In this document: positions 1 through 64,000 of the stretch, in pieces | Numbering within the stretch: the stretch's first letter is position 1 | Layout of the letters: each line of letters starts with the position of its first letter | Source: Dehalococcoidia bacterium | GTDB taxonomy: Bacteria; Chloroflexota; Dehalococcoidia; UBA2979 | Assembly: GCA_965219085.1 (NCBI GenBank) | Contig: OZ244720.1 | Span: forward strand, 864,001 to 928,000 | Length of the DNA stretch: 64,000 nt | Direction of reading: 5' to 3' | Program-made: the position numbers and the translations under genes | Notes under the pieces: model-generated | The model's input: only the letters and a program-made list of their open reading frames with translations | Told to the model about the DNA's origin: nothing | The model's database searches: none

Positions 1-9
1 TCTGCAACG

Positions 10-1917
10 GTGGAGCGCACGGTGTCCGAGAGCGCCGGGGAGGGCGACAACGTCGGGGCGCCAGTGACCGCCACGGATGTCGACGAGAACGACACGCTCA
101 CGTACAGCCTCTTCGGTATCGATGAGCGCTTCTTCGACATCGTGCCGGACAGCGGCCAGATCACGGTTGGCGGGGGTGTCACCTTCGAGATCGCGACGAA
201 GGACACGTACACCGTCATGGTCGACGCCGAGGACGGCAACGGCGGCAGCGACACCGTCGAGGTGACCATCACCGTCACGGCCGGCCCCACCGGCGGCCCC
301 GGCCCCACGGGCGGCGGCGGCGGGCCCTCCGGTCCCTCGCCCAGCGAGCTCGACTTCGAGTGGACGGTGAAGCGCGACATCGAAGCGCTCGACGCCGGCA
401 ATGCGGAGGCCACCGGCGCCTGGTCCGATGGCGAGACGCTTTGGGTGGCCGATAACGCCGACGGCGCCGCCGACGCCATCTACGCCTACGACCTCGAGAC
501 GGGCGAACGTCGCGAGGAGCTCGAGTTCGAGCTCGCCGAGCGCAACCGCGCCCCGCGCGGCATCTGGTTCGACGGCGAGGTGATGTGGGTCTCCGACAGC
601 GGCCAGGAACGCCTCTTCGCCTACGACCTCGCGTCCGGCGAGCGCGTCGAGGAGCGCGAGATCGTGCTGGACGCAGACAACGGCGACGCCCGCGGCATCT
701 GGTCCGATGGCGAGACGATGTGGGTGCTGGACGGTGGCAGGAACGATGCGGTCTACCTCTACGACCTGGAGAGCGGTGAGCTGATCGCCCGGTACGCCCT
801 GCACAGCAGCAACGGCGACCCCCGTGGTGTCTGGTCGGACGGCGTCTCCGTCTGGGTCTCCGACCACGGCGCCAAGCGCCTCCTCGCCTACCGCCTTGAG
901 GGCGAGTCGCTCGAGCGCGTCGGCGACGAGGATTTCGGGAATCTGAGCCGGGCGAGCAACAACAGCCCGCGCGGCATCTGGGCCGACGGCGACGTGATGT
1001 ACGTCGCCGACGCGAGCGACGACAAGGTCTACAGCTACAACATGCCCGACGCCATCGACGGACGCCTCGCCTCGCTCACCCTCAGCGGCGTCGACTTCGG
1101 CGAGTTCCTGCCTGGCCGGGAGGAGTACGAGGGCGTCGTCGCCGAGGGCGTGACCGAGACGACGGTCGAGGCCGAGGCCATGCAGCGCCGTACTAGTGTC
1201 GACATCGACCCGCCCGACGCCGGCGAGGAGGCCGAAGGCCACCAGGTGGCGCTCGAGGGACTCGCGGAGATCACCGTCACCGTCATTTCGGCCGACGGCA
1301 ACCGCGGGAAGACCTACCGCGTGCGCTTCCCCGAGACGGGCTGGGACCCGGCCCGCGATCCCTGGCCGCACTGCCTGCGCGGCGCCGTCTCCGAGGGCTT
1401 CAGCCTCGTCGTCTTCGCCGGGGGCGGCGTCGACGAACTCTCCGCCTGCGCGGAGCGTCGGGAGATCGTGGCCTTCTACGCCCTGCACGAGGGCGTCTAC
1501 GTCTCCTACCTCCTCGTCGCGCCTGACTTCGTGAACGAGCCGTTCCGCGAGCTGTTCGCCGATGGCCTGCCCTCCATCACGCCGCTGCTCGCCGCAAGCA
1601 ACGGACCGCCCTCGGCGGACCCCTTCGGCGGCGACCTTGAAGCCGCCGGGCAGCCGTGGCCGCAGTGCCTGCGCGGCGAGATCGCCCCCGGCTTCAGCCT
1701 CGTCGTCTTCGAGGGCGGCAGGATCGAGCAGTTGGTCTCCTGCGCGGAGAGCCGCCACGTCACGGCCCTCTACATCCAGCACAACGGCGAGTGGGTGTCC
1801 TACATCCTCGGGGCGCCGGAGTTCGCGAACCTCGAGTTCAGGGAGCTGTACGCCGACGGGCTGCCCGCCCTCACGCCGCTGGTCGCCAAGAGTGAGGGGC
1901 CTCCAGAAGCCAACTGA
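10..1917 (+). CDS. C-terminal part of a large surface protein (begins before the window): cadherin domain, Gly/Pro linker, 5 beta-propeller-type repeats, cadherin-like beta-sandwich, duplicated C-terminal Cys-containing domain
   Basis: Cadherin motifs (VTATDVDENDTLTYSL, FEIATKDTYTVMVDAEDG). Five xxGxWxDGxxxWV-type repeats. LASLTLSG..Y..V..TVEA beta-sandwich. The frame is open to the window edge. Confidence 0.8.
   Translation: MERTVSESAGEGDNVGAPVTATDVDENDTLTYSLFGIDERFFDIVPDSGQITVGGGVTFEIATKDTYTVMVDAEDGNGGSDTVEVTITVTAGPTGGPGPTGGGGGPSGPSPSELDFEWTVKRDIEALDAGNAEATGAWSDGETLWVADNADGAADAIYAYDLETGERREELEFELAERNRAPRGIWFDGEVMWVSDSGQERLFAYDLASGERVEEREIVLDADNGDARGIWSDGETMWVLDGGRNDAVYLYDLESGELIARYALHSSNGDPRGVWSDGVSVWVSDHGAKRLLAYRLEGESLERVGDEDFGNLSRASNNSPRGIWADGDVMYVADASDDKVYSYNMPDAIDGRLASLTLSGVDFGEFLPGREEYEGVVAEGVTETTVEAEAMQRRTSVDIDPPDAGEEAEGHQVALEGLAEITVTVISADGNRGKTYRVRFPETGWDPARDPWPHCLRGAVSEGFSLVVFAGGGVDELSACAERREIVAFYALHEGVYVSYLLVAPDFVNEPFRELFADGLPSITPLLAASNGPPSADPFGGDLEAAGQPWPQCLRGEIAPGFSLVVFEGGRIEQLVSCAESRHVTALYIQHNGEWVSYILGAPEFANLEFRELYADGLPALTPLVAKSEGPPEAN
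1360..1905 (+). repeat. Tandem duplication of a ~98-aa domain (294-bp period) at the protein C-terminus
   Basis: PWPHCLRGAVSEGFSLVVF...FRELFADGLPSITPL versus PWPQCLRGEIAPGFSLVVF...FRELYADGLPALTPL. The matching Trp codons are at 1363 and 1657. Confidence 0.9.
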
Positions 1918-2838
1918 CTTCTCTCCCCTGCCCTGCGCCTGTTTGGTTCGAGACCGAGTTGCCGGTCTTTCGGTCGACACCAGGAGCTGCGCCTTGCCCG
2001 GTACGATGCGGTTGACGCGTGACAGCGTCTGCACGGCCTGCACCTGTCGAGGCGCTGTCGACGTACAGCGCCTCAGGAGCGATTGGTCGAAGCCGGTCTG
2101 ATCGCGGTCATCGGCCTCATTCATCTCGCGACCTCAATGCCGACTCCGGGGAAACGAGAGCACCCTGACCCAAAGCCAGCACCCCGCCGACGCCCTCAAC
2201 GCAGTCCTCGACCTGAGGGCAGCCCGCGATACGAGCCGGCAGCCAAGATGTACCCGTGCGGGCGCGGCGGTGTAGCTGTCCCGGGTGCTCGGTGATCTCC
2301 CTGTCCGCAGGAACTTGCTCGCTCTTTGGCAAAGGCATCCTTTGCCTTAGATCCTCATTCATTATTCGATTGACAAAGGTGTGTACGTGAGATCATCTGA
2401 AATATACATGAGAATGCGAGAACCCTCATCACGTGATGGCGGCGCGCATAGCGCTACGGAATAGGGCGCAACGGTAGGCACGGCTGTCCTGGTTCAGTGA
2501 AGCGCGCATTCGTATCACGTCACAAATGGCCCTGGGCAGCGTTCTGCAAGCCGTCGCAGATGAGGCCCGGTGGCGCAAGTAGAGTGGCGTCTTCCTGTCG
2601 ACGGTCAGGTCGGCGCTCTGATCCAGCCTAGAGTCCGTGAGTCGCAGGATCGGCACCCTGGGTTTGGCATCCCACTGGTGGCACTCTGTCCGCTCATCGG
2701 CGCTGGCGAAGGCGCAGAGATCGTCGAGTCGACCCTCACACCCCCGCGGATCCGCCGCCTTGTCGGAGGACTTTCGCATTGAGGTGCCAGGTGAACGTGC
2801 TCCCTCCCCGCAGCCGCCGCATGCTAGGATCGCCGCCC

Positions 2839-3777
2839 GTGGCCACAGTAGCCGTCATCGGTGCCGGGGCGGTCGGCTCCTACTACGGCGCGCGCCTCGC
2901 GCAGGCCGGGCACGACGTGCGCTTCCTCCTCCGCCGCGACTACGACGCCGTCGCCGAGCGCGGCCTCCGCATCGAGTCGCACCACGGCGACTTCGCACTC
3001 GAACGCCCTGCCATCGCCCGCGACCCCGCCGCTATCGGCACTGTCGACTGGGTGCTCTGCGGCCTCAAGACCACAGCCCTCGACGACGCAGCCGCCCTCA
3101 TCCGCCCCTGCCTCACGCCCGAGACGCGCGTGCTCGCCATCATGAATGGCCTCGGCATCGAGGAGCGGCTCGCCTCCTCACTCGGTACCGAAAACGTCTT
3201 CGGCGGGCTCGCCTTCACCTGTATCAACCGAGGCGAACCGGGCGTCATTCACCACATCGAGTACGGCCAGATCGGCATCGCACACCTCCGCGACGACCCC
3301 GCGGAGCTCGACCGCGCCCTCGCGCTCTGGCAGCACGCGACCGTCGAGGTCACCCGTCAGCCTTCGCTGCTGCGTGCGCGCTGGGAGAAGCTCTGCTGGA
3401 ACGTGCCCTTCAACGGCCTCACCGTAGCCGCCGGCGGCGTGACCACCGAGGTGATCGTCACCGACCCCGCCCTGCGCGCCGAGGCGCGCGCACTCATGGA
3501 GGAGGTCGTCGCTGCCGGCAACGCCGAACTTGCCGCCGCCGGCAGCTCCGATCGCATCGACGGCAAGGCCGTCATCGCGCGCATGTTCGAGCTCACCGAC
3601 GCGATGGGCCCCTACCGCCCCAGCACCCTCATCGATTATCTCGAGGGGCGCGCGATCGAGGTGCACGCCATCTTCGCCGAGCCCGCAAGGCACGCGCGCG
3701 CCCTCGGCGTCCCAACCCCACGCATGGACATGCTCACCGCGCTCCTCGGCCGGCTCGACCCGAGGAGCGAGGGCTGA
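2839..3777 (+). CDS. panE: 2-dehydropantoate 2-reductase (ApbA/PanE family)
   Basis: VAVIGAGAVG Rossmann motif, MNGLG, WEKLCWNVPFN, PSTLIDY..GRAIE. Start is GTG 2839 or ATG 2821. Confidence 0.85.
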   Translation: MATVAVIGAGAVGSYYGARLAQAGHDVRFLLRRDYDAVAERGLRIESHHGDFALERPAIARDPAAIGTVDWVLCGLKTTALDDAAALIRPCLTPETRVLAIMNGLGIEERLASSLGTENVFGGLAFTCINRGEPGVIHHIEYGQIGIAHLRDDPAELDRALALWQHATVEVTRQPSLLRARWEKLCWNVPFNGLTVAAGGVTTEVIVTDPALRAEARALMEEVVAAGNAELAAAGSSDRIDGKAVIARMFELTDAMGPYRPSTLIDYLEGRAIEVHAIFAEPARHARALGVPTPRMDMLTALLGRLDPRSEG

Positions 3778-4192
3778 CGGGCTGCCGTCAGGCCGCTCGG
3801 ATCCGAAAGCGGTTCCGCGTGCTCCAGGGCTCGCACGTCAGCCGACGATCGCTCCACGGAGGGACCGTTAGCGAGGGCACACTTGGTGGGACACGCTAGC
3901 TTCGCGGTGCTCGGCTCCCTAGCCCCATGCGACGAACATCGGTATCACTGTTCAGAATCGACCAAATCGAGCGCGTGCCGCTGGTTGTGAGGGCGGAGTT
4001 GCCGCGAGGCAAGGGGCGCGCTCGAGCCTGAGCGAGACGGCGTTCGGCGGTGGTAGCAATGAGCCGACGCCTGGGAGAGGCGCCTAGATGGCTGACGCGA
4101 GGCGTTCGCATACGTCTTGAAGAGCCGACTCTTTCGCGCGAGGACATCCCATCTCGACGGCGTATGGCCCGACTGCAGCTTACGTCGCCGCG

Positions 4193-7100
4193 TTGAAGGG
4201 GATCGTGATCGCTCGCTTGTTCTGGCGTATGATCGTGCTGCGCCCGACGCTCCGGCATCTCCCCGCCTCAGGAGTTCTGCTCGTGGCCGCAAGCGGCCCC
4301 CATTCAACCCACTGCCCTACCCGTATCGTGGACGACGCGCCTGCTGGCGAGGACGTCTTCGGCTCACACGCGCCGATTGCGGATGCCGTCCACGAGGTGA
4401 TCACCACAGAGCCGGGTGGCCGCACGATTGGGCTTGAGGGCAGCTGGGGTTCAGGCAAGTCGACGGTTGTCAGGCTCCTTGCCGAGCGCCTAGACGGGCC
4501 CGAGTCCCAGGTTGTCCTGTTCGACGCATGGGCACATGAGGGCGACCCGTTGCGCCGAGCGTTCCTCGACAAGCTAATCACTAGCCTCGCGCCGACGGGC
4601 TGGGTCGACGAGAAGGCATGGAGTGACCGGCGCGAGGAGCTGGCCCGTCGTCGGCGCGTCGAGCACACACGCCCCGTGCCGAAGCTCGAGGCGCCGGCAA
4701 TTGTGGCAGCCGCACTGGCAGCACTCTTCGCGATTCTCTGTCTGCAGGAGCCGTGCTCCTCGAATTGGGGTACGTAGATGGTGCTAGCTGGCCAAGCTGG
4801 CCGGGCTGGACGATCTACGGAATCCTCGCCGCCGGCGTCGTATTCGGCGCGGCGGGCTTAGTGCTGCGCAGGGCCTTAGGAAATGAGAGCGATACATGGC
4901 TCTCACTGCTCTCCGTCGAGTCTGTGACCGAGTCGACAAGTGAGACGATCGAGACTCCCGACCCGACGTCAATCGAGTTCGAAGCGACATTCAAGGAGCT
5001 GATGCGCGAGGCGCTCAGTGCGAATCGATCAAGGAGGCTCGTTCTGGTTGTCGACAACCTTGACCGTGTGGCGCCGGAGGACGCGCGCTCGATCTGGTCA
5101 ACGCTACAGACGTTCCTGCATCACTCGCACGATGACCGCCCACTTTGGCTCGACTCGCTATGGGTGCTGCTGCCGTACGATCGCTCCGGCATCGCACGAC
5201 TGTGGGACAGGTCGGACGATGCTGAGGGCAGAGGCGCCGAGGCTCGAGGCGAACTGGCAGGATCTTTCATTGATAAGAGTATTCAGGTGGGGTTCGAGGT
5301 CCCTCTGCCCCTGCTTTCGGATTGGCGCGCCTACCTCGAATCGACTCTGCGCTCGGCGCTCCCGGACTGCGGCGAAGCGGACGGCCATACAGCTCACCGC
5401 ATGTACGCACGCAAGGTGGCGAACGCCGAGAAGTCCCCGAGTCCCCGAGAAATAAAGCAGTACGTCAACCGCATCGGTGCGCTCCACCGCCGATGGGAGC
5501 ACGAGATTCCCTTCGTGAGCGTGGCCTACTACGCAAGCCTCGATTCGAGCGGAACGGAGGTGGCCGAGCGCCTCCGGCGAAACGAGCTGCCTCACCCGCT
5601 GTTAGCGGGCCTGCTCCCCGAGGAGGCCGCCGCTCATCTCGCCGCTATTGCGTTCAATACTGATCCGGCCCGCGCCCGCCAGTTGCTGTATGGCCCCCTG
5701 ATCGAGCAAGCGCTCTCGAGCGAGACATCCGAGGATCTCTTAGCTTAGGGCTGGCCGACCGGCCCGGCTTCCGGGAGGCGCTCCCGCAGTCACCGGCCCT
5801 TCTGGTTGGCATGGGCACCCCTGCGCTGCTCACGGCAGCGCGTCGACTGCTGGATGTCCCGGTGGAGCCACCGCCCGGCAGCCGAGTGGCGCGAAGTCAC
5901 CTCGCTGCTCGTACGGCAGGGACTTGCAGTCGAGGACTGGCCGGCACTGACTCTTGAGTTCGCCGACGAACTGTCGGGGTTACTCTCCCTTCTCGACGAG
6001 ACGGTTGCAGCAAGAATCGCCGCCCGCGCGGCTGCTACGGCGATCCCCGACGAAGGTACCGCGCAATGGACTGAGGGCGCGCACGCGCTCCTTGGGCGGT
6101 TCGAGTGGCTGGCCCTGCAACGGCCGGCCCTCCGGAAGCCGTATGCGACGTGCTCGCGCATTCCGCATCCCTCCAAGGATGGGAAGAACGCGTACGTAGG
6201 TTGAAGATCGAGCCCAGCGCCCGAGCTGGGCTCGACGACGTGATCGTCGAGCGGATCGCAGAAGAGCCATTGGACGCCACCAGCGCGCTCTCCGCCCTTC
6301 GTCGGATCGAGCCCGATATCGAGTGGCGCCCCTTCGTTGACGCTGCCGTCAACCGCCTTCGTAACGGTGCTCCGTCGCGAGAGGCAGAGCCGCAGCCGAC
6401 CCCACGCGAATCGCGGTCCCTGCTGAGAATCTTGCGGATTCCGCGCCAAGGCTCACCCGAAGAACGCGCAGCTCTCGTGGAAGAGGGGGTGGCGCTCGAA
6501 TACGTGTGGCTGGCGGATCAGGAGGTTGAGCCTCTTGCATTCGGTGACTGGGTCTACGAGGAACTCCGCCAGTTCGCGCCCGAGTCGTGGGCTAGCCGGA
6601 GCTACCCGGGCTACGCGCCATCGGGCAAGACCTCGTCGACGCCCTGCTCTCCGACCCGTCGAACCAGCCCGTCGACGCGCTCGCTCAGGCGATCGTCCGG
6701 CGTCGCGACTTCGACGTGATCGCATCTGTCGGGGCGCACACTCAAGGCAAGTTGCTGGCGAGCGCGCTCGTCGCGGAACTCCGGGAGTCTGACCGATTCA
6801 AGGTAGCGCTCAACGGCAGCCGCTTTCGCTCGCTTTGGCCGCACATCGCCCGTGCTGCGGCGACGGACGAACTGAATGTCAACGAGCTGGTCCGGGTGCT
6901 GTGTGCGAGTCAATCATTCGTGGAGGAACTCGAATCTGAAGGGTTCGCGGAAGACCAGATGGGGATGTACGAGGCTGTGGTCACAGCTCACCCCGACCAC
7001 GGCAAAGCCGGTCTCCTGGCCGCATGGGTGGCGGAGTCGCTCTCAAACCTCACGCTCGCTCAGTGGCAGGCGGCGGTGGCCGAATCCGACGAGTGGGTGG

Positions 7101-7627
7101 CGCTGCTCGGTGCAGGTCACAACGCCGCCCCGAACGCGCGCATTCGTGGTGCGTACGCGCATGCGCTCGCGAGGTTCCTCGAACAGGTCGCCGAAGGGCG
7201 CGAAGTCACCAGCCACGAGGTCGAGCAGTGGAGTCGCAGCGTGGTTCCACTGCTCGCACCTGCCGTGGCGGGAGCCTACGCCGAGGGCATCGCCCAAGGG
7301 GCGGCGAATGCGGGAGGCGGATTGCCTCAGGGTTTCCTCGACTTGGTTGGAGACACCCTCAAGGAGCCTCGGATCTTCATGCGCCCCAACATCCGCGATG
7401 GGCTCGTCCCTAATCTCGTCATTGAACGAAACGCCGCGGGACTCTCGTGGCTCATCGATGCTCTGCACGACGCCGAGACGGCCCGGAACTCCCCGCCGGA
7501 CGCGTTCGATGCGTTGGCCGAGGTCGTGCGTACGTCGCTCGGCCACGATGAGGACACCGACAAGCAACTGCGGCAGATTGCCGCGCTGATCGGCCTGGAC
7601 CTAGAAGAGCCACAAACCGACCCGTAG
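4193..7627 (+). pseudogene. KAP-family P-loop NTPase with TM helices and long C-terminal region; multiple frameshifts and an in-frame stop
   Basis: Walker A GSWGSGKST, FDAWAHEGDPLRRAFL, Walker B VVDNLDRV, SPREIKQYVN. Split over ORFs 4193-4777, 4753-5748, 5806-6204, 6105-6719 and 6716-7627. TAG at 5746. Confidence 0.8.
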
Positions 7628-7703
7628 CCCGCCCGACCCCGGCCCGCGATGACGTCATTACTCCGACAACCAGACTTGCTGGCGGACTTCGTGACAGGAG
7701 ATG

Positions 7704-10844
<3,141 letters not shown>

Positions 10845-10847
10845 GGA

Positions 10848-11201
10848 TTATTCCCGGAGTCGGATCCGTGAGTGCTCCACGATCCATAGCTGGCCCCTGG
10901 GGGATGACTCTTCCAGTCGCTCAATCAAGATGGGGGTCACCTCCAGGAGAGCATCCCGCGCTGCACTGGGTAGCCGGAACACGATGATGCCGGCATATTC
11001 CGCCGGCGGGTACGTTCGTATGTCTGAGAAATCCAGATCTTGCGTGACGAGCACCCGCTGCTCGGCGATACAGATCGCCGCTATCTCCGTGTCCGGGGCG
11101 CCGCCCAGGCCCTCGTCGACGACCGTGGCCGCGTCATGGCCGGACTCCGTAAACAGGCGCTTGAGCTGAATCGGCAGGTTCTCGTCGAGCTTGACCCGCA
11201 T
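10848..11201 (-). CDS. DUF5615 PIN-like toxin (VapC45-like)
   Basis: MRVKLDENLP...APDTEI...RVLVTQDLDFS. Immediately downstream of a DUF433 gene. Confidence 0.85.
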   Translation of the reverse strand: MRVKLDENLPIQLKRLFTESGHDAATVVDEGLGGAPDTEIAAICIAEQRVLVTQDLDFSDIRTYPPAEYAGIIVFRLPSAARDALLEVTPILIERLEESSPRGQLWIVEHSRIRLRE

Positions 11202-11210
11202 GGGGCGTCC

Positions 11211-11462
<252 letters not shown>

Positions 11463-11490
11463 TCATGTTCCTCTCGCGTCGTTCCGACTG

Positions 11491-11688
11491 TCAAACAGTT
11501 GCCGACACGCCGCCCGGCCGTGCGAGGGCGTCGCGCAGGCGCTGTTCCAGCACGACGACGCCGTAGTCGGCGCGCTCCTCGCCGGGCGCGCCGGACGCGA
11601 TGTCGGGCCCGTGCGCGGTCTGCCAGCCAAGGTCGCCGAGCCACTCAAGCGCGGCGTCCTCGACATCGGCTTCGGTGAGGGTGGTCAT
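11491..11688 (-). pseudogene. Truncated duplicate of the hsdR 5' end (57 homologous codons)
   Basis: [31 protein letters not shown]...RLRDALAR. By hand alignment, 17 mismatches in 171 nt against 10844-10674. Confidence 0.9.
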
Positions 11689-11714
11689 GACCCGCTGTTC
11701 ACGCCTTTGACTAG

Positions 11715-13007
11715 CAGGGTGCTGAAAAAGGCGCGGCCATCTGGCAGGATAGCGAAGGCGGCGGGGGCGTAGCCTGGGAGGCAGCCCCGTGCGAGGCGAC
11801 GCCGAGCGCCAGACCAACATGTTGCTGGCGGTGACGCCGGACTCCTTCATCCCGGACGACCACCCGATCCGACGCATCAAGCCGATCGTCGATGCAGCGC
11901 TGCAGCGGCTCTCGCCGCTCTTCGGCACGATGTACGCAACGAGCGGGCGGCCCTCGATCCCGCCCGAGCACCTGCTCAAGGCGAGCCTGCTGATCGCGCT
12001 CTACTCGATCCGCAGCGAGCGCCAGTTCTGCGAGCGGCTGCGCTACGACCTGCTCTTCAAGTGGTTCTTGGACCTCAACATCTCAGACGCGCCGTTCGAC
12101 GCCTCGAGCTTCTCGAAGAACCGCGAGCGCCTGCTCGCAGCCGATGTCGCGCGCGCCTTCTTCGCCGAGGTGGTGGCCGAGGCAAAGCGCCGCCGGCTGC
12201 TCTCCGCCGAGCACTTCACCGTGGACGGGACGCTGCTGGAGGCCTGGGCCTCGCTCAAGAGCTACCGCCCGCGCGACGGGCAGGAGCCACCCCCGGGCGG
12301 ACGCAACCCGGACGTGGACTTCCGCGGGCGGCGGCGCAGCCGCGATACGCATAGCTCCGGCACCGACCCGCAGGCGCAGCTGTACACAAAGGGAGCGGGG
12401 CAGACGGCGAAACTGAGCTACATGGGCCATCTGCTCACCGAGAACCGTCACGGCCTGGTGCTGGACGTGGAGTTGACCGAGGCGAACGGGTACGCCGAGC
12501 GCGAGGCCGCGGTCACGATGCTGGAGCGCAGCGTGAGCGGCTGCGGGACGCTGGGCGCCGACCGCGGCTACGACACGCGCGACTTCGTGGCGGAACTGCG
12601 CGCGCGCGGCGTGACGCCGCACGTGGCGCAAAACGACCGCGGCCGCCGCAGCGCCGTGGACGGGCGCACCACGCGGCATCGCGGCTACAGGCAGAGTCAG
12701 CAGCGGCGCAAGATCGTGGAGCAGGTCTTCGGCTGGATGAAGACCGTGGGCGGCGGGCGCAAGCTGCGTTTCGTGGGCCGCGAGCGCAACCGCGGCTGGC
12801 TGGAGCTCACCGCCGCCGCCTACAACCTCGTGCGCATGGCCAGGCTCGAACTCGCCCCTGCGTAGGCGCAGTGCGCCCTCCGGCCGGTCCGGGAGCCCTC
12901 AGAGGCCCCCGGGGGCAGGTCAGGAGGCCACCATCACGAAGCCGGAGGCGGCTTCAAGCCGCCTCTCGCCACTCCGAGACCCCGGAAGGCGCTTCTTCAG
13001 CACCCTG
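11715..13007 (+). mobile_element. IS5-family element, copy 1 (1293 bp)
   Basis: Terminal IR CAGGGTGCTGAA. CTAG duplicated at 11711-11714 and 13008-13011. Inserted in the last codons of the PIN gene. Confidence 0.95.
11789..12865 (+). CDS. IS5-family DDE transposase
   Basis: GRPSIPPEHLLKA (InsH N-terminal domain), FTVDGT, LGADRGYD, RKIVEQVFGWMK. Confidence 0.95.
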   Translation: MRGDAERQTNMLLAVTPDSFIPDDHPIRRIKPIVDAALQRLSPLFGTMYATSGRPSIPPEHLLKASLLIALYSIRSERQFCERLRYDLLFKWFLDLNISDAPFDASSFSKNRERLLAADVARAFFAEVVAEAKRRRLLSAEHFTVDGTLLEAWASLKSYRPRDGQEPPPGGRNPDVDFRGRRRSRDTHSSGTDPQAQLYTKGAGQTAKLSYMGHLLTENRHGLVLDVELTEANGYAEREAAVTMLERSVSGCGTLGADRGYDTRDFVAELRARGVTPHVAQNDRGRRSAVDGRTTRHRGYRQSQQRRKIVEQVFGWMKTVGGGRKLRFVGRERNRGWLELTAAAYNLVRMARLELAPA

Positions 13008-14298
13008 CTAGATCCCAAGCGCGATCAGCCACGCTGACGCTCGCGTTACGGACTTCGATACGGACTGGTAGCACGGCCGAGATTGGCTCAGACAGATTCT
13101 CGGCGTGGATGACACACTCAAGCGCCCCTTCGATCTCGGCGTCGGTATAACTGACGAATATCTCGCTCCTGAAATACTCCTCGTCAGCGCCGTGGCGCCA
13201 CTGTGTGCATTCCAGGGCGTAGGAGTCCACCGGATCGTGAGGCAATCCGCCCTTGCAGTAGAAGCCATTCGGATCCCGTCGCTCACCTCCAATCTGCTGC
13301 GATCCCAAGAGTCCGCCCGCGTACAAGGAAGGCATGTCGAGCAGGCTGGGTGGCGACGGAAGGTACGTGCGCTCCCTTGAATCGGCGTAAAAGCTCCATT
13401 CGGAACGATGCGGCCGGATCCTGAAGTCACCCATCGCGGAAATGGCTACGAGCACGTCCTTACCCGGACGCGTGCCTGTGTTCGTCGCCACGATCTCGAA
13501 GGCAACGCCCTCCGACTCCACCTGCATCTCATCGTGAATGCTCCGGAGGATTTGCTCACATTCTGCCAACCAGCTCTGGTAAGCATCTGGTCGCATCAAC
13601 CACCCCACAGGTGGTGCGCGCCTCCTTAGTTCTCGCATGAGGCCAGTCAGTTCGTCGTCCGGAAGCGGGACGGGTACATGGTGAACCGCCCTGAGTTCTC
13701 GGATCTTCTGCCCCTCCTGATCCACGAAAGCCACATCGAAGTCCGGCCCAGCCTGTAGCCTCGCGATCTGCGTCCGGAGTTTCGCGTTCTCCCTCTCTGC
13801 CTGGCTCGGCTCCGGATCGCGTAGCCATGTTTCCGGGATTGAGATGAAGGGCAGACTGAGCGCTTGCGCCGTCATCAGGGCACCCGAGTCATCTGTCAGT
13901 AGCCGCGCGTCGTGCCGCGGGTTCTGTTTGAGATACTCGTACAGATGACCAACTATCGCGTCGTCGGCTTGGGTATAGTCGAGATTGCCCTCTAGCTCGG
14001 GGGCCGGCTTTCCGGGACCGCCCAAAAGAAGCTTGACTTGAGGATTGGCTTCCCGAACCAATACGTGGTTCTGTCCCGAGTCAATGATGCTCCGGAACAG
14101 TTGGTTGGCCTTTCGCGCTCGACGCCCGACGCGGTCGTTACCGCGGTTCTTCTGCTGGTCGATCTCGCGTTGGACCGGGCGGCTCACGATCAAGTGCACT
14201 TCCTGAAATTCTGCCCACGAAGACCAATCGAGCTCATCCAATGCCCGGCACTGGATGAAAAGGTTCGTGTCGGGAAACAGGTGGACGATTTGCTTCAC
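12997..14298 (-). CDS. PIN-domain protein with uncharacterised C-terminal region; last 8 residues replaced by the IS5 insertion
   Basis: HLFPDTNLFI, VQREIDQQK, ADDAIV, LLTDDSG (PIN acidic residues). GTG at 14298 is 4 nt after the hsdS stop. With the IS removed it ends ...WDLVKGVNSGS* at 11685. Confidence 0.8.
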   Translation of the reverse strand: MKQIVHLFPDTNLFIQCRALDELDWSSWAEFQEVHLIVSRPVQREIDQQKNRGNDRVGRRARKANQLFRSIIDSGQNHVLVREANPQVKLLLGGPGKPAPELEGNLDYTQADDAIVGHLYEYLKQNPRHDARLLTDDSGALMTAQALSLPFISIPETWLRDPEPSQAERENAKLRTQIARLQAGPDFDVAFVDQEGQKIRELRAVHHVPVPLPDDELTGLMRELRRRAPPVGWLMRPDAYQSWLAECEQILRSIHDEMQVESEGVAFEIVATNTGTRPGKDVLVAISAMGDFRIRPHRSEWSFYADSRERTYLPSPPSLLDMPSLYAGGLLGSQQIGGERRDPNGFYCKGGLPHDPVDSYALECTQWRHGADEEYFRSEIFVSYTDAEIEGALECVIHAENLSEPISAVLPVRIEVRNASVSVADRAWDLAGC

Positions 14299-14302
14299 CG
14301 TC

Positions 14303-15571
14303 TCAAACTTCCGTGCTGCCGCGGGCGAGCTGTAATTCACCCGACACGAGGCGCGGTAGCAGTGCGTCCCGAAGATCAGCGATCGATCTTGAGAGTTCCG
14401 AGTTCGAATCGGACGAGGCGTAGAGAGGGTCGGTCAGGTCAGCGAAGCGGATGAGGACAGAGTCAGGCGGGACCGCGACGGCCTGCGCCTTGAGATCGCG
14501 TTGGGTGATGAGCGGCTGGGTTGAACCGCGGTTCAAGTTCGGCAAGTCTACCTCCCGAACGACCCCAACGAGCCAGCTGAACTCGGCGGGGCGGCTGGGA
14601 ATGATTACTAGAGTGTTGTCTGAAGGCCACACCGGGAAGCTCACGCGGTGCACGATCCCGAGAGTTCCGACACGCCCGGTGATTATGACCGGAGAAGAAT
14701 AGAGCGCCTCGTCTGCGTACGCCATCGCGCCGGCGCCCCCGAATATTGGGACGTTTGCAGTGGCCGAGGGCTGCGCGTGACGCTCGATCGGTCGTTTCCC
14801 GCTTGAGATGTCGGTTAGCTCCCCCAGCGCCTTCACCTCCCACCCTGCCGGTACCTCCCCCAGCTCCGACGCCTCGAACGATGCGGGGAACAGCGCGTCG
14901 AGGTCGGGCGGGAGGCCCGAGGGCCGGCCCTCGGCCTTCGCGCGCACCGGGTCGAAGTCCACGAACCACGACCGGAACAGCGCCCGCGCCATCTCCTCGA
15001 GCGTCTCGCTCATGCGCCGGTTCAGCTCGATCCGGTCGTCGAGCGCGCCGAGCACGCGCGCGATCGCGCGCTGCTCGTCTAGGGGCGGGATGCGGACCGG
15101 TATTGAAGCGAGGATTGACTGATTCAGAAGTGGCTGACCGGAGCCACTCCTGTGGTCGTTCAAGTTGAGGGCACGAAGGAGATAGAACAGAAACTTCGTA
15201 TTGTTCGTCGCGACCGCTCTCGAGCGAATGGCATTATCTGTTACCCAGCAAGACTCCTCGCTGTAGTGCAATGACCCGCAATAGCTTCCCACTCTTCCGA
15301 TAATGATGGTGCCTTCTGGAGAGTTTGCCTTGCTGGTAAACCCCATTACCCCATTGGCTCCGTACACGGGGACGGGCATCTGATCAGAGCGATCTGGACT
15401 TGTCGTGCCATTCGAGAAAGACATCACATCTCCGAGTGTCATCGCCTGCCACTTCCTCGCTGACGACTGACCTCCCTCAGGGACGAGTACTTGCAGCAGC
15501 CGACCAGCGTGAGCACGCTGACCGTCATCGTCTACCATTCGGCCGGTCCGACCAGATCCTAGATCTGTCAC
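14303..15571 (-). CDS. hsdS: Type I R-M specificity subunit
   Basis: Two TRDs (GRVGSYCG...GSGQPLLNQ and GRVGTLG...GSTQPLITQ), [10 protein letters not shown]...[11 protein letters not shown] conserved region, [18 protein letters not shown] overlap with the hsdM stop. Confidence 0.93.
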
Positions 15572-17124
15572 GCGCCGTACCCCAACGCCTCCAGGTTCGC
15601 CTCGATCTCCGCGTCGAGGCGCTCGGCCTCGGCGCGCTGCTCGCGCCACTGCGCGGCGAGGCGCGTCATCTTCTCCTCAAACGGCTCGCCGTCGTCCTCC
15701 TGCGGCGCTGCGCCGACGTAGCGGCCCGGCGTGAGCACGTGCCCGTGCCGTCGCACCTCCTCGAGGTCCGCCGACTTGCAGAAGCCGGGTACGTCGACGT
15801 ACTCGCCGGCGCCCTCCTCGCCGCGCCACGCGTGGTAGGTGTCGGCGATGAGCGCGATGTCCTCGGTGGTCAGTTCGCGGTGCGTGCGGTCGGTCATGCG
15901 GCCCATCGCGCGGGCGTCGATGAACAGCACCTCGCCGCGGCGGTCGCGGAACCGGCCGTTGCGGCGGTCGCGCGCCAGGAACCACAGGCACGCCGGGATT
16001 TGCGTCGAGTAGAAGAGCTGCCCGGGCATCGCGACCATGCAGTCGACCATGCCCTCCTCGACGAGCCGCTCGCGGATCTCGCCCTCGCCGCGCTGGTTCG
16101 AGGACATCGAGCCGTTGGCGAGCACGAAGCCGGCGATGCCCGCCGGTGCGAGGTGGTGGACGAAGTGCTGCACCCACGCGAAGTTCGCGTTGCCCGCGGG
16201 CGGGACGCCGTACTGCCAGCGCTGGTCGTCGGCGAGGCGTTCGCCGCCCCAGTCCGAGACGTTGAACGGCGGATTCGCGAGGATGTAGTCGGCCCGGAGG
16301 TCCGGGTGGCGGTCGTTGTGGAAGCTGTCACCGTGGGCGATCTGGCCCTCGATGCCCCGGATCGCGAGGTTCATCTTCGCGAGTCGCCAGGTGGTGTGGT
16401 TGGACTCCTGGCCCCAGATCGAGATGGGCGCGCTCGCCTTCCCGCCGTTGCCGTTCCCGGTCGCATGGGCTCGAATGAACTCGAGGGACTGCACGAACAT
16501 CCCCGAAGAGCCGCAGCAGGGATCGTAGACGCGGCCCTCGTACGGTTCGAGCATCTCGACCAGCAGCCGCACCACGCTGCGCGGTGTGTAGAACTCGCCG
16601 CCCCGCTTGCCTTCTGACTCCGCGAAGCGGGAGAGGAAGTACTCGTACACGCGCCCCAGCACGTCCCGCGATCGGGCGTCCTCGTCGCCCACGACGATGT
16701 TGCTGACCTGGTCGATCAACTGGCCCAGGCGCTGCTTGTCGAGCGCTGGGCGGGCATAGTCCTTCGGCAGGACGTCGCGCAGCGCAGGGTTCGCTTCCTC
16801 GATGGCGGTCATTGCTTCGTCGACCGTCTGCCCGATGGTCGACTGGCGGGCCTGCGCCTGCAGCACGGACCAGCGCGCCTCCTTCGGCACCCACAGGATG
16901 TTGCGAGCGAGGTACTCGTCGGGATGATCGGGGTCCGCGCCCTGGTCGCGCTCAGCCTCGAGCTGCGCGCGGGTCTCCTCGAAGGCGTCGGAGACGTACT
17001 TGAGGAAGATGAGCCCGAGCACGACGTGCTTGTACTCACCGGCGTCCATGCTGCCGCGCAGCGCGTCGGCCATCTCCCAGAGTTCGGCCTCGTAGCCCGT
17101 GGTGACGCTGTTGTCGCTGGTCAT
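15568..17124 (-). CDS. hsdM: Type I R-M N6-adenine methyltransferase
   Basis: [50 protein letters not shown]. Start at ATG 17124. Confidence 0.95.
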
Positions 17125-17210
17125 GGCGTGTTCACCTCGGGGCCGGACCGAGCAGGTCTGCAACGGCATCGAGGCCGACGGATGTCGCCTCGAGCCGCTG
17201 GACGGACAGT

Positions 17211-18287
17211 CTACCGGTCCGGGCCCGGACCTCCGTCCCACTGCCTGAATTCCTCGGGCAGGATCGTCAGAAGCGCGTCCGGTTCCATCCCATACACGTC
17301 GTGGGTGCGCTCGAGCTGGTCGAGCACGCGGATCAAGTGGCGGAGACCGCCACGGCTGAAGTTGAAGCCACGCTTCTGCTGCGCACCATGCGTGTACAGG
17401 CGCAGGATCAACGGCACGATTCCGACCGAGTTGAAGACGCGGATGGCGCCAAACGACCTCTGTGCTATATCGCCCCACCACGTCAGGTCCTTGTCGAGGA
17501 GGAACCCCGCGCGCTCCCCCTGCTGTTCGTAGAGACGCCACGACCCCCAGAGGTAGTGCCGGAACCGCAGCTCGTACGAACGGGAGGCGCCATCCCGGCG
17601 ATCGACGACGAACGTCTCGTCCAGCGGCGACAACTGGACGGCGCCGTTCTCCCGGCGCGCCGTCTCCGCGAAGTAGAACAAGCCCAACCACGACCAGACA
17701 CCGGCGTGGTCGGCCACCAGGTGCGCGACCGGTTTCAGCAGCGGCTCGAAGTACTCCGCGACTTCTCGACGCGCCCGGAACGGGCGTCGCTCCACCTCGA
17801 TCTCACCGACGAACCGGGCCGCGTAGCGCTCGTCGTAGAGCAGATCGGGCGGCGGTTCCATCGCGCCGGTGGGGTCGTCGCGGAGGTCCGTGAGGAACTC
17901 GCGTGCACGCTCGATGCCGTCGGGCGTGAGCCGGCGCAGCCGCTGGCGCTCGACCCGGCGGGGCTGGCAAAGACCCGTCCGGGCGGTTTCGGCCAGCTCG
18001 TCGATCTCCCGCGACAACGACTCCCGGGGCTGTGACGGCGTGGAGGGGGTCTCGACGCCGAGGAGCTGGGCGGTGAGCACGTCGATGGCCTGGTTGATCC
18101 GGGCCAGCATGGTCGCCCGGCGCACCTTGTGGCCCGGCACACCTGCTGCCTCGACGAAGGCGCCCCATGCAGGTGTCCCGGGCTCTGCATAGTCCCGGAG
18201 GTTCACCCGCCGGGGTGCGCCTTCCTCCCCCAGTGCGTCGCGGATCTCGCGGAGTCTCGACAGCGCTTCGGGGCCGTGGTCGTTCAT
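17211..18287 (-). CDS. Hypothetical protein (gene C of the GHKL module)
   Basis: 358-aa ORF with globular composition ([26 protein letters not shown]). ATGA overlap with gene B. Confidence 0.8.
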
Positions 18288-19063
18288 GAGCTGCGGCCGT
18301 GCAGCGCGTTGTTGTAGGCATCGGCGGCGTCAAGACGAACGTCTGCGAACGCGGCCACCACGCGGTCGACCCAGCGGTTCGCGTCGGCGAGGTCGGTGTC
18401 CGTCGTCCCTTGATGCTGCAAATGAGGAGGCTCCGCGTCGGGGAGCAGTGCGCGGGCGATCTCGAACCATCCTCCCCATGGCCCTTCATCGTCGTCGGGG
18501 TCCTGGCGTTCTACGAGCACGACATGCGCGAGGATCGTTCGCAGCACATCCGGCATCACGAGCGAACGGAACTCCTCGTTGCTGCGAACGATCTCGCTGA
18601 TGCCTTCCACGGACGGGTTGATCAGCAGTTCGGGCCGGTCCATCCCGTCGCCGAAGTCGACGCGCCAGACCTCGTCACCCAGTTCTTCGCTCTCACGCAC
18701 CGGGAGAAGGGACCGGCGCGGTAACACCGGGCGAATATTCGGCGCGTGGCCGAGCAGCAGTCCCGAGCCGTCGCCGGCCACGACGATCACCCGGAACTGC
18801 GCCGAAGCGGGCACATCGGTCAGCTGCCGCTCCTCGTCACTGGGCGGCTCAAGGGCACCGGCCGTGCCGTAGTCCCACCGCTGGACTGCGTTACTGCGCC
18901 ACGCCTCCACGCGCACGCGGGCGCCGTCCGGGAAGCCATAGCTCGACAAGTCGAGGCTCGCGTCGAAGATCGCTGGGTCGTCGCCCTCGGGAGCGCGCAC
19001 GGACACCTGTGCGTGGTTCCGCGTGATCCGCCTCCGCCCCGTGCTATTGAGCCGACTCCTCAT
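18284..19063 (-). CDS. Hypothetical protein (gene B of the GHKL module), 259 aa
   Basis: MRSRLNSTGRRRITR...FRSLVMPDVLRTIL. ATG at 19063 overlaps the ATPase stop (ATGA). Confidence 0.8.
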   Translation of the reverse strand: MRSRLNSTGRRRITRNHAQVSVRAPEGDDPAIFDASLDLSSYGFPDGARVRVEAWRSNAVQRWDYGTAGALEPPSDEERQLTDVPASAQFRVIVVAGDGSGLLLGHAPNIRPVLPRRSLLPVRESEELGDEVWRVDFGDGMDRPELLINPSVEGISEIVRSNEEFRSLVMPDVLRTILAHVVLVERQDPDDDEGPWGGWFEIARALLPDAEPPHLQHQGTTDTDLADANRWVDRVVAAFADVRLDAADAYNNALHGRSS

Positions 19064-21039
19064 GAGGAACCGTCCCCATCCGTCGCGTCGTCGGATGACT
19101 CGACACGTTGCATGTCGACGATCACATCTCGATCGTCGAGGCCGGTCACGTCGAGACGCACGGCGTCGGCGAGGACCCGGAACCTGATCATGTTGTCCTC
19201 CGTGCGCTCGACCTCTGCGGAGCGCGAGAGAACCTCGACTTGCCCCGGTTCGATCGAGAAGTCCGGGACACCCCGTCTCGCGCCCTGATCGAACAGGCTG
19301 AACGCGTTGCCGCGGACGACGTCGTAGGCGAATCGCAGCGTCCACTCCGAGCCGACGAGGTCGGCTCCTCGTGGTGTGGTCACGGAGAACCCGGACTCCG
19401 TTCGGCTCGCATTCAGGACGGGCGGCGGGGGCGGCGGAGGTGGCGGTGGGGGAGGGCCGCCGCCCCGGCGGCCGCTCGGAGTGCGGCTGCGGATGTCCGC
19501 TGGATCGGCCGGGAACAGGTCCGCGAGGGCATCGAATTGCTGCTCGTCGGGTCGCTCGGCGAGGCGCTGCAGCAGCAGTACTGCCGCTCGCCTCACTTCC
19601 TGGACGCGGCTGTACCCGCCGACCCAGTGATCCTTGAGACGTTGCTCGTGCGGATCCCACGAGATGTGCGCCGGCCCCTCGGAGTCTCTGAGCAGGTGCG
19701 CCAGCTCCGACTCTCCGTCGACCACTACGAGAACTCGGGCCTTGTAGCGCGTGATGTGATCCATTCTGGGGATGCTGAGGTGACCGCGAACGAAGTAGTC
19801 GTGTCCGCTCGATAGGCCGTCGGCTCGCTCGATGTAGAGCCGGAAGCTGGTAGCCGTACGCTGCGACGTACTCTTCCTCTGGACCCGCGTCTCGAGCGTG
19901 AACGCCAAGCGTTCGCCGCGCTCGTAGCGTTCGCGCAGGTCTTCCAAGTCGAGCAGGTCCAGGGTGTCGTTCGTCCTTGTTGGCACTTGCAGTGTGACGT
20001 GCGCCCCGTCGTCCAGCTGAATTGCCCACTGTGCCAACCGGATGACTCCCGCGAGCGAGTCACGTGACTCCTCGTCGTGAGCGTCCTCACCGGGGGGCAT
20101 CGGGATGTCGACGACTTCGCGAGCGATCGTGTCGGCGCTGATGGTTCGCTGTCGCTCACCGGGCGCGCGGATCTCGACTGTGAGGTCGCCACGCACGATC
20201 GGCAAGAAGTATTGCGTGATGACCGCCCGCGCGATCGAACCGAGTGTGAGTTCTTGCTTCGGGTAGGGCACGATCACCGACAGGCCCGGATGGTCCAGCC
20301 TATCGAGCCCGAAATCCATGAGCGTTTGCAGGACGAAGTCGGGGTCGTCCCGGGAATTGATCGGGAGCGGGAGCCACTCGTCGTCTCGTGTATCCGTCTC
20401 AGCGGCCAACTGGCCATAGGGCGGGTGCTTCGTCCCGTTGACGGTGTGCGTCCTCAGTACCGCCATCCCCATGAGTAGCGTGTGATCTTCGCCTGCACGC
20501 CGGGTCGCGCCGAGGTACGCGTTGACCATCGAGGCATCCGGGAAGACCCACTTTCCCAACCCCCACGACCCGCCGGCGTCCTCGCCCTTGGGTGAGATCC
20601 CGATGCTCCGAAAGAAGCCCCAGAAGTGGTTGTCGGGCTCGTTCGCGTCGTTCGCCTCGATGTCGCCAGCAAGGCCGGTCGTGCCGAAGTCCTCGACCGT
20701 GACCCATGGCATCGGCCCGGCCAGGGAAGCCAAAGCCTCGTCGATGCTTTCACGCTCTGCAGCGTCGGCGCTCGGATCGGCCTGGATGTGAGGGGCGAGC
20801 TCGCCGAGATAGCGGGCAGCGGCATCTACACTGAGGGCGTCGGTCTCGCCGCTGAAGGTGAACCGCACCCTCACGGGTTCATTCCCTTGTCGGGCGTCCA
20901 GCGAATTCTGAAGCGACTCTCGGACAACGCGCTCAGAGAGATCTGAAGCGGAGGTGAAAAACTCACCCTGTACAGGATCCTGGTTGATCTCCGACGGCAT
21001 CATGCGCCGGAATCGCCATCGCGGTTGTCCCGAATCCAC
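19060..21039 (-). CDS. GHKL (HATPase/MORC-like) ATPase (gene A of the module)
   Basis: Bergerat motifs VVRESLQNSLDA, EDFGTTG, GGSWGLGK, PGLSVIV. Poly-Pro linker before the C-terminal domain. GGGAGG RBS before GTG 21039. Confidence 0.85.
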   Translation of the reverse strand: MDSGQPRWRFRRMMPSEINQDPVQGEFFTSASDLSERVVRESLQNSLDARQGNEPVRVRFTFSGETDALSVDAAARYLGELAPHIQADPSADAAERESIDEALASLAGPMPWVTVEDFGTTGLAGDIEANDANEPDNHFWGFFRSIGISPKGEDAGGSWGLGKWVFPDASMVNAYLGATRRAGEDHTLLMGMAVLRTHTVNGTKHPPYGQLAAETDTRDDEWLPLPINSRDDPDFVLQTLMDFGLDRLDHPGLSVIVPYPKQELTLGSIARAVITQYFLPIVRGDLTVEIRAPGERQRTISADTIAREVVDIPMPPGEDAHDEESRDSLAGVIRLAQWAIQLDDGAHVTLQVPTRTNDTLDLLDLEDLRERYERGERLAFTLETRVQRKSTSQRTATSFRLYIERADGLSSGHDYFVRGHLSIPRMDHITRYKARVLVVVDGESELAHLLRDSEGPAHISWDPHEQRLKDHWVGGYSRVQEVRRAAVLLLQRLAERPDEQQFDALADLFPADPADIRSRTPSGRRGGGPPPPPPPPPPPPVLNASRTESGFSVTTPRGADLVGSEWTLRFAYDVVRGNAFSLFDQGARRGVPDFSIEPGQVEVLSRSAEVERTEDNMIRFRVLADAVRLDVTGLDDRDVIVDMQRVESSDDATDGDGSS

Positions 21040-21170
21040 TGTTGACCCTCCCCATCCGTCGTCAGTGGGCAACCCTATGCCGTATCACGTACGGAGATCA
21101 ATGTCGCGAGCCTCGGAATAATGCGCGTAGTCGGCGGGCTGCGCCCGCGTCAGTTCATCGTGGTTCGGCG

Positions 21171-22993
21171 CTACCTGACTCCCGCCAATGCACCCTCGCC
21201 GGCCAGCGCCAGCACTTCGGTCTCCGCGTACCGCTTGAACGCCTCGGCGCTCGTGAAGTGGCGGAACCCGTGGTCGTTCGCGATCTGTAGTGTCTCCTGC
21301 TCCTCGCCGAGCAGCAGCGCCACCGGCTCGCTGTAGCCCTGTTGCAGGCCGTTCGGCCAGGCAAGGTCGAGGATGGCGAGCGGGTCGCCGGTATCCGGGT
21401 GTGCAAGTTCGTGCTCGATCTGGCCCTCGGGGAGTCCCTGGCTGCGTACCCAGTCGTTGATGGCTCGGAGGGCAGCCTCCTCCTCGGCGTCTTCGATACC
21501 GCCGGGGATCGTGGCCGGCTCGCTGGCCTTTCCTGCAGCCGCTGCTACCGGCTCCCCCGACTCGATGGCCGGGGCGCCGTGCAAGAGGTCGTCCAGGAGT
21601 GCGTTTGCGGCCTCGGCGAGTAGTCGCTGCCGCTCCTCGAGGAATCGCGGGTAGTTCTCCGTCTCCCAGAGCTCCCGGTCCATCGGTATCCATTGCGACG
21701 CGAGCGCGCCGGGGTGACGCTCCTCGATCTCCGGGAAGTACTCGGCTGGTGGGCGGTCGCTGATCTGGAGATTGGTGTCCTTGGTCAGGAAGCAGAAGTT
21801 AGCGACGGCGTTGACCTGCGACCTCTGGAAGCCCGCGCGGTACAGCAGCGCCTTCGGGAAGATGTGATGCACCTCGAGGGCGTTCATGCGGCCCAGCAGC
21901 GTGTGCTTGAGCGCGAGCCCCGTGCCCCAGTCCTGTGCTTCGCCGACGCGCGTGAGCGCGTACAGGACGGGGTAGAAGCGGGCCCCGAGGCTCCAGCCCC
22001 GGAAGTGCGCTGGCTCGACCCGGAGGCTCCCGTGCCAGAGCCTCAGTTGCTCGATCAGCTGCTCGATGCCGCGGTCGACGTCCTCGATCGCCTCGAAGTC
22101 CTGGTCGAGCACGGTCTCGGTCGAACCGGAGAAGCGGCCCCACATCGCACTCTGGAAATACCAGTAGAGCAGCCGGTCTTGCTCGGCGGCGCCATGTAGG
22201 TGGCCGCCACGACGGTCGATGTACCGAGACATCACGGGCAGTGCGTAGCGCCCGAAGAGCACGCGGTCGTGGTCGAGCCCAAACCGGCCGGCGATGAGGT
22301 TCAGGACGTAGTCGACGCGCTGTTCCGCGCGGGCGAGGCCCTCCCGGACGGCGTCGGTGGACGAGTCGTGGAGGTGCGCGAACCGCGCCTCGCCCGTCAC
22401 GATCGCGTTCACGTTGCGGAGCAGCCAGTCGAGGTTGAAGTCGTACCCACTCTCGCGCCAGCGCTCGAGGATCGACTGCATGCGCTCGCGCCCTTCGGGC
22501 CACGAGCCGCAGATCTTCGCGAGGGCGAGGTCACCCTGCGAGAGCTTCGTGCCGCCGCTGTTGACCCGATTGAAGATGTCCACGACCACTTCGATGGTCT
22601 TGTCGGCACCCGTCACCTCCTCGATGTGAAGGTCGATCTCGCGGATCCCGATGATGTTGTTGAGGCACCCGATGAACTCGCCCTGCATGTCGGCGAACTG
22701 GGGCAGCTGACCGAAGCGGGTGATGTGCTCTCCGAGCCCCGTGTGCCCCGCCTGCATCAGCTCGGAGACATTGATCCAGAGTGGATCGTCCCGCATGAGC
22801 AGCTGCTGGTAGAAACGGAACTCCTCGCTCCCGATGTGAAAGTAGAGGTCGGTGAAGGCTCGCGCGTTGCCGTCAAAGAAGTCCGGCGGCGCGCCCCGGA
22901 TGATGCCGTAGAGCGAAGTGATGCGCTGTTGCCCGTCGAGCAACAGCCGCACGACACCCGGCGCGAGCTCCTGCTCGCCCCGATGCCTTGCAC
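21171..22993 (-). pseudogene. GmrSD-like DUF262 + HNH nuclease, 5'-truncated
   Basis: LLLDGQQR, IFNRVNSGGTKL, LEVHHIFPK...ANFCFL...TN. An in-frame TGA at 23019-23021 leaves no room for the N-terminal QRxYxW motif of DUF262. Confidence 0.75.
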
Positions 22994-23685
22994 CAGGGCG
23001 AAAGCCACGAGCGCGGCCTCATCGAGGGTAGGTCGTCCGAACACCCCGCCGCCTCTCCGCGCAGGAAGCGATCAGCTCAACTCTTGATCAGGAGGAGCCG
23101 CACCACGCGCATGGTACCCACAGTAGCCACCTCACGCAGGTCGTCCGGCATTCCTATCCGCGCGATGCTCGGCCGCCCGGCGTCGACCGTCGGAGAGGCT
23201 TCCCAGCGCGGTAGACTCTCGGCTGGCTCCCCGGACTCGGACTCGCGGCCGAGGTCGCGGAGCAGTCCGCAGTGGCCCTGGCCGCGACGGCTGTCAGGAG
23301 TACGTGTGGTCATTCAGAGGTACCTCTTCCGATGGGAAGACGACGACGACGCGCAAGAGCACGGGCACGAGTGCCAGCAGGGCTTTGCGGAGTGTTCGGA
23401 AGAGTGCTTGTCGTGCATCGCCGATGCCGGCGTCGATCCCTGCCGATTCTGCTCTGCGGGCCAAGACGAGAGAAGCACCGCGCGCCCGCAGGAGCGGTGA
23501 CCGCGCACTTCTCCGCGCGAGGGCGGGCTGCGCGTCCTCCTTACGACGTAGCGTTGTGAGCACGGTTCGCCAAGGGGGGCGGCGTGTATGCGCAGCACGC
23601 GCTACGCCTCGCACGACTCCATGTAGTCGTTGAGCTGGGCTCCCCATTCACGGACCGCGGCGCGCGAAACCCGAGCAGCACGCCG

Positions 23686-25650
23686 TCATCCGGCTCCTCC
23701 GCGAAGTCCAGGGCTGGTCAGATCCCGGTGCGAAACGGGGGGTGTGCCGGGGACGCAGCTCCAAGGCTCGCGCTGCATGAGGGTACCGTCGGCGTCGGTG
23801 CCGGCCCAGCTGGCGCTGGCCGGCTCGATCTCGCGGCAATGCTCGATCTTCGCTGTCCTGACGCACTTCCCGTCGAGGACGTAGCTCGTGGCGGACGCGA
23901 CCTTGTGCATCGTTTCGTCCAACGCGATGCGATCGGTCGCGTACATGCCCATCCGCATTTCGTCATCCATCTCGTCGTCGAACGGCCGGCCAAACGCGGC
24001 TTCCGCGTCGGTAACGTCATATAGCAGCACGTGCTCCACGGTGTGGCCCTCGACGATCACGGCGACCCAGCGAACCTGCACGCCGCCGATCTCCACCAAC
24101 CGTTCGGTGACCGATGCCACCTTGCGCACGTCCCTCGGCTCGGGTTCGTAGACGAGGAGCCCGAGCACAAGCTCGTACAGGTCGTCCGCCATCGACGTGA
24201 TCTCATCAGCCATCGTGAGTTGCTCGCGCCACGCGGCCGGAATGCCGTCGACCCCGTAGTACGCCCCGGCGATCTGACCGTAGATCGCGGCAGTCGTATC
24301 GGCGTCGCCGCCGAGGTTCGCCGCGAGCAGGGCGCCTTCGCGGAAGTTGTCCGAGTGGTGGAACGCCCAGAGCGCCGCCTCGATCGACCGAACGACGTAA
24401 CCGGTGCCCCTGATCTCCGGCGGGTTGCGATTCTTGAAGGAGCCGTTGGCGATGCGGGCAATCGCCTCCACCAGCGGATGGCTCTCCCATAACCCCTCGA
24501 CAGGGCAGTAGCCAGCGGAGAGGAGCGTCTCCTTGCCGACGTCACCAAGCGCGCCGACGAGCAGGCCGGCGAAGTAGCGGCAGGCGTCGACCGCCTCCCG
24601 CGCCCCGTGCGTCGTCCGGGAACTATCTGCCGCCTTGGTGATGGCATCGGCCGGGTGGCCCCAGTAGTACATCGGGACCGGCGCAAGCCGCATGAGGGAG
24701 CCGTTCCCCGCGGTCTGCGAGTCCGTGGAACCGGCGTACGGGTCGGCGTCCCGCTCGAAGCGAGACAGCGCATCCCTCACCGTGGTCCCGATGTCGAAGC
24801 ACCGGCCTGTGGAGGACAGGTAGCCCTCCCGCCACCACCGCACGTAACGCTCCATCTGGTCGGTGGGGTCGAAGCCCTTCTGTTCGATCAGGCTTGTCGC
24901 GAGGCACAGTGCCATCGACGTATCGTCGGTCCACTGGCCGGGCTTCAGTCCGAACGGGCCGCCGCCGACCATGTCGTCGATCGCTTCGAACGTGCCCGGC
25001 GGCTGGAACTCGAGCGTGGTGCCGAGGGCGTCGCCCGCAGCCAGACCGAGCAGGCAGCCCCGGAATCGATCCAGTGTGGTGATCTCACTCATTGGGCTCT
25101 CCTCCGGTGAAGGCTCCGTCCATTCGCGGACGTAGCGGAACTGCTCGGATGTCTCGGGCGACTGCGGCTTGCGGCGGGCCTTCGCGACTCCCTGCCACCA
25201 CTCCGCGAGCTGTCTCAGCGCCTCGTCGCCCGTCCGCCCGTGCCGTACCAGCCAGCAGCCGACGACGGTGCCGGTCCGTCCGACCCCGCCCCAGCAGTGG
25301 AGGTAGACGGTCCCTTCTTCGTCCAGAGCGTCGTCGATGGCGTCGAGGATGTCGGCCATCTCCTGGGGGCTGCCGGGCACGCCCACGTCGACGATCGAAT
25401 GCCGCTCATGCGCGACGTCCATGCCAAGACCGTCGGCTTCCGCTTCGGCGATGTCGGTGTATGGCTCCAGCCCTTCGCTGGGCTCGGTCAGATCGATGAA
25501 GTGGTCGATGCCCGCGCTCAGCAGCGTGCGGAGCCTGGCTGCGGCCTCGTTGCGGTGCTTGTCGCCCGGGTACTCGCCGGCGGCGAAGCGGCCGGGGACG
25601 ACCCAGTAGCTGTTGGGGATCGGGCGATCAGAGCTGCCTGCGGGGTTCAA
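23686..25650 (-). CDS. Fusion of dual-specificity/tyrosine phosphatase + ADP-ribosylglycohydrolase (DraG/ARH) + unknown C-terminal domain
   Basis: HCWGGVGRTG (CX5R). GDALG, WTDDTSM, GNGSLMR, GGDADTTAAI. GGAGGT RBS before TTG 25650. Confidence 0.9.
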   Translation of the reverse strand: MNPAGSSDRPIPNSYWVVPGRFAAGEYPGDKHRNEAAARLRTLLSAGIDHFIDLTEPSEGLEPYTDIAEAEADGLGMDVAHERHSIVDVGVPGSPQEMADILDAIDDALDEEGTVYLHCWGGVGRTGTVVGCWLVRHGRTGDEALRQLAEWWQGVAKARRKPQSPETSEQFRYVREWTEPSPEESPMSEITTLDRFRGCLLGLAAGDALGTTLEFQPPGTFEAIDDMVGGGPFGLKPGQWTDDTSMALCLATSLIEQKGFDPTDQMERYVRWWREGYLSSTGRCFDIGTTVRDALSRFERDADPYAGSTDSQTAGNGSLMRLAPVPMYYWGHPADAITKAADSSRTTHGAREAVDACRYFAGLLVGALGDVGKETLLSAGYCPVEGLWESHPLVEAIARIANGSFKNRNPPEIRGTGYVVRSIEAALWAFHHSDNFREGALLAANLGGDADTTAAIYGQIAGAYYGVDGIPAAWREQLTMADEITSMADDLYELVLGLLVYEPEPRDVRKVASVTERLVEIGGVQVRWVAVIVEGHTVEHVLLYDVTDAEAAFGRPFDDEMDDEMRMGMYATDRIALDETMHKVASATSYVLDGKCVRTAKIEHCREIEPASASWAGTDADGTLMQREPWSCVPGTPPVSHRDLTSPGLRGGAG

Positions 25651-25776
25651 CTGGGCGACCTCCGGTTTGTTTCGACGGGCTCACGGCCATTCGTTCGGGT
25701 GATGTCGGGTGGGAGTGTAGGTTCTGCAATGAACGGGCCGTGCCGCTCGACGCGAGCGCTGAGCCGGTGCTTACGG

Positions 25777-26748
25777 CTAGAACTCGCCCTCCCTGACCGG
25801 TCGGGCTGGGAGGGCGACGACCACCGGCGTCACCGGCTCGTTGCCGGGGACGACCCCATCCCCCACCTTGAGGCTCCTCGCTGCCACGCTGTCCATGCCC
25901 GCGAGCTTCGCGGCGCCGGTCAGGGCTTCCACGTCGCCGCCGTAGTACTCGAACCACGGTAGCCCGGCCGCCGAGTAGTCCTGCGCGCTCACCGGTTCGT
26001 GGGGAGGCTCGCCGCCGGTCACGCCGAGGAACTGGACGCTGTTCAGGATGTGTACGAAGCAGCGGGACCGCACCGACGTCTCCCACGCATCGAAACCGTA
26101 GGGGTCTTCGTAGACCTCCTGGCGCATCAGGCCGCCCGGAGCGAGACTCATCTCGCCGTCCGGGACGGGAGCAAGAGCCAGGACTTCCTCCTCGACGCGG
26201 CGTTCCAGCGCGAGGGCCTCGTAGCTCGACACCTTCATCGGATGGACGGCGATCTGCAGGCCGCCGTGCTGTGCCTCGCCGGTGAGCTGCTCCTCGGCGG
26301 AGTACCCCGCGCCCAGGGGCATCGCCACGAATTGCCGCACCAGTCCTTGCTCGACGCAGAAGCCGTCCAGCCACGGCTGCTCGGGGACCACGAGGTAGTC
26401 CTGCGGCGAATCGGAGAGCTCGTTCGTCCACGGGTCCCCCGTCAGTGCGTTGATCTTCCCGGCCGCCACCTTCACGGCCATCGGGTAGCTCCCGGTGAAG
26501 CTGAGCCACATCGCCTCGGCCTGGTACATCGGGAGAAACACCCCGCCGCGCGCCGCCCACTCCGCGGGCAGTCGCTCCAGGTAGTCGTCGACGTGGCTGA
26601 GCGGGAACGCCCCCGGGCCCTGCGGCAGGGGATAGTCGCGGTTGTCGTCGGGGATGCGCAGTGTGCGCTGGAACTCGACCTCCAGCACGGCGTCGTCATG
26701 GACCTCGGGGAACCGGAATATCAGACGGTTGTGCTGGTGCTCGATCAC
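25777..26748 (-). CDS. Conserved uncharacterised protein (FQRTLRIPDD / QPWLDG / QFVAMPLG family)
   Basis: Distinctive conserved motifs. AAGGAG RBS before GTG 26748. Co-directional with the phosphatase-ARH gene. Confidence 0.8.
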   Translation of the reverse strand: MIEHQHNRLIFRFPEVHDDAVLEVEFQRTLRIPDDNRDYPLPQGPGAFPLSHVDDYLERLPAEWAARGGVFLPMYQAEAMWLSFTGSYPMAVKVAAGKINALTGDPWTNELSDSPQDYLVVPEQPWLDGFCVEQGLVRQFVAMPLGAGYSAEEQLTGEAQHGGLQIAVHPMKVSSYEALALERRVEEEVLALAPVPDGEMSLAPGGLMRQEVYEDPYGFDAWETSVRSRCFVHILNSVQFLGVTGGEPPHEPVSAQDYSAAGLPWFEYYGGDVEALTGAAKLAGMDSVAARSLKVGDGVVPGNEPVTPVVVALPARPVREGEF

Positions 26749-26769
26749 AGATGTCTCCTTCTCGTGGTG

Positions 26770-27758
26770 GTTGCTTCCTGCCAGCCGGAGGGCGTCTCGA
26801 CCCGCCGCGTCGACGACCTCGTGCGCTCGCTCGGCTGTGAGGGCATCTCGAAAAGAGCCAGGTCTCGAGGATCTGCGCAGAGCTCGACACGGTCGTCGCG
26901 AGCTTCCTCGGCCGGCCGCTCGACGGCGGTCCCTACCCCTACCTGTGGCTCGACGCGCTCACGCAGCGGGTGCGCGAGGAGGGCCGCATCGCTCAGGTCA
27001 GCCCTGCGGGGTATCCCCGCGTACGCGGGAAGGGTGGTCGCCACCGCGGTCAACGCCGAGGGCAAGCGCGAGGTGCTGGGCATCGACGTCGGCACCAGCG
27101 AGGACGGGGCGTTCTGGCTAGCGTTTCTGCGCGGGCTCGTGGCACGAGGGCTCTCCGGTGTGGAGTTGGTGACCTCCGACGCCCTCAGGGCCTCAAGGAG
27201 GCGATCGCGACTGTCTTCGGCGGCGCCTCGTGGCAGCGCTGCCGCACGCACTTCATGAGGAATCTGCTGACGCGCGTGCCGAAGAGCGCCGAGGCGCTGG
27301 TGGCGACGACGGTGCGCACGATCTATCAGCAGCCGTCGGCGGAGGCGGTGCACGCCCAGCACGCCCGGGTGGTGGAGCAGCTGGACGCGCGCTTCCCCGA
27401 TGCCGCGGTCATGCTCGCCGACGCGGCCGCGGAGATACTGGCGTTCACGGCCTTCCCGGTCGCGCACTGGAAACAGGTCTGGTCGAACAACCCGCTGGAG
27501 CGGCTCAACAAGGAAATCCGCCGGCGCACCAACGTGGTCGGCATCTTCCCCAACCGCGCCGCGGTGGTCCGGCTGGTCGGCGCCGTGCTCGCCGAGCAGC
27601 ACGACGAGTGGGCGGTCGCGAGGCGCTACATGACGATGGTGACGCTGCTGCCCCCGCCGGGGCTCACGGCCGCGTCAGGCGAGGAGGTGCTGCTGCAGGC
27701 TGCCAGCTAGCAATTGATAAGGATGGTGCACTGTGACACCACCTTGCGGGACGTGACC
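26770..27758 (+). mobile_element. IS256-family remnant (5'-truncated, frameshifted mutator transposase)
   Basis: EGVSTRRVDDLV, YPYLWLDA, GKREVLG, WQRCRTHF, SNNPLERLNKEIRRR in different frames. IS256-like right end ...ACACCACCTTGCGGGACGTGACC. Confidence 0.85.
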
Positions 27759-27895
27759 GGCGCATCCTCGCCCGCGCCCACCAGATGGCATGAGGGCCGG
27801 TCTCCTCCTCAAGGGGGGATACTCGCCCCCGAAACAGCGGCCTCGATGGGCCAGAACGGCTCTCTGCGGAGCCTTGACGAGGTAGGAGACCGGCC

Positions 27896-28984
27896 ATGCA
27901 GCAGGATATCGCAACGACGCGGAGCATCGAGGGCAGGGATGGGCCTGCGTTCACCGTCGGCCTCGACGTAGGAGACCGCTACATCCACGTCTGCGTCCTC
28001 GGCAGCGGCGGCGAGGTGGTGCGCGAGCGGCGCGTCCGCACCACGGCGGCGGCGCTCGGCGGCGCACTGGAGGACCTTCCGCCGGCGCGGGTCGTGCTCG
28101 AGGCGGGGCCGCGCTCGCCGTGGCTGAGCCGCGTCGTGGCGGATCTCGGCCACGAGGCGGTCGTCGCCAACCCTCGCCAGGTCGCGCTGATCGCCCGCAG
28201 CCAGCGCAAGACCGACCGCCTCGACGCCGCATGGCTGGCGCGGCTGGGGCGCTTCGACCCGGAGTTGCTCGCCCCGATCCGCCACCGCAGCGAGCAGAGC
28301 CAGCATGACCTCGCCGTGGTGCGCGCCCGCGACGCGCTGGTGCGCTCGCGCACGCTGCTCATCAACCACATGCGCGGGGCCGTCAAGGCCTGCGGCGCCG
28401 CGCTGCCGTCGTGCACGGCCGAGGCCTTCCACCGCAAGGCGGCGGAGCACATCCCCGATGGGCTGCGCCCGGCGCTGCTGCCGCTGGTGGAGGCGATCGG
28501 CGAGCTGACCGCGCGTATCGCGGCGGCCGGGCGGGAGGTCGAGGCGTTGTGCGAGGCCCACCCCGAGACCGCGGCGCTGCGCCAGGTCACCGGCGTGGGG
28601 CCGATCACCGCGCTCACGTTCGTGCTGACGATCGAGAACCCGGGGCGCTTCCCGAAGAACCGGGAGGTGGGGGCCTACCTCGGGCTCGTACCGCGGCAGC
28701 GCGAGTCTGGAGAGCGCGCGCCACAGCTCCGGATCAGCAAGAGCGGCGACGCGGGCTTGCGGCGGCTGCTGGTGCAGGCCGCGCACTACATCCTCGGTGC
28801 CTTCGGACCCGATACCGACCTGCGCCGCTGGGGTGAGCGCTACGCGGGAACAGGGGCGGGCAACGCGAAGAAGCGCGCGGTTGTGGCTGTCGCACGACGG
28901 CTGGCGGTGCTGCTGCTCGCGCTGTGGAAGACAGGGGAGTTCTACGAGCCGCTGCGCCACGCCGTGGCCCGCGAGGCCGCGTAG
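27896..28984 (+). CDS. IS110-family DEDD recombinase/transposase (intact)
   Basis: VGLDVG, VVLEAG, KTDRLDA, GVGPITA, YLGLVPRQRESG, ISKSGD..LRRLL. AGGAG RBS. Confidence 0.95.
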   Translation: MQQDIATTRSIEGRDGPAFTVGLDVGDRYIHVCVLGSGGEVVRERRVRTTAAALGGALEDLPPARVVLEAGPRSPWLSRVVADLGHEAVVANPRQVALIARSQRKTDRLDAAWLARLGRFDPELLAPIRHRSEQSQHDLAVVRARDALVRSRTLLINHMRGAVKACGAALPSCTAEAFHRKAAEHIPDGLRPALLPLVEAIGELTARIAAAGREVEALCEAHPETAALRQVTGVGPITALTFVLTIENPGRFPKNREVGAYLGLVPRQRESGERAPQLRISKSGDAGLRRLLVQAAHYILGAFGPDTDLRRWGERYAGTGAGNAKKRAVVAVARRLAVLLLALWKTGEFYEPLRHAVAREAA

Positions 28985-29059
28985 CGGGGAGGCGCCGCCG
29001 CCGCCGGCGCAGCAGACCCGGAGATCAGGAAGGAAGACCCGATCGCGAACGAAGCCACG

Positions 29060-29212
29060 CACGTGATGCCGAACACGGGCGACTGCGGCCGAGCTGCTGT
29101 CCCATCGAGGACGTCCACCAGCTGGCAGCGCCCCCTGGAAGCAGGATGTGCCTTCATGCACCGGGCCCGATGCGCGGCCCACAGACGAGTGCGGATAGAA
29201 GCTCGGCACAGG
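29060..29212 (+). ncRNA. Predicted bridge/seek RNA of the IS1111-type element
   Basis: Two internal loops closed by stems. Loop 1 strands CGAGCTGCTG (29090-99) and CCACCAGC (29115-22) match both strands of the target. Loop 2 strands TGCCTTC (29149-55) and ATAGAAG (29195-201) match the donor junction. Boundaries approximate. Confidence 0.8.
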
Positions 29213-29243
29213 CTCCTCTGTTCGGAGATAACGCGCAGGCGCG

Positions 29244-29397
29244 AGGTGGATGAGGCGCCACGCCGCCCGGGCAGGGAGGCCGCCACGTCGGCCTTGCAGA
29301 TCAGACCGTCCCTCATAGAAGGTGGATGAGGCGCCACGCCGCCCGGGCAGGGAGGCCGCCACGTCGGCCTTGCAGATCAGACCGTCCCTCATAGAAG
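29244..29397 (+). repeat. Perfect 76-bp tandem duplication of the IS right end
   Basis: AGGTGGATGAGGCGCC...CCGTCCCTCATAGA starts at 29244 and again at 29320. Confidence 0.95.
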
Positions 29398-30631
29398 CAG
29401 CTCGTCCGGGACCGCACCCGCCAGACCAAATCTGTACGTGGGTGATGACTGGGCCGAGGAGCACCACGATGTCCACCTCATGAACGAAGTGGGCGGACAG
29501 CTTGCTGCCAGGCAGTTGCCGGAGGGGGTTCGGGGCGTTACCGCGCTGCACGAACTGCTCGCGCAGCATGCATCAGAACCGGGCGAGGTCGTCATCGGTA
29601 TCGAGACCGACCGTGGGCCGTGGGTGTCCTCATTGCTCGCCGCCGGCTACCGCGTCTACGCAGTCAACCCGCGCTCAGTGGCCCGCTATCGCGACCGTCA
29701 CCACGTCGGCGGCGCGAAGTCCGATGCCGGCGACACGAAGCTCTTGGCCGACCTGGTACGCACGGACCGTCACAACCACCGCGAGGTCGCCGGCGACACC
29801 GACGAGGCTGCGGCTGTGCGCATCCTCGCACGCGCCCACCAGCAGTTTATTTGGGACCGCACGCGACAAACCAATCGGCTCCGCAACGGGCTCCGAGAGT
29901 ATTTCCCGGCGGCCCTGGAGGCCTTCCACGACCTCGCTCACGGCGACGCGGTGGGCGTGCTGGCAACGGCCCCGGACCCGCGCGCGGCGGCGCGGCTGAC
30001 CATGCCGCAGATCCGGGCCGCCCTCCGTCGAGGTGGCCGCCAGCGGTACATCGACCGCCGCGCCACCGAGATCCGCGACGCGCTGCGATCCCCGCAGCTC
30101 GAGGTGGCGCCCGTGGTGAGCAGTGCGTTCGCCGCGACCACCAGCGCGGTGGTAGGCCAGATCGGCCAGATCAATCATCGGATTAAGGAACTCGAGGCTG
30201 AACTGGCGAGCCATTTTGAGCAGCACCCGGACGCCACGATCTACCGCTCCATGCCCGGACTCGGTGTCGTGCTCGGCGCCCGGGTGCTCGGCGAGTTCGG
30301 GGATGACCCCGAACGCTACGAGTCGGCGAAGTCCGCAGGAACTACGCCGGCACCTCGCCGCTCACCGTAGCATCGGGGCGCAAGCGCACCGTGAAGGCCC
30401 GCTTCATCCGCAACCGGCGGCTCTCCGACGCCGCCAACCACTGGGCGATGTGCTCGCTGCGCGCGAGCCCGGCTTGCCGCGAGTTCTACGACCCGCGGCG
30501 CGCCGCCGGCGACCTGCACCACCAGGCGCTGCGTGCCCTCGGCAACCGCCTCGTCGGCTACCTCCATGGCTGCCTCAGGAATTGCACCCTCTACGACGAG
30601 GCCATCGCCTGGGCCCACCGTTCGGCTCTAG

Positions 30632-31924
30632 CAGGGTGCTGAAGAAGCGCCTTCCGGGGTCTCGGAGTGGCGAGAGGCGGCTTGAAGCCGCCTCCGGCTT
30701 CGTGATGGTGGCCTCCTGACCTGCCCCCGGGGGCCTCTGAGGGCTCCCGGACCGGCCGGAGGGCGCACTGCGCCTACGCAGGGGCGAGTTCGAGCCTGGC
30801 CATGCGCACGAGGTTGTAGGCGGCGGCGGTGAGCTCCAGCCAGCCGCGGTTGCGCTCGCGGCCCACGAAACGCAGCTTGCGCCCGCCGCCCACGGTCTTC
30901 ATCCAGCCGAAGACCTGCTCCACGATCTTGCGCCGCTGCTGACTCTGCCTGTAGCCGCGATGCCGCGTGGTGCGCCCGTCCACGGCGCTGCGGCGGCCGC
31001 GGTCGTTTTGCGCCACGTGCGGCGTCACGCCGCGCGCGCGCAGTTCCGCCACGAAGTCGCGCGTGTCGTAGCCGCGGTCGGCGCCCAGCGTCCCGCAGCC
31101 GCTCACGCTGCGCTCCAGCATCGTGACCGCGGCCTCGCGCTCGGCGTACCCGTTCGCCTCGGTCAACTCCACGTCCAGCACCAGGCCGTGACGGTTCTCG
31201 GTGAGCAGATGGCCCATGTAGCTCAGTTTCGCCGTCTGCCCCGCTCCCTTTGTGTACAGCTGCGCCTGCGGGTCGGTGCCGGAGCTATGCGTATCGCGGC
31301 TGCGCCGCCGCCCGCGGAAGTCCACGTCCGGGTTGCGTCCGCCCGGGGGTGGCTCCTGCCCGTCGCGCGGGCGGTAGCTCTTGAGCGAGGCCCAGGCCTC
31401 CAGCAGCGTCCCGTCCACGGTGAAGTGCTCGGCGGAGAGCAGCCGGCGGCGCTTTGCCTCGGCCACCACCTCGGCGAAGAAGGCGCGCGCGACATCGGCT
31501 GCGAGCAGGCGCTCGCGGTTCTTCGAGAAGCTCGAGGCGTCGAACGGCGCGTCTGAGATGTTGAGGTCCAAGAACCACTTGAAGAGCAGGTCGTAGCGCA
31601 GCCGCTCGCAGAACTGGCGCTCGCTGCGGATCGAGTAGAGCGCGATCAGCAGGCTCGCCTTGAGCAGGTGCTCGGGCGGGATCGAGGGCCGCCCGCTCGT
31701 TGCGTACATCGTGCCGAAGAGCGGCGAGAGCCGCTGCAGCGCTGCATCGACGATCGGCTTGATGCGTCGGATCGGGTGGTCGTCCGGGATGAAGGAGTCC
31801 GGCGTCACCGCCAGCAACATGTTGGTCTGGCGCTCGGCGTCGCCTCGCACGGGGCTGCCTCCCAGGCTACGCCCCCGCCGCCTTCGCTATCCTGCCAGAT
31901 GGCCGCGCCTTTTTCAGCACCCTG
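30632..31924 (-). mobile_element. IS5-family element, copy 2 (1293 bp, inverted relative to copy 1)
   Basis: Same IRs. CTAG at 30628-30631 and 31925-31928. Confidence 0.95.
30774..31850 (-). CDS. IS5-family transposase
   Basis: Protein identical to 11789-12865 in the ORF track. Confidence 0.95.
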   Translation of the reverse strand: MRGDAERQTNMLLAVTPDSFIPDDHPIRRIKPIVDAALQRLSPLFGTMYATSGRPSIPPEHLLKASLLIALYSIRSERQFCERLRYDLLFKWFLDLNISDAPFDASSFSKNRERLLAADVARAFFAEVVAEAKRRRLLSAEHFTVDGTLLEAWASLKSYRPRDGQEPPPGGRNPDVDFRGRRRSRDTHSSGTDPQAQLYTKGAGQTAKLSYMGHLLTENRHGLVLDVELTEANGYAEREAAVTMLERSVSGCGTLGADRGYDTRDFVAELRARGVTPHVAQNDRGRRSAVDGRTTRHRGYRQSQQRRKIVEQVFGWMKTVGGGRKLRFVGRERNRGWLELTAAAYNLVRMARLELAPA

Positions 31925-31967
31925 CTAGAACAACCCGCCGCTTGACGGCTTAGGACCATGGGATGTC

Positions 31968-32104
31968 TACGCCCGCCCCTACTGCTCCAATGCCGAACGT
32001 CTGCACCAGCTCCCGCGCTGGCTCTACCGCTACAATGCTCGCCGACCGCACGGCGGCATTGGCGGGGCCGTCCCCGCCTCACGCCTGTAAACAACCTAAC
32101 TACA
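31968..32104 (+). mobile_element. IS481-family 3' remnant
   Basis: Reads YARPYCSNAERLHQLPRWLYRYNARRPHGGIGGAVPASRL* (stop 32088-90), then an end in ...AACAACCTAACTACA. Confidence 0.75.
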
Positions 32105-32554
32105 GCTGTAGCCGCGCAGTCCTGACCTCTCCCGAGACGCCAACGCACGCAGCTCGGGCCAAGAGCCCACCTGTGAGCGCCTGGAGTTGCGCGGGTGCGC
32201 GCGCGCCGAGCGACGAACCGGCGGCGGACAGCGACAGCGAGCGGGGGTCAGCAGCCGCACGCACGCGCCATCGCGACCTCGCTCGGCTGCCACTTGAGGA
32301 CCGCCATCGCGCGCTCGGCGACACCCTCATCATCGTCGACGCGGACGAAACGGAGGCCTGGGACACGATCGCGGACGAACTGGACTGGCGGGCCTCGGGC
32401 GGCAAGCGCTCGTGCCAATTCAAGCCTCGTCGGTCGGCGCTCAACGCTACACTCGTGCCCCGGGAGATCGAGGGCACCTCGCGCACGCGCTGATTCAGCG
32501 TGGGGAACACGGGCCCATTACCGTCTCGCGCGATCCGCGCAGAAGTCAACCGCA

Positions 32555-32962
32555 CCAGGATCCGGCGGACGGTCCAACTGCTCACGTCCAGGCCCTCGTG
32601 CTCCCAGAGCAGCTCGGCGAGGTGGGTGTGGTTCGCTCCCGGGTAGCGGGTGGTGGCGAAGCGCACCACGGCCGAGGCGACGCCGGCCGGGACGGCGTTG
32701 TGCGGACGGCGCCCGCGGTCGCCGTGCTCCAGCGACGCGGGTCCGCGCGCGCGGTAGGCGGCGAGGAGCCGCCACGCGTGTCGCTCGCTGATGCCCAGGA
32801 ACTCGGCGGCCTGCGAGGCCTGCAGATCTCCGGCCATCACCCTGTCGAGTACGTAGCGTCGTGGTGCTTCGGACTGCTGCACTGTCACCCCCCTGCTCGC
32901 TGGCTGGGGACTGACAGATTCGCTGCTCCGTTAGCTACTGACGGAATCGCTGACCGTCGACA
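32555..32962 (-). mobile_element. ISNCY (IS1202-like) left end and N-terminal transposase fragment
   Basis: QAAEFLGISERHAWRLLAAYRARG...HGDRGRRPHN...HLAELL..TVRRIL. TGT terminus at 32962 with repeated ACTGAC(A/G)GA(T/A)TCGCTG motifs at 32910 and 32937. Confidence 0.75.
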
Positions 32963-33620
32963 CAAGCGGCGCTCGGATAATGATCCCCCGTGGGGACGTG
33001 TCCCAGCATTTCCGGCGGCGGGGCCGCGGAAGGTTGGGGGAGGGGATGCTCCGAGTGGAAGACGTGTATGTGGTACGGCACAAGGTGCTGGTCGAAGGCC
33101 TGAGCCGGCGGCAGGCCACCCGGGCGATGGGGACCAGCCGCAACACCGTCCGCAGCTACCTGACGCTGGCCGAGCTGGTGCGGGTCGCCCTCGACCTGCG
33201 GCGGAAGCCGGTCCTCGAACGGGTTCAGCCGCGCCTCGAGGCGCGGCTGGAGGAGTGGTCGGGGCGCACGACGGCGAAGCAGCGGCTGACGGCGACGAGG
33301 CTGCACCGCCAGTTGCGCGAGGGGGCTACGAGGTCCGGGACACGCTGGTGCGGGACTACCTGCGCCAGTGCCGACGCCAGCGTGCCGAGGTGTTCGACAA
33401 CCTCAAGCCGGCGGTGCGGACGGCCGCTGCTGCGCCCCGAGCCCGGTGCCCCGTTCGAGGCGCGGCGGGTACGGGCGGTCTCGGTGAGCGGCAGCGCGCT
33501 GGTGCGCGTCGAGGGGGCCCGGTACTCGGCGCCGAGCCGCTGGGCGGGCCTGCGGGCGACGGCGCTGATCGGCACCGACGAGCTGACGCTGCGCTGCCGC
33601 GGCGAGGAGGTCGCGCACCC
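32963..33620 (+). mobile_element. IS21-family IstA remnant with internal deletions
   Basis: MLRVEDVYVVRHKVLVEGLSRRQ...SRNTVRSYL (ATG 33046), KQRLTATRLH, FDNLKPAV, VRVEGARYSAP. Confidence 0.8.
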
Positions 33621-33657
33621 CCCGGTAGCCCTTCGGCGGCCGCCGGGTGGACTAACC

Positions 33658-34779
33658 TGTCCTATCACCGAGTCAAGGCGACAGGTGCCGGCCTTCTGAA
33701 ATAGGGGCCAGGCGGTACATCCTGCTGTGTGTTGCAGCACAGGAAGGATCTCCGCCATGACCCCCGAAGACGTACTGTACCGCCAGCGACTGCGCACGTT
33801 CGCGCTCGCCGAGGAGCTCGGCAGCGTCCGGGCCGCCTGCCGGGTGATGGGCATCCACCACTCGACGTTCTATCGCTGGAAGGCCCAGGCCGAGCGCTAC
33901 GGCCTGGAGCTGCCGCGGCCCCGCGAGCGCCGCCAGCCGCGCATGCCCAACGCCACCAGTCCGCTCGTCGAGCAGCGCGTCGTGGCCTTCGCCCTCGGCC
34001 AGCCCGGCTTCGGACCTGCGCGCATCGCCGCCGAGTTGGCGCGGCCCAAGTGGGGCGGCATCCGGCTCTCCCACAACGGGGTCTGGCGCATCCTCAAGCG
34101 CCACGCCTCAACACCCGCCGCAAGCGCCTCGGCCTCGTCGCCGGCTACGCAGCTCCTCCCGAGCCAACACCCCCCGAACCGCAGCCCGAGCGCCACCTGG
34201 AGGCCTCCAGGCCCGGAGAACTGGTGCAGTTCGACTGTTTCCACGTCGGACGGCTCTCCGGCGCCAGGGGCACCGTCTGGCAGTACACGGCCATCGACGT
34301 CGCCTCCGCCTACACCTGGGCTGAGCTGCACACCACCCCGCGCAACCCGTCGGCGAAGTGGACCTCGCACCTCGCCCGCCGCGTTGCCGCCGGCCTCGCC
34401 GCCCGCGGCTGGGAGCTCGAGACCGTGATGACCGACAACGGATCAGAGTTCCGTTCGCATGTCTTCGGCGAGACGGTCGCCGCCCGCGGCGCCCGCCAGC
34501 GCTTCATCCACGCCGGCAGGCCCCAGACCAACGGCTGCGTCGAGCGGGTGCAGGGCACGATCCTCGAGGAGTGCTGGAAGCCGTCCTTCGCGCGCCACCT
34601 CATCCCGAAGCAGACAGGTCTCCGCAACGACCTCGTGCGCTACCTGGACTACTACAACACCGACCGCGCCCACACCGGCCGCTGGACGCGCGGCCGCACC
34701 CCCGAGAGCGTGATCGGCAAGGCCAAGCTATGGTCGTGACGCACAGCCCGATGTGTCGGCAGATCCCGGTGACAGGACA
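33658..34779 (+). mobile_element. IS481-family element (1122 bp); transposase 33757-34739 with one frameshift near 34105
   Basis: IR TGTCCTATCACCG / CGGTGACAGGACA. 8-bp direct repeat GACTAACC at 33650-57 and 34780-87. PGELVQFD, MTDNGSEF, PQTNGCVER. Confidence 0.9.
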
Positions 34780-34787
34780 GACTAACC

Positions 34788-36703
34788 CCCGTTCTCGCCG
34801 ACAGCGGAGGCGCCTCCCCGACAGTGGTCACGGTGCAATCCGGGGAGATCCTGCGAATGCGGTTCCCCCGGGAGTCGGCGACGAAGATGGAGCCGTCCTC
34901 GTCCACGGCCACGCCCTGCGGCCGAGCGAACTGCGCCTCGCCGCATGGCCCGTCCAGCACGCCCTCGCCATTCCCACCGCCGATCGTGGCCACCCTCCCA
35001 TCGAGGGCAACGCGCCGTATCGCATGGTTCTCGGAGTCGGCGACGATGACGTTTCCTTCGGCGTCCAGCGCCATTCCCCACGGCCGGTAGAAGAGCGCGC
35101 TACGAGCCATGCCGTCGACGAGCCGGGACGCGCCACGCGTCGAGTACCCTCGTCTGCCGGCGAAGACCTCGGTCGTCACACCCTGCACGCGCGGGATCTC
35201 GCGCGCTCCGGCAACTTGCAGCGCCGGCGGCCCGAGCCTGTTGTCTCCCAGCGCAACCCTGCGAATCACGTTGTTGCCCTCGTCCGCGACGACGAGCACG
35301 CCGTCGTCGGAAAGGGCCATCGCTCCCGGCAGGTTGAAGGCCGTGGTGTCGAGCGCGCCGTTCGTGTAGCCGGCGACGCCGGTGCCGGCCACGGCGCGCA
35401 GGTTGCCCGCACCCGTCAGCCGGACGATCTGGTGCCGGCCCGTGTTGGCGATGTAGATCACGCCGTTGTCGGACACGGCGATCCCCACCGGATGCGCGAG
35501 CGTTCCTCCTCGGCCAGCGTGAGGATCCCGATAGAGCGTCTCCACCATGCCGTCCGTATCGATCCTGCGGAGCGAGACGGGGCCACCATCCCGGCTGTCG
35601 ACGACGTACAGGTTGCCCCGCGCGTCGATGTCTACCGCCAGCAGGTTCTGGAACTGGGCCCCGGACACGGGGCCGTCCCGGTGACCGAGGCCGGACGCTC
35701 CGGCGTAGGTCAAGACCCACCCCGACGGCGAGAGCCGCCTGATGCGCTGGTGATACTCGATGATGTAGATGTCGCCGTAGTCATCGATCGCGATGCCGTT
35801 GGGGGAAGCAAACCTCGCGTCCGACGACGGACCGTCGACCACGGTTCCGCGCCCACCCGTGGGACCGCCCCCCGCCACCGTGGTCACCGTCCCGTCCGGC
35901 GCGATCTTGCGAATGCGGTGGCTCCGGATGTCCGCGACGTAGATCGAGCCATGAGGGGCAATGGCCACGTCCTTCGGCTCGACGAATTGCGCCGTGTCGG
36001 CGGGGCCGTCGCGTACTCCCTGGCCGTTGCCCCCGGCGATCGTGGTCACCGTCCCATCCGGCAAGATCCGCCGGATCGCCGCGTTGCTACTATCCGCCAC
36101 CACCACACTTCCGTCGCGGTCGACTGCCAGCCCCAGGTCGAGGTCCTCGAAGTACCGGGCGAATAGCGCTTCGCCTGCCGGCCCGTCCGCGTAGCCACGC
36201 TCTCCAGGCCGTCCCGCGAGGGTCGTGACCCCGTCCGCGGGCAGCGTGACCTCGAGACTGATGTCACCGAAGCGGTGTCCCGTGGAGCTGATGCCGTCGT
36301 CCAGCAGCAGGCGGACCGTCCCCAGCGTCAGCCAGGAGCCGCGCGCTGGGCGGGCGCTGATGTAGATGACCCCTGGGCGCACGCCCTGCCAGACGCGGAC
36401 TTCGACGGCGGCCGGCGTTTCCCAGTTGTGCACGGCCACGTTGAGCGTGATGTTCCCGTAGCGGCATCTCGTGGAGCTGACGCCGTCTCCAGCGCCAGCG
36501 GGATCATCCCCAGCGTCCGCCACGAGCCATCCGCCGGACGGGCGCCGACGTGGATGTCCTGTTCGTCCTCCACGTCCTGCCAGACGCGCACCTCGAGCCT
36601 GAGCGTGCCCGCGCCGTACCCGGCCGCCTCGGCGCCCGTCGTCCCGGCGCCCGCCGGCCACACCGAGCACCATCGCCATCCCGAGGATCGCCAACGTTCT
36701 CAA
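34788..36703 (-). pseudogene. Secreted NHL-repeat protein with two N-terminal ~60-aa repeats; compensating frameshifts, 3' end cut by IS481
   Basis: Many F..P.G.A.D..G.IYVAD..N..IRRI..DG.VTT.AG repeats. Hydrophobic leader LRTLAILGMAMVLG. The first EVRVWQ repeat lies in another frame (ORF 36328-36663). Confidence 0.8.
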
Positions 36704-36816
36704 GGGTGACCCGCGGACGGGGCCCGACGACTCCAGGACGAGATGCGCACGGACGGCCCAGAGCGTGCTCGGCTTATGGCGCAACCCCAGGACCCGCGCC
36801 CGCAGGCGCTCCGGTG

Positions 36817-37692
36817 CTAGCTGTCGTCCCCGGAGCCGTCGCCGTTGGCGCCCATGCTCGCGAGGCCGGACAGCGTGCCGCTCAGCCCTCCGGCGATGCT
36901 CGCGAGGTCCATCGGAATGATCCACTTCGTGGACTCGCCCGCGCCGAGCTGCTTCATCATGTCCAGGTACTGCAGCCCCATCGTCTTCGAGTCGACGCCC
37001 TGCGCCGTCTCGTAGATGCGCTGGAGGCCGACCGAGAAGCCCTCGGCCTCCAGGATCTGCGCCTGGCGCGACCCCTCGGCACGCAGGATCGAGGACTCAC
37101 GGACGCCCTCGGCCTCGAGGATGGCGGACTGCTTGTTGCCCTCGGCGACGTTGATCGCGGCCTGCCGTTCGCCCTCGGACTCGGTGATGAGCGCGCGCTT
37201 CGTGCGGTCGGCGGTCAGCAACTGGGTCATCGCGTGCTGGATGTCGGGCTGCGGCGTGATCTCGCGGATCTCAACGGAGCGCACGTCGACGCCCCAGCGC
37301 ACGGTCTCCTCGGAGATCTTGACCTGGAGCCGCGTGTTGATCTCCTCGCGGCGTGCCAGCACGTCCTCCACCGTCATGTCGCCGATCACGGCGCGCAGCG
37401 AGGTGGTCGCGAGGTTGCGGACGGCGATCACGAAGTTGTTGATGTTGATGATCGCATCATCGGGTTGGGCGACCTGCAGGAACACCACGAAGTCGACGTC
37501 GACGAGCGCGTTGTCCTTGGTGATCGAGGTCTGCTTCGGCTCCTCGATCACGAACTCGCGCATGTCGACGCGCGTGCCCTGGTCGATGAACGGGAGCAGG
37601 ATCACGAGTCCCGGCCCGCGGGTTCCGATGTGACGACCGAGGCGGAAGACGACCGCCCGCTCGTACTGCTTGACGACGTTGATAAAGAACAT
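36817..37692 (-). CDS. SPFH/band 7 (stomatin-like) protein
   Basis: QYERAVVFRLGR..GPGL, ITKDN, TSLRAVIG, WGVDVRSVEI, AEG repeats. Confidence 0.9.
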   Translation of the reverse strand: MFFINVVKQYERAVVFRLGRHIGTRGPGLVILLPFIDQGTRVDMREFVIEEPKQTSITKDNALVDVDFVVFLQVAQPDDAIININNFVIAVRNLATTSLRAVIGDMTVEDVLARREEINTRLQVKISEETVRWGVDVRSVEIREITPQPDIQHAMTQLLTADRTKRALITESEGERQAAINVAEGNKQSAILEAEGVRESSILRAEGSRQAQILEAEGFSVGLQRIYETAQGVDSKTMGLQYLDMMKQLGAGESTKWIIPMDLASIAGGLSGTLSGLASMGANGDGSGDDS

Positions 37693-37844
37693 GTCCCCGC
37701 CCTTCTACTCGGACGCGTCGAGTATAGCCCTCGGCACCCTGCGCGAACGGGCGCTTCGGCTCGCGTTCGGAATCGGCTATATTCCGTTCGTCGCTGGACA
37801 AGTCGCGCCATGCAGGCGAGGCTTGCGCGGAGGAGACTCCGTCG

Positions 37845-39647
37845 ATGCCGAATCGCGCCTCGAGTGACGCTTGGTTGGACGTGATCGCGACCCCGATCCG
37901 GGGCGTCGCCGAGCGCGTGGCCGGAGCGGTGCGTGAGGCCGACGGGCGGGTGTCGGAGGCCGTCAACCGCAGGCGCGAGGCCGCCGAGGGACTGTACGCG
38001 TCGCACGGCCATCGCATCCCGTCCCCGGCCGTGCGTGTCGTCAACTTGATGCTGCCCCCGCGGCTCTCGCACCCCGGCTGGTCGCCCGGCGCCGGCGAGG
38101 ACCTGCTGGTCGACACCATTGCCGAGCCGATCCTCGGCGCGGTGTCGCAGGTGCGCGAAGTCGCACGCGACGCCGACGAGCGCGTGTGCGAGGTCGTGGG
38201 TCGCAAGCGCCGCATAGCCCTCGAACTCTGCGGCGCGCAGGCCGAGCGCATCCCGACGCCCGCGATGCGCGTCGTGAACCTCGTGCTCCCGCCGCGGCTG
38301 TCCCACCCTGGCTGGACGCCCGGCACGGGCGACGACCTGCTCGTCGACCTGCTCACCGAGCCGATCATGGAGGCCGTCTCGCAGGTGCGCGAGGTGGCGC
38401 GCGACGCCGATGACCGTGTGTCCGAGGCCGTGCACCGCAAGCGCCGGCGCGCGATCGAGCTGTACGGCGCGTACAGCCACCACATCCCGCCCACCGCGCT
38501 GCGTGTCGTGAGCCTGATGCTCCCGCCGCGCCTCGTGGACGGCGGCGCGCCCCCCGTTGAAGGGGTCGGCCGCGCGGCCTGGTCGACCACCGCGCTGCGA
38601 GGCCGGCCGCGCCGGCGCCCCGCTCCCGCGCGCTTCGACGAGCTCCCGCCCGCGGCACGACCGCGACCCGACGCACGCTCTCACGCACCTCGTGGGGCGG
38701 TCCGGCCGCACCGCCCGGGCAGCGTCACGCCACACACGCTGCTGCTCGCGGCGCCGCGCGGCTTCTGCGCGGGCGTCGTGCGCGCCGTCGACGCCCTCGA
38801 GATGGTGGTCGAGCGCGAACCACCGCCGATCTACGCGTTCCACGAGATCGTGCACAACCGGCACATCGTCGAGAGCTTCGAGGCGCGCGGCGTGGTCTTC
38901 ATCGACGATGTCGCCGAGGCACCGGACGGGGCCCGCATCGTCTTCAGCGCCCACGGCGTCTCGCCTACCGTGGTCGAGGATGCCCGACGCCGCGACATGC
39001 GCATCATCGACGCCACCTGCCCGCTCGTGACGCGGGTCCACCTCGAGACGAAGCGCGCGGCGAGCCAGGGCTACGACGTGCTCCTCGTCGGCCACCGCGG
39101 GCACGACGAGGCCGTCGGGACCGTCGGTGAGGCGCCCGAGCAGACGCGCATCGTCGAGGATCCCGCCGAGGTCGCCGCCCTCGGCGCCATCGAGCGGCCG
39201 GTCTTCGTCGTCACGCAGACAACGCTCTCGATGGACGACACCGCGGGTGTCATCGGCGAGATCCGCGACCGCTACCCCGCCGCCGAGATCCGCAACGACA
39301 TCTGCTACGCCACCACCAACCGCCAGCACGCGGCACGCGCGATCGCGCAGCAGGCCGACCTCGTGCTCGTCGTCGGCTCGCGCAACTCAAGCAACTCGAT
39401 GCGGCTGCGCGAGGTCGCCGAGGATGCCGGCGCGACGGCCTACCTCGTCGACGGCATCGAAGACGTCGACCCGGCCTGGTACGAGGGCATGGAGGTCGTG
39501 GGCCTCACGTCCGGCGCGTCCGTCCCCGACGCACTCCTCGACCCGATCATCGAGGACCTCAAGGCACGCGGCGTCACGAAGGTGGAGCCCGTCGTGCTGA
39601 CCGAGGAGGACGTCGAGTTCCGTCTCCCGGACGAACTCGAGACGTAG
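37845..39647 (+). CDS. ispH: 4-hydroxy-3-methylbut-2-enyl diphosphate reductase with a ~290-aa N-terminal extension
   Basis: PRGFCAGV, EIVHN, FSAHGV, DATCPLV, TQTTLS, DICYATTNRQ, SSNS, TSGASVP. GGAGGAG RBS before ATG 37845. No start codon directly before the IspH domain (~38724). Confidence 0.9.
   Translation: MPNRASSDAWLDVIATPIRGVAERVAGAVREADGRVSEAVNRRREAAEGLYASHGHRIPSPAVRVVNLMLPPRLSHPGWSPGAGEDLLVDTIAEPILGAVSQVREVARDADERVCEVVGRKRRIALELCGAQAERIPTPAMRVVNLVLPPRLSHPGWTPGTGDDLLVDLLTEPIMEAVSQVREVARDADDRVSEAVHRKRRRAIELYGAYSHHIPPTALRVVSLMLPPRLVDGGAPPVEGVGRAAWSTTALRGRPRRRPAPARFDELPPAARPRPDARSHAPRGAVRPHRPGSVTPHTLLLAAPRGFCAGVVRAVDALEMVVEREPPPIYAFHEIVHNRHIVESFEARGVVFIDDVAEAPDGARIVFSAHGVSPTVVEDARRRDMRIIDATCPLVTRVHLETKRAASQGYDVLLVGHRGHDEAVGTVGEAPEQTRIVEDPAEVAALGAIERPVFVVTQTTLSMDDTAGVIGEIRDRYPAAEIRNDICYATTNRQHAARAIAQQADLVLVVGSRNSSNSMRLREVAEDAGATAYLVDGIEDVDPAWYEGMEVVGLTSGASVPDALLDPIIEDLKARGVTKVEPVVLTEEDVEFRLPDELET
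37866..38535 (+). repeat. Three in-frame tandem repeats, 234-bp / 78-aa period
   Basis: Units start at 37866, 38100 and 38334. Shared VRE.ARDAD.RV.E.V.RKR and IP..A.RVV.L.LPPRL(SHPGW). Confidence 0.92.
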
Positions 39648-39649
39648 CG

Positions 39650-39862
39650 TCACGCGCGCGGCCGGTCCTCTGATTCAGGGCGCAACGTGATCGGGACGGC
39701 TCGTCGGGGGTCGTCCGCGTCGAAGTGGGTGCGGACAGCGTCTCGTGTCATCTCACGGAGTTCCTCGAAGGTGTCCGCCTCGGTGAAGATCGAGTGCCCC
39801 AGCGCGCGTGCGGTGTAGCCGCCCTCTGGCGCTTCCTGAACCTCGAAGATGACCCGGCTCAT
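39650..39862 (-). CDS. Small HicB-like protein
   Basis: VIFEVQEAPEGGYTARALGHSIFTEADTFEELREMTRDAV. Confidence 0.75.
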   Translation of the reverse strand: MSRVIFEVQEAPEGGYTARALGHSIFTEADTFEELREMTRDAVRTHFDADDPRRAVPITLRPESEDRPRA

Positions 39863-39867
39863 GCTTC

Positions 39868-40242
39868 TCAGTCGGTGCCTGCGGGCGCGTGGATTTCGAG
39901 GGTCTTGCCCTCCCGCTTCGCTTCAAGCCATCGCTGGAGCGACTCCTGGCTCTCCCCCGAAGCCCGGCCCGCGAGCAGCCCTTCCACGCTGATGTCCTCA
40001 TCGAGATCGGGCCAATGGATGCCCTTGCCCCCGCCGATCAGCCTCCAGTTGCCCCGTTCCTGCTCGGAGGCGTGCATCAGCCGGGGATACCATACGAGCG
40101 GGACGGAGATGGTCCTGCCATCGGACAGTTCGGCGGTCAACGTGTCGTCTGTGACGGTGATGTCGCCCGCATCGGGAACCCTGACCTCAAGCATCGAAGT
40201 ATGCATACCAGGACTCCGTGAGAAACGCCCGTCGCTCGCCAT
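39868..40242 (-). CDS. DUF2442 family protein
   Basis: LSDGRTISVPLVWYPRL..AS..ER.NW.LIG.G.GIHWPDLDEDISVEGLL. The start may be 40206. Confidence 0.85.
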   Translation of the reverse strand: MASDGRFSRSPGMHTSMLEVRVPDAGDITVTDDTLTAELSDGRTISVPLVWYPRLMHASEQERGNWRLIGGGKGIHWPDLDEDISVEGLLAGRASGESQESLQRWLEAKREGKTLEIHAPAGTD

Positions 40243-40646
40243 TATTCCGCGCCCGGCGGCTCCACCACACGCACCGACGCCCGGCTCACCTCGATCCCCC
40301 CGATCACGAGGTGGAAGGAGTGGTCACCGTAGTCCGGGAAGTTCACGCCCACGAGGTTCACGAGCACGCGAGCCGTCCCGCTGGTGCCGCCCGTGAGCGT
40401 CGGGAACGGCAGCTCACCCTCGACCTTGTCGACGATGTCCTGGCCGTCGGCGTCGAAGCCACGCACCTCGAGGCGGTGGCTGCCCGCCTCCGCGGACGAG
40501 TAGCGAATCTGCGCCACCATCGTGAGCTGCGGGTGTCGCGTCGGCACCGAGTGCGCCTGGATCCTGTCGATCCCGACGCCGAGCGCGTGCAGCTTCCCGC
40601 CGGACTCCTCCGCGTAGTCGCTGAGGAACGCGAAATCCACTTCCAT
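40242..40646 (-). CDS. DUF6941-like small beta protein
   Basis: MEVDFAFLSDYAEESGGKLHALG...FPDYGDHSFHL. Confidence 0.65.
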   Translation of the reverse strand: MEVDFAFLSDYAEESGGKLHALGVGIDRIQAHSVPTRHPQLTMVAQIRYSSAEAGSHRLEVRGFDADGQDIVDKVEGELPFPTLTGGTSGTARVLVNLVGVNFPDYGDHSFHLVIGGIEVSRASVRVVEPPGAE

Positions 40647-40674
40647 GCCGGTTGGCCCTTCCAGTGTGCGGCGG

Positions 40675-42129
40675 CTATCGCCTGCGTCGCCCGATGTAGT
40701 CCGGACTGCGATCGTAGAACGCGGCGGCCGCGTGCATCAGTGTCTCCGACAGCGTCGGGTGCGGGTGGATGGTCAGCTCAAGATCCTGCGCGACTGCGCC
40801 CATCTCGATGGCGAGCACCGCCTCGCTGATCAGCTCGCCCGCGCCCTTGCCGACGATGCCGACGCCGAGCACGCGGTGCGTGTGCGGCTCCAGCACGAGC
40901 TTCGTCGCGCCGTCGTTGCGCCCGATCGTCGTGGCGCGGCCCGAGGCGGCCCACGGCATCGTCGACACCTCGACCTCGATGCGGCGGTCGGTGGCCTCGG
41001 TCTCGGTCAGGCCGGCCCACGCGATCTCCGGGTCGGTGTAGATCACGGCGGGGACGACGCGCTCGTCCCACGCCGAGGGCTTGCCGGCGATGGCCTCGAC
41101 GGCGACGGGCGCCTCGTGCGCGGCCTTGTGCGCGAGCATCGGCTCACCGGCCACGTCGCCCACCGCGAAGATGTTCGGCTCCGCGGTGCGGCGCTGCGTG
41201 TCGGCCTCGATGAAGCCGCGCGCGTCGAGCTGCACGCTGGTGTGCTCGAGGCCGAGACCGGCGCTGTTCGGCCTGCGCCCCACGGCGACGAGCACCTGGT
41301 CGAAGACGTGCTCCTCGGGCTCGCCCTCGTTGCCCGCGATGCGGGCGCGGACGCCGTCGGCGGTCTCCTCCATGCCGAGCACGGTGGTCTCGAGGCGGAT
41401 CGCCTCGAAGCTGCGCCGCAGCCGGCGCTGTAGCTGCCGCACGAGGTCGCGGTCGACGCCGGGCAGCAGCCCGGCCGTCATCTCGACGACCGTCACACGC
41501 GAGCCGAGCGCGGCGTAGACGCTGCCGAGTTCGAGCCCAATGTACCCGCCGCCGATGACCAGCAGCGTCTCCGGCACGCGCTCGAGTTCGAGCGCGGAGG
41601 TCGAATCGAGCAGGCGCGGGCTGTCGATGTCGATCGCCGGGATCCTCGACGGCGAGGAGCCCGTGGCGACGATGGCGTAGTCGAACTCGATGGTCTGCGG
41701 CGGGCCGCCGTCAGTGGGCGCGACGCCCACCGTGTGGGCATCGAGGAAGGTCGCGCGGCCCTGCACGGAGTGCACCTTGTGCTGGCTGGAGAGCTGGCCG
41801 AGCCCGCCGGTCAGCCGGTCGACGACGCCCTGCTTGAAGCCGCGCAGGCGGTCGAGGTCGATCGCCGGCTCGCCGAAGGCGACGCCCCAGTCCTCGGCGA
41901 GGCGCGCCTCCTCGATCAGCCCGGCGACGTGCAGCAGCGCCTTCGAGGGGATGCAGCCGCGGTAGAGGCACACCCCGCCGGGGTTCGGTTGCTCGTCGAT
42001 GAGCGTGACGTGCATCCCCATGTCGGCGGCGAGGAACGCGGCCGGATAGCCGCCGGGGCCGCCGCCAATGACTGCCAACCGGACACCCCCCGCCGGGTAT
42101 CCCGGCGTTCCAGAGGCCTGAGTGGTCAC
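40675..42129 (-). CDS. lpdA: Dihydrolipoyl dehydrogenase (E3)
   Basis: IGGGPGGY, GGVCLYRGCIPSK, GGGYIGLE, HPHPTLSE. GGAGGAG RBS before GTG 42129. Confidence 0.95.
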   Translation of the reverse strand: MTTQASGTPGYPAGGVRLAVIGGGPGGYPAAFLAADMGMHVTLIDEQPNPGGVCLYRGCIPSKALLHVAGLIEEARLAEDWGVAFGEPAIDLDRLRGFKQGVVDRLTGGLGQLSSQHKVHSVQGRATFLDAHTVGVAPTDGGPPQTIEFDYAIVATGSSPSRIPAIDIDSPRLLDSTSALELERVPETLLVIGGGYIGLELGSVYAALGSRVTVVEMTAGLLPGVDRDLVRQLQRRLRRSFEAIRLETTVLGMEETADGVRARIAGNEGEPEEHVFDQVLVAVGRRPNSAGLGLEHTSVQLDARGFIEADTQRRTAEPNIFAVGDVAGEPMLAHKAAHEAPVAVEAIAGKPSAWDERVVPAVIYTDPEIAWAGLTETEATDRRIEVEVSTMPWAASGRATTIGRNDGATKLVLEPHTHRVLGVGIVGKGAGELISEAVLAIEMGAVAQDLELTIHPHPTLSETLMHAAAAFYDRSPDYIGRRRR

Positions 42130-42179
42130 GTGGGCTCCTCCCACTCCTGATCCAGCATCGGGGTTGCGGGGTGGGCGCG

Positions 42180-43544
42180 CTAGACGATGAGTTCCGGCGG
42201 CTCCTCGATGGCTTCGACGATCCAGCTCAGCGCGCGGGCCGCGTCGGCGCCGTCGATCAGGCGGTGGTCGACGGTGAGACCGAGCGGCATACGCAGCCGC
42301 GGCTGGAACCCGTCGTCGATCCAGGTCGGCTCGCGCTCGGCGCGGCCGACGGCGAGGATGCCGACCTGCGGCGGGTGCAGGATGGCGGTGAAGAACCCGG
42401 TGCCCATGCCGCCGAGGTTGCTGATGGTGAACGTGCCGCCGCGCATGTCGTCGATGCTCAGCTTGCGGTCGCGCGCTCGCTCGGCCAGCTCGCGGATCTC
42501 GACCGCCAACTCGGTCAGCGACTTGCGGTCGGCGTCGCGCACGACGGGCACGACGAGGCCGCGCTCGGTGTCGGTCGCCACGCCGACGTGGACGTAGCGG
42601 CGGTACACGATCTCCTGCGTCGCCATGTCGATCGAGGCGTTGAGGCGCGGGAACTCGGCGAGCGCGCGCGCCACCACCTGCATGAGGATCGGCAACATCG
42701 TCAGCGAGCCGCCCGCCTCCGCGACGCGGTCGCGGCGCTCGCGCCGGAGCGCGTCGAGCTCGGTGACGTCCGCCTTCTGCTGGAGCGTGATGTGCGGGCT
42801 CTGCGACCACGACTGCGCGAGGTTGCGCGCCGTCGCGCGCCGCGTCGGCGACATCCGCTCACGCTCGATCTCCCCGAACTGCGCGAGATCGGGCAGCACG
42901 GCGGGCGGCGGCACGCCGACTTCGGCCGCGGGCGCTGACGTCGAGGCGGGAGCGGGGGCGGCTGCTGCGGGCGTCGAGGCGTATAGCGCGGCGAGGAGCG
43001 AGCGCGCGTGCGCCTTCACGTCGTCGAGCGAGATGCGGCCGCCTGGCCCACTGCCCGCGACGTCCCCGATACGCACGCCGATCTCGCGCGCGAACAACCG
43101 CACCGCCGGGGAGGCGGGAACCGCCGCGCGCTCACCACCGGGGATCGACGCGACGACCGCCGGGGGCGCTGGCAATGGCATGACAGGCGCTGGTTGCGGG
43201 GTCGCCGCAACCGGTGCCAGGGCGGGTGGAGCGATGGGTGTCGGCGGAGCCGTCGAGGCGACCTCGGCGGCCGGCGCCGCCGCAGGGGCGCTCGCGCCGT
43301 CCGACCCGGCCGCCGCGATCGCGACGATCGGCTGGCCGACGCGGATCACCTCGCCCACCTCGACATGCACGGCCTCGACCACCCCGGCGTGCGGGGCGGG
43401 GACGTCGAGGTTCGCCTTCTCGGTCTCCACCTCGATCAGCGGCTGGTCGGCCTCGACCACATCGCCGACGCGCACGAGGACGCCGATGACCTCGGCTTCC
43501 TCGATGCCCTCGCCGAGGTCGGGGAGCGTGAAATCGTCGGCCAT
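42180..43544 (-). CDS. aceF: Dihydrolipoamide acetyltransferase (E2), single lipoyl domain
   Basis: LPDLGEGI..VETEKA lipoyl domain, ASPAVR..ARE E3-binding domain, FTISNLGG, DHRLIDG. Confidence 0.93.
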   Translation of the reverse strand: MADDFTLPDLGEGIEEAEVIGVLVRVGDVVEADQPLIEVETEKANLDVPAPHAGVVEAVHVEVGEVIRVGQPIVAIAAAGSDGASAPAAAPAAEVASTAPPTPIAPPALAPVAATPQPAPVMPLPAPPAVVASIPGGERAAVPASPAVRLFAREIGVRIGDVAGSGPGGRISLDDVKAHARSLLAALYASTPAAAAPAPASTSAPAAEVGVPPPAVLPDLAQFGEIERERMSPTRRATARNLAQSWSQSPHITLQQKADVTELDALRRERRDRVAEAGGSLTMLPILMQVVARALAEFPRLNASIDMATQEIVYRRYVHVGVATDTERGLVVPVVRDADRKSLTELAVEIRELAERARDRKLSIDDMRGGTFTISNLGGMGTGFFTAILHPPQVGILAVGRAEREPTWIDDGFQPRLRMPLGLTVDHRLIDGADAARALSWIVEAIEEPPELIV

Positions 43545-43581
43545 GCAGTCCCTTCCCGTGGTGGCTCGGCGGGCGGCCGGC

Positions 43582-46320
43582 TCAGGCGAGCCGGGGGTTT
43601 GCCTTCTCCGGGTCGATGCCGAGTTCGGCGATGGCGCGCTCGGGTACGTCGGCCGCGACTGCGCCCTCGCGCGCGAGCGCGTACAGCGCGGCAAGGGCGA
43701 TGTGCTTCGCGTCGACCTCGAAGAAGTCGCGCAGCGCCTCGCGCGTCTCGCTGCGCCCGAAGCCGTCGGTGCCGAGCGAGACGAGGCGTCCCGGCAGCCA
43801 CTTCGCCACCGCGTCCGGCAGCGACTTGAGGTAGTCCGTCGCGGCGACGAACGGGCCCTCGGCGTCCGCGAGCACCTCGGAGAGGTACGGGGAGCGCGGC
43901 GGCTCGCTCGGGTGGAGCATGTTCCAGCGCTCGACATCCATCGCGTCGCGTCGCAGCTCGCTGTAGCTCGTCACCGACCACACGTCGGCGGCGACGCCGT
44001 AACGGTCGGCGAGGAGCTCCTGCGCGGCGACAACCTCGGTGAGGATCGCGCCGCTGCCGAAGAGCTGGACCCGAGGGCCATCGCCATCCGAATGATGCAG
44101 CCGGTAGATGCCGCGAATCACACCCTCGGGCGCGTCGGGTGGCATTGGCGGCTGCGGGTACGCCTCGTTGGTGACGGTCAGGTAGTAGAAGACCGCATCC
44201 TGCTGCTCGTGCATCCGGCGGATGCCCTCGCGCACGATCAGCGCGACCTCGTAGGCGTAGGCCGGGTCGTAGCTCAGCAGGTTCGGCACGACCGAGGCGA
44301 GCACGTGGCTGTGGCCGTCCTGGTGCTGGAGCCCCTCGCCCTGCAGTGTCGTGCGCCCCGCCGTCGCGCCGACGAGGAAGCCGCGCGTGCGTGAGTCGGC
44401 CGCCGCCCAGATCAGGTCGCCGACTCGCTGGAAGCCGAACATCGAGTAGAAGATGAACACCGGGAGCGTGCACGCGCCGTGTACCGCGGGCGCCGTCCCC
44501 GCGGCGATGAACGAGGCCAGCGATCCCGCCTCCGTGATGCCCTCCTCGAGGATCTGCCCGTCCGTCGTCTCCTTGTAGTAGATGAGGCTGTCGGCATCGA
44601 CGGGCTCGTAGAGCTGCCCGACGTGGGAGTAGATGCCCGCCTGGCGGAACATGGTCTCCATGCCGAACGTGCGCGCCTCGTCGGGCACGATCGGCACCAT
44701 GTGGTCGCCGATCGTCTCGTCGCGCAGCAGCCGCGCGAGCAGCCGCACGAAGGCGAGCGTGGTCGACACCTCGCGGCCGCCTGAGCCCTCGAAGAACTCG
44801 TCGAAGACCGACTCGGCGGGCGAGATGCCGGCGCAGGAGATGGTCCGGCGTTGCGGCAGGAAGCCGCCGAGGGCGCGGCGGCGCTGCTGCAGGTAGCGCG
44901 CCTCCACGCTGTCGTCGTCAGGGCGGTAGAGTGGCGCGCTGCCGACTTCCTCGTCGCTCAGCGGGATGCCGAAGCGGTCGCGGAAGTGCATCAGCTCGTC
45001 TTCGTTGAGCTTCTTCTGCTGGTGCGTGATGTTCTTGCCCTCGCCCGCCTCGCCGAGGCCGTAGCCCTTGATGGTGCGCGCGAGGATCACCGTCGGTGCC
45101 CCCTCGTGGCGGACGGCGGCGTGGTAGGCGGCGTGCACCTTCTCCGGGTCGTGACCGCCGAGGCGCATCGACCACAGCTCGTCGTCGCTCATGTGGTCGA
45201 CCATGCGCAGCAGGCGCGGGTCGGTGCCGTAGAAGTGCTCGCGGATGTAGGCGCCGCCGGCGACGGTGTACTTCTGGTACTCGCCGTCGACGACCTCGCC
45301 CATGCGCTTCGTGAGCAGGCCCTCGTGGTCCTGCGCGAGCAACTGGTCCCACTCGGCGCCCCACAGCACCTTGATCACGTTCCAGCCCGCGCCGCGGAAC
45401 ACGGCCTCGAGCTCCTGGATGATCTGGCCGTTGCCGCGCACGGGGCCGTCGAGGCGCTGCAGGTTGCAGTTGATGACGAAGATCAGGTTGTCGAGCCGCT
45501 CGCGCGCCGCGAGCGAGATCGCGCCGAGCGCCTCGGGCTCGTCGGTCTCGCCGTCGCCGATGAAGGTCCACACCTTCGCGTCGCTCGGCTCCTTGATGCC
45601 GCGGTCGACGAGGTAGCGCATGAACCGCGCCTGGTAGATCGCCATGAGCGGCGCGAGGCCCATCGAGACCGTGGGGAACTTCCAGAAGTGCTCCATCAGC
45701 CACGGGTGCGGGTACGACGGCAGCCCGCCGCCGTCGGCCAGCTCGCGCCGGAAGTTGAAGAGCAGCTCCTCGCTCAACCGGCCCTCGAGGTACGCGCGGG
45801 CGTAGATGCCCGGCGAGGCGTGGCCCTGGATGTAGATCAGGTCGCCCCCGCTCGGGTCGTTCGCGCCACGGAAGAAGTGGTTGAAGCCCACCTCGTAGAG
45901 CGTGGCCGCCGAGGCGTAGGTCGAGATGTGCCCGCCGATGCCCTCGTGGCGGTTGTTGGCGTCGACGACCATCGCCATCGCGTTCCAGCGCACGAAGCTC
46001 TTGATGCGCTGCTCGATCTCGCGGTTGCCGGGGTAGGGTGGCTGGCGCTCGATCGGGATCGTGTTCACGTACGGGGTCCGCGAGGTCACCGGCAGCTGCG
46101 CCATCTCGCGCTGCGCCTCGATCTGGAGTGTCTGCAGCAGCTCCGCGACGCGCTCCGGCCCGCGACGGTAGAAGACGTCGTGCAGCGACTGACGCCACTC
46201 CTCCGCCTCGATGGCGTCGAATTCGGCTTGTAGCGCCTCGCGGGCGGCGTCGGCGTCGGCGCCGTTGGCGGCGCCGGGCGCGAGGGCGGCGGGGTCGGTG
46301 CGTGATGCGTCCGTGCTCAT
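43582..46320 (-). CDS. aceE: Pyruvate dehydrogenase E1, homodimeric type
   Basis: GGHISTYAS, SYPHPWLM, PTVSMGL, GDGETDEPE, EGITEAG, YSMFGFQR, GEGLQHQDG. Confidence 0.96.
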   Translation of the reverse strand: MSTDASRTDPAALAPGAANGADADAAREALQAEFDAIEAEEWRQSLHDVFYRRGPERVAELLQTLQIEAQREMAQLPVTSRTPYVNTIPIERQPPYPGNREIEQRIKSFVRWNAMAMVVDANNRHEGIGGHISTYASAATLYEVGFNHFFRGANDPSGGDLIYIQGHASPGIYARAYLEGRLSEELLFNFRRELADGGGLPSYPHPWLMEHFWKFPTVSMGLAPLMAIYQARFMRYLVDRGIKEPSDAKVWTFIGDGETDEPEALGAISLAARERLDNLIFVINCNLQRLDGPVRGNGQIIQELEAVFRGAGWNVIKVLWGAEWDQLLAQDHEGLLTKRMGEVVDGEYQKYTVAGGAYIREHFYGTDPRLLRMVDHMSDDELWSMRLGGHDPEKVHAAYHAAVRHEGAPTVILARTIKGYGLGEAGEGKNITHQQKKLNEDELMHFRDRFGIPLSDEEVGSAPLYRPDDDSVEARYLQQRRRALGGFLPQRRTISCAGISPAESVFDEFFEGSGGREVSTTLAFVRLLARLLRDETIGDHMVPIVPDEARTFGMETMFRQAGIYSHVGQLYEPVDADSLIYYKETTDGQILEEGITEAGSLASFIAAGTAPAVHGACTLPVFIFYSMFGFQRVGDLIWAAADSRTRGFLVGATAGRTTLQGEGLQHQDGHSHVLASVVPNLLSYDPAYAYEVALIVREGIRRMHEQQDAVFYYLTVTNEAYPQPPMPPDAPEGVIRGIYRLHHSDGDGPRVQLFGSGAILTEVVAAQELLADRYGVAADVWSVTSYSELRRDAMDVERWNMLHPSEPPRSPYLSEVLADAEGPFVAATDYLKSLPDAVAKWLPGRLVSLGTDGFGRSETREALRDFFEVDAKHIALAALYALAREGAVAADVPERAIAELGIDPEKANPRLA

Positions 46321-46348
46321 GGCGGTGTTCCTTGCTGCGCCCTGCCCG

Positions 46349-47275
46349 CTACTCCCCCGGCTGGCCGATCGTGGTCAGGGGAATGTGACCATCGTACGCC
46401 GCAGCCGAGGCTTGTCCGGCGGCGTGGTAGGAGCTGCGCACCAGCGGGCCGGACTCGGCGTGCCGGAACCCGATCGCGTGCGCGTAGTCGGCGATCTCGG
46501 CGAACTCATCGGGGCGCCAGAAGCGCTCGATTGGCAGGTGCTTCAGCGACGGCCGCAGGTACTGTCCCACGGTGAGGAGGTCGCAGCCGTGCTCACGCAG
46601 GTCGTCGAGGACCGCGCGCACCTCGTCCATCGTCTCGCCGAGGCCGACCATGATGCCCGACTTGGTCGTCATCTCCGGGTCGATCTGCTTGACGCGGCGG
46701 ATCAACTCGAGCGAGCGCTCGTAGCGCGCCTTCGGGCGCACGCGGGCGTAGAGCCGCGGCACGGTCTCGGTGTTGTGGTTGAGCACGACCGGCCCCGCCT
46801 CGACGACGGTGGCGAGGGCGTCCCGGTTGCCCTCGAAGTCAGGGATCAGCACCTCCACCTGTGTCCCCGGCAGGCGATGCCCGATCGCGCGGATGCACGC
46901 GGCGAACACGTCCGCCCCGCCGTCGGGCAGGTCGTCGCGGTTCACCGACGTGATCACGACGTAGTCGAGGCCGAGCCGCTCGACGGCCTGCGTGAGCCGG
47001 TACGGCTCCAGCAGGTCGAGGCCCATCGGCTTGCCCGAGGTGACGTCGCAGAAGCCGCAGGCGCGCGTGCAGATGTCGCCGAGGATCATGAAGGTGGCCG
47101 TGCCGGCGTTGAAGCACTCGCCGATGTTCGGGCAGCGCGCCTCCTCGCAGACGGTGTGCAGCTCTTGCTCGCGCAGCAGGCTCTTGATCTCGGAGAAGCG
47201 CTCACCCGCCGGGAAGCGCGCCTTCAGCCATCGCGGCTTGCGCGGGAACGGACGCACGGCGGCTTCAGCCGGCAT
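46349..47275 (-). CDS. lipA: Lipoyl synthase
   Basis: CEEARCPNIGEC, CTRACGFC, RSSYHA. Confidence 0.96.
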   Translation of the reverse strand: MPAEAAVRPFPRKPRWLKARFPAGERFSEIKSLLREQELHTVCEEARCPNIGECFNAGTATFMILGDICTRACGFCDVTSGKPMGLDLLEPYRLTQAVERLGLDYVVITSVNRDDLPDGGADVFAACIRAIGHRLPGTQVEVLIPDFEGNRDALATVVEAGPVVLNHNTETVPRLYARVRPKARYERSLELIRRVKQIDPEMTTKSGIMVGLGETMDEVRAVLDDLREHGCDLLTVGQYLRPSLKHLPIERFWRPDEFAEIADYAHAIGFRHAESGPLVRSSYHAAGQASAAAYDGHIPLTTIGQPGE

Positions 47276-48002
47276 GCGCGACCTCCTCGACTGTGGGAGC
47301 GTTGAGCCAGCCATCGGGATCCTCGGCGAGTCGCATGCCGAACGCGCGCTCGAACGCAGCGGCCATCGCGTCCTCCACCTCGCGCATCGGCGGGGCGCTG
47401 CCGAGCAGACGTTCCATCGAGGTCACCTCGGCGTCGGGGATGCCGCACGGCACGATCTGGCCGAACCACGCGAGGTCCGTCGCGACGTTGAGTGCGAGGC
47501 CGTGGCGGCTCACGCCGCGGCTGATGCGCACGCCGATCGCGGCGACCTTCGCCCCCTCGACCCACACGCCGGGCCGCCCCTCGACGCGCTCCGCGTCGAT
47601 GCCGAAGGCATCAAGGGTGTCGATGATGACCGCCTCGAGGCGTCGCACGTAGGTGGCCGCGCCGAGCGAGCGGCGGCGCACGTGGAGGATCGGGTAGGCG
47701 ACGAGCTGGCCGGGGCCGTGGAAGGTGATGTCACCGCCGCGGTCCGTCGGGACGACGGCCGCGCCACGCGCGGCGAGGGCGTCCGGCGTCGCGAGCAGGT
47801 GCTCGCGATTACCGCGCGCACCGAGGGTGTAGACGGGCGGGTGCTCCAGCAGCGCCAACGACTCGCCCTCGACGCCTGCGGCGAGCGCCTCCACGCGCTC
47901 CCGCTGCCAGGCGAGCGCGCGATCGTACTCGACCAGACCGGGCCGCCAGAGGCGCACGACCGTGTCGGCGTGCGGCTGCCGGGTGTTCGCAGGAGCAGTC
48001 AT
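47265..48002 (-). CDS. lipB: Lipoyl(octanoyl) transferase
   Basis: LEHPPVYTLG, DRGGDITFHGPGQLVAYP, KVAAIG, IVPCG. Start at ATG 48002. Confidence 0.95.
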   Translation of the reverse strand: MTAPANTRQPHADTVVRLWRPGLVEYDRALAWQRERVEALAAGVEGESLALLEHPPVYTLGARGNREHLLATPDALAARGAAVVPTDRGGDITFHGPGQLVAYPILHVRRRSLGAATYVRRLEAVIIDTLDAFGIDAERVEGRPGVWVEGAKVAAIGVRISRGVSRHGLALNVATDLAWFGQIVPCGIPDAEVTSMERLLGSAPPMREVEDAMAAAFERAFGMRLAEDPDGWLNAPTVEEVAHAG

Positions 48003-48133
48003 GCGTGCATTCCTCGCACTTCGACGGCCGGGGCCCGCGATCCAGTATATGAAGCGCGCGCCCCGGATGCGGAAGTGGCTTCGCGAGGGCGTTCCGGCCT
48101 CGGACGTGTCGGCGCCCTCGGCGCCCGCGAGCG

Positions 48134-49279
48134 TCAGGCGTCGGCGTCGAAGCGGCTGAGGCGGAACAGCGAGATGTCGTGGCTCGTCTCGCCCGTCGTG
48201 GCGAGGTCCGCCATGATCTCGCCGACGACGCTGCAGAACTTGAACCCGTGCCCGGAGAACCCGGCGGCCACGAACACGTTGGGGGCTTCGGGCAGCGCAT
48301 CGATGATGAAATGTTCGTCCGGCGTGTTCGTGAACATGCACGCCTTCATGGACAGCACCGGGCCGTTGGCGTCCGGGAAGTAGCGGCTGAGCCCGAGCCG
48401 CAGCACCGCCTCGTCCTCGTCCCCGCACTCCCGATTGAGGCCATCGCCGGTAGTCAGCTCGTCGCGGTGGTGGAAGCGGCCGACCTTCAAGCCTGGAATT
48501 CCAAACACGGGGAGGGTGTAGTACAGACCCTCGTCTACATCGGCGATCACCACCGGGAAATGTGTTGCCGCGAACAATGATGCGTCCGCGGGTTGGAACC
48601 ATCCCAACACCTGCCGCTCCGGCACCACCAGATGATGCAGCGAGGGCAACAGCGGCCCCGCCCACGCGCCGCCCGTGACGATGAGCGCGCCTGCCTCGTA
48701 CGACCCGCGCTTGGTCCGCACGCGCACTCGGTCACCGCTGCTGTTCCACTCCAGCACGGGCTCCCGGGCCCGCACATCAGCGCCGCGTTCGAGCGCGCCG
48801 AAGACGTGGTTCACGATGCACCGCTCGGACAGCACGAAGCCGCCGTCGGGCTGGTACACGCCCACCCGGTCCTGCGGGAATCGCATGCCGGGAAAACGCT
48901 CACTCAACTCGGCGCTGGTGAGTACTTCGTGCGCGAGATCGTGCTCGATGCAGGATTGCAGCGAACCGGCGAACACCTCGCCGTCTTCGCGGCCCACGTC
49001 CACACCGCCGGTGATGTGGAGCAGTTGCTCCCCGCTTGCCGACTCCAGTTCGCGCCAGCGCTCGTAGGAGCGGCGCACCAGCGGGACGTACGAGGGATCC
49101 TCGAAGTAGGCCATGCGGGTAATGCGGTTCACCCCGTGCGAGGAGCCCATGTCGTGGGGAATGTCGAACTGCTCCAGGCCCAGCACGCGCAGGCCCCGGT
49201 TCGCGAGCTCGTACACGGTGGCCGAGCCCATACCCCCGACGCCGATGACGATTGCGTCGTATGTGCCCGTCGTAGTCAC
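48134..49279 (-). CDS. solA: N-methyl-L-tryptophan / monomeric sarcosine oxidase family flavoprotein
   Basis: IGVGGMGSA, GSSHGVNRITR, CMFTNTPDEHF, GFSGHGFKF. Confidence 0.88.
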   Translation of the reverse strand: MTTTGTYDAIVIGVGGMGSATVYELANRGLRVLGLEQFDIPHDMGSSHGVNRITRMAYFEDPSYVPLVRRSYERWRELESASGEQLLHITGGVDVGREDGEVFAGSLQSCIEHDLAHEVLTSAELSERFPGMRFPQDRVGVYQPDGGFVLSERCIVNHVFGALERGADVRAREPVLEWNSSGDRVRVRTKRGSYEAGALIVTGGAWAGPLLPSLHHLVVPERQVLGWFQPADASLFAATHFPVVIADVDEGLYYTLPVFGIPGLKVGRFHHRDELTTGDGLNRECGDEDEAVLRLGLSRYFPDANGPVLSMKACMFTNTPDEHFIIDALPEAPNVFVAAGFSGHGFKFCSVVGEIMADLATTGETSHDISLFRLSRFDADA

Positions 49280-49393
49280 AGCGCGCCTCCCCGGTTCGCC
49301 TCCGTACCGCAAGCGTCCCGATCAGTATAGGAACGCAGCTCGCGGCTCCGCCGTCCGCGCGCGCTGGGGCGGCGGCTGCCCGCGCCCGCCGCT

Positions 49394-49846
49394 ATGCTCG
49401 CGGGGCTGCGGCGCCACCACCCTTGCCGCAGCCGATGGACGGAGCGCCGACTGAACTCCCGGCAACTTCGGAATTCGTCGGGCTTCGCGATCGTCGCGAT
49501 GGGAGCGAGCATCCTGCTTGCGACGCTCACGCCCATCACGGGCGCGGAGCACGGCTGCCCGTTCGGGTTGCCGTGCCTCGCGTGGCACTTCGGGCTGTTC
49601 GCGGCGCTGGGCGTGGCGATCGCCGCCCGCTACGCGACGAGCGAGGCAGCACGGCGTTCGCCCCGGCGTGTGTTGGGCATGGTCGTGCTCGTGATCTGGC
49701 TCTTTGCTGCCGTCAGCGAGATGGCGCAGGGCTGGGTCGATGGCCGTGATCCGCAGCTCCTCGACTGGGTGGCGAACATGGCGGGCGCGATCGTGGGGTT
49801 GTTGCTCGGCAGCGCCGCCCTGCGCTGGCTCCTCGCCGAGCGTTAG
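49394..49846 (+). CDS. VanZ-family membrane protein (start uncertain)
   Basis: HFGLFAALG, SEMAQGWVDGR...DWVANMAG. Confidence 0.75.
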   Translation: MLAGLRRHHPCRSRWTERRLNSRQLRNSSGFAIVAMGASILLATLTPITGAEHGCPFGLPCLAWHFGLFAALGVAIAARYATSEAARRSPRRVLGMVVLVIWLFAAVSEMAQGWVDGRDPQLLDWVANMAGAIVGLLLGSAALRWLLAER

Positions 49847-50601
49847 TCCTCGTCCAGCGTGGCGTCGGCGTAGACCCGCAGGCCGTAGTCGTTGTAGCGC
49901 CGCTCCGGCGATAGCGAGGAGCGCGCGGTGCTGCGCGTGACTTTCACGCGGTGCCGCCACGAGCCGCCGCGCGATGCGCGTCGCACGCCGTCGGCGGGGC
50001 CACGCGGGTGGTCGATGTCGTCCGGGTCGTAGCGGGTCGCGTACCAGTCCGAGCACCACTCATGCACGTTCTCCGCCATGTGGTAGAGCCCGAAGCTGTT
50101 GGGCGGGGTGCTGCCCACCCGGTAGGGGCGATCCGCGCCCTTGGAGCCGAGCGCGAAGAGGCCCTCGAGCCACGGTTCGTCGCCCCACGGAAAGTGCGTG
50201 GTGGCGTCCCCTCGCGCGGCGAACTCGCGTTCCGCCTCAGTCGGGAGCCGACAGTTCCGGCCAAGTAGCTCGCCCAGCCACTCGCAGTACGCGTTCGCGT
50301 CGAACCACGAGACGCCGACGACGGGACAGTCGGGCGCGTTGAACCGCTCGTCGTCCCAGAACCGCGGCGGCTCGTGCCCGCTGGCGTCGAGGAAGCGCCG
50401 GTACTCACTGTTGGTGACGGGCCCGATCGCGACCGCGAACGCGTCGATGGTGACATCGCGCTCGGGTTGCTCGTCGTCCCGCATGGGGGAGCCCATGTTG
50501 AACCGGCCGCCGGACAGGCTCACGAAGGGCGTCACGTCGGGTCCCTCGGCGAGCAGCCGTTGGATGCGTGGATCGGTGGGAGGCGTGGCTGGTTGAGTCA
50601 C
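49843..50601 (-). CDS. FGE-sulfatase (SUMF1/EgtB/PvdO) domain protein
   Basis: FNMGS, VTNSEY, PVVGVSWFDA, RLPTEAE, GLYHMAENVHEW, RGGSW. Confidence 0.88.
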   Translation of the reverse strand: MTQPATPPTDPRIQRLLAEGPDVTPFVSLSGGRFNMGSPMRDDEQPERDVTIDAFAVAIGPVTNSEYRRFLDASGHEPPRFWDDERFNAPDCPVVGVSWFDANAYCEWLGELLGRNCRLPTEAEREFAARGDATTHFPWGDEPWLEGLFALGSKGADRPYRVGSTPPNSFGLYHMAENVHEWCSDWYATRYDPDDIDHPRGPADGVRRASRGGSWRHRVKVTRSTARSSLSPERRYNDYGLRVYADATLDED

Positions 50602-50709
50602 AAAGCGATGCTAACAGTGTGGGCGACGCCCGAGCACCACGATCAGCAGCTTCGCCACACGTGGCGCCGTCCATTGCATCAGCGCCCCGCCTGAGTGGCC
50701 TCTTACGTC

Positions 50710-50752
50710 GGTGTGACAAATACTACTTTTGTGTTAGCGTGACTCGCTAAAT
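50710..50752. promoter_or_regulatory. AT-rich divergent promoter region with palindrome TTAGCG-N5-CGCTAA (possible operator)
   Basis: Palindrome at 50734-50750, about 30 bp upstream of rex. Not a canonical Rex box. Confidence 0.3.
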
Positions 50753-50779
50753 TGAGCAAAGCACGGGAAGCGAGGACGT

Positions 50780-51430
50780 GTGCCGCTCAAGATCCCGGAA
50801 GTCGTCATCGAGCGCCTCCCCACCTACTACTGGCAATTGGCGGAGTTGCGCGCCGCGGGCGTGAGCACCGTCTCGTCGCAGGAGATTGGGGAAGCGCTCG
50901 ACGTCACGCCTGCACAGATCCGAAAGGACCTCTCGTACTTCGGCCGTTTCGGTAAGCAGGGCCGCGGCTACTCCGTCGACACACTCACCGAGGAACTCGA
51001 AGCGATCCTGGGGTTCAACCGGCGCTGGCGCATGCTGCTCGTCGGCGGTGGCGGTGTCGCCCGCACGATCGCCTCGTTGAACCACGGGAGCTTCCAGCCG
51101 TACGGGTTCGACATCGTTCGCGTGTACGAGGTCGACTCTGAGCGGGTTGGACGCGTTGTCAACGGCATACGGGTCCGGAACCTCGCAAACATCGAAGCCG
51201 ACATGCGCGACGACCCGATCGAGATCGCCGTCATCGCGGTGCCGGGCGCCGTGGCGCAGCAGGTGACCGACGCACTGGCGCAGGCGGGCGTGTGCTCGAT
51301 TCTCAACTACACCACGGTCGTCGTGCAGGCGCCGCCCGGGGTCGAAGTACGGCACGTTAATCCGCTGCTTGCGCTGCAGACGCTCACCTACCACCTGACC
51401 AACACGCGCGACCCGATGATCGCTCCCTAA
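50780..51430 (+). CDS. rex: Redox-sensing transcriptional repressor Rex
   Basis: IPEVVIERLPTY, SSQEIG, AQIRKDLSYFG.FGKQGRGY, ILNY. Confidence 0.92.
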   Translation: MPLKIPEVVIERLPTYYWQLAELRAAGVSTVSSQEIGEALDVTPAQIRKDLSYFGRFGKQGRGYSVDTLTEELEAILGFNRRWRMLLVGGGGVARTIASLNHGSFQPYGFDIVRVYEVDSERVGRVVNGIRVRNLANIEADMRDDPIEIAVIAVPGAVAQQVTDALAQAGVCSILNYTTVVVQAPPGVEVRHVNPLLALQTLTYHLTNTRDPMIAP

Positions 51431-51455
51431 CGAGGGGACCGCTTCGTCCCGTCTG

Positions 51456-52490
51456 CTACGGGGAGTCGGCGATGAGTGACTCCTCCTCGGTCGGGATACT
51501 GCGCGCGATCACATCGAAGTAATCGAGCGCCGCTCCAGCGCCCTTCGCCACGCAGCGGTCCGGCTCGTCCGCGATATGCACCGGCACCCCGATCTGATCC
51601 AGCAGCAGCGCATCGAGGTGGCGGAGCCTCGCGCCTCCGCCCGTCAGCACGATGCCGTGATCGATGACATCGGCCGCCAGCTCCGGCGGAGTCCGCTCGA
51701 GCACGGTGCGGACCGTCTGCACGATCGCGCCCAACTGCTCCTGGATCGCCAGCGTGATTTCCGAGGATTGCACCGTGATCGTGCGCGGCAGCCCCGTGAT
51801 CTGATCGCGGCCGCGCACGCGCATCGTCTCGTCCGGCTCCTGCGGGAGTGCGGAGCCGATGGCGATCTTGAGCTCCTCGGCCGTGCGTTCGCCCACCACG
51901 AGGTTATGTCGACGCCGGATGTGGAGCGCGATCGCGTCGTTGAGGCGGTCGCCGGCGACCCGCACCGAGTCAGCGGCAACGATGCCGAACATCGAGATCA
52001 CCGCCGCCTCGGCCCGCCCGCCGCCGATGTTCAGCACCATGTGTCCGCGCGGCGAACCGACTGGGATCTCGGCGCCGATGGCTGCCGCGAGGGGCTCCGG
52101 GATGAGGTGCGCCGGCCGGCGCGCGCCCGCGGCCTCGGCGGCGTCGCGCACGGCGCGCTGCTCGACGCGCGTGACGCCGTACGGCGTCGACACCATGACC
52201 TCGGGACGGATGATGCGGAACCGTCCCATGACCTCGCCGATGAGGTAGCGGAGCAGCGCCTCCGTGATGAGGTAGTCGGCGATGGCGCCGTCGCGCATCG
52301 GACGGATCACCTGGATGGTGCCCGGCTGGCGGCCGATCATCTCGTACGCCTGGTCGCCGACGGCGATCACGGTGTTGTCACGCTCGGCCAGCGCCACCAC
52401 GGCGGGCTCTTCGAGCACGATCCCGCGCCCGCGCTCGAACACGAGCACGCGAGCCGTTCCCAGGTCGATACCGAGTCGCTTGGTGACCAT
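51456..52490 (-). CDS. mreB: MreB/Mbl actin-like protein
   Basis: GIDLGTA, EPAVVA, RPMRDGAIAD, EPLAAAIGA, GERTAEELK, LTGGGA. Confidence 0.9.
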   Translation of the reverse strand: MVTKRLGIDLGTARVLVFERGRGIVLEEPAVVALAERDNTVIAVGDQAYEMIGRQPGTIQVIRPMRDGAIADYLITEALLRYLIGEVMGRFRIIRPEVMVSTPYGVTRVEQRAVRDAAEAAGARRPAHLIPEPLAAAIGAEIPVGSPRGHMVLNIGGGRAEAAVISMFGIVAADSVRVAGDRLNDAIALHIRRRHNLVVGERTAEELKIAIGSALPQEPDETMRVRGRDQITGLPRTITVQSSEITLAIQEQLGAIVQTVRTVLERTPPELAADVIDHGIVLTGGGARLRHLDALLLDQIGVPVHIADEPDRCVAKGAGAALDYFDVIARSIPTEEESLIADSP

Positions 52491-52521
52491 GTGCCGCCTG
52501 CCAGAGCCCCGGTGGCCTACC

Positions 52522-53778
52522 TTAGCGGGCGTACACCTCCGCGCCCAGCGCCTCCAGGCGCTCCTCGATACGCGGATAGCCGCGGTTGAGGTGCACGATG
52601 TCCCGCACCACCGTCTCGCCCTCGGCCGCCAGACCCGCGATCACTACGGCCGCCGCGGCCCGCACATCGAGCGCGCGCACCGCGCTGCCGATGAGCGGCG
52701 TGCGCCCCTCGATGATGACCGACTGCCCGCCGGTGGTGATGCGCCCGCCCATCGCACGCAACTCGCCGACGTAGAGGAGGCGGTTCTCGAAGACGCGCTC
52801 GTGGATGATCGAGATCCCCTCGGCCTGTGTCAGCGCCGCCGCCATCGGCGCGTGCAGGTCCGTCGGGAAGCCGGGGTACGGCACCGCCTGCAGTTGCACC
52901 GCCCGCAGCGGACCGTCGACGCACGCGCGCACCGACCGCTCGCCGACCTCGACCTTCGCGCCCGCCTCGCGCAGCTTCGTGAGCAGCGAGTCCATGTGGG
53001 TGGGGTTGGCGCCGTCGATCTGCACGTCGCCGCCGGTGGCAAGGCCGGCGAGCAGGAACGTGCCGCCCTCGATGCGATCCGGGATGATACTGAACTCGGC
53101 GCCGTGCAGCGCGTCGACGCCACCGACGGTGATCTGGTTGCTGCCGTGGCCGGTGACGCGTGCACCCATTGCGTTGAGCAGGTCGCCCGCCATCTCGACC
53201 TCGGGCTCGGCGGCGGCGTTCACGATCGTCGTCGTGCCGCGCGCCAGCGTCGCCGCGAACAGCACGTTCACGGTCCCGAGCACGCTCGGGTAGTCGAGGA
53301 ACACCCGCGCGCCCTCCAGCCGCGGGGTGCGCGCGACGAAGTTCTGCCCCTCGCGCTGGACCTCGGCGCCCAGCGCGCGGAAGCCCGCGAGGTGCACGTC
53401 CACCGGGCGCACGCCGATCGCGTCGCCGCCCGGTGAGGGGCACCCCGCCTCGCCGAAGCGCGCGAGCAGCGGCCCCATGACGAGGAACGAGGCGCGCAGC
53501 GCCACGACGTGCTCGGGCTCGGCGACGGTCTGAGTCACCCCGCTCGCGTCGAGCGTGACGTCGGCGCCCTCGATGGTGACCTCCGCGCCAAGGGATTCGA
53601 GGAGCCGGCCCATCTCGCCGATGTCGCGGATCTCGGGCACGTTGTGCAGCCGCACGGGCTCGGCGGTGAGGAGGGCGGCGGCGAGGGCGTAGAGGGCGGC
53701 GTTCTTGGAACCCGAGGCGGGCAGGCGACCGCGCAGGGGCCGTCCGCCGACGATGGCCAACTGCTGCTGCTGGCTCAT
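52522..53778 (-). CDS. murA: UDP-N-acetylglucosamine 1-carboxyvinyltransferase
   Basis: GSKNAAL, RASFLVMGPLLARFG, PGGDAIGVRPVDVH, PDRIE, PYPGFPTD, FENR. Confidence 0.95.
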   Translation of the reverse strand: MSQQQQLAIVGGRPLRGRLPASGSKNAALYALAAALLTAEPVRLHNVPEIRDIGEMGRLLESLGAEVTIEGADVTLDASGVTQTVAEPEHVVALRASFLVMGPLLARFGEAGCPSPGGDAIGVRPVDVHLAGFRALGAEVQREGQNFVARTPRLEGARVFLDYPSVLGTVNVLFAATLARGTTTIVNAAAEPEVEMAGDLLNAMGARVTGHGSNQITVGGVDALHGAEFSIIPDRIEGGTFLLAGLATGGDVQIDGANPTHMDSLLTKLREAGAKVEVGERSVRACVDGPLRAVQLQAVPYPGFPTDLHAPMAAALTQAEGISIIHERVFENRLLYVGELRAMGGRITTGGQSVIIEGRTPLIGSAVRALDVRAAAAVVIAGLAAEGETVVRDIVHLNRGYPRIEERLEALGAEVYAR

Positions 53779-53898
53779 GGCGTCCGTATCACCCGCCGCC
53801 GTACGTCACCGCTGCAAGGGTCGCGTGCAGCGTACTACGGCCGCGATCCCTCGCGTTCCCAGTGTATGCGAAGTGGGGCCCGGCGCGTACGGCGGCTG

Positions 53899-54318
53899 CT
53901 ATAGCCCCCGGTACTTGCGGAGGACGCGGATCCGCGACTGCGCCCGCAACAGCGCGCTGCGTGCGCGCGCCATGTCGAGCGCCTCTTCGAGGGTCACGCT
54001 GGCCTCGATGCGCTCGGTGGCGCGGACGCGCGCGGCCTCCGCGCGCTCCTCGTCGATCTCGTCGAGGCTCTCTGCGGCGTCGGCAAGGACGGTGACCTGA
54101 TCGCGCAGGATCTGGATGAAGCCGCCGTGCACGACCATGGGCTCGCGGTCACCGCCGGCGACCGTGACCAACTCGCCGATGTCGAGGCTGGCCATGAGTG
54201 CGGCGTGGCCGGGCAGCAGCGTGATCTGGCCCTCGGTAGTGGGCACGATCAACCGCTGCACGTCGTCGCGCGCGCTGACCTCGCGCTCGGCCGTGACGAT
54301 CGAGACCTGCAGCGGCAT
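53899..54318 (-). CDS. atpC: ATP synthase epsilon
   Basis: GQITLLPGHA, GGFIQI, VTVLADAAE. Last gene of the atp operon. Confidence 0.93.
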   Translation of the reverse strand: MPLQVSIVTAEREVSARDDVQRLIVPTTEGQITLLPGHAALMASLDIGELVTVAGGDREPMVVHGGFIQILRDQVTVLADAAESLDEIDEERAEAARVRATERIEASVTLEEALDMARARSALLRAQSRIRVLRKYRGL

Positions 54319-54324
54319 GCTCGC

Positions 54325-55773
<1,449 letters not shown>

Positions 55774-56685
55774 CTAGCGTTCGACTGCGGCGGTCCCGCC
55801 GACGATGTCGAGCAGCTCGCTGGTGATGAGTTCCTGTCGGGCCTTGTTGTAGGTCAGCGTGAGCGACCCGACCATGTCCTCGGCGGCGTCGGTGGCGGCG
55901 TGCATGGCGACCATGCGAGCCGACTGCTCAGAGGCAGCGGACTCCAGGATGGCGCCGTAAATCTGCATCTCCACGTAGCGCGGCAGCAGCGTCTCCAGCA
56001 GCCCCGCCGGGGACGGCTCGAAGATGAAGTCGACCGAGCCGCCCGCAGCGGCCATGTCGTCGCCCATCTCGTCGTCGTCCTCGGGCGGCTGGATCGGAAG
56101 GATCTGGCGCACGGTCGGTCGCTGGACGGCGGTGTTCACGAAGCGCTGGAAGCCGATGTAGACCTGATCGATCTCCCCGGCGATGTAGTCGTTCACGACG
56201 ATGCGCGAGATCGGCAGCGTCTCCGCCATCGTCGGGTAGTCACCGAGATCGGTGAACTCGGCGAGCTGCGGGAAGCCCGCCCGGCGGAAGAAGTCGCGCC
56301 CCTTGCGCCCCACCGAGATCACCGAGACCTGGTCGACGTCCGGCTGGTGCTCGAGGGCGAGCGCGGCGCCGGCGCGGTTCATGTTGGAGTTGAGCCCGCC
56401 GGCGAGACCGCGGTTCGCCGTGATGTGGATGAACGCGAAGTGGCTCACGGGCCGCTGCTCCAGCAGCGGGTGCGAATCGTCGCCGCCGCTCGTGTCGCTC
56501 GACTCCGCGAGCCGCATCAGCACGGCGCGCATCTGCTCGGCGTAGGGGCGCGCGGAGAGCGCACGGTCCTGCGCGCGCCGCATCTTCGACGCGGCGACGA
56601 GCTCCATGGCCTTGGTGACCTTGGCCGTGTTCTCGACCGAGTGCATGCGGTCGCGGATGGCACGGACCTGGCCGGCGCCTGGCAT
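55774..56685 (-). CDS. atpG: ATP synthase gamma
   Basis: KVTKAMELVAASK, SEQSARMVAM, YNKARQELIT. Confidence 0.97.
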   Translation of the reverse strand: MPGAGQVRAIRDRMHSVENTAKVTKAMELVAASKMRRAQDRALSARPYAEQMRAVLMRLAESSDTSGGDDSHPLLEQRPVSHFAFIHITANRGLAGGLNSNMNRAGAALALEHQPDVDQVSVISVGRKGRDFFRRAGFPQLAEFTDLGDYPTMAETLPISRIVVNDYIAGEIDQVYIGFQRFVNTAVQRPTVRQILPIQPPEDDDEMGDDMAAAGGSVDFIFEPSPAGLLETLLPRYVEMQIYGAILESAASEQSARMVAMHAATDAAEDMVGSLTLTYNKARQELITSELLDIVGGTAAVER

Positions 56686-56739
56686 CTAGTGCTGCTCCTC
56701 TGCCGTTTCTTCCGTCGTTCGTTTCCCTGGACGCGGCCG

Positions 56740-58248
<1,509 letters not shown>

Positions 58249-58299
58249 TGTTACCCCGTCGTCTTCCGGCGCCTCAGCTCACTTGAAGTCTGGGCGCTG

Positions 58300-58848
58300 C
58301 TAGAGGGTTCCCTGCTCGAGGCGCTGACGCAGTCCGCGCAACGCTGTGCGCGTCGACCCGTCGATCAGGCGGTCGCCGATGCGAATCACGGCCCCGCCGA
58401 TGAGCTCCGGGTCGACCTCGGTTTCGACTTCCACGGTGCGGCCCGTGCGCCGCGCCAACTCCTCGGCGAAGCGCCCGCGGCGCTCGTCGTCGATCTCGAC
58501 GGCGGTGCGCACCAGCGCCCGCGCGACCCCGCGACGCTCATCGAGCAACTCGCGGTAGTACGACGCGATCGAGGGGCCGAGGGCGAGGCGCTTCTTGCGC
58601 CGCAGCAACCGCAACAGGTTGAGCTGCGTCTCCCCGATGTCCGGGAGGACGCGGCGCACGATGTCCTGGAAGGCCTCGTCCGTCATGCCGTCGCCCTGTA
58701 GCGCGGTCACGTAGGCACCCTCGCTGGTCAGGGCCTCGAGGCCCTCGACGGCTTCGGTCCACGCGTCTGCCGTGGACTCGTCCTCGTCGAGGAAGGCCAT
58801 GATCGCGAGTGCGTAGCGGCGGCCGGCTACGTCGCGCGCTTCGGCCAT
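58300..58848 (-). CDS. atpH: ATP synthase delta
   Basis: RRYALA, VDPELIGG.VIRIGDRLIDGS. Confidence 0.93.
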   Translation of the reverse strand: MAEARDVAGRRYALAIMAFLDEDESTADAWTEAVEGLEALTSEGAYVTALQGDGMTDEAFQDIVRRVLPDIGETQLNLLRLLRRKKRLALGPSIASYYRELLDERRGVARALVRTAVEIDDERRGRFAEELARRTGRTVEVETEVDPELIGGAVIRIGDRLIDGSTRTALRGLRQRLEQGTL

Positions 58849-58866
58849 CGCCGCTCTCCGCCCGGC

Positions 58867-59499
58867 CTAGTTCTGGTCGCCGACGCCACCCTCGACCAGT
58901 ACCTCATCGATGAGGCGCTGGTGGGCGGCGCGGTCGAGCGACTGCCGGGTGACGCGCTCGGCGGCGGTGATGGTGAGGTCGGCGAACTCGCGGCGCAGGA
59001 GCTCGATCGCCTGATCGCGTTCGACCTGCACCTCTTCGCGGGCGCGGGTCACGATCTGCTCGGCGTCGGCACGGGCGCGGTCCTCGAGCTCCGCGCGCAG
59101 TTGCGCGGCGCCTTCCTGCGCCTGGGCGACGAATTCGCGTGCCTGCTGCTGCGCCTCCTCGATGGCCTGGCGCGCCTCGGCCTCACTGGCCGATGCGGAC
59201 GAGGCCGCCTGCTCGGCCCGTTCGAGGCCTTCCTGGATGCGCGCCTTGCGCTCATCCAGGAGCCGCAGGACGGGCTTGTACAGGAAGAGCCGCAACACGA
59301 TCAGCAGGATCGTGAAGTTGATCAGGTTCGACACCAGCGAGGGCAGGCTGAAGCCGAGGGCGGCAATGCCCCCGGTCTCCTCCGCCGCGCTGGCCAGGGC
59401 CGGCGACGCCGCGAGCAGCGCACCGCCCATGGCGGCCGCCGCCCGCGCTCCCGGCCGCGGCGCGAAGCGCAGCCCTCGCGGGCGTAGTCGATCGATCAT
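58867..59499 (-). CDS. atpF: ATP synthase subunit b, with signal-peptide-like N-terminal extension
   Basis: NLINFTILL...YKPVLRLLDERKARI, followed by coiled coil. Confidence 0.9.
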   Translation of the reverse strand: MIDRLRPRGLRFAPRPGARAAAAMGGALLAASPALASAAEETGGIAALGFSLPSLVSNLINFTILLIVLRLFLYKPVLRLLDERKARIQEGLERAEQAASSASASEAEARQAIEEAQQQAREFVAQAQEGAAQLRAELEDRARADAEQIVTRAREEVQVERDQAIELLRREFADLTITAAERVTRQSLDRAAHQRLIDEVLVEGGVGDQN

Positions 59500-59528
59500 C
59501 GTGACGCCTCGCTTGCTGTTGCCGCGTC

Positions 59529-59930
<402 letters not shown>

Positions 59931-60923
59931 TTATTCGTGCGCTGCTTCATGCTCCTCGTGCTCGTCGTGGGAGGTCACCGCGGACATCGCGAACACGAGC
60001 GTCAGCATCGCGAACACGAACGCCTGGATCAGCCCCACCAACAACTCGAGGCCATAGAACACGTTGATCAGCACCAGCGGCACCAGGAAGCTCATCATCA
60101 GCAACAGCACTTCGCCAGCGAAGACGTTGCCGAACAGCCGGAAGGTGAACGACACCATCCGGCCGAGCTCCGAGATCAGCTCCAGCAGCCCCACGAAGAC
60201 ATCGATGATGCCCATCGGTCGCAGCCTCGCCAGGTTGCCGAAGGCGAAGAATTTCTTGAGGTAGCCCACTCCCAGCGTGCTGAGCCCCCAGTACTCCACG
60301 AAAATGAAGGACATGATCGCCAGCGCGAGCGGCGCGTTCATGTCCGTCATCACGGACCGGAAGAGCGGCGCCAGCAGCCCGCTGAACGGGTCTCCGGCGT
60401 GCTCTGCTACAACTGCCTCTTGCTCTCTCGTGTCGATGGTCGTGGCCTGGAGCGGGATGTACGCGTAGTCGACGCCGGCGAACGAGCCCTGCTTGAACTC
60501 GGCCTGCACCTCGCCGTGACCGGGCTCGGTGACGCCCACCGCGAAGTTGATCGGCAGCAGGCCCATGTAGTTGGAGACGAGTACGTAGAAGAAGATGGTG
60601 GCGACGACCGGGAAGAAGCGGCGCGCGTTCGCCTCGCCGACGATCCCCTCGGTCATCGTGTAGAAGCCGCCCACGAACGCCTCGACGGCTCCGCTGATCC
60701 CGCTCGGCACGAGCGACATCGATCGGCTGGCCAGCACGGCCACCACGATCATCAGCGCGACCACGACCCACGACGTGAACATCGTGTTCGTGACCGCGAG
60801 CGGGCCGATGTCGAAGACGTGCTCGGGGGCGACGATGATAGCGGGAGTCGGCGGCTTGATGAATATGAAGCCACCGACGATGAGGACGACGATCCCGGCC
60901 ACGACGAGCCAGCGCACCGGCAA
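59931..60923 (-). CDS. atpB: ATP synthase subunit a
   Basis: SNYMGLLP, SFTFRLFGNVFAGE, ELLVGLIQAFVFAML. Confidence 0.96.
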   Translation of the reverse strand: MPVRWLVVAGIVVLIVGGFIFIKPPTPAIIVAPEHVFDIGPLAVTNTMFTSWVVVALMIVVAVLASRSMSLVPSGISGAVEAFVGGFYTMTEGIVGEANARRFFPVVATIFFYVLVSNYMGLLPINFAVGVTEPGHGEVQAEFKQGSFAGVDYAYIPLQATTIDTREQEAVVAEHAGDPFSGLLAPLFRSVMTDMNAPLALAIMSFIFVEYWGLSTLGVGYLKKFFAFGNLARLRPMGIIDVFVGLLELISELGRMVSFTFRLFGNVFAGEVLLLMMSFLVPLVLINVFYGLELLVGLIQAFVFAMLTLVFAMSAVTSHDEHEEHEAAHE

Positions 60924-60931
60924 CTCCCCGC

Positions 60932-61150
60932 TTATTGCTTGTCGGCCTGGCGGAGCACCCAGCTCAGCTGCCGATACGCGCCTGTGAAGCCCACCAGCAG
61001 CCCCAGTACCAGGAATGCCAGCGTGAGCACCGGATCAGTATCGAACCGGCGGTCCAACAGGTTCCCGATGAAGGTCAGTCCCACGATCGACGTGGCCAGA
61101 TAAAAGCCGATGCCGATCAGACCGACGGCCGGTGATCTCCAGACCCCCAC
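60932..61150 (-). CDS. AtpZ/AtpI-family small membrane protein
   Basis: Two TM helices with GNLLDRRFDTDP loop. First gene of the atp operon. Confidence 0.8.
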   Translation of the reverse strand: MGVWRSPAVGLIGIGFYLATSIVGLTFIGNLLDRRFDTDPVLTLAFLVLGLLVGFTGAYRQLSWVLRQADKQ

Positions 61151-61243
61151 GCCCTGGTTCCCTCCGGGGTAGAGGCCGCCGGGAGCCTAGCACGGGCCGA
61201 TCCCGCGATCAACGCGGGGAACCCGGCATGCAGCGCGGCGGCC

Positions 61244-61786
61244 TCAGCCCTCCTTCGGGTCGTCGTCGTCGCCGAGATTGTCGAGGTCGAGTTCGTCGAT
61301 GAAGTCGCTGAACGCGGAGAGCTTCTCAAGCTCCTCGGGCGTCACACTCGCCGGCCCATTGTCCGCCTCGACGCGCTCGCCCTCCTCGTTGAGCAGCACG
61401 CCGGCGCGGTCGAGCACGGACTCGTTCGCGTAGATGGGGACGCCCGCGCGCACGGCGAGAGCGATCGCGTCCGAGGGGCGCGAGTCCACCTCGAGCGTCT
61501 GCCCGTTGTGCTCGACGTTGATCTTGGCGAAGAAGGTGTCGTTCTCGAGATCGTTGACGATGACGAACTTCACGGTCGCGCCGAACTGGCCGATCACGTT
61601 GTGGAGCAGGTCGTGCGTGAGCGGGCGGGCGACGGTCTGTTCCTGGAGCCGCACGGCGATGGCGTCGGCCTCGGCAGGGCCGATCCAGATCGGGAGGTAG
61701 CGATCGGATCCCTGCTCGCGCAGGATGACGACCCGCTGGTAGTTGCGGAGACTTACCCGGATCGACTCGATCGTCATCTCGATCAT
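61244..61786 (-). CDS. Bifunctional nuclease family protein (DUF151)
   Basis: RYLPIWIGPAEA, RPLTHDL, DSRPSDAIALA. Confidence 0.92.
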   Translation of the reverse strand: MIEMTIESIRVSLRNYQRVVILREQGSDRYLPIWIGPAEADAIAVRLQEQTVARPLTHDLLHNVIGQFGATVKFVIVNDLENDTFFAKINVEHNGQTLEVDSRPSDAIALAVRAGVPIYANESVLDRAGVLLNEEGERVEADNGPASVTPEELEKLSAFSDFIDELDLDNLGDDDDPKEG

Positions 61787-61898
61787 GACGGGGCTCCGCC
61801 TTGGCTCCCGGATCGAAATCGAGTGTAGGTTCGCCGCTCCGAGGGCGTCAACGAACGTCACGTCACGCGACCACCGCGACGACGCGATCGACTTCGCT

Positions 61899-62132
61899 CT
61901 ACTCCTGAGCTTCCAACGCCCGCTCGATGGCTGGGTCGAGCGGCGGGCCGCGCTCGATCACGCGATCGGCGCGGCGGCGCAGCGTGGCGCGGTCGAGCAT
62001 CACGCGACGGTTGCACGTACGGCAGCGCAGGCCGATGTCGGCGCCGGTGCGCACCACATCCCACTCGAAGCCGCCGCAGGGATGCTTGCGTCGCAGCCGC
62101 AGCACGTCGCCCATGCGGATGTCGAGGACCAT
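61899..62132 (-). CDS. DUF951 family protein
   Basis: [30 protein letters not shown]. Confidence 0.9.
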
Positions 62133-62134
62133 GC

Positions 62135-62950
62135 TCAGCCTCGCCGGGCGGCGTTGATCGCGTCGCGCAGCCGCGCGGCCTCGGCGCGCGCGGCGGAGGC
62201 GTAGTCCCCGCCCGTGCCGGCGTAGAGCACGCCGCGCGATGCGTTGACGAGGATGCCGCCGCTCTCGGCGTCCACCGCCGCCTGCACTGCCGCCTCCAGG
62301 TCGCCGGCCTGTGCGCCCACGCCCGGCATCAGCAGCAGCATATCGGGGCAGAGCGCGCGCACCTCGCGCGCCTCGCCCGGGTAGGTCGCCCCCACGACGA
62401 GCCCGACGTTTCCGTGCTCGTTCCACGCGCTCGCCGTCGCCGCGACCTGCAGGTAGAGCGGCCGCCCGCCCTCGCCCACCGGCAGGTCCTGGAAGTCGCC
62501 CGCTCCCGCGTTCGAGGTGCGGCACAGCACGAAGCTGTGCCGGTCCTCGTACGCGAGGAAAGGCTCGACGGCGTCGCGGCCGAGGTACGGGCTGACCGTG
62601 ACGCCGTGCGCTCCGAGTTGCTCGAAGACGGCGCGGGCGTAGTGCTCGCTGCTGTGCCCAACATCGCCGCGCTTTGCGTCCAGGAGCACCGGCACGTCGT
62701 CCGGGATCGCGGCGATGAGCGCCCACAACTCCTCGACGCCGTCGGGGCCGCGCGATTCGAAGAACGCCGCGTTGGGCTTGAAGCAGCAGACGAGGTCCGC
62801 CGTCGCCTCGACGATCGCTTCGAGGAAGGCCAGCGTGCCGACGCCGTCCGGGATGCGCCCCGGGTCAGGGTCGAGCCCGACGCACAGCAGCGAGTCGTTC
62901 GCCGCTGCGGCCGCCTCGTAGCGTTCACGGAACGTCGGGCCTGGCGTCAT
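62135..62950 (-). CDS. pyrF: Orotidine-5'-phosphate decarboxylase (type 2)
   Basis: [43 protein letters not shown]. Confidence 0.95.
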
Positions 62951-63750
62951 GCGGGAACCTCCTGGGCGACCTCGAGCAGCGGCAGGTCCGCGCCAGCCGC
63001 GCGCAGCCGCGTGAGGGTCGCCTCGAACGCCGCCGCGCCGCCGGTGGCCGTGCACTGCGCGGCGACCGGCTCGCCCTCGGGAATCGCGACGTTGTGGGCT
63101 TCGAGTTGCTGGCGCACGCGCCGCGCGACCGGCTCGGCGGTGTCGATGATCTCGACGCCCGGGCCGAGCATCGCGGCGAGCGCGGGGTGCAGGAACGCGT
63201 AGTGGGTGCAGCCCAGCGCGACCTCGTCGACGTCGTGCTCCCGCAGCTCCGCCACGGCGGCGCTCAGGATGCCCTCGACGCGCGCCCCGGCGATCTCGCC
63301 CGCTTCGACGAGGTCGGCGAGACCGGGCATGGGCACCGTGAGCACCTCGCGGCCCGCGGCGAAGCTCGCGTGCAGCCGCGCGAGGCGCTCGCCCCCGGCG
63401 GTGCTCGCCGTCGCCAGCACGGCGACGCGCCCGCTGCGCGTGCGCTCGACGGCGGGCTTGAGCGGCGGCTCCATGCCGACGATGGGCGCCCCGAATCGCT
63501 CGCGCAGCAGCTCGAGCGCGGCCGAGGAGGCGGTGTTGCACGCGATGACGAGCAGCGCGCAGCCCTCGCCGATGAGTCGCGCGCCAAGGTCCAGGGTGCG
63601 TCCGGCCACCTCGTCGGGTGGGCGGTCGCCGTAGGGGAAGCGGGCGGTGTCGGCGATGTAGCGGATGGGGAGCGCGGGCATGGCGCGCTGCATGGCGGCG
63701 ACGACGCTGAGGCCGCCGACGCCGGAGTCGAGCACCCCGACGGTGGTCAC
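62947..63750 (-). CDS. murI: Glutamate racemase
   Basis: DSGVGGLSV, FPYG, IACNTAS, LGCTHY. Confidence 0.95.
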   Translation of the reverse strand: MTTVGVLDSGVGGLSVVAAMQRAMPALPIRYIADTARFPYGDRPPDEVAGRTLDLGARLIGEGCALLVIACNTASSAALELLRERFGAPIVGMEPPLKPAVERTRSGRVAVLATASTAGGERLARLHASFAAGREVLTVPMPGLADLVEAGEIAGARVEGILSAAVAELREHDVDEVALGCTHYAFLHPALAAMLGPGVEIIDTAEPVARRVRQQLEAHNVAIPEGEPVAAQCTATGGAAAFEATLTRLRAAGADLPLLEVAQEVPA

Positions 63751-63859
63751 AGCGGAGGCTTCGGTAGCACGCATCAGGCTCCGGCCCGCCACGCGTCGAG
63801 GGTAGGGGCGAGGGGGGTGAGCGGGCAAGCAGGGCGTCGGCCGCGCACCCTCTGGACGG

Positions 63860-64000
63860 TCAGGCGGGCTGGTGCCGCTCGACGTGGATATCGCTCTCGC
63901 GTGCGCGCATCCGCGCGGCGTCGTGCCAGGCCTGCATCCGGAGCAGCATGTCCATGTCGACGGCGAACGCCTTCTCAATGCGCAGCGCCATCTCGGGTGA
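63860..64000 (-). CDS. HigA-family antitoxin, C-terminal part (runs off the window)
   Basis: Hand translation: SPEMALRIEKAFAVDMDMLLRMQAWHDAARMRARESDIHVERHQPA*. Confidence 0.8.
   Translation of the reverse strand, partial: SPEMALRIEKAFAVDMDMLLRMQAWHDAARMRARESDIHVERHQPA

Follow-up and report, generated by a model that had tools for sequence, protein, structure and literature searches.

What is encoded by the three overlapping genes that lie between a GmrSD-like gene and hsdM in a defence island of a Dehalococcoidia bacterium, and do they make up a new immune system? We addressed this in a 64,000-nucleotide stretch of contig OZ244720.1 (assembly GCA_965219085.1, positions 864,001 to 928,000), referred to below as the window. 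A preliminary description made from the sequence alone had read the genes, A, B and C, as an undescribed ATP-driven defence complex, standalone or accessory to restriction-modification (R-M). The analysis points to a partly different answer. The trio probably encodes a machine belonging to a large mobile superfamily with the layout 'GHKL ATPase + ~260-aa protein + ~250-aa helical protein', in which the candidate system PDC-M33 is one branch and the window's trio belongs to another, far diverged and without a cytosine methylase. The three open reading frames and both ATGA overlaps of the earlier description were recovered:

19060..21039, minus strand: gene A, 659 aa, GHKL ATPase with transducer, proline linker and C-terminal beta domain
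18284..19063, minus strand: gene B, 259 aa, without a known domain
17211..18287, minus strand: gene C, 358 aa, N-terminal helical hairpin, linker and a conserved, mostly helical core
19060..19063, minus strand: ATGA overlap of the A stop and B start, read from the sequence
18284..18287, minus strand: ATGA overlap of the B stop and C start, read from the sequence

The A/B and B/C junctions read ...tcATGAgg... and ...tcATGAac..., the stop TGA overlapping the start ATG at each. Overlaps of 4 or 1 nt recur in related loci, in 42 of 45 A/B pairs and 24 of 43 B/C pairs with starts chosen by a heuristic, so the two overlaps in the window are not due to chance. Gene A begins with GTG at 21039, a few bases downstream of GGAGG, and the N-termini of 30 aligned homologues agree with this start. 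As read from the sequence, the three genes form one operon, conserved as a unit and coupled in translation. A scan of positions 16900-21400 returned no site resembling a promoter; the single terminator-like site lies on the opposite strand, and shuffled sequences gave as many. Among the 21 sequencing runs listed with matching sequence there was no RNA run.

The domain organization of A accounts for most of what can be recognised in the trio:

19525..21000, minus strand: A residues 14-505, Bergerat-fold ATPase domain and S5-like transducer domain
20893..20922, minus strand: GHKL motif I, RESLQNSLDA, residues 40-49, with E41, N45 and D48 invariant (31/31)
20671..20697, minus strand: GHKL motif II, VEDFGTTGL, residues 115-123, with D117, T120 and G122 invariant
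20548..20571, minus strand: GHKL motif III and ATP-lid glycines, GSWGLGKW, residues 157-164, with G157, S158, W159, G160, G162 and W164 invariant
19666..19806, minus strand: family-specific transducer-region motifs GHDYFVRG and LLRDxEGPAH, from the alignment
19420..19455, minus strand: run of 12 prolines, residues 529-540, a flexible linker (pLDDT <50 at residues 515-536)
19096..19419, minus strand: C-terminal beta-rich domain, residues ~541-648, with model strands at 543-645

GHKL motifs I (ExxxNxxD), II (DxGxG) and III (GxxGxG) follow one another in that order, and E41, N45, D48, D117, G122, G157, G160 and G162 are identical in all 31 aligned members of the A family. Further invariant positions fall in the transducer region (G412, H413, Y415, R418, G419, L450, R451, D452, E454, P456, H458 and W461). 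The AlphaFold model of A (pLDDT 80.5, pTM 0.70) places a Bergerat fold and a transducer domain in three dimensions, with motif III in a low-confidence loop at residues 144-162, as expected of an ATP lid. Foldseek and VIA matched this model to Top6B, Hsp90, MORC, SMCHD1, MutL and GyrB. These matches do not reach the C-terminal beta domain, which keeps AYD, PDF and RD motifs in the homologue alignment; the proline linker before it varies among homologues in length and composition. Because both the fold and the invariant catalytic motifs support it, we assign A as a GHKL ATPase with an intact set of catalytic motifs, and the identity, motifs and proline-linked C-terminal domain given for A in the preliminary description all stand. 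The best VIA match is the chaperone Hsp90, so an ATPase directed at protein and not at DNA is possible. A had no Pfam match at E<=1, HATPase_c-type models included, and its relatives produced sub-threshold matches alone to such models (1 of 31 at E 0.083, and locus L064 at E 0.038). Searches of PDB sequences with single sequences and an A profile found no match, and the ESM Atlas look-alikes are 'hypothetical protein' clusters of 638-666 aa.

No named domain was found in either of the other two proteins, as had been noted before. B keeps N6, T8, R10, R51, R56, W63, E131 and W133 invariant in an alignment of 30 homologues, and its family amounts to 1914 clusters at 50% identity (E<=0.001). Neither B nor C gave a meaningful match to Pfam, NCBIfam or PADLOC (E<=1) or to PDB sequences. 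Gene C divides into two parts:

18051..18287, minus strand: C residues 1-79, a small domain with a helical hairpin, which some homologues carry at the opposite end of the protein
17214..17960, minus strand: C residues 110-358, conserved core with RRLT, WSWLG, RHYLW, FLLD, LRLYT and LERTxDVYGM

The core contains 36 invariant columns, and at least 235 homologues of C were collected, none with a Pfam domain. The model of C (pLDDT 84.0) has no fold match in PDB or BFVD, and its ESM Atlas scores, at most 0.79, are uninformative. A search for longer, fused forms of the C core found none, which is weak evidence. The invariant residues of B and C were also inspected by eye for a TOPRIM or PD-(D/E)xK identity, and no convincing motif emerged. 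Searches of Pfam, NCBIfam, PADLOC and PDB sequences likewise revealed no effector domain in any of the three proteins, be it a nuclease, protease, TIR, Sir2 or another kind.

Structure prediction bears on whether the proteins form the complex proposed earlier, and it lends weak support to the A-B part of it. The predicted A-B contact scored 0.47 against 0.00 for the best control, runs agreed in at least 55% of contacts and the partner pLDDT was at least 78. In the benchmark, 116 of 157 solved complexes reach the mark for such a contact, as do 2 of 215 mismatched pairs, and the range at or below 0.60, where the A-B score lies, holds 18 of the 157 solved complexes and both passing mismatches.

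The synteny anticipated for the trio holds well beyond the window. In 45 of 46 related loci, collected through C alone and spread over four phyla, A and B precede C on the same strand; one of the 45 (L010) has a broken A. Distribution among relatives is patchy. Searches for B found it in 4 of the 18 further genomes from the window's genus, in none of 22 more distant relatives and in 3 of 41 genomes of another trio-holding family; across the phylum, 16 of 401 genomes contain PDC-M33A-like genes. A FastTree phylogeny of A, built on MAG-derived sequences in which binning errors are possible, nests Gemmatimonadota, Acidobacteriota and Pseudomonadota copies inside the Chloroflexota diversity, and one genome holds three different trios. 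Related trios with a DUF6339-type C are carried by Arthrobacter and haloarchaeal plasmids, beside dcm/vsr/REase and Shedu genes. The plasmid records contained 6 matches in 72,556, all of them DUF6339-type or N-terminal, and no relative of A was found in the phage records searched. The trio is a real, widely conserved and horizontally mobile module, patchy among relatives.

The surroundings of the trio are those previously described. The window is a defence island with a complete type I R-M system, a GmrSD remnant and a split KAP NTPase. Upstream of A, the GmrSD-like ORF (21171-22952) is truncated at the N-terminus by roughly 115-190 residues compared with its relatives; downstream, 86 nt past the C stop, hsdM begins at 17124; the KAP NTPase is divided over ORFs 4193-4777 and 4753-5748. 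Elsewhere, an R-M or defence-type Pfam domain lies at most three called genes away in 17 of 45 loci, a raw count without a baseline, and the other 28 have housekeeping neighbours only. Within some clades the trio keeps one chromosomal place, either between a CoA-transferase/enoyl-CoA hydratase pair and a luciferase-like oxygenase, or beside a P-type ATPase and PdxS, or beside SecA. An empty-site comparison for the PdxS flank found no C beside PdxS in 28 of 30 related loci, the flanks being too little conserved to define a clean empty site. Additional defence genes are inserted beside the trio at the conserved sites, namely GmrSD in L034 and L036 and a DUF4011 helicase-nuclease in L038.

The novelty of the trio depends on its relation to PDC-M33, which is covered by PADLOC models PDLC04582 (A), PDLC04583 (B) and PDLC04584-7 (C). 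A matched PDC-M33A at E 5.3e-15, with residues 35-200 aligned to profile positions 31-191 of 627, compared with 1e-75 to 1e-100 over ~500 or more positions for true members. Profile-profile comparison with hhalign extended this match to the N-terminal 264 columns (99.8%, E 1.7e-30), ending near residue 300; by sequence, A is almost certainly homologous to PDC-M33A over its N-terminal ~300 residues. B had no HMM match to PDC-M33B at E<=1, hhalign returned P values of 0.1, 0.66 and 0.059, and seven sampled B-family representatives matched nothing in PADLOC. For C, no HMM match to the PDC-M33C models or to Pfam DUF6339 was found at E<=1, the DUF6339 profile had no match anywhere in the genome at E<=10, and a C profile found no DUF6339 gene in five genomes that hold one. 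Aligned by hhalign to DUF6339-type C proteins, it scored 8-14%, and 56% (P 1.1e-4, 166 columns) with enlarged alignments; the alignment is co-linear and takes in a W-x-W motif and the C-terminal helices, so that C is possibly homologous to DUF6339.

Gene layout brings the two closer. Bona fide PDC-M33 loci of the same phylum (L060-L062), in which C is DUF6339, have the contiguous, co-directional A-B-C order of the window and proteins of similar sizes. In both, the three genes overlap and encode proteins of about 630-720, 250-325 and 250-330 aa; the GHKL modules at the N-termini of the A proteins are homologous, the C proteins possibly so, and both systems, each a computational candidate, occur in defence islands and on mobile DNA. 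Intermediate trios form a graded series, with L063, L068, L073 and L075 on one side and L064, L074 and L076 on the other. The differences are nevertheless substantial: B and C of the window miss every PDC-M33 and DUF6339 model, A diverges beyond residue ~300, and C of the window's branch often carries a movable helical hairpin and is present as a tandem duplicate in 15 of 46 loci. Whereas a Dcm-type methylase adjoins L060, L074, L076 and two plasmid trios inspected, none lies beside any of the 46 loci of the window's branch. PADLOC cannot call the window's trio because B and C miss its models. Lack of a PADLOC match had been offered as support for novelty, but A does have one; with the shared order and sizes, the trio is best described as a far-diverged, methylase-free relative of PDC-M33 and not as a wholly new kind of system. 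PDC-M33 is presumably one of the 145 PDC candidate systems of Payne et al. 2024 (bioRxiv 10.1101/2024.01.29.577857), which, according to the accessible part of that report, were chosen for embedding in R-M, BREX, DISARM or Hma systems; M33 is not named in the main text as far as it is accessible. Literature searches for 'PDC-M33' or 'DUF6339' returned no text on either.

Kinship with PDC-M33 could go no further than A's ATPase module; B and C would then be unrelated inventions, and the trio an independent system that converged on the same three-gene layout. The silent B comparisons, the failure of HMM searches to connect C with DUF6339 in either direction, the end of the A alignment near residue 300 and the absence of the Dcm methylase of several DUF6339-type trios from the window and all 46 loci would fit such convergence, yet order, sizes and overlaps are alike in all branches, graded intermediates exist and C is co-linear with DUF6339 over 166 columns, and we consider convergence unlikely. 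Similarly improbable, in our judgement, is that the trio is not immune at all and serves as an accessory cellular machine, either a chaperone resembling Hsp90 that works with two co-factors or a MutL-, MORC- or Top6B-type module for DNA repair, DNA topology or chromatin organisation. Against this stand the patchiness even inside one genus, the nesting of copies from other phyla in the Chloroflexota tree, several divergent trios in one genome, the extra defence genes beside the trio at conserved sites, and the plasmid cassettes adjoining dcm/vsr/REase and Shedu.

A role tied to the neighbouring type I system, as an ATP-driven modulator of HsdMSR or as a back-up triggered when HsdMSR is inhibited, is very improbable. 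PrrC, embedded in EcoprrI, is a parallel for an R-M guard triggered by inhibition. The window's trio is co-directional with and 86 nt upstream of hsdM-hsdS, its closest relative (L002) has the same order A-B-C-hsdM-hsdS...hsdR, and embedding of this sort is how PDC candidates were selected. L002 is, however, the single locus among the 46 with an hsdM relative immediately after the trio. In L003, at 82-91% identity, none adjoins C, type I genes are missing from the surrounding 8 kb in most loci, and the trio here lies upstream of hsdM, not between hsd genes. The 'accessory to R-M' part of the preliminary description is not supported, its arrangement being seen in the window and L002 alone. Within the mobile superfamily of which PDC-M33 is one branch, a defence function is plausible both for PDC-M33 and for the trio.

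As no effector domain was found in the trio, its mechanism can only be inferred. The three proteins would form a machine built around the GHKL ATPase, in which A dimerises through its N-terminal ATP gate, like MutL, MORC, Hsp90 and Top6B. The transducer domain may relay the nucleotide state both to B and to the C-terminal beta domain on its linker. C, which has many invariant Arg, Trp and Tyr residues, might recognise the target, probably a nucleic acid and conceivably DNA, or hold a still unrecognised effector activity. The module would then work alone as an accessory system against phages or other mobile elements. More speculatively, the B and C core folds may be new, and the trio a self-contained, nuclease-free and methylase-free immune machine whose ATPase closes round or compacts foreign DNA in the manner of MORC and SMCHD1, the target being read by C and linked to the ATP gate through B; we regard this version as quite unlikely. 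MORC and SMCHD1 act in eukaryotic silencing, and were this reading true, the 1914-cluster family would be a bacterial counterpart, possibly the source, of GHKL-based genome-defence silencing. With no recognisable effector and no methylase, the trio could reveal a new mode of self/non-self discrimination or a new effector fold. Its family is very large and spans several bacterial phyla, DUF6339-type relatives reach archaeal plasmids, and all are annotated as hypothetical. Current defence finders would miss the window's branch, since contact with any of their models is confined to the first 160 residues of A. The trio is a good experimental lead, a compact and intact three-gene target for heterologous testing.

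Immune roles are coming to light for GHKL and GHL ATPases in organisms from bacteria to plants and animals (MORCs, Tiamat). A Tiamat model is present in PADLOC-DB. We know of no studies of multi-subunit bacterial versions. The closest known group to A is that of GHL-type GHKL ATPases with a transducer domain (Hsp90/HtpG, MORC, SMCHD1, MutL, GyrB/ParE and topoisomerase VI-B). The accessible parts of the literature on GHKL proteins and antiphage defence (Tiamat, CapK, SLFN-pAgo and others) contain nothing on the trio, and a term search of the accessible text of a phosphorothioate reappraisal paper found no MORC, Hsp90 or MutL. Tiamat, as far as the available part of its report goes, is a single-protein GHL ATPase-nuclease defence system whose gene often has helicase, methyltransferase and nuclease genes nearby (Yuan et al. 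2026, bioRxiv 10.64898/2026.09.30.754977). Its role in anti-phage defence, the point it would share with A, indicates that an immune system can be built around an ATPase of the GHL class. The two differ in build: Tiamat is described there as one long polypeptide with a DUF3684 core and a C-terminal PD-(D/E)xK nuclease, whereas A matches neither DUF3684 nor a nuclease, has PDC-M33A as its sole PADLOC match and is encoded with two separate small proteins.

The window encodes three overlapping minus-strand genes, A, B, and C, in a region of 65–70% G+C:

19060–21039, minus strand, A, ORF of 659 aa
18284–19063, minus strand, B, ORF of 259 aa
17211–18287, minus strand, C, ORF of 358 aa

The A/B junction reads tcATGAgg, with the TGA of A overlapping the ATG of B, and the B/C junction reads tcATGAac, in which the TGA of B overlaps the ATG of C. 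A begins at a GTG codon with GGAGG 5' of it, a start consistent with the N-termini of homologues (30 aligned). The ATG of hsdM, at 17124, lies 86 nt past the C stop. Reading of the ORFs and junctions, together with alignment, confirms the ORFs, ATGA overlaps, GHKL motifs, and defence-island setting reported in the preliminary description.

A search with C patterns alone, using one genome per species, identified 46 loci that constitute the window's branch. In 45 of the 46, C is immediately preceded by A and B in the same orientation, so that the A–B–C synteny holds across genomes; co-occurrence of A with B and C is obligatory, and the genes are translationally coupled. With start codons picked heuristically, the overlap measures 4 or 1 nt in 42/45 A/B pairs and 24/43 B/C pairs. 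A is broken in one locus, L010, and the exception, L039, has C fragments only. The latter (4277–9067) occupies a conserved chromosomal site with a CoA-transferase/enoyl-CoA hydratase flank, where a 932-aa protein without a Pfam family precedes the C fragments in place of A and B; this cassette is decayed or replaced.

Protein A matched no Pfam or NCBIfam family, and a PDB sequence search found no relative, even using a 31-sequence profile. It carries the three GHKL motifs in the correct order, with residues E41, N45, D48, D117, G122, G157, G160, and G162 invariant in 31/31 family members. The AlphaFold model (pLDDT 80.5, pTM 0.70) retrieved 175 PDB chains at E ≤ 0.001 in Foldseek, the best being topoisomerase VI-B (2.9e-9). 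In VIA-align, residues 14 to ~505 superpose on the ATPase-plus-transducer module of GHL proteins, with scores of 17.7 for Hsp90 (298 aligned, rmsd 5.0), 15.8 for MORC3, 15.1 for SMCHD1, 15.0 for Top6B, 14.2 for MutL, and 13.7 for GyrB. Because of these motifs and fold matches, we assign A to the GHL-type GHKL ATPases at class level, with no one subfamily, in agreement with the original GHKL call; the active-site motif set appears intact and the predicted GHL fold includes the transducer. Past the transducer, A has two invariant family-specific motifs, GHDYFVRG and LLRDxEGPAH, a 12-proline run (residues 529–540), and a β-rich C-terminal domain that lies outside the coverage of the fold matches.

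B and C match no named domain, as originally stated. Pfam, NCBIfam, PADLOC, and PDB sequence searches returned no match for B, whose 30-sequence alignment contains an invariant N-terminal N6/T8/R10 motif and additional invariant Arg, Trp, and Glu residues. A B profile run against 1.84 billion cluster representatives collected 1914 proteins at E ≤ 0.001, of which 1495 score ≤ 1e-10 and 643 ≤ 1e-30; nearly all of the 150 matches listed measure ~245–270 aa. Searches gave at least 235 homologues of C, all devoid of a Pfam domain. The protein consists of a small helical hairpin (residues 1–79), a disordered linker, and a mostly helical core of strong conservation, with 36 invariant columns. The hairpin is found at either end in C-family proteins, being C-terminal in some homologues, a domain permutation. 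A second C-like gene follows C in tandem at 15/46 loci (L006–L009, L017, L019, L020, L025, L026, L028, L032, L035, and others). The C model gave no PDB or viral fold match in searches that were dominated by the hairpin and hardly probed the core. Complex prediction for A+B scored 0.47 (best of three controls, 0.00), with ≥55% of contacts agreeing between runs and a partner pLDDT ≥78. This passes a mark reached by 116/157 solved complexes and 2/215 mismatches, in a range (≤0.60) that holds only 18 of the 157 solved complexes plus both mismatches that passed, and it weakly suggests an A–B complex.

The trio had been put forward as a candidate undescribed system, with a lack of PADLOC hits to count as support for novelty. 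PADLOC does return one match, A against PDC-M33A (E 5.3e-15, residues 35–200 only), a model of the phage-defence candidate PDC-M33. Run against 401 genomes of the phylum, this model identified three full-length members, whose neighbours were recognized by HMM in two cases and by tblastn in the third: a ~280–295-aa PDC-M33B and PDC-M33C, which is Pfam DUF6339. Same-size trios at further loci of the phylum either resemble the window's type (L063, L068, L073, L075; 22–32% identity) or have a DUF6339 C (L064, L074, L076). Plasmid relatives of A sit within A–B–"DUF6339 family protein" trios, one from Arthrobacter beside dcm, vsr, a type II REase, and Shedu, and one from the archaeon Halorussus near dcm. 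HMM searches in both directions found no link between C and DUF6339. Profile–profile comparison of the window's branch with the PDC-M33 type, using enlarged alignments, gave 99.8% for A (E 1.7e-30; 264 columns, N-terminal only), 56% for C (P 1.1e-4; 166 columns), and 0.9% for B (P 0.059; 152 columns). The two types differ in company: a Dcm-like methylase stands beside the PDC-M33-type L060 (a C5 cytosine methylase directly upstream of the trio), L074, and L076, whereas none is found in the window or at any of the 46 loci of its branch. We class the trio as a new variant, lacking a methylase, of the already catalogued candidate family PDC-M33, and reject a categorically new system.

PADLOC's 145 "PDC" systems are described as candidates proposed because they lie embedded in BREX, DISARM, Hma, and type I R-M systems (Payne et al. 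2024, bioRxiv 10.1101/2024.01.29.577857); the main text of that preprint makes no mention of M33, and full-text literature searches returned neither "PDC-M33" nor "DUF6339". DUF6339 is fused to an SspD/PAPS-reductase-like domain at two bona fide PDC-M33 loci, followed in L061 by a full GmrSD (Orf5/HEC-06/SspE-like) gene:

L061 4887–6503, minus strand, DUF6339 plus SspD/PAPS-reductase-like fusion
L062 4718–6400, minus strand, DUF6339 plus SspD/PAPS-reductase-like fusion

This arrangement hints that the PDC-M33 cassette family is tied to DNA backbone or base modification. One Chloroflexota genome, G071, carries three different GHKL–B–C trios: PDC-M33 proper with Dcm (L060), a trio of the window's type that has two C genes (L072), and a 324-aa B with a DUF6339 C and then a Dcm-like gene (L076).

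The distribution of the trio is patchy, and its behaviour is that of an accessory, mobile unit. Carriers among the 46 loci are mostly Chloroflexota MAGs (Dehalococcoidia, Tepidiformaceae), joined by five Gemmatimonadota, two Acidobacteriota, and one Pseudomonadota. In a FastTree phylogeny of 46 A proteins, read with the limits of FastTree, the long outgroup branches, and MAG binning in mind, the non-Chloroflexota rows nest in Chloroflexota diversity, the Pseudomonadota A within a Tepidiformaceae clade (99% local support). B was detected in 4/18 other genomes of the window's genus, 0/22 more distant relatives, and 3/41 genomes from another carrier's family; PDC-M33A-like genes occur in 16/401 genomes of the phylum. 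A Pfam scan of 99/140 flanking-gene cluster representatives places a gene of R-M or defence type no more than three called genes from the trio at 17/45 loci (raw count), including GmrSD, HsdR/M/S, a type ISP enzyme, DUF4011-helicase-MTES_1575, Schlafen/AlbA_2, N4/N6 methylases, HindIII, Uma2, and PDDEXK_4. At the remaining 28/45 the neighbours are housekeeping genes, falling into three recurrent settings; some of these also have an extra GmrSD or helicase-nuclease gene next to the trio. The preliminary description left open a stand-alone system or an R-M accessory. Because only the window and its closest relative, L002, have hsdM next after the trio, we reject a type I R-M accessory; the GHKL unit as a stand-alone defence candidate is retained.

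We consider it moderately probable that the trio is a stand-alone, PDC-M33-related, defence-type ATPase machine, and hold any specific mechanism with far lower confidence. By analogy with established GHL ATPases, ATP binding would shut the N-terminal dimer gate of A, and the transducer would pass gate closure to the C-terminal parts and bound partners. B may couple to the ATPase, given its near-universal overlap with the A stop and its weakly predicted binding to A. The anatomy of C (invariant Arg/Trp/Tyr, oligomerising hairpin, frequent duplication) would suit recognition of a target, probably nucleic acid in view of the superfamily's R-M, GmrSD, and Dcm company and the DUF6339–SspD fusions. 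No recognisable effector domain was found in A, B, or C; the killing or blocking activity might come from a new fold in B or C, from the conserved His/Asp/Glu motifs of A, or from DNA entrapment itself. The trio makes a good and compact candidate for initial functional testing.

The surroundings of the trio are a defence island, comprising the type I system, the PIN_4 gene, the GmrSD/HEC-05-like ORF, and the split KAP NTPase; two IS copies and a phosphatase fusion are also listed here:

4193–5748, plus strand, KAP NTPase split into two overlapping ORFs
7704–10844, hsdR, type I R-M (PADLOC REase_I, E 0)
11711–13018 and 30621–31928, two IS copies, inverted orientation
12997–14340, minus strand, 447-aa PIN_4-domain protein
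14303–15649, hsdS, type I R-M
15568–17124, hsdM, type I R-M
21171–22952, minus strand, GmrSD/HEC-05-like ORF
23686–25650, minus strand, 654-aa phosphatase/ADP-ribosylglycohydrolase fusion

The type I system is complete. The PIN_4 gene, between hsdS and hsdR, shares 38 nt with hsdS and has no match in a PADLOC search; it counts as an "embedded" candidate in the guilt-by-embedding sense of Payne et al. The GmrSD/HEC-05-like ORF lacks approximately the first 115–190 residues of its relatives, and the KAP pieces match PifA/QatA (N-terminal) and KAP_NTPase (C-terminal); decayed defence genes stand beside intact ones, as first noted for KAP and DUF262. The IS copies (1308 nt each, 100% identical) encode a 358-aa DUF772 + DDE_Tnp_1 transposase and flank 17.6 kb containing the PIN gene, hsdS, hsdM, the trio, the GmrSD remnant, the ARH-phosphatase gene, and an IS110 transposase, with hsdR outside. 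The left copy covers the final ~22 nt of the PIN ORF. This arrangement represents a composite-transposon-like or inversion-prone segment. The fusion joins a Tc-R-P/PTP-SAK (dual-specificity/Tyr phosphatase-like) domain to an ADP-ribosylglycohydrolase; several family-less ORFs follow (25628–29569), and the region is possibly a further conflict-system module.

What the first reader, a model, noticed from the sequence alone, without database searches (positions are those of the whole stretch)
27761..29430. RNA-guided IS1111-type element whose target is the coding sequence of another IS110-family transposase
Seen: joining the flanks at the AG core gives cgcatcctcgcccgcgcccaccAGcagctcgtccgggaccgcacccgccagaccaa, which reads RILARAHQQLVRDRTRQT. 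This is homologous to RILARAHQQFIWDRTRQT in the neighbouring GDDWAE-type IS110 transposase (29819-29874). The element's own guides match this site on both strands, so the insertion looks programmed. Established: IS110/IS1111 recombinases use bridge/seek RNAs, and some target other mobile DNA (attC sites, Tn21 ends, REPs). Inference: an IS110-on-IS110 hyperparasite that knocks out a sister bridge recombinase.
Basis: partly seen in the sequence, partly recalled or inferred. Interest (0 to 1): 0.85.

Follow-up and report, generated by a model that had tools for sequence, protein, structure and literature searches.

The report
RNA-guided IS family colonising other ISs
An intact IS1111-type insertion sequence sits exactly where its own guide RNA segments point, in a leftover piece of another IS's transposase gene, and its sister copies in the same genome carry different guides and sit in the transposase genes of three other IS families.

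Summary
Window 27785-29397 is an intact 1613-bp IS1111-type element. It has a 362-aa DEDD transposase, subterminal inverted repeats, a 413-bp downstream non-coding region and an AG core at both junctions. Two short segments of that region (29088-29098 and 29114-29124) match the right and left flanks on opposite strands. The flanks rebuild a 56-bp remnant of an IS110-family transposase gene, 44-49 of 54 bases identical to 33 family copies from the genus. One full-length copy in a congener carries the exact 16-base site, unoccupied.

The wider picture changes the interpretation. The genome holds ten sister copies (86-91% identical) on the same RNA scaffold with other guide pairs. They sit in IS1380-, IS5- and IS3-family transposase genes. 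Congeners add further guide variants aimed at IS21 istA/istB, ISNCY, IS110 left ends and IS5-type terminal repeats. So this is not specifically IS110-on-IS110. It is a programmable IS lineage that uses other mobile elements as landing pads, and nested copies ride along when the host IS moves.

A knock-out function is not shown, and the window copy is a singleton in a relic. There is precedent in IS1383 in IS1384 repeats and IS4321/IS5075 in Tn21 repeats. I rate it a new variant of a known kind.

The parts
27761..27784 (+). Left part (24 bp) of the remnant of an IS110-family transposase gene. The AG core is at 27783-27784.
   Evidence: Homology to the IS256-type relic on the left ends at about 27758-27760.
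27785..29397 (+). IS1111-type insertion sequence, 1613 bp (equivalently 27783-29395 if the AG is counted with the left end)
   Evidence: There are ten related copies in the genome with the same ends.
27790..27803 (+). Left subterminal inverted repeat (14 bp), preceded by a terminal extension
   Evidence: Read. It pairs 13 of 14 with 29379-29392.
27896..28984 (+). Transposase gene, 362 aa, DEDD RuvC-like domain plus Transposase_20 domain
   Evidence: Pfam PF01548 and PF02371. NCBIfam NF033542 'IS110 family RNA-guided transposase' at 244.7 bits, cutoff 140.
28985..29397 (+). Downstream non-coding region (413 bp) that should give the seekRNA / bridge RNA
29077..29135 (+). Predicted target-binding module: outer stem 29077-29087 with 29125-29135, right-flank guide 29088-29098, inner hairpin 29099-29113, left-flank guide 29114-29124
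   Evidence: The scaffold is invariant and the guides hypervariable in 14 subfamilies.
29141..29215 (+). Putative donor-binding module. Segment 29193-29202 repeats the last bases of the right end.
   Evidence: One position co-varies with the right end in the L/M/I clade. The left-end guide is not resolved.
29246..29397 (+). Perfect 76-bp tandem duplication of the right end (29246-29321 and 29322-29397). The unit starts just after an internal AG.
   Evidence: TRF: period 76, 2.0 copies, 100% match, reported span 29244-29397. Two right-end motifs found.
29379..29392 (+). Right subterminal inverted repeat, followed by a 5-bp extension ending in the AG core
   Evidence: Read
29398..29429 (+). Right part (32 bp) of the IS110-family gene remnant
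29433..30622 (+). Neighbouring IS110-type relic. ORF 29438-30370 carries only the DEDD domain, its frame is broken near residue 304, and it lacks the 258-bp left non-coding region of its six relatives. The site homologous to the target is 29819-29872.
26788..27760 (+). IS256-family relic that cuts the target remnant on the left (C-terminal transposase ORF 26970-27710)
30628..31928 (-). Intact IS5-family element (transposase 30774-31850). It carries an unoccupied exact site for the C-type sister element at 31370-31384.

Best explanation
Window 27785-29397 is a functional-looking member of the IS1111 group of the IS110 family. Its transposase should use an RNA made from the downstream non-coding region. 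In that RNA an internal loop carries two guide segments. The first pairs with the top strand of the right target half. The second pairs with the bottom strand of the left target half, and both overlap the AG core where strands are exchanged. The element therefore inserted by programmed recombination into a 14-16-base site in the coding sequence of an IS110-family transposase. It belongs to a young radiation in this genus in which one conserved protein-plus-RNA scaffold carries many different guide pairs. The lineages that survive and multiply are those whose guides hit other mobile elements. Such sites are multi-copy, harmless to the host, conserved by the host IS's own needs, and themselves mobile. 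Inactivation of the host IS is a consequence, not a demonstrated purpose. Shown: the anatomy, the guide-flank complementarity, the target identities, and the riding of nested copies. Inferred: that the RNA is made and used, and the selective reason.
For: (1) Family features. DEDD plus Transposase_20 domains and NF033542 above its cutoff. Subterminal repeats pairing 13 of 14, 7/3 terminal extensions, and a long non-coding region downstream (compared with the definitions read). Guide order is top-strand complement first, as stated for IS1111 seekRNAs. (2) Eleven copies in the genome, and 11 of 11 have an open full-length transposase frame. Ten of the 11 carry guides that match their own flanks. 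(3) Four guide types and four targets. A: an IS110 gene remnant. B: an IS1380 transposase gene (NF033539, 334.8 bits). C: an IS5 transposase gene (NF033581, 254 bits). D: an IS3 transposase gene at a conserved rve motif (NF033516, 191.3 bits). (4) Every exact genomic match of the C site (6 of 6) and the D site (10 of 10) lies in a copy of the same IS family. (5) Matrix control: the cognate target scores best in 12 of 12 rows, 14.8 against 6.8. (6) The scaffold differs on average 22.5 of 134 positions between subfamilies, against 6.9 of 11 and 4.6 of 9 in the guides. B and G share one guide, and D and K share the other. (7) Congeners carry further guide types in IS21 istA, istB (Walker B region), ISNCY genes and ends, and IS110 left non-coding regions. 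(8) Three copies of a nest (IS5 element holding a C-type copy and an IS110-type copy) lie at three different loci with complete IS5 terminal repeats. (9) An exact unoccupied A-type 16-mer exists in a full-length IS110 gene of a congener (L096).
Against: No RNA, circle junction or transposition was observed. Rfam has no family for this region, and the sequencing runs gave only contigs. The stems around the guides never vary among the 14 sequences, so covariation neither supports nor refutes the fold; only 3 of 30 predicted pairs show compensatory change. The A type is a singleton in a relic, so its activity and its real target range are unknown. Not all copies obey their guides. One copy with B-type guides sits in a C-type site. 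Of 5 sampled G-type copies, only 1 is in istB, 2 sit in K-type sites, 1 is in a peptidase-like host gene, and 1 lies between an IS3-like stretch and a host gene. Three subfamilies (L, M, I) have unresolved or host-like targets. Repeats make up 16.3% of this genome and copies are kin, so enrichment in IS is partly an ascertainment effect.
Confidence: 0.8

Rival explanations
1. One reading: the element is a dedicated hyperparasite or weapon whose selected function is to knock out competing IS110-type (or other) transposases. It might even benefit the host by lowering IS load.
For: Insertions interrupt transposase reading frames in the B, C and D targets and in istA, istB and ISNCY genes of congeners. 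IS110-type elements are hit three times in different places: the coding sequence (A) and the left non-coding region (N and E). Half of the C-type sites are occupied (6 occupied, 6 exact empty sites).
Against: Nothing shows a fitness effect. Many intact target copies remain (10 empty D sites against 1 occupied). Disrupted host IS copies still move with help in trans, as the three nests show, so the host IS family is not silenced. Some targets are terminal repeats or upstream regions rather than catalytic motifs. The A copy sits in a 56-bp relic.
Confidence: 0.1
2. The copies reached their present sites mainly by homologous recombination, gene conversion or duplication of whole nests rather than by guide-directed insertion. 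The guide-flank match would then reflect only a few old events.
For: Three C-type copies share identical nests. Two more share the same group II intron insert. One copy is a mosaic of D-like and B-like sequence with non-cognate guides. Some J-type copies carry a foreign left flank.
Against: Each of the four guide types in the genome, and at least eight more in congeners, fits its own flanks at the exact junction. That requires at least one directed insertion per type. The A type has one copy and one site.
Confidence: 0.07
3. The flank match or the homology to IS110 genes is a chance resemblance in GC-rich DNA.
For: Only 56 bp of the target remain. GC-rich genomes give many open frames.
Against: 44-49 of 54 bases are identical to 33 family copies. 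There are 0 other exact 14-mers in the genome. The cognate target scores best in 12 of 12 matrix rows.
Confidence: 0.02

Closest known systems
IS1111-family elements with seekRNA (ISEc11, ISKpn4, ISPst6, ISPa11; Siddiquee et al. 2024, PMC11187229: abstract, introduction, one results section and passages read)
   Same: DEDD transposase, subterminal inverted repeats, 7/3 terminal extensions, non-coding region downstream of tnp, two target-matching segments with the top-strand complement first, and natural reprogramming between close relatives (ISEc11 / ISXne4).
   Different: The known targets named in the text I read are a short linear site, attC sites and REP sequences. Here the targets are coding sequences, ends and non-coding regions of other IS families. 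At least 14 guide types share one scaffold within one genus.
IS1383 inserting into the inverted repeats of IS1384 (Muller, Lauf, Herrmann 2001; only the title seen, in the reference list of PMC11208160)
   Same: An IS110-family element whose specific target lies inside another insertion sequence.
   Different: That target is the terminal repeat of one IS. Only the K-type relatives in congeners resemble this. The window element and its three sister types target transposase coding sequence.
IS4321 / IS5075 targeting terminal repeats of Tn21-family transposons (Partridge and Hall 2003; title seen in a reference list)
   Same: IS1111-family members that live in another mobile element.
   Different: One fixed target in transposon ends, not a set of reprogrammed guides against several IS families.
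IS621 bridge RNA (Durrant et al. 2024, PMC11208160: abstract and passages read)
   Same: Two-loop logic, with an internal loop whose two sides read the two target halves around a dinucleotide core, and a second module for the element's own ends.
   Different: In IS621 the RNA is encoded upstream, the core is CT and the natural targets are REP elements. Here the RNA region is downstream and the core is AG.
ISPpu9 modular structure (PMC12288879: abstract and passages read)
   Same: AG core, and duplicated end boxes that allow alternative circles.
   Different: ISPpu9 is an IS110-group element in REP sequences. Here the duplicated modules are right ends or whole RNA regions of an IS1111-type element.

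Membership tests
IS1111 group of the IS110 family | DEDD (RuvC-like) transposase with the C-terminal Transposase_20 domain | tested here: met
   PF01548 (E 6.9e-21) and PF02371 (E 3.9e-21). NF033542 at 244.7 bits, cutoff 140.
IS1111 group of the IS110 family | Subterminal inverted repeats of about 11-13 bp, perfect or near perfect | tested here: met
   27790-27803 against 29379-29392 pair 13 of 14. The same ends occur in all copies.
IS1111 group of the IS110 family | Asymmetric terminal extensions, 7 bp left and 3 bp right | tested here: met
   With the AG counted on the left (27783-27789 and 29393-29395) the extensions are 7 and 3 (definition read).
IS1111 group of the IS110 family | Long non-coding region downstream of tnp | tested here: met
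   413 bp downstream against 111 bp upstream.
IS1111 group of the IS110 family | seekRNA with one segment complementary to each target strand, top-strand complement first | tested here: met
   In the DNA, 29088-29098 comes first and 29114-29124 second. The RNA itself was not observed.
IS1111 group of the IS110 family | Circular intermediate with abutted ends; RNA bound to the transposase | not testable with these tools
   Only contigs were available from public runs.
IS1111 group of the IS110 family | One specific site and one orientation per element type | tested here: met
   Within each of types B, C and D, all copies lie at the same position and in the same orientation in their host gene. 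The exception is one copy whose guides do not fit its site.
IS-in-IS specialists (IS1383 / IS1384 type) | Target is the terminal inverted repeat of the host element | tested here: not met
   Types A-D lie inside coding sequence. Only the K type of congeners fits IS5-type terminal repeats.
   Reading frames are interrupted in types B, C and D. Nests still moved and many intact host copies remain.

The most novel reading that the evidence does not exclude
This genus harbours an IS1111 lineage that lives almost only inside other mobile elements. Its guide pairs would be retargeted one half-site at a time onto conserved motifs, ends and even the bridge-RNA regions of at least six IS families. It would spread both by its own RNA-guided insertion and by riding in host IS copies that are mobilised in trans. 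Its guides would also work in trans on sister elements. If selection really favours this, it is a natural RNA-guided 'transposon of transposons' that shapes, and may restrain, the IS load of the genome.
Probability: 0.25. Interest if true: 0.8.

Novelty: new variant of a known kind. Interest (0 to 1): 0.6.

Why it matters
First, it gives a natural series of at least 14 guide-target pairs on one nearly invariant protein and RNA scaffold. That is useful for learning the targeting rules of IS1111-type recombinases: guide length, register at the core, and tolerated mismatches. Second, shared half-guides between subfamilies, and copies sitting in another subfamily's site, bear on an open question: how these elements change target in nature. 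Third, it shows RNA-guided elements building layered nests. In one case a group II intron lies inside an IS1111-type copy, which lies inside an IS5 element. This matters for reading IS-rich genomes and for assembly and annotation.

Tried and rejected
Rfam with permissive thresholds found no family for the non-coding region. The only solid hit was Ms_AS-4 inside the neighbouring IS110 gene.

Public runs. 20 of 24 listed runs hold part of the stretch. Four were laid and all were contigs broken by repeats. Contigs from two RNA libraries cover parts of 27760-29037. The tool itself warns that this does not show transcription, so I draw nothing from it. No empty-site or circle joint was seen, which proves nothing.

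The metagenome scan with the transposase gave 62 loci, all at most 61% identical. Only 4 of the 62 had a recognisable scaffold and none had A-type guides.

I first read the flank of the E type as IS21 istA-like. Pfam did not support that. It showed an istB fragment on one side and an IS110-type transposase about 150 bp downstream.

I tried to assign the guide for the left end of the element in the second RNA module. The K and H types change the left end without a matching change in the RNA, so I leave it unresolved.

Targets of types L, M and I stay unclassified.

Supplementary files were not consulted. The target logos and tables of PMC11187229 and Supplementary Table 1 of PMC11208160 may already list IS genes as targets. 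My statement that coding-sequence targets in other IS are not described rests only on four text searches and the passages read.

No structure prediction, complex prediction or large protein search was run. The family assignments did not need them.
Full report
**What is at the coordinates**

Reading the window and listing ORFs shows a compact element from 27785 to 29397.
- It begins just after an AG (27783-27784) and ends in an AG (29396-29397).
- It carries 14-bp subterminal inverted repeats (27790-27803 and 29379-29392) that pair 13 of 14.
- It holds one 362-aa ORF (27896-28984), with 111 bp of non-coding DNA upstream and 413 bp downstream.
- The ORF has the DEDD_Tnp_IS110 and Transposase_20 domains. 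It passes NCBIfam's 'IS110 family RNA-guided transposase' model at 244.7 bits against a cutoff of 140.
- The last 76 bp are perfectly duplicated in tandem.

These features fit the definition of the IS1111 group that I read in the introduction of PMC11187229. The 7/3 terminal extensions fit too, if the AG is counted with the left end.

**The flanks**

The 24 bp to the left and the 32 bp to the right were joined in a script.

I sampled 33 gene copies of this IS110 clade from 30 loci in 8 genomes of the genus.
- The rebuilt 54 bases are 44-49 of 54 identical to them.
- The left 8 bases of the guide-covered 16-mer have 0 mismatches in 24 copies and 1 mismatch in 9 copies.
- The right 8 bases have 0 mismatches in 1 copy, 2 in 15 copies and 3 in 17 copies.
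- The single exact, unoccupied site is in a full-length gene of a congener (L096).

The remnant is only about 56 bp long. An IS256-family relic ends at about 27760. From 29433 onward lies an IS110-type relic. It has a broken frame and lacks the 258-bp left non-coding region that its six 82.6%-identical relatives possess. The whole stretch from about 26.0 to 34.8 kb is a pile of IS fragments.

**The guides**

Aligning the downstream regions of the genome's copies shows an invariant scaffold with two hypervariable segments. In the window these are 29088-29098 and 29114-29124.
- The second segment repeats the left flank through the AG (8 contiguous bases).
- The reverse complement of the first repeats AG plus the right flank (9 contiguous bases).

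A consensus fold of 14 subfamily representatives places the two segments on opposite sides of an internal loop, between an outer stem and a small hairpin. This is the layout of a target-binding loop. The stems never vary, so covariation says nothing either way. Only 3 of 30 predicted pairs, all in the second module, show compensatory changes.

The order (top-strand complement first) is the one stated for IS1111 seekRNAs.

The second module contains a copy of the right-end sequence. That copy changes together with the right end in one clade. I could not settle the left-end guide.

**Is the match more than chance?**

The 14-base site covered by the guides has no other exact copy in the 3.3-Mb genome. 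In a matrix built from stored files for 12 subfamilies with defined flanks, the cognate target scored highest in 12 of 12 rows. Cognate pairs averaged 14.8. The 132 non-cognate pairs averaged 6.8, with a maximum of 12 for a pair that shares one half-site.

**Sister copies in the same genome**

A DNA search found 18 matches, of which 11 are near full length at 86-100% identity. All 11 have an open, full-length transposase frame. By ends and flanks they fall into four types.
- **A:** the window copy, 1 copy.
- **B:** 3 copies, one truncated on the right, in the C-terminal part of an IS1380-family transposase gene (PF13701; NF033539).
- **C:** 6 copies, in an IS5-family transposase gene between its DUF772 and DDE domains.
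- **D:** 1 copy, in an IS3-family gene at a conserved motif of the integrase core domain.

Each type has its own guide pair that fits its own junction.

Counts of exact empty sites in the genome:

| Type | Exact empty sites | Location of those sites |
|---|---|---|
| A | 0 | none found |
| B | 0 | 3 one-mismatch sites lie in the same IS family |
| C | 6 | all 6 in IS5-family copies |
| D | 10 | all 10 in IS3-family copies |

Two of the empty C sites lie in the window, at 12255-12269 and 31370-31384.

Repeats of 300 bp or more cover 16.3% of the genome. Four independent specificities all landing in IS genes is therefore unlikely by chance. Copies are kin, though, and only successful lineages are seen.

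**Exceptions and dynamics**

- One copy at a C-type site carries B-type guides and is a mosaic of D-like and B-like sequence. Either a C-type RNA guided it in trans, which is possible because all types share the same ends, or recombination replaced its interior.
- Three C-type copies lie in identical nests: an IS5 element that holds the C-type copy and, 130 bp away, an IS110-type copy. The nests sit at three different loci with complete IS5 terminal repeats and different outer flanks. The nested element was therefore carried along when the disrupted IS5 copy moved or was copied.
- Two further C-type copies share a 930-bp insert in their right end, which Rfam identifies as an ORF-less group II intron.
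- Extra right ends or whole RNA modules in tandem occur in types A, B, D and H. In A, B and D, the types I checked, each starts after an internal AG. This recalls the modular ends of ISPpu9.

**Relatives**

The transposase matches at E 1e-60 or better in 7 of 61 genomes searched, G000 included. That is 5 of 18 other genomes of the genus and 1 genome of another genus of the family. I examined 41 loci from those 6 other genomes.

| Type | Where its cognate site lies |
|---|---|
| J | N-terminal part of an IS21 istA-type gene |
| G | Walker B region of an istB gene in 1 of 5 sampled copies |
| H | inside an ISNCY-family transposase gene |
| F | four codons upstream of an ISNCY-family transposase gene |
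| N | left non-coding region of an IS110-type element; aligns along the own genome's copy |
| E | a palindrome about 150 bp upstream of an IS110-type transposase gene |
| K | about 30 copies in one genome by protein class, 6 sampled; sites resemble the terminal repeat of the IS5-family element |
| B variants | the same IS1380 site in two congeners |
| M | beside a group II intron reverse transcriptase; unresolved |
| L | next to host-like genes; unresolved |
| I | flanks unresolved |

The other four sampled G-type copies are mis-sited. Two sit in K-type sites, one in a peptidase-like gene, and one next to an IS3-like stretch.

No locus outside the window region carries A-type guides.

**How retargeting may proceed (inference)**

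Between subfamilies the scaffold differs at 22.5 of 134 positions on average. The guides differ at 6.9 of 11 and 4.6 of 9 positions. B and G share an identical left guide. D and K share the right guide but for one base. A and G differ at 3 of 11 positions in the right guide on a nearly identical scaffold. Together with the mis-sited copies, this fits change of one half-site at a time, helped by tolerance of half-matched sites.

**Comparison with what is known**

RNA-guided targeting by IS1111 and IS110 elements, and natural reprogramming between close relatives, are established (PMC11187229, PMC11208160). Targets inside other mobile DNA are also known: attC sites, Tn21-family terminal repeats, and the inverted repeats of IS1384 for IS1383. 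For the last two I saw only the titles in reference lists.

In four text searches and the passages I read, I found no description of IS110-family elements aimed at transposase coding sequences. Nor did I find one scaffold radiating onto several IS families in one genome. Supplementary tables were not available to me and may hold such cases.

**Verdict**

The element is a new member of the IS1111 group.

The interesting part is larger than the finding. It is a guide-swapping lineage that colonises other mobile elements. The 'knock-out of a sister recombinase' is an effect in some copies, not a shown function, and the window copy itself sits in a relic. I rate it a new variant of a known kind, interest 0.6.

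Noticed in passing
G000 C1: 1202647-1204142 and five more copies; window relative at 29433-30622: A 1496-bp IS110-group element with a 258-bp left non-coding region occurs six times. Five of the six sit at one and the same position of the IS5-family transposase gene, 130 bp from the C-type site. A second, unrelated RNA-guided IS therefore also targets this IS gene.
   Followed up: partly
G000 C1: about 1202036-1206363, 1799390-1805356, 3274433-3278759: Three copies of a nest (an IS5 element holding a C-type IS1111 copy and the IS110-group copy) have complete IS5 terminal repeats and different outer flanks. One of them additionally holds an IS1380-family element. This suggests the broken IS5 was mobilised in trans with its passengers.
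   Followed up: partly
L011 3021-3933 (G000 C1 1859035-1859947), and the same insert near 1972906-1973818: An ORF-less group II intron (Rfam RF02003 at 95.1 bits and RF00029 at 44.8 bits, minus strand) is inserted in the right end of two C-type copies. That gives three levels of nesting.
   Followed up: partly
window 29246-29397; G000 C1 1261336-1261394; 2850006-2850740; L048: Tandem extra right ends, and in the D-type copy a second whole RNA module, are appended to the element. In the A, B and D copies, which I checked, each repeat starts right after an internal AG. This looks recombinase-made and may allow alternative circles.
   Followed up: partly
G000 C1 340397-341913; L026 and L039 (G017): Some copies have guides that do not fit their site. 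One has B-type guides in a C-type site, and two have G-type guides in K-type sites. Guiding in trans by a sister element's RNA, or recombination between copies, would explain them.
   Followed up: partly
L025 (G004), L053 and L055 (G013), L064 (G012): Elements of different guide types share one foreign left flank plus a 9-base insert and an altered first dinucleotide. This suggests exchange of left ends or rearrangements between copies.
   Followed up: no
window 30250-30331 (-): Rfam Ms_AS-4 (an actinobacterial antisense sRNA) matches at 64.4 bits inside the neighbouring IS110-type gene. This probably just reflects conservation of that coding region.
   Followed up: no
window 12255-12269 (+) and 31370-31384 (-): Two intact IS5-family elements in the window carry exact, unoccupied sites for the C-type sister element.
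   Followed up: yes
window 32100-33699: There are fragments of an ISNCY-type transposase (32100-32888, minus strand) and an IS21 istA-type gene (32980-33699). The latter seems to contain the motif that J-type elements target in a congener.
   Followed up: no
window 23686-25650 (-): A 654-aa ORF lies just upstream of the IS pile. It was not examined beyond its translation.
   Followed up: no

What the first reader, a model, noticed from the sequence alone, without database searches (positions are those of the whole stretch)
29060..29212. Readable bridge/seek RNA with target and donor loops: a new programmable recombinase candidate
Seen: outer stem TGCCGA (29067) / TCGGCA (29203). The target loop is closed by GGGCGaCTGC/GCAGCGCCC with inner hairpin GTCC/GGAC. 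Its strands are CGAGCTGCTG (10/10 reverse complement of target CAGCAGCTCG) and CCACCAGC (8/8 to the target top strand). The donor loop lies around GCAC/GTGC. Its strands are ATAGAAG (7/7 to right end + core) and TGCCTTC (6/7 to the bottom strand of the left end, TGCCATC). The core is AG, not the CT of IS621. The recombinase ORF is intact.
Basis: partly seen in the sequence, partly recalled or inferred. Interest (0 to 1): 0.75.

Follow-up and report, generated by a model that had tools for sequence, protein, structure and literature searches.

The report
IS1111-type insertion sequence guide RNA
This is a real guide ("bridge" or "seek") RNA of an IS110/IS1111-family jumping gene, which picks its insertion site by base-pairing; it is a new example of a mechanism described in 2024, not a new kind of system.

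Summary
Every motif sits at the stated coordinates.

- **Element:** a 1,613-bp insertion sequence at window 27785-29397. It has an intact 362-aa DEDD/serine recombinase gene (27896-28984).
- **RNA:** a 163-nt structured RNA (29055-29217) lies downstream of that gene.
[quoted passage not shown] They vary together with the flanking DNA. In 12 of 17 elements the 5' strand matches the core plus right flank. In 14 of 17 the 3' strand matches the left flank plus core.
- **Structure:** seven helices are supported. 94.6% of cells are paired, against 34-44% when partners are slid, and 29 of 40 pairs show compensatory changes.
- **Donor guides:** the 3' donor strand equals the last 7 nt of the right end in 11 of 11 distant relatives. 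The 5' donor strand is only weakly supported.
- **Family:** the layout is that of the IS1111 group and its seekRNA.
- **Not shown:** RNA expression.
- **Verdict:** new member of a known kind, of moderate interest.
- **Side findings:** all four guide classes in this genome sit in transposase genes of other IS families. Right-end units are tandemly duplicated at internal AG sites.

The parts
27785..29397 (+). Whole insertion sequence (copy 'W'), 1,613 bp including a duplicated 76-nt right-end unit; 1,537 bp without it
   Evidence: Ends come from 10 paralogous copies of 86-91% identity. They also come from unoccupied target sites of two sister classes that carry a single AG. Letters were checked.
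27778..27784 (+). Left half of the target plus core AG (CCACCAG). It lies in a 25-nt remnant (27760-27784) of an IS110-family transposase gene.
   Evidence: It matches the 3' target-loop strand. The 25-mer is identical to 6 other places in the genome, all inside IS110-family tnp copies.
27785..27800 (+). Left end; subterminal inverted repeat at 27790-27800
   Evidence: ATGAGGGCCGG against the reverse complement of 29382-29392 gives 10 of 11, starting 5 nt from each terminus (letters, compared by eye).
27896..28984 (+). Recombinase (transposase) gene, 362 aa, intact
   Evidence: Pfam DEDD_Tnp_IS110 (6.9e-21) and Transposase_20 (3.9e-21). NCBIfam NF033542 scores 244.7 bits against a cut-off of 140. 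The GLVPRQRESG motif aligns with the serine loop of ISCro4 and IS621. Relatives of 362 aa reach 88-91% identity.
29055..29217 (+). Structured guide RNA (long seekRNA / bridge RNA), 7 helices
   Evidence: Covariance model R1 matches here at 187.5 bits. Helix coordinates are and the pair counts.
29077..29133 (+). Target-binding stem-loop: closing stem 29077-29086 with 29125-29133, inner hairpin 29098-29102 with 29109-29113
   Evidence: Helices 3 and 4 are 97.6% and 95.5% paired, with compensatory changes in 4 of 9 and 4 of 5 pairs.
29087..29099 (+). 5' strand of the target loop. 29090-29099 (CGAGCTGCTG) is complementary to the top strand: last left-flank base, core AG and 7 nt of right flank.
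   Evidence: (I12). Pairwise identity among 7 close family members is 38% in these columns against 92% in the rest of the RNA.
29114..29124 (+). 3' strand of the target loop. 29115-29122 (CCACCAGC) has the sense of the top strand (left flank, core AG, 1 nt), so it pairs with the bottom strand.
   Evidence: AG sits at a fixed position in all 7 close sequences.
29146..29157 (+). 5' donor strand (contains TGCCTTC, 29149-29155); proposed to pair with the G of the core plus the first bases of the left end
   Evidence: 6 of 7 in W. In relatives the same register gives 5-6 of 8. One position covaries: G:C, C:G or A:T in 8 of 10 rows and mismatched in 2 (read by eye). Weak.
29158..29192 (+). GCAC/GTGC stem (29158-29161 with 29189-29192) enclosing hairpin 29163-29169 with 29173-29180
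   Evidence: Helix 6 was not part of the model yet is 97.4% paired, with C-G changed to G-C in 4 sequences. In helix 7 all 7 pairs show compensatory changes.
29193..29202 (+). 3' donor strand. ATAGAAG (29195-29201) equals the last 7 nt of the right end, core AG included.
   Evidence: The same 7-mer recurs as the right-end terminus in 11 of 11 distant relatives and covaries A/G.
29246..29321 (+). Right-end unit, first copy (76 nt), preceded by an internal AG
   Evidence: Perfect tandem repeat. Most other copies carry one unit.
29322..29397 (+). Right-end unit, second copy. It holds the subterminal repeat 29382-29392, a -35-like TTGCAG at 29370-29375 and the terminal core AG at 29396-29397.
   Evidence: TTGAC at the same distance from the end in 10 of 11 distant relatives (by eye).
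29398..29432 (+). Right half of the target (CAGCTCG...), the continuation of the IS110-family tnp remnant
   Evidence: 26 of 35 identical to the continuation of the same gene in another copy. Complementary to the 5' target strand.

Best explanation
Window 27785-29397 is an IS1111-group member of the IS110 family.

**Components**
- Its DEDD/serine recombinase gene is at 27896-28984.
- A roughly 163-nt RNA (29055-29217) is encoded in the long non-coding region downstream of that gene.

**Target recognition**
- The RNA has a stem-loop whose two single strands read the target.
[quoted passage not shown] **Donor recognition**
- Two further single strands read the element's own joined ends.
- The 3' strand (29195-29201) has the sequence of the right end plus core.
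- The 5' strand (29149-29155) is probably complementary to the G of the core plus the left end.

**Reaction**
- The recombinase exchanges strands at AG.
- No target duplication results beyond the shared AG.

**Shown here**
- The anatomy.
- The conserved structure.
- Covariation of guides with flanks.
- The match of one donor strand to the right end.
- The unoccupied sites.

**Inferred from characterised relatives (ISEc11, ISPa11, ISKpn4, IS621)**
- That the RNA is made.
- That it binds the protein.
- That recombination goes through a circle.
For: **Protein family.** Pfam DEDD_Tnp_IS110 and Transposase_20 match. NF033542 'IS110 family RNA-guided transposase' scores 244.7 bits against a cut-off of 140. 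The C-terminal domain matches the ISCro4 and IS621 structures at E 3e-10 and 3e-9.

**Ends.**
- All 11 copies in the genome have AG directly 5' of the left end (c340 once its end is set one base to the left).
- 8 of 11 copies have an intact right end that ends in AG; 3 are truncated.
- One sister class has unoccupied sites with a single AG: 6 exact and 2 with one mismatch. Another has 6 sites with 1-2 mismatches.

**Guides.** In an alignment of 7 close sequences the guide columns are 30-38% identical and the rest of the RNA 92%.
- 5' strand against own core plus right flank: 6 or more contiguous letters in 12 of 17 elements. Means against other elements' flanks are 2.7-3.5.
- 3' strand against own left flank plus core: 5 or more in 14 of 17. 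Means against other elements are 2.1-2.9.
- The c2848 copy also fits once the true flank behind its right-end array is read (by eye).

**Structure.** A covariance model built from 7 close sequences finds the RNA just downstream of the gene in 11 of 18 further loci, at 40-54% protein identity (E 6e-9 to 0.03). The other 7 are truncated or partial. On the 20-row alignment 94.6% of cells pair, against 34-44% when slid. 29 of 40 pairs have compensatory changes, and 0 of 500 shuffles reach any of the measures.

**Donor.** The 3' donor 7-mer equals the right-end terminus in 11 of 11 distant relatives. It reads ATAGAAG in 3 and ATGGAAG in 8, each time in both places.

**Order of guides.** The top-strand match lies 5' of the bottom-strand match. 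The long non-coding region is downstream, the element has subterminal repeats, and the protein has the GL-P----SG motif. These are the IS1111-family features of PMC11187229 (sections 6, 9 and 14 read).
Against: - **No direct RNA evidence.** Contigs of three metatranscriptome runs from one study cover the gene (27760-29037) but not the RNA region. Contigs cannot show transcription.
- **No Rfam family** matches the RNA region.
- **No promoter- or terminator-like site** in the linear element.
- **W's own MFE fold differs.** It reaches -69.4 against -53.2 kcal/mol and pairs the 5' target guide with 29200-29207.
- **Discordant elements.**
  - c340: both strands. It is a mosaic.
  - L027: both strands, unexplained.
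  - L044 and L043: 5' strand.
  - L022: 5' strand, broken by one mismatch.
  - c1936: 3' strand, broken by one mismatch.
- **The 17 elements are not independent.** Several share guides.
- **Register.** In W the core-pairing bases of the 5' strand sit one position nearer the inner hairpin than in its paralogues.
- **No second W copy.** There is no other copy of W's guide class and no unoccupied W target in the genome within 2 mismatches.
- **The 5' donor strand** matches only 5-6 of 8.
- **Alignment bias.** The alignment used for the pair counts was fitted to the model for 36 of the 40 pairs.
Confidence: 0.88

Rival explanations
1. The family's RNA is genuine, but this copy (W) is an immobile relic. 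It sits in a degraded target, has a duplicated right end, and its RNA may misfold.
For: - W is the only copy of its guide class.
- No unoccupied W target exists in the genome.
- Its flanks are a 60-nt remnant of another IS gene, cut on both sides by other elements.
- Its MFE fold sequesters the 5' guide.
Against: - The ORF is full length, 362 aa, like relatives at 88-91% identity.
- Both ends, all 7 helices and both guides are intact.
- A metatranscriptome contig spans the same left junction from 27760 (record 18). This shows only that the insertion exists elsewhere.
Confidence: 0.25
2. The guide segments act as DNA, not RNA. Single-stranded DNA of the non-coding region would pair with the target, as in IS200/IS605 target recognition.
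For: All evidence here is DNA sequence covariation, which cannot tell DNA guides from RNA guides.
Against: - In characterised relatives the RNA co-purifies with the transposase and is essential (PMC11187229, abstract and sections 9, 10 and 14). Durrant et al. show the same for IS621 (PMC11208160, passages).
- G-U pairs occur in the conserved helices (for example UG:10 at one pair and GU/UG in helices 1-2). This fits RNA better than DNA.
- The protein belongs to the same NCBIfam equivalog.
Confidence: 0.04
3. It is a conserved 3' UTR, terminator or regulatory structure of the transposase mRNA, and the matches to the flanks are chance.
For: - The structure lies directly behind the gene.
- The single-sequence fold is not exceptional (z = -1.34).
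Against: - Hypervariability is confined to two strands.
- Those strands track the flanks across at least 12 of 17 elements in several phyla.
- One strand copies the right-end terminus in 11 of 11.
- There is no terminator-like T run.
Confidence: 0.02

Closest known systems
IS1111-family seekRNA elements ISEc11, ISPa11, ISKpn4 and ISPst6 (Siddiquee et al. 2024, PMC11187229; abstract and sections 6, 9, 10, 13, 14 read)
   Same: - The long non-coding region lies downstream of tnp.
- Subterminal inverted repeats.
- The GL-P----S(t)G motif.
- The top-strand match lies 5' of the bottom-strand match, and the two overlap at the insertion point.
- The long RNA form is 145-170 nt (here 163 nt).
- Natural retargeting between relatives (ISEc11 against ISXne4).
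   Different: - The protein is 362 aa; the paper gives 330-350 aa for the family.
- Protein identity to any plasmid-borne IS110-family gene is below 36%.
- The hosts are uncultured high-GC bacteria whose nearest records are labelled Dehalococcoidia.
- Four guide classes coexist in one genome.
- No experiment exists for this clade.
- Placement in the IS1111 clade by a tree was not tested.
IS621 bridge RNA (Durrant et al. 2024, PMC11208160, passages read; Hiraizumi et al. 2024, search listing only; PDB 8wt6)
   Same: - Four guide segments each include the core dinucleotide.
- One strand of each pair reads the top strand and the other the bottom strand.
- Target and donor are read by separate parts of one RNA.
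- The recombinase is a DEDD plus serine enzyme.
- Durrant et al. predicted bridge RNAs in the right end of 93.0% of IS1111 elements.
   Different: - The RNA is 3' of the gene, not in the left end.
- The order of the strands is reversed. In IS621 the guide for the left bottom strand comes first; here the guide for the right top strand comes first.
- The core is AG, not CT.
- The donor strands lie in a multi-branch junction rather than in an internal loop of a second stem-loop.
- Only the C-terminal domain aligns significantly.
ISPpu9 of Pseudomonas putida (Pares-Guillen et al. 2025, PMC12288879; abstract, section 13 and part 1 of section 18 read)
   Same: - Recombination occurs at an invariant AG at both ends.
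- AG dinucleotides at unintended places are used when the ends are altered.
- Small modules flanked by end-like boxes sit downstream of tnp, some duplicated in tandem.
   Different: - The ISPpu9 module carries a separate sRNA (Ssr9) that is not needed for transposition.
- Here the repeated units are parts of the element's own right end, and one unit carries the guide RNA itself.
Tandem expansion and half-match recombination at IS110 loci (bioRxiv 10.64898/2026.08.14.744561, passages read; 10.64898/2026.08.31.748434, abstract only)
   Same: - Non-coding repeat units accumulate next to the transposase.
- The unit boundaries match one donor arm only.
   Different: - Those surveys do not mention IS1111 (0 occurrences of the word in the first preprint).
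- Here the units share the right-end boundary and start at internal AG sites, two of which lie in or next to guide-encoding DNA.

Membership tests
IS110 family (RNA-guided DEDD/serine recombinases) | N-terminal DEDD (RuvC-like) domain | tested here: met
   PF01548, E 6.9e-21, residues 21-164.
IS110 family (RNA-guided DEDD/serine recombinases) | C-terminal PF02371 domain with the conserved serine loop | tested here: met
   PF02371, E 3.9e-21. GLVPRQRESG aligns with GLTPRRYESG of ISCro4.
IS110 family (RNA-guided DEDD/serine recombinases) | Score above the curated cut-off of NCBIfam NF033542 | tested here: met
   244.7 bits against a cut-off of 140.
IS110 family (RNA-guided DEDD/serine recombinases) | Site-specific insertion at a core dinucleotide without a longer target duplication | tested here: met
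   AG at both junctions in all copies with intact ends. Unoccupied sites carry a single AG.
IS110 family (RNA-guided DEDD/serine recombinases) | Circular intermediate with a right-end/left-end junction | not testable with these tools
   No such joint appears in the contigs of 4 runs. Contigs drop rare forms, so this says nothing either way.
IS1111 group | Subterminal inverted repeats of 7-17 bp | tested here: met
   27790-27800 against 29382-29392: 10 of 11, 5 nt from each terminus (by eye). Conserved and covarying in relatives.
IS1111 group | The longer non-coding region lies downstream of tnp | tested here: met
   111 nt upstream (27785-27895) against 413 nt downstream, or 337 nt without the duplicated unit.
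IS1111 group | GL-P----S(t)G motif in the C-terminal domain | tested here: met
   GLVPRQRESG in the translation. The motif is as given in PMC11187229, section 6.
IS1111 group | The top-strand match in the RNA lies 5' of the bottom-strand match | tested here: met
   29090-29099 is complementary to the top strand. 29115-29122 has the sense of the top strand.
IS1111 group | The transposase falls in the IS1111 clade of a family tree | not tested
   No tree with ISfinder references was built, because reference sequences were not on hand. The protein is 362 aa, just outside the 330-350 aa range quoted for the family.
Bridge RNA / long seekRNA | Conserved secondary structure encoded in a non-coding end | tested here: met
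   7 helices. 94.6% of cells are paired against 34-44% slid, and 29 of 40 pairs have compensatory changes.
Bridge RNA / long seekRNA | Two target-guide strands that pair with opposite strands of the two target halves and overlap at the core | tested here: met
   12 of 17 (5' strand) and 14 of 17 (3' strand) elements match their own flanks. Guide columns are 30-38% identical against 92% for the rest.
Bridge RNA / long seekRNA | Donor guide matching the right end plus core | tested here: met
   7 of 7 in W. 11 of 11 distant relatives, with A/G covariation.
Bridge RNA / long seekRNA | Donor guide complementary to the core plus left end | tested here: inconclusive
   6 of 7 in W and 5-6 of 8 in relatives. 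One position covaries in 8 of 10 rows (by eye). An alternative pairing with the subterminal repeat is not conserved.
Bridge RNA / long seekRNA | The RNA is expressed and bound by the recombinase | not testable with these tools
   Only contigs of metatranscriptome runs were available, and they do not cover 29055-29217.
Bridge RNA / long seekRNA | Changing the guides changes the insertion site | not testable with these tools
   The natural series of guide classes with matching targets is consistent with it. The experiment itself was not done.

The most novel reading that the evidence does not exclude
This lineage lives as a parasite of other insertion sequences. Each of its four guide classes in this genome is programmed to a conserved spot inside the transposase gene of a different IS family: IS110-like, IS5/IS1182-like (DUF772 + DDE_Tnp_1), DDE_Tnp_1_4 and IS3-like (rve). 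A close relative sits in the 5' non-coding region of an IS110-family element.

On this reading, retargeting of the RNA guides lets the element hop between multicopy, dispensable and horizontally mobile 'safe harbours'.

The DNA that encodes its own donor guide may also act as a pseudo-end. That would seed tandem arrays of right-end units, one of which carries a second copy of the guide RNA.
Probability: 0.35. Interest if true: 0.55.

Novelty: new member of a known kind. Interest (0 to 1): 0.35.

Why it matters
**Natural retargeting.** One genome shows four guide classes on an otherwise 92% identical RNA, each with matching occupied sites. Two classes also have unoccupied sites. This gives the targeting rules of this clade without an experiment:
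- about 5-8 nt of left flank plus AG on one strand;
- AG, or only its G, plus 6-8 nt of right flank on the other strand.

**A compact candidate system.** The element is a 362-aa protein plus a 163-nt RNA. It comes from a lineage below 36% protein identity to plasmid-borne relatives, and it could be tested as a recombinase.

**Biology.** The element appears to use other insertion sequences as landing pads. It also shows recombination at internal AG sites that builds right-end arrays, as recent preprints describe for IS110 loci.

None of this changes the known mechanism.

Tried and rejected
1. **Single-sequence folding**. The MFE structure differs from the comparative one and is not exceptional, so it was not used as evidence.
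2. **Rfam scan of 26000-32000** at E up to 1. There is no family over the RNA. The only hit above its gathering score is Ms_AS-4 at 30250-30331 (-), inside the neighbouring IS110-family gene.
3. **RNAalifold's local hairpin** GTGC/GCAC around the 5' donor strand. Rejected: distant relatives lack it and instead keep GCAC/GTGC with compensatory changes.
4. **Pairing of 29151-29160 with the left subterminal repeat.** This gives 9 of 10 plus one G-U in W, seen. Rejected because it is not conserved in relatives.
5. **Promoter and terminator scan of 27700-29450**. Nothing was found. A junction promoter remains an untested idea: it would combine the -35-like box at 29370-29375 with a -10 formed across the joined ends.
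6. **Sequencing runs**.
   - Contigs of three metatranscriptome runs from one study cover 27760-29037.
   - Those contigs do not cover the RNA.
   - No circle junction was seen in the contigs of the four runs laid.
   - Because these are contigs, this is evidence neither for nor against expression.
7. **Model R1 in 150 other genomes of the same phylum**. No match at E up to 0.001 with the stricter filters. The RNA was not found in those searched.
8. **Flanks of relatives**. Only 1 of 10 flank frames tested is an IS gene (L021). Two are ordinary genes (SSF, PNP_UDP_1) and 7 have no Pfam match. IS-targeting is therefore not general in the wider family.
9. **Permutation test of guide-flank pairing.** Not done (see below). 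The own-against-others table is used instead.
11. **Supplementary files were not asked for.** Supplementary Table 5 of Durrant et al. and the supplementary figures and target lists of Siddiquee et al. may already list this clade or its targets.
12. **Literature on IS-in-IS targeting by bridge-RNA elements.** One search found no paper on this theme among the 15 listed of 16 hits. This is a weak negative.

Full report
**What is there**

The finding lies in the 3' non-coding part of an insertion sequence that I call W, at window 27785-29397.
- Upstream is a 362-aa ORF (27896-28984, + strand). It has Pfam DEDD_Tnp_IS110 and Transposase_20.
- It scores 244.7 bits against NCBIfam NF033542 'IS110 family RNA-guided transposase', whose cut-off is 140.
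- Its C-terminal domain matches the solved ISCro4 and IS621 transposases at E 3.4e-10 and 3.1e-9. GLVPRQRESG aligns with their serine loop.

**Ends and core**

The window's genome is one contig of 3.31 Mb. The window itself is 69% G+C.
- The genome holds W and ten further copies of 86-91% identity. Three of them are truncated at the right.
- All 11 have AG directly 5' of the left end. For c340 this holds once its end is set one base to the left.
- The 8 copies with a whole right end all end in AG.
- The commonest class has reconstructed unoccupied sites with a single AG, six exact and two with one mismatch. Two of these lie in this window, at 12252-12271 (+) and 31368-31387 (-).
- A second class has six unoccupied sites with 1-2 mismatches.
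- The element therefore inserts at AG without further duplication, as IS110-family elements do.
- Subterminal inverted repeats (27790-27800 and 29382-29392) match at 10 of 11. They lie 5 nt from each terminus (by eye).

**The guide strands**

When the copies are aligned, the RNA region is nearly invariant except for two short blocks.
- Among 7 distinct close sequences the blocks are 38% and 30% identical in pairwise comparison. The rest of the RNA is 92% identical.
- The 5' block is the reverse complement of the core plus right flank.
- The 3' block has the sense of the left flank plus core, with AG at a fixed position.
- I compared 17 elements from this genome and from other records.
  - The 5' block shares 6 or more contiguous letters with its own flank in 12 of them. 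Means against other elements' flanks are 2.7-3.5.
  - The 3' block shares 5 or more in 14. Means against other elements are 2.1-2.9.
- For W the values are 9 and 7, against maxima of 5 and 3 for foreign flanks.
- The c2848 copy also fits once the flank behind its right-end array is read.

Not all elements fit.
- c340 carries the guides of another class. It is a mosaic whose last ~1,200 nt are 100% identical to that class.
- L027 fits on neither side and I cannot explain it.
- L044 and L043 fit on the left only.
- L022 and c1936 each fall short on one strand because of a single mismatch.
- Several of the 17 share guides, so they are not independent events.
- A permutation test was not completed (see Tried and rejected).

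**Structure**

- A covariance model built from them (R1) finds a full-length match directly downstream of the gene, on the same strand, in 11 of 18 further loci. Their proteins are 40-54% identical (E 6.4e-9 to 0.026).
- The 7 loci without a match are short contigs, partial genes or truncated copies.
- These 11 records are labelled Thermomicrobiaceae, Thermoanaerobaculia, Longimicrobiaceae, Terriglobia, Acidobacteriaceae, Gemmatimonadales and Chloroflexi.
- I tested seven helices on the 20-row alignment.
  - 94.6% of cells form standard pairs, against 34-44% with partners slid by 1-3 columns.
  - 29 of 40 pairs show changes on both sides.
  - None of 500 shuffles reaches the observed values.
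- Thirty-six of the pairs were in the model, so the alignment leans towards them.
- The four pairs of the GCAC/GTGC stem were not in the model. They are 97.4% paired, with C-G replaced by G-C in four sequences.
- W's helices are at these positions:
  - 29059-29065 with 29209-29213
  - 29067-29072 with 29203-29208
  - 29077-29086 with 29125-29133
  - 29098-29102 with 29109-29113
  - 29134-29137 with 29142-29145
  - 29158-29161 with 29189-29192
  - 29163-29169 with 29173-29180

**Donor recognition**
- The 3' single strand holds ATAGAAG (29195-29201), which is the last 7 nt of the right end.
- In 11 of 11 distant relatives the same 7-mer of the RNA recurs 50-210 nt downstream as the element's terminus. 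The A/G difference covaries: ATAGAAG in 3 and ATGGAAG in 8.
- The 5' single strand (TGCCTTC) is less clear.
- In that register the base that pairs with the core G is invariant. One position covaries with the fifth base of the left end in 8 of 10 rows (by eye).
- I rate this part as inconclusive.

**What it is**

The layout matches the IS1111 family as defined by Siddiquee et al. 2024 (PMC11187229):
- a long non-coding region downstream of the gene;
- subterminal repeats;
- the GL-P----SG motif;
- the top-strand match 5' of the bottom-strand match;
- an RNA the size of their 'long seekRNA' (145-170 nt).

In IS621 the order of the guides is the reverse (PMC11208160, passages). Durrant et al. had already predicted bridge RNAs in the right end of 93.0% of IS1111 elements. 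The AG core is also that of ISPpu9 (PMC12288879). The finding is therefore a new member of a known kind.

The protein is distant from characterised ones. It is below 36% identical to the best of at least 5,000 plasmid records. The RNA model finds 13 matches in its own genome, 11 of them full length, and none in 150 other sampled genomes of the phylum.

**Expression**

Expression was not shown.
- Contigs of three metatranscriptome runs from one study cover the gene but not the RNA.
- Contigs cannot prove transcription.
- The linear element has no promoter-like site.
- A -35-like box lies 22-28 nt from the right terminus: TTGCAG in W and TTGAC in 10 of 11 relatives (by eye). This fits the junction promoter known for the family, but I did not test it.

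**Side observations**
1. W's last 76 nt are duplicated in tandem.
   - One sister copy has one extra unit.
   - Copy c2848 has four extra units of 322, 119, 175 and 119 nt. The first carries a complete second RNA.
   - Every unit ends at the right-end terminus and begins just after an internal AG.
   - There are five distinct junction types, and AG makes up 8.6% of dinucleotides in this region.
   - Two of the internal sites lie in or next to guide-like letters of the RNA gene.
   - This fits the half-match recombination and tandem expansion reported for IS110 loci in two 2026 preprints.
2. All four guide classes of this genome sit inside transposase genes of other IS families. A close relative sits in the 5' non-coding region of an IS110-family element. 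Distant relatives do not show this pattern.

**Verdict**
- Confidence that this is the element's guide RNA is 0.88.
- Novelty: new member of a known kind.
- Interest: 0.35.

Noticed in passing
window 29246-29321 and 29322-29397; genome G000:C1:2850006-2850740; L002 (copy c1259): Tandem duplications of right-end units of 76, 322, 119, 175 and 119 nt. Each ends at the element's terminus and starts right after an internal AG. One unit carries a whole second copy of the guide RNA. They look like recombinase-made 'half-match' products.
   Followed up: partly
window 27760-27784 and 29398-29432; 12252-12271 (+); 31368-31387 (-); L048:1238-2806 (-); L009:938-1510 (+): All four guide classes of this IS lineage in the genome target transposase genes of other IS families: an IS110-like remnant, DUF772 + DDE_Tnp_1, DDE_Tnp_1_4 and rve/rve_3. 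The window holds two unoccupied target sites of the commonest class.
   Followed up: partly
window 29433-30642: A second, different IS110-family element lies directly to the right of W. It is 82.6% identical to six other copies over 1,191 nt. Its reading frame appears broken (ORFs 29438-30370 and 30391-30642). It lacks the ~250-nt upstream region that the other copies carry, which may be their own 5' bridge RNA.
   Followed up: partly
window 30250-30331 (-): Rfam Ms_AS-4 (an Actinobacteria sRNA) matches at 64.4 bits, above its gathering score of 50, antisense inside the IS110-family gene. The Rfam family may simply be a conserved piece of IS110 transposase genes.
   Followed up: no
window 26970-27759: The end of a Mutator/IS256-family transposase gene (Pfam Transposase_mut, 1.5e-51) abuts the 25-nt target remnant. 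It is about 84% identical to nine other copies in the genome. The region is a pile of nested insertion sequences.
   Followed up: no
G000:C1:340396-341913 (copy c340): A mosaic copy. Its first ~300 nt are its own (71-93% identical to the c1259 class). The remaining ~1,200 nt, guides included, are 100% identical to that class. Its guides therefore do not match the site it sits in. This is evidence of recombination between copies.
   Followed up: yes
L027:1393-2915: An element in a related genome whose two target guides match neither flank. The flanks form a palindrome around the insertion. It may be an off-target insertion or later guide change.
   Followed up: no
window 29088-29095 and 29200-29207: In W only, the 5' target guide is complementary to the 3' side of the outer stem region. 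The single-sequence MFE (-69.4 kcal/mol) therefore sequesters the guide, while the comparative structure scores -53.2. This could lower the activity of this copy.
   Followed up: partly
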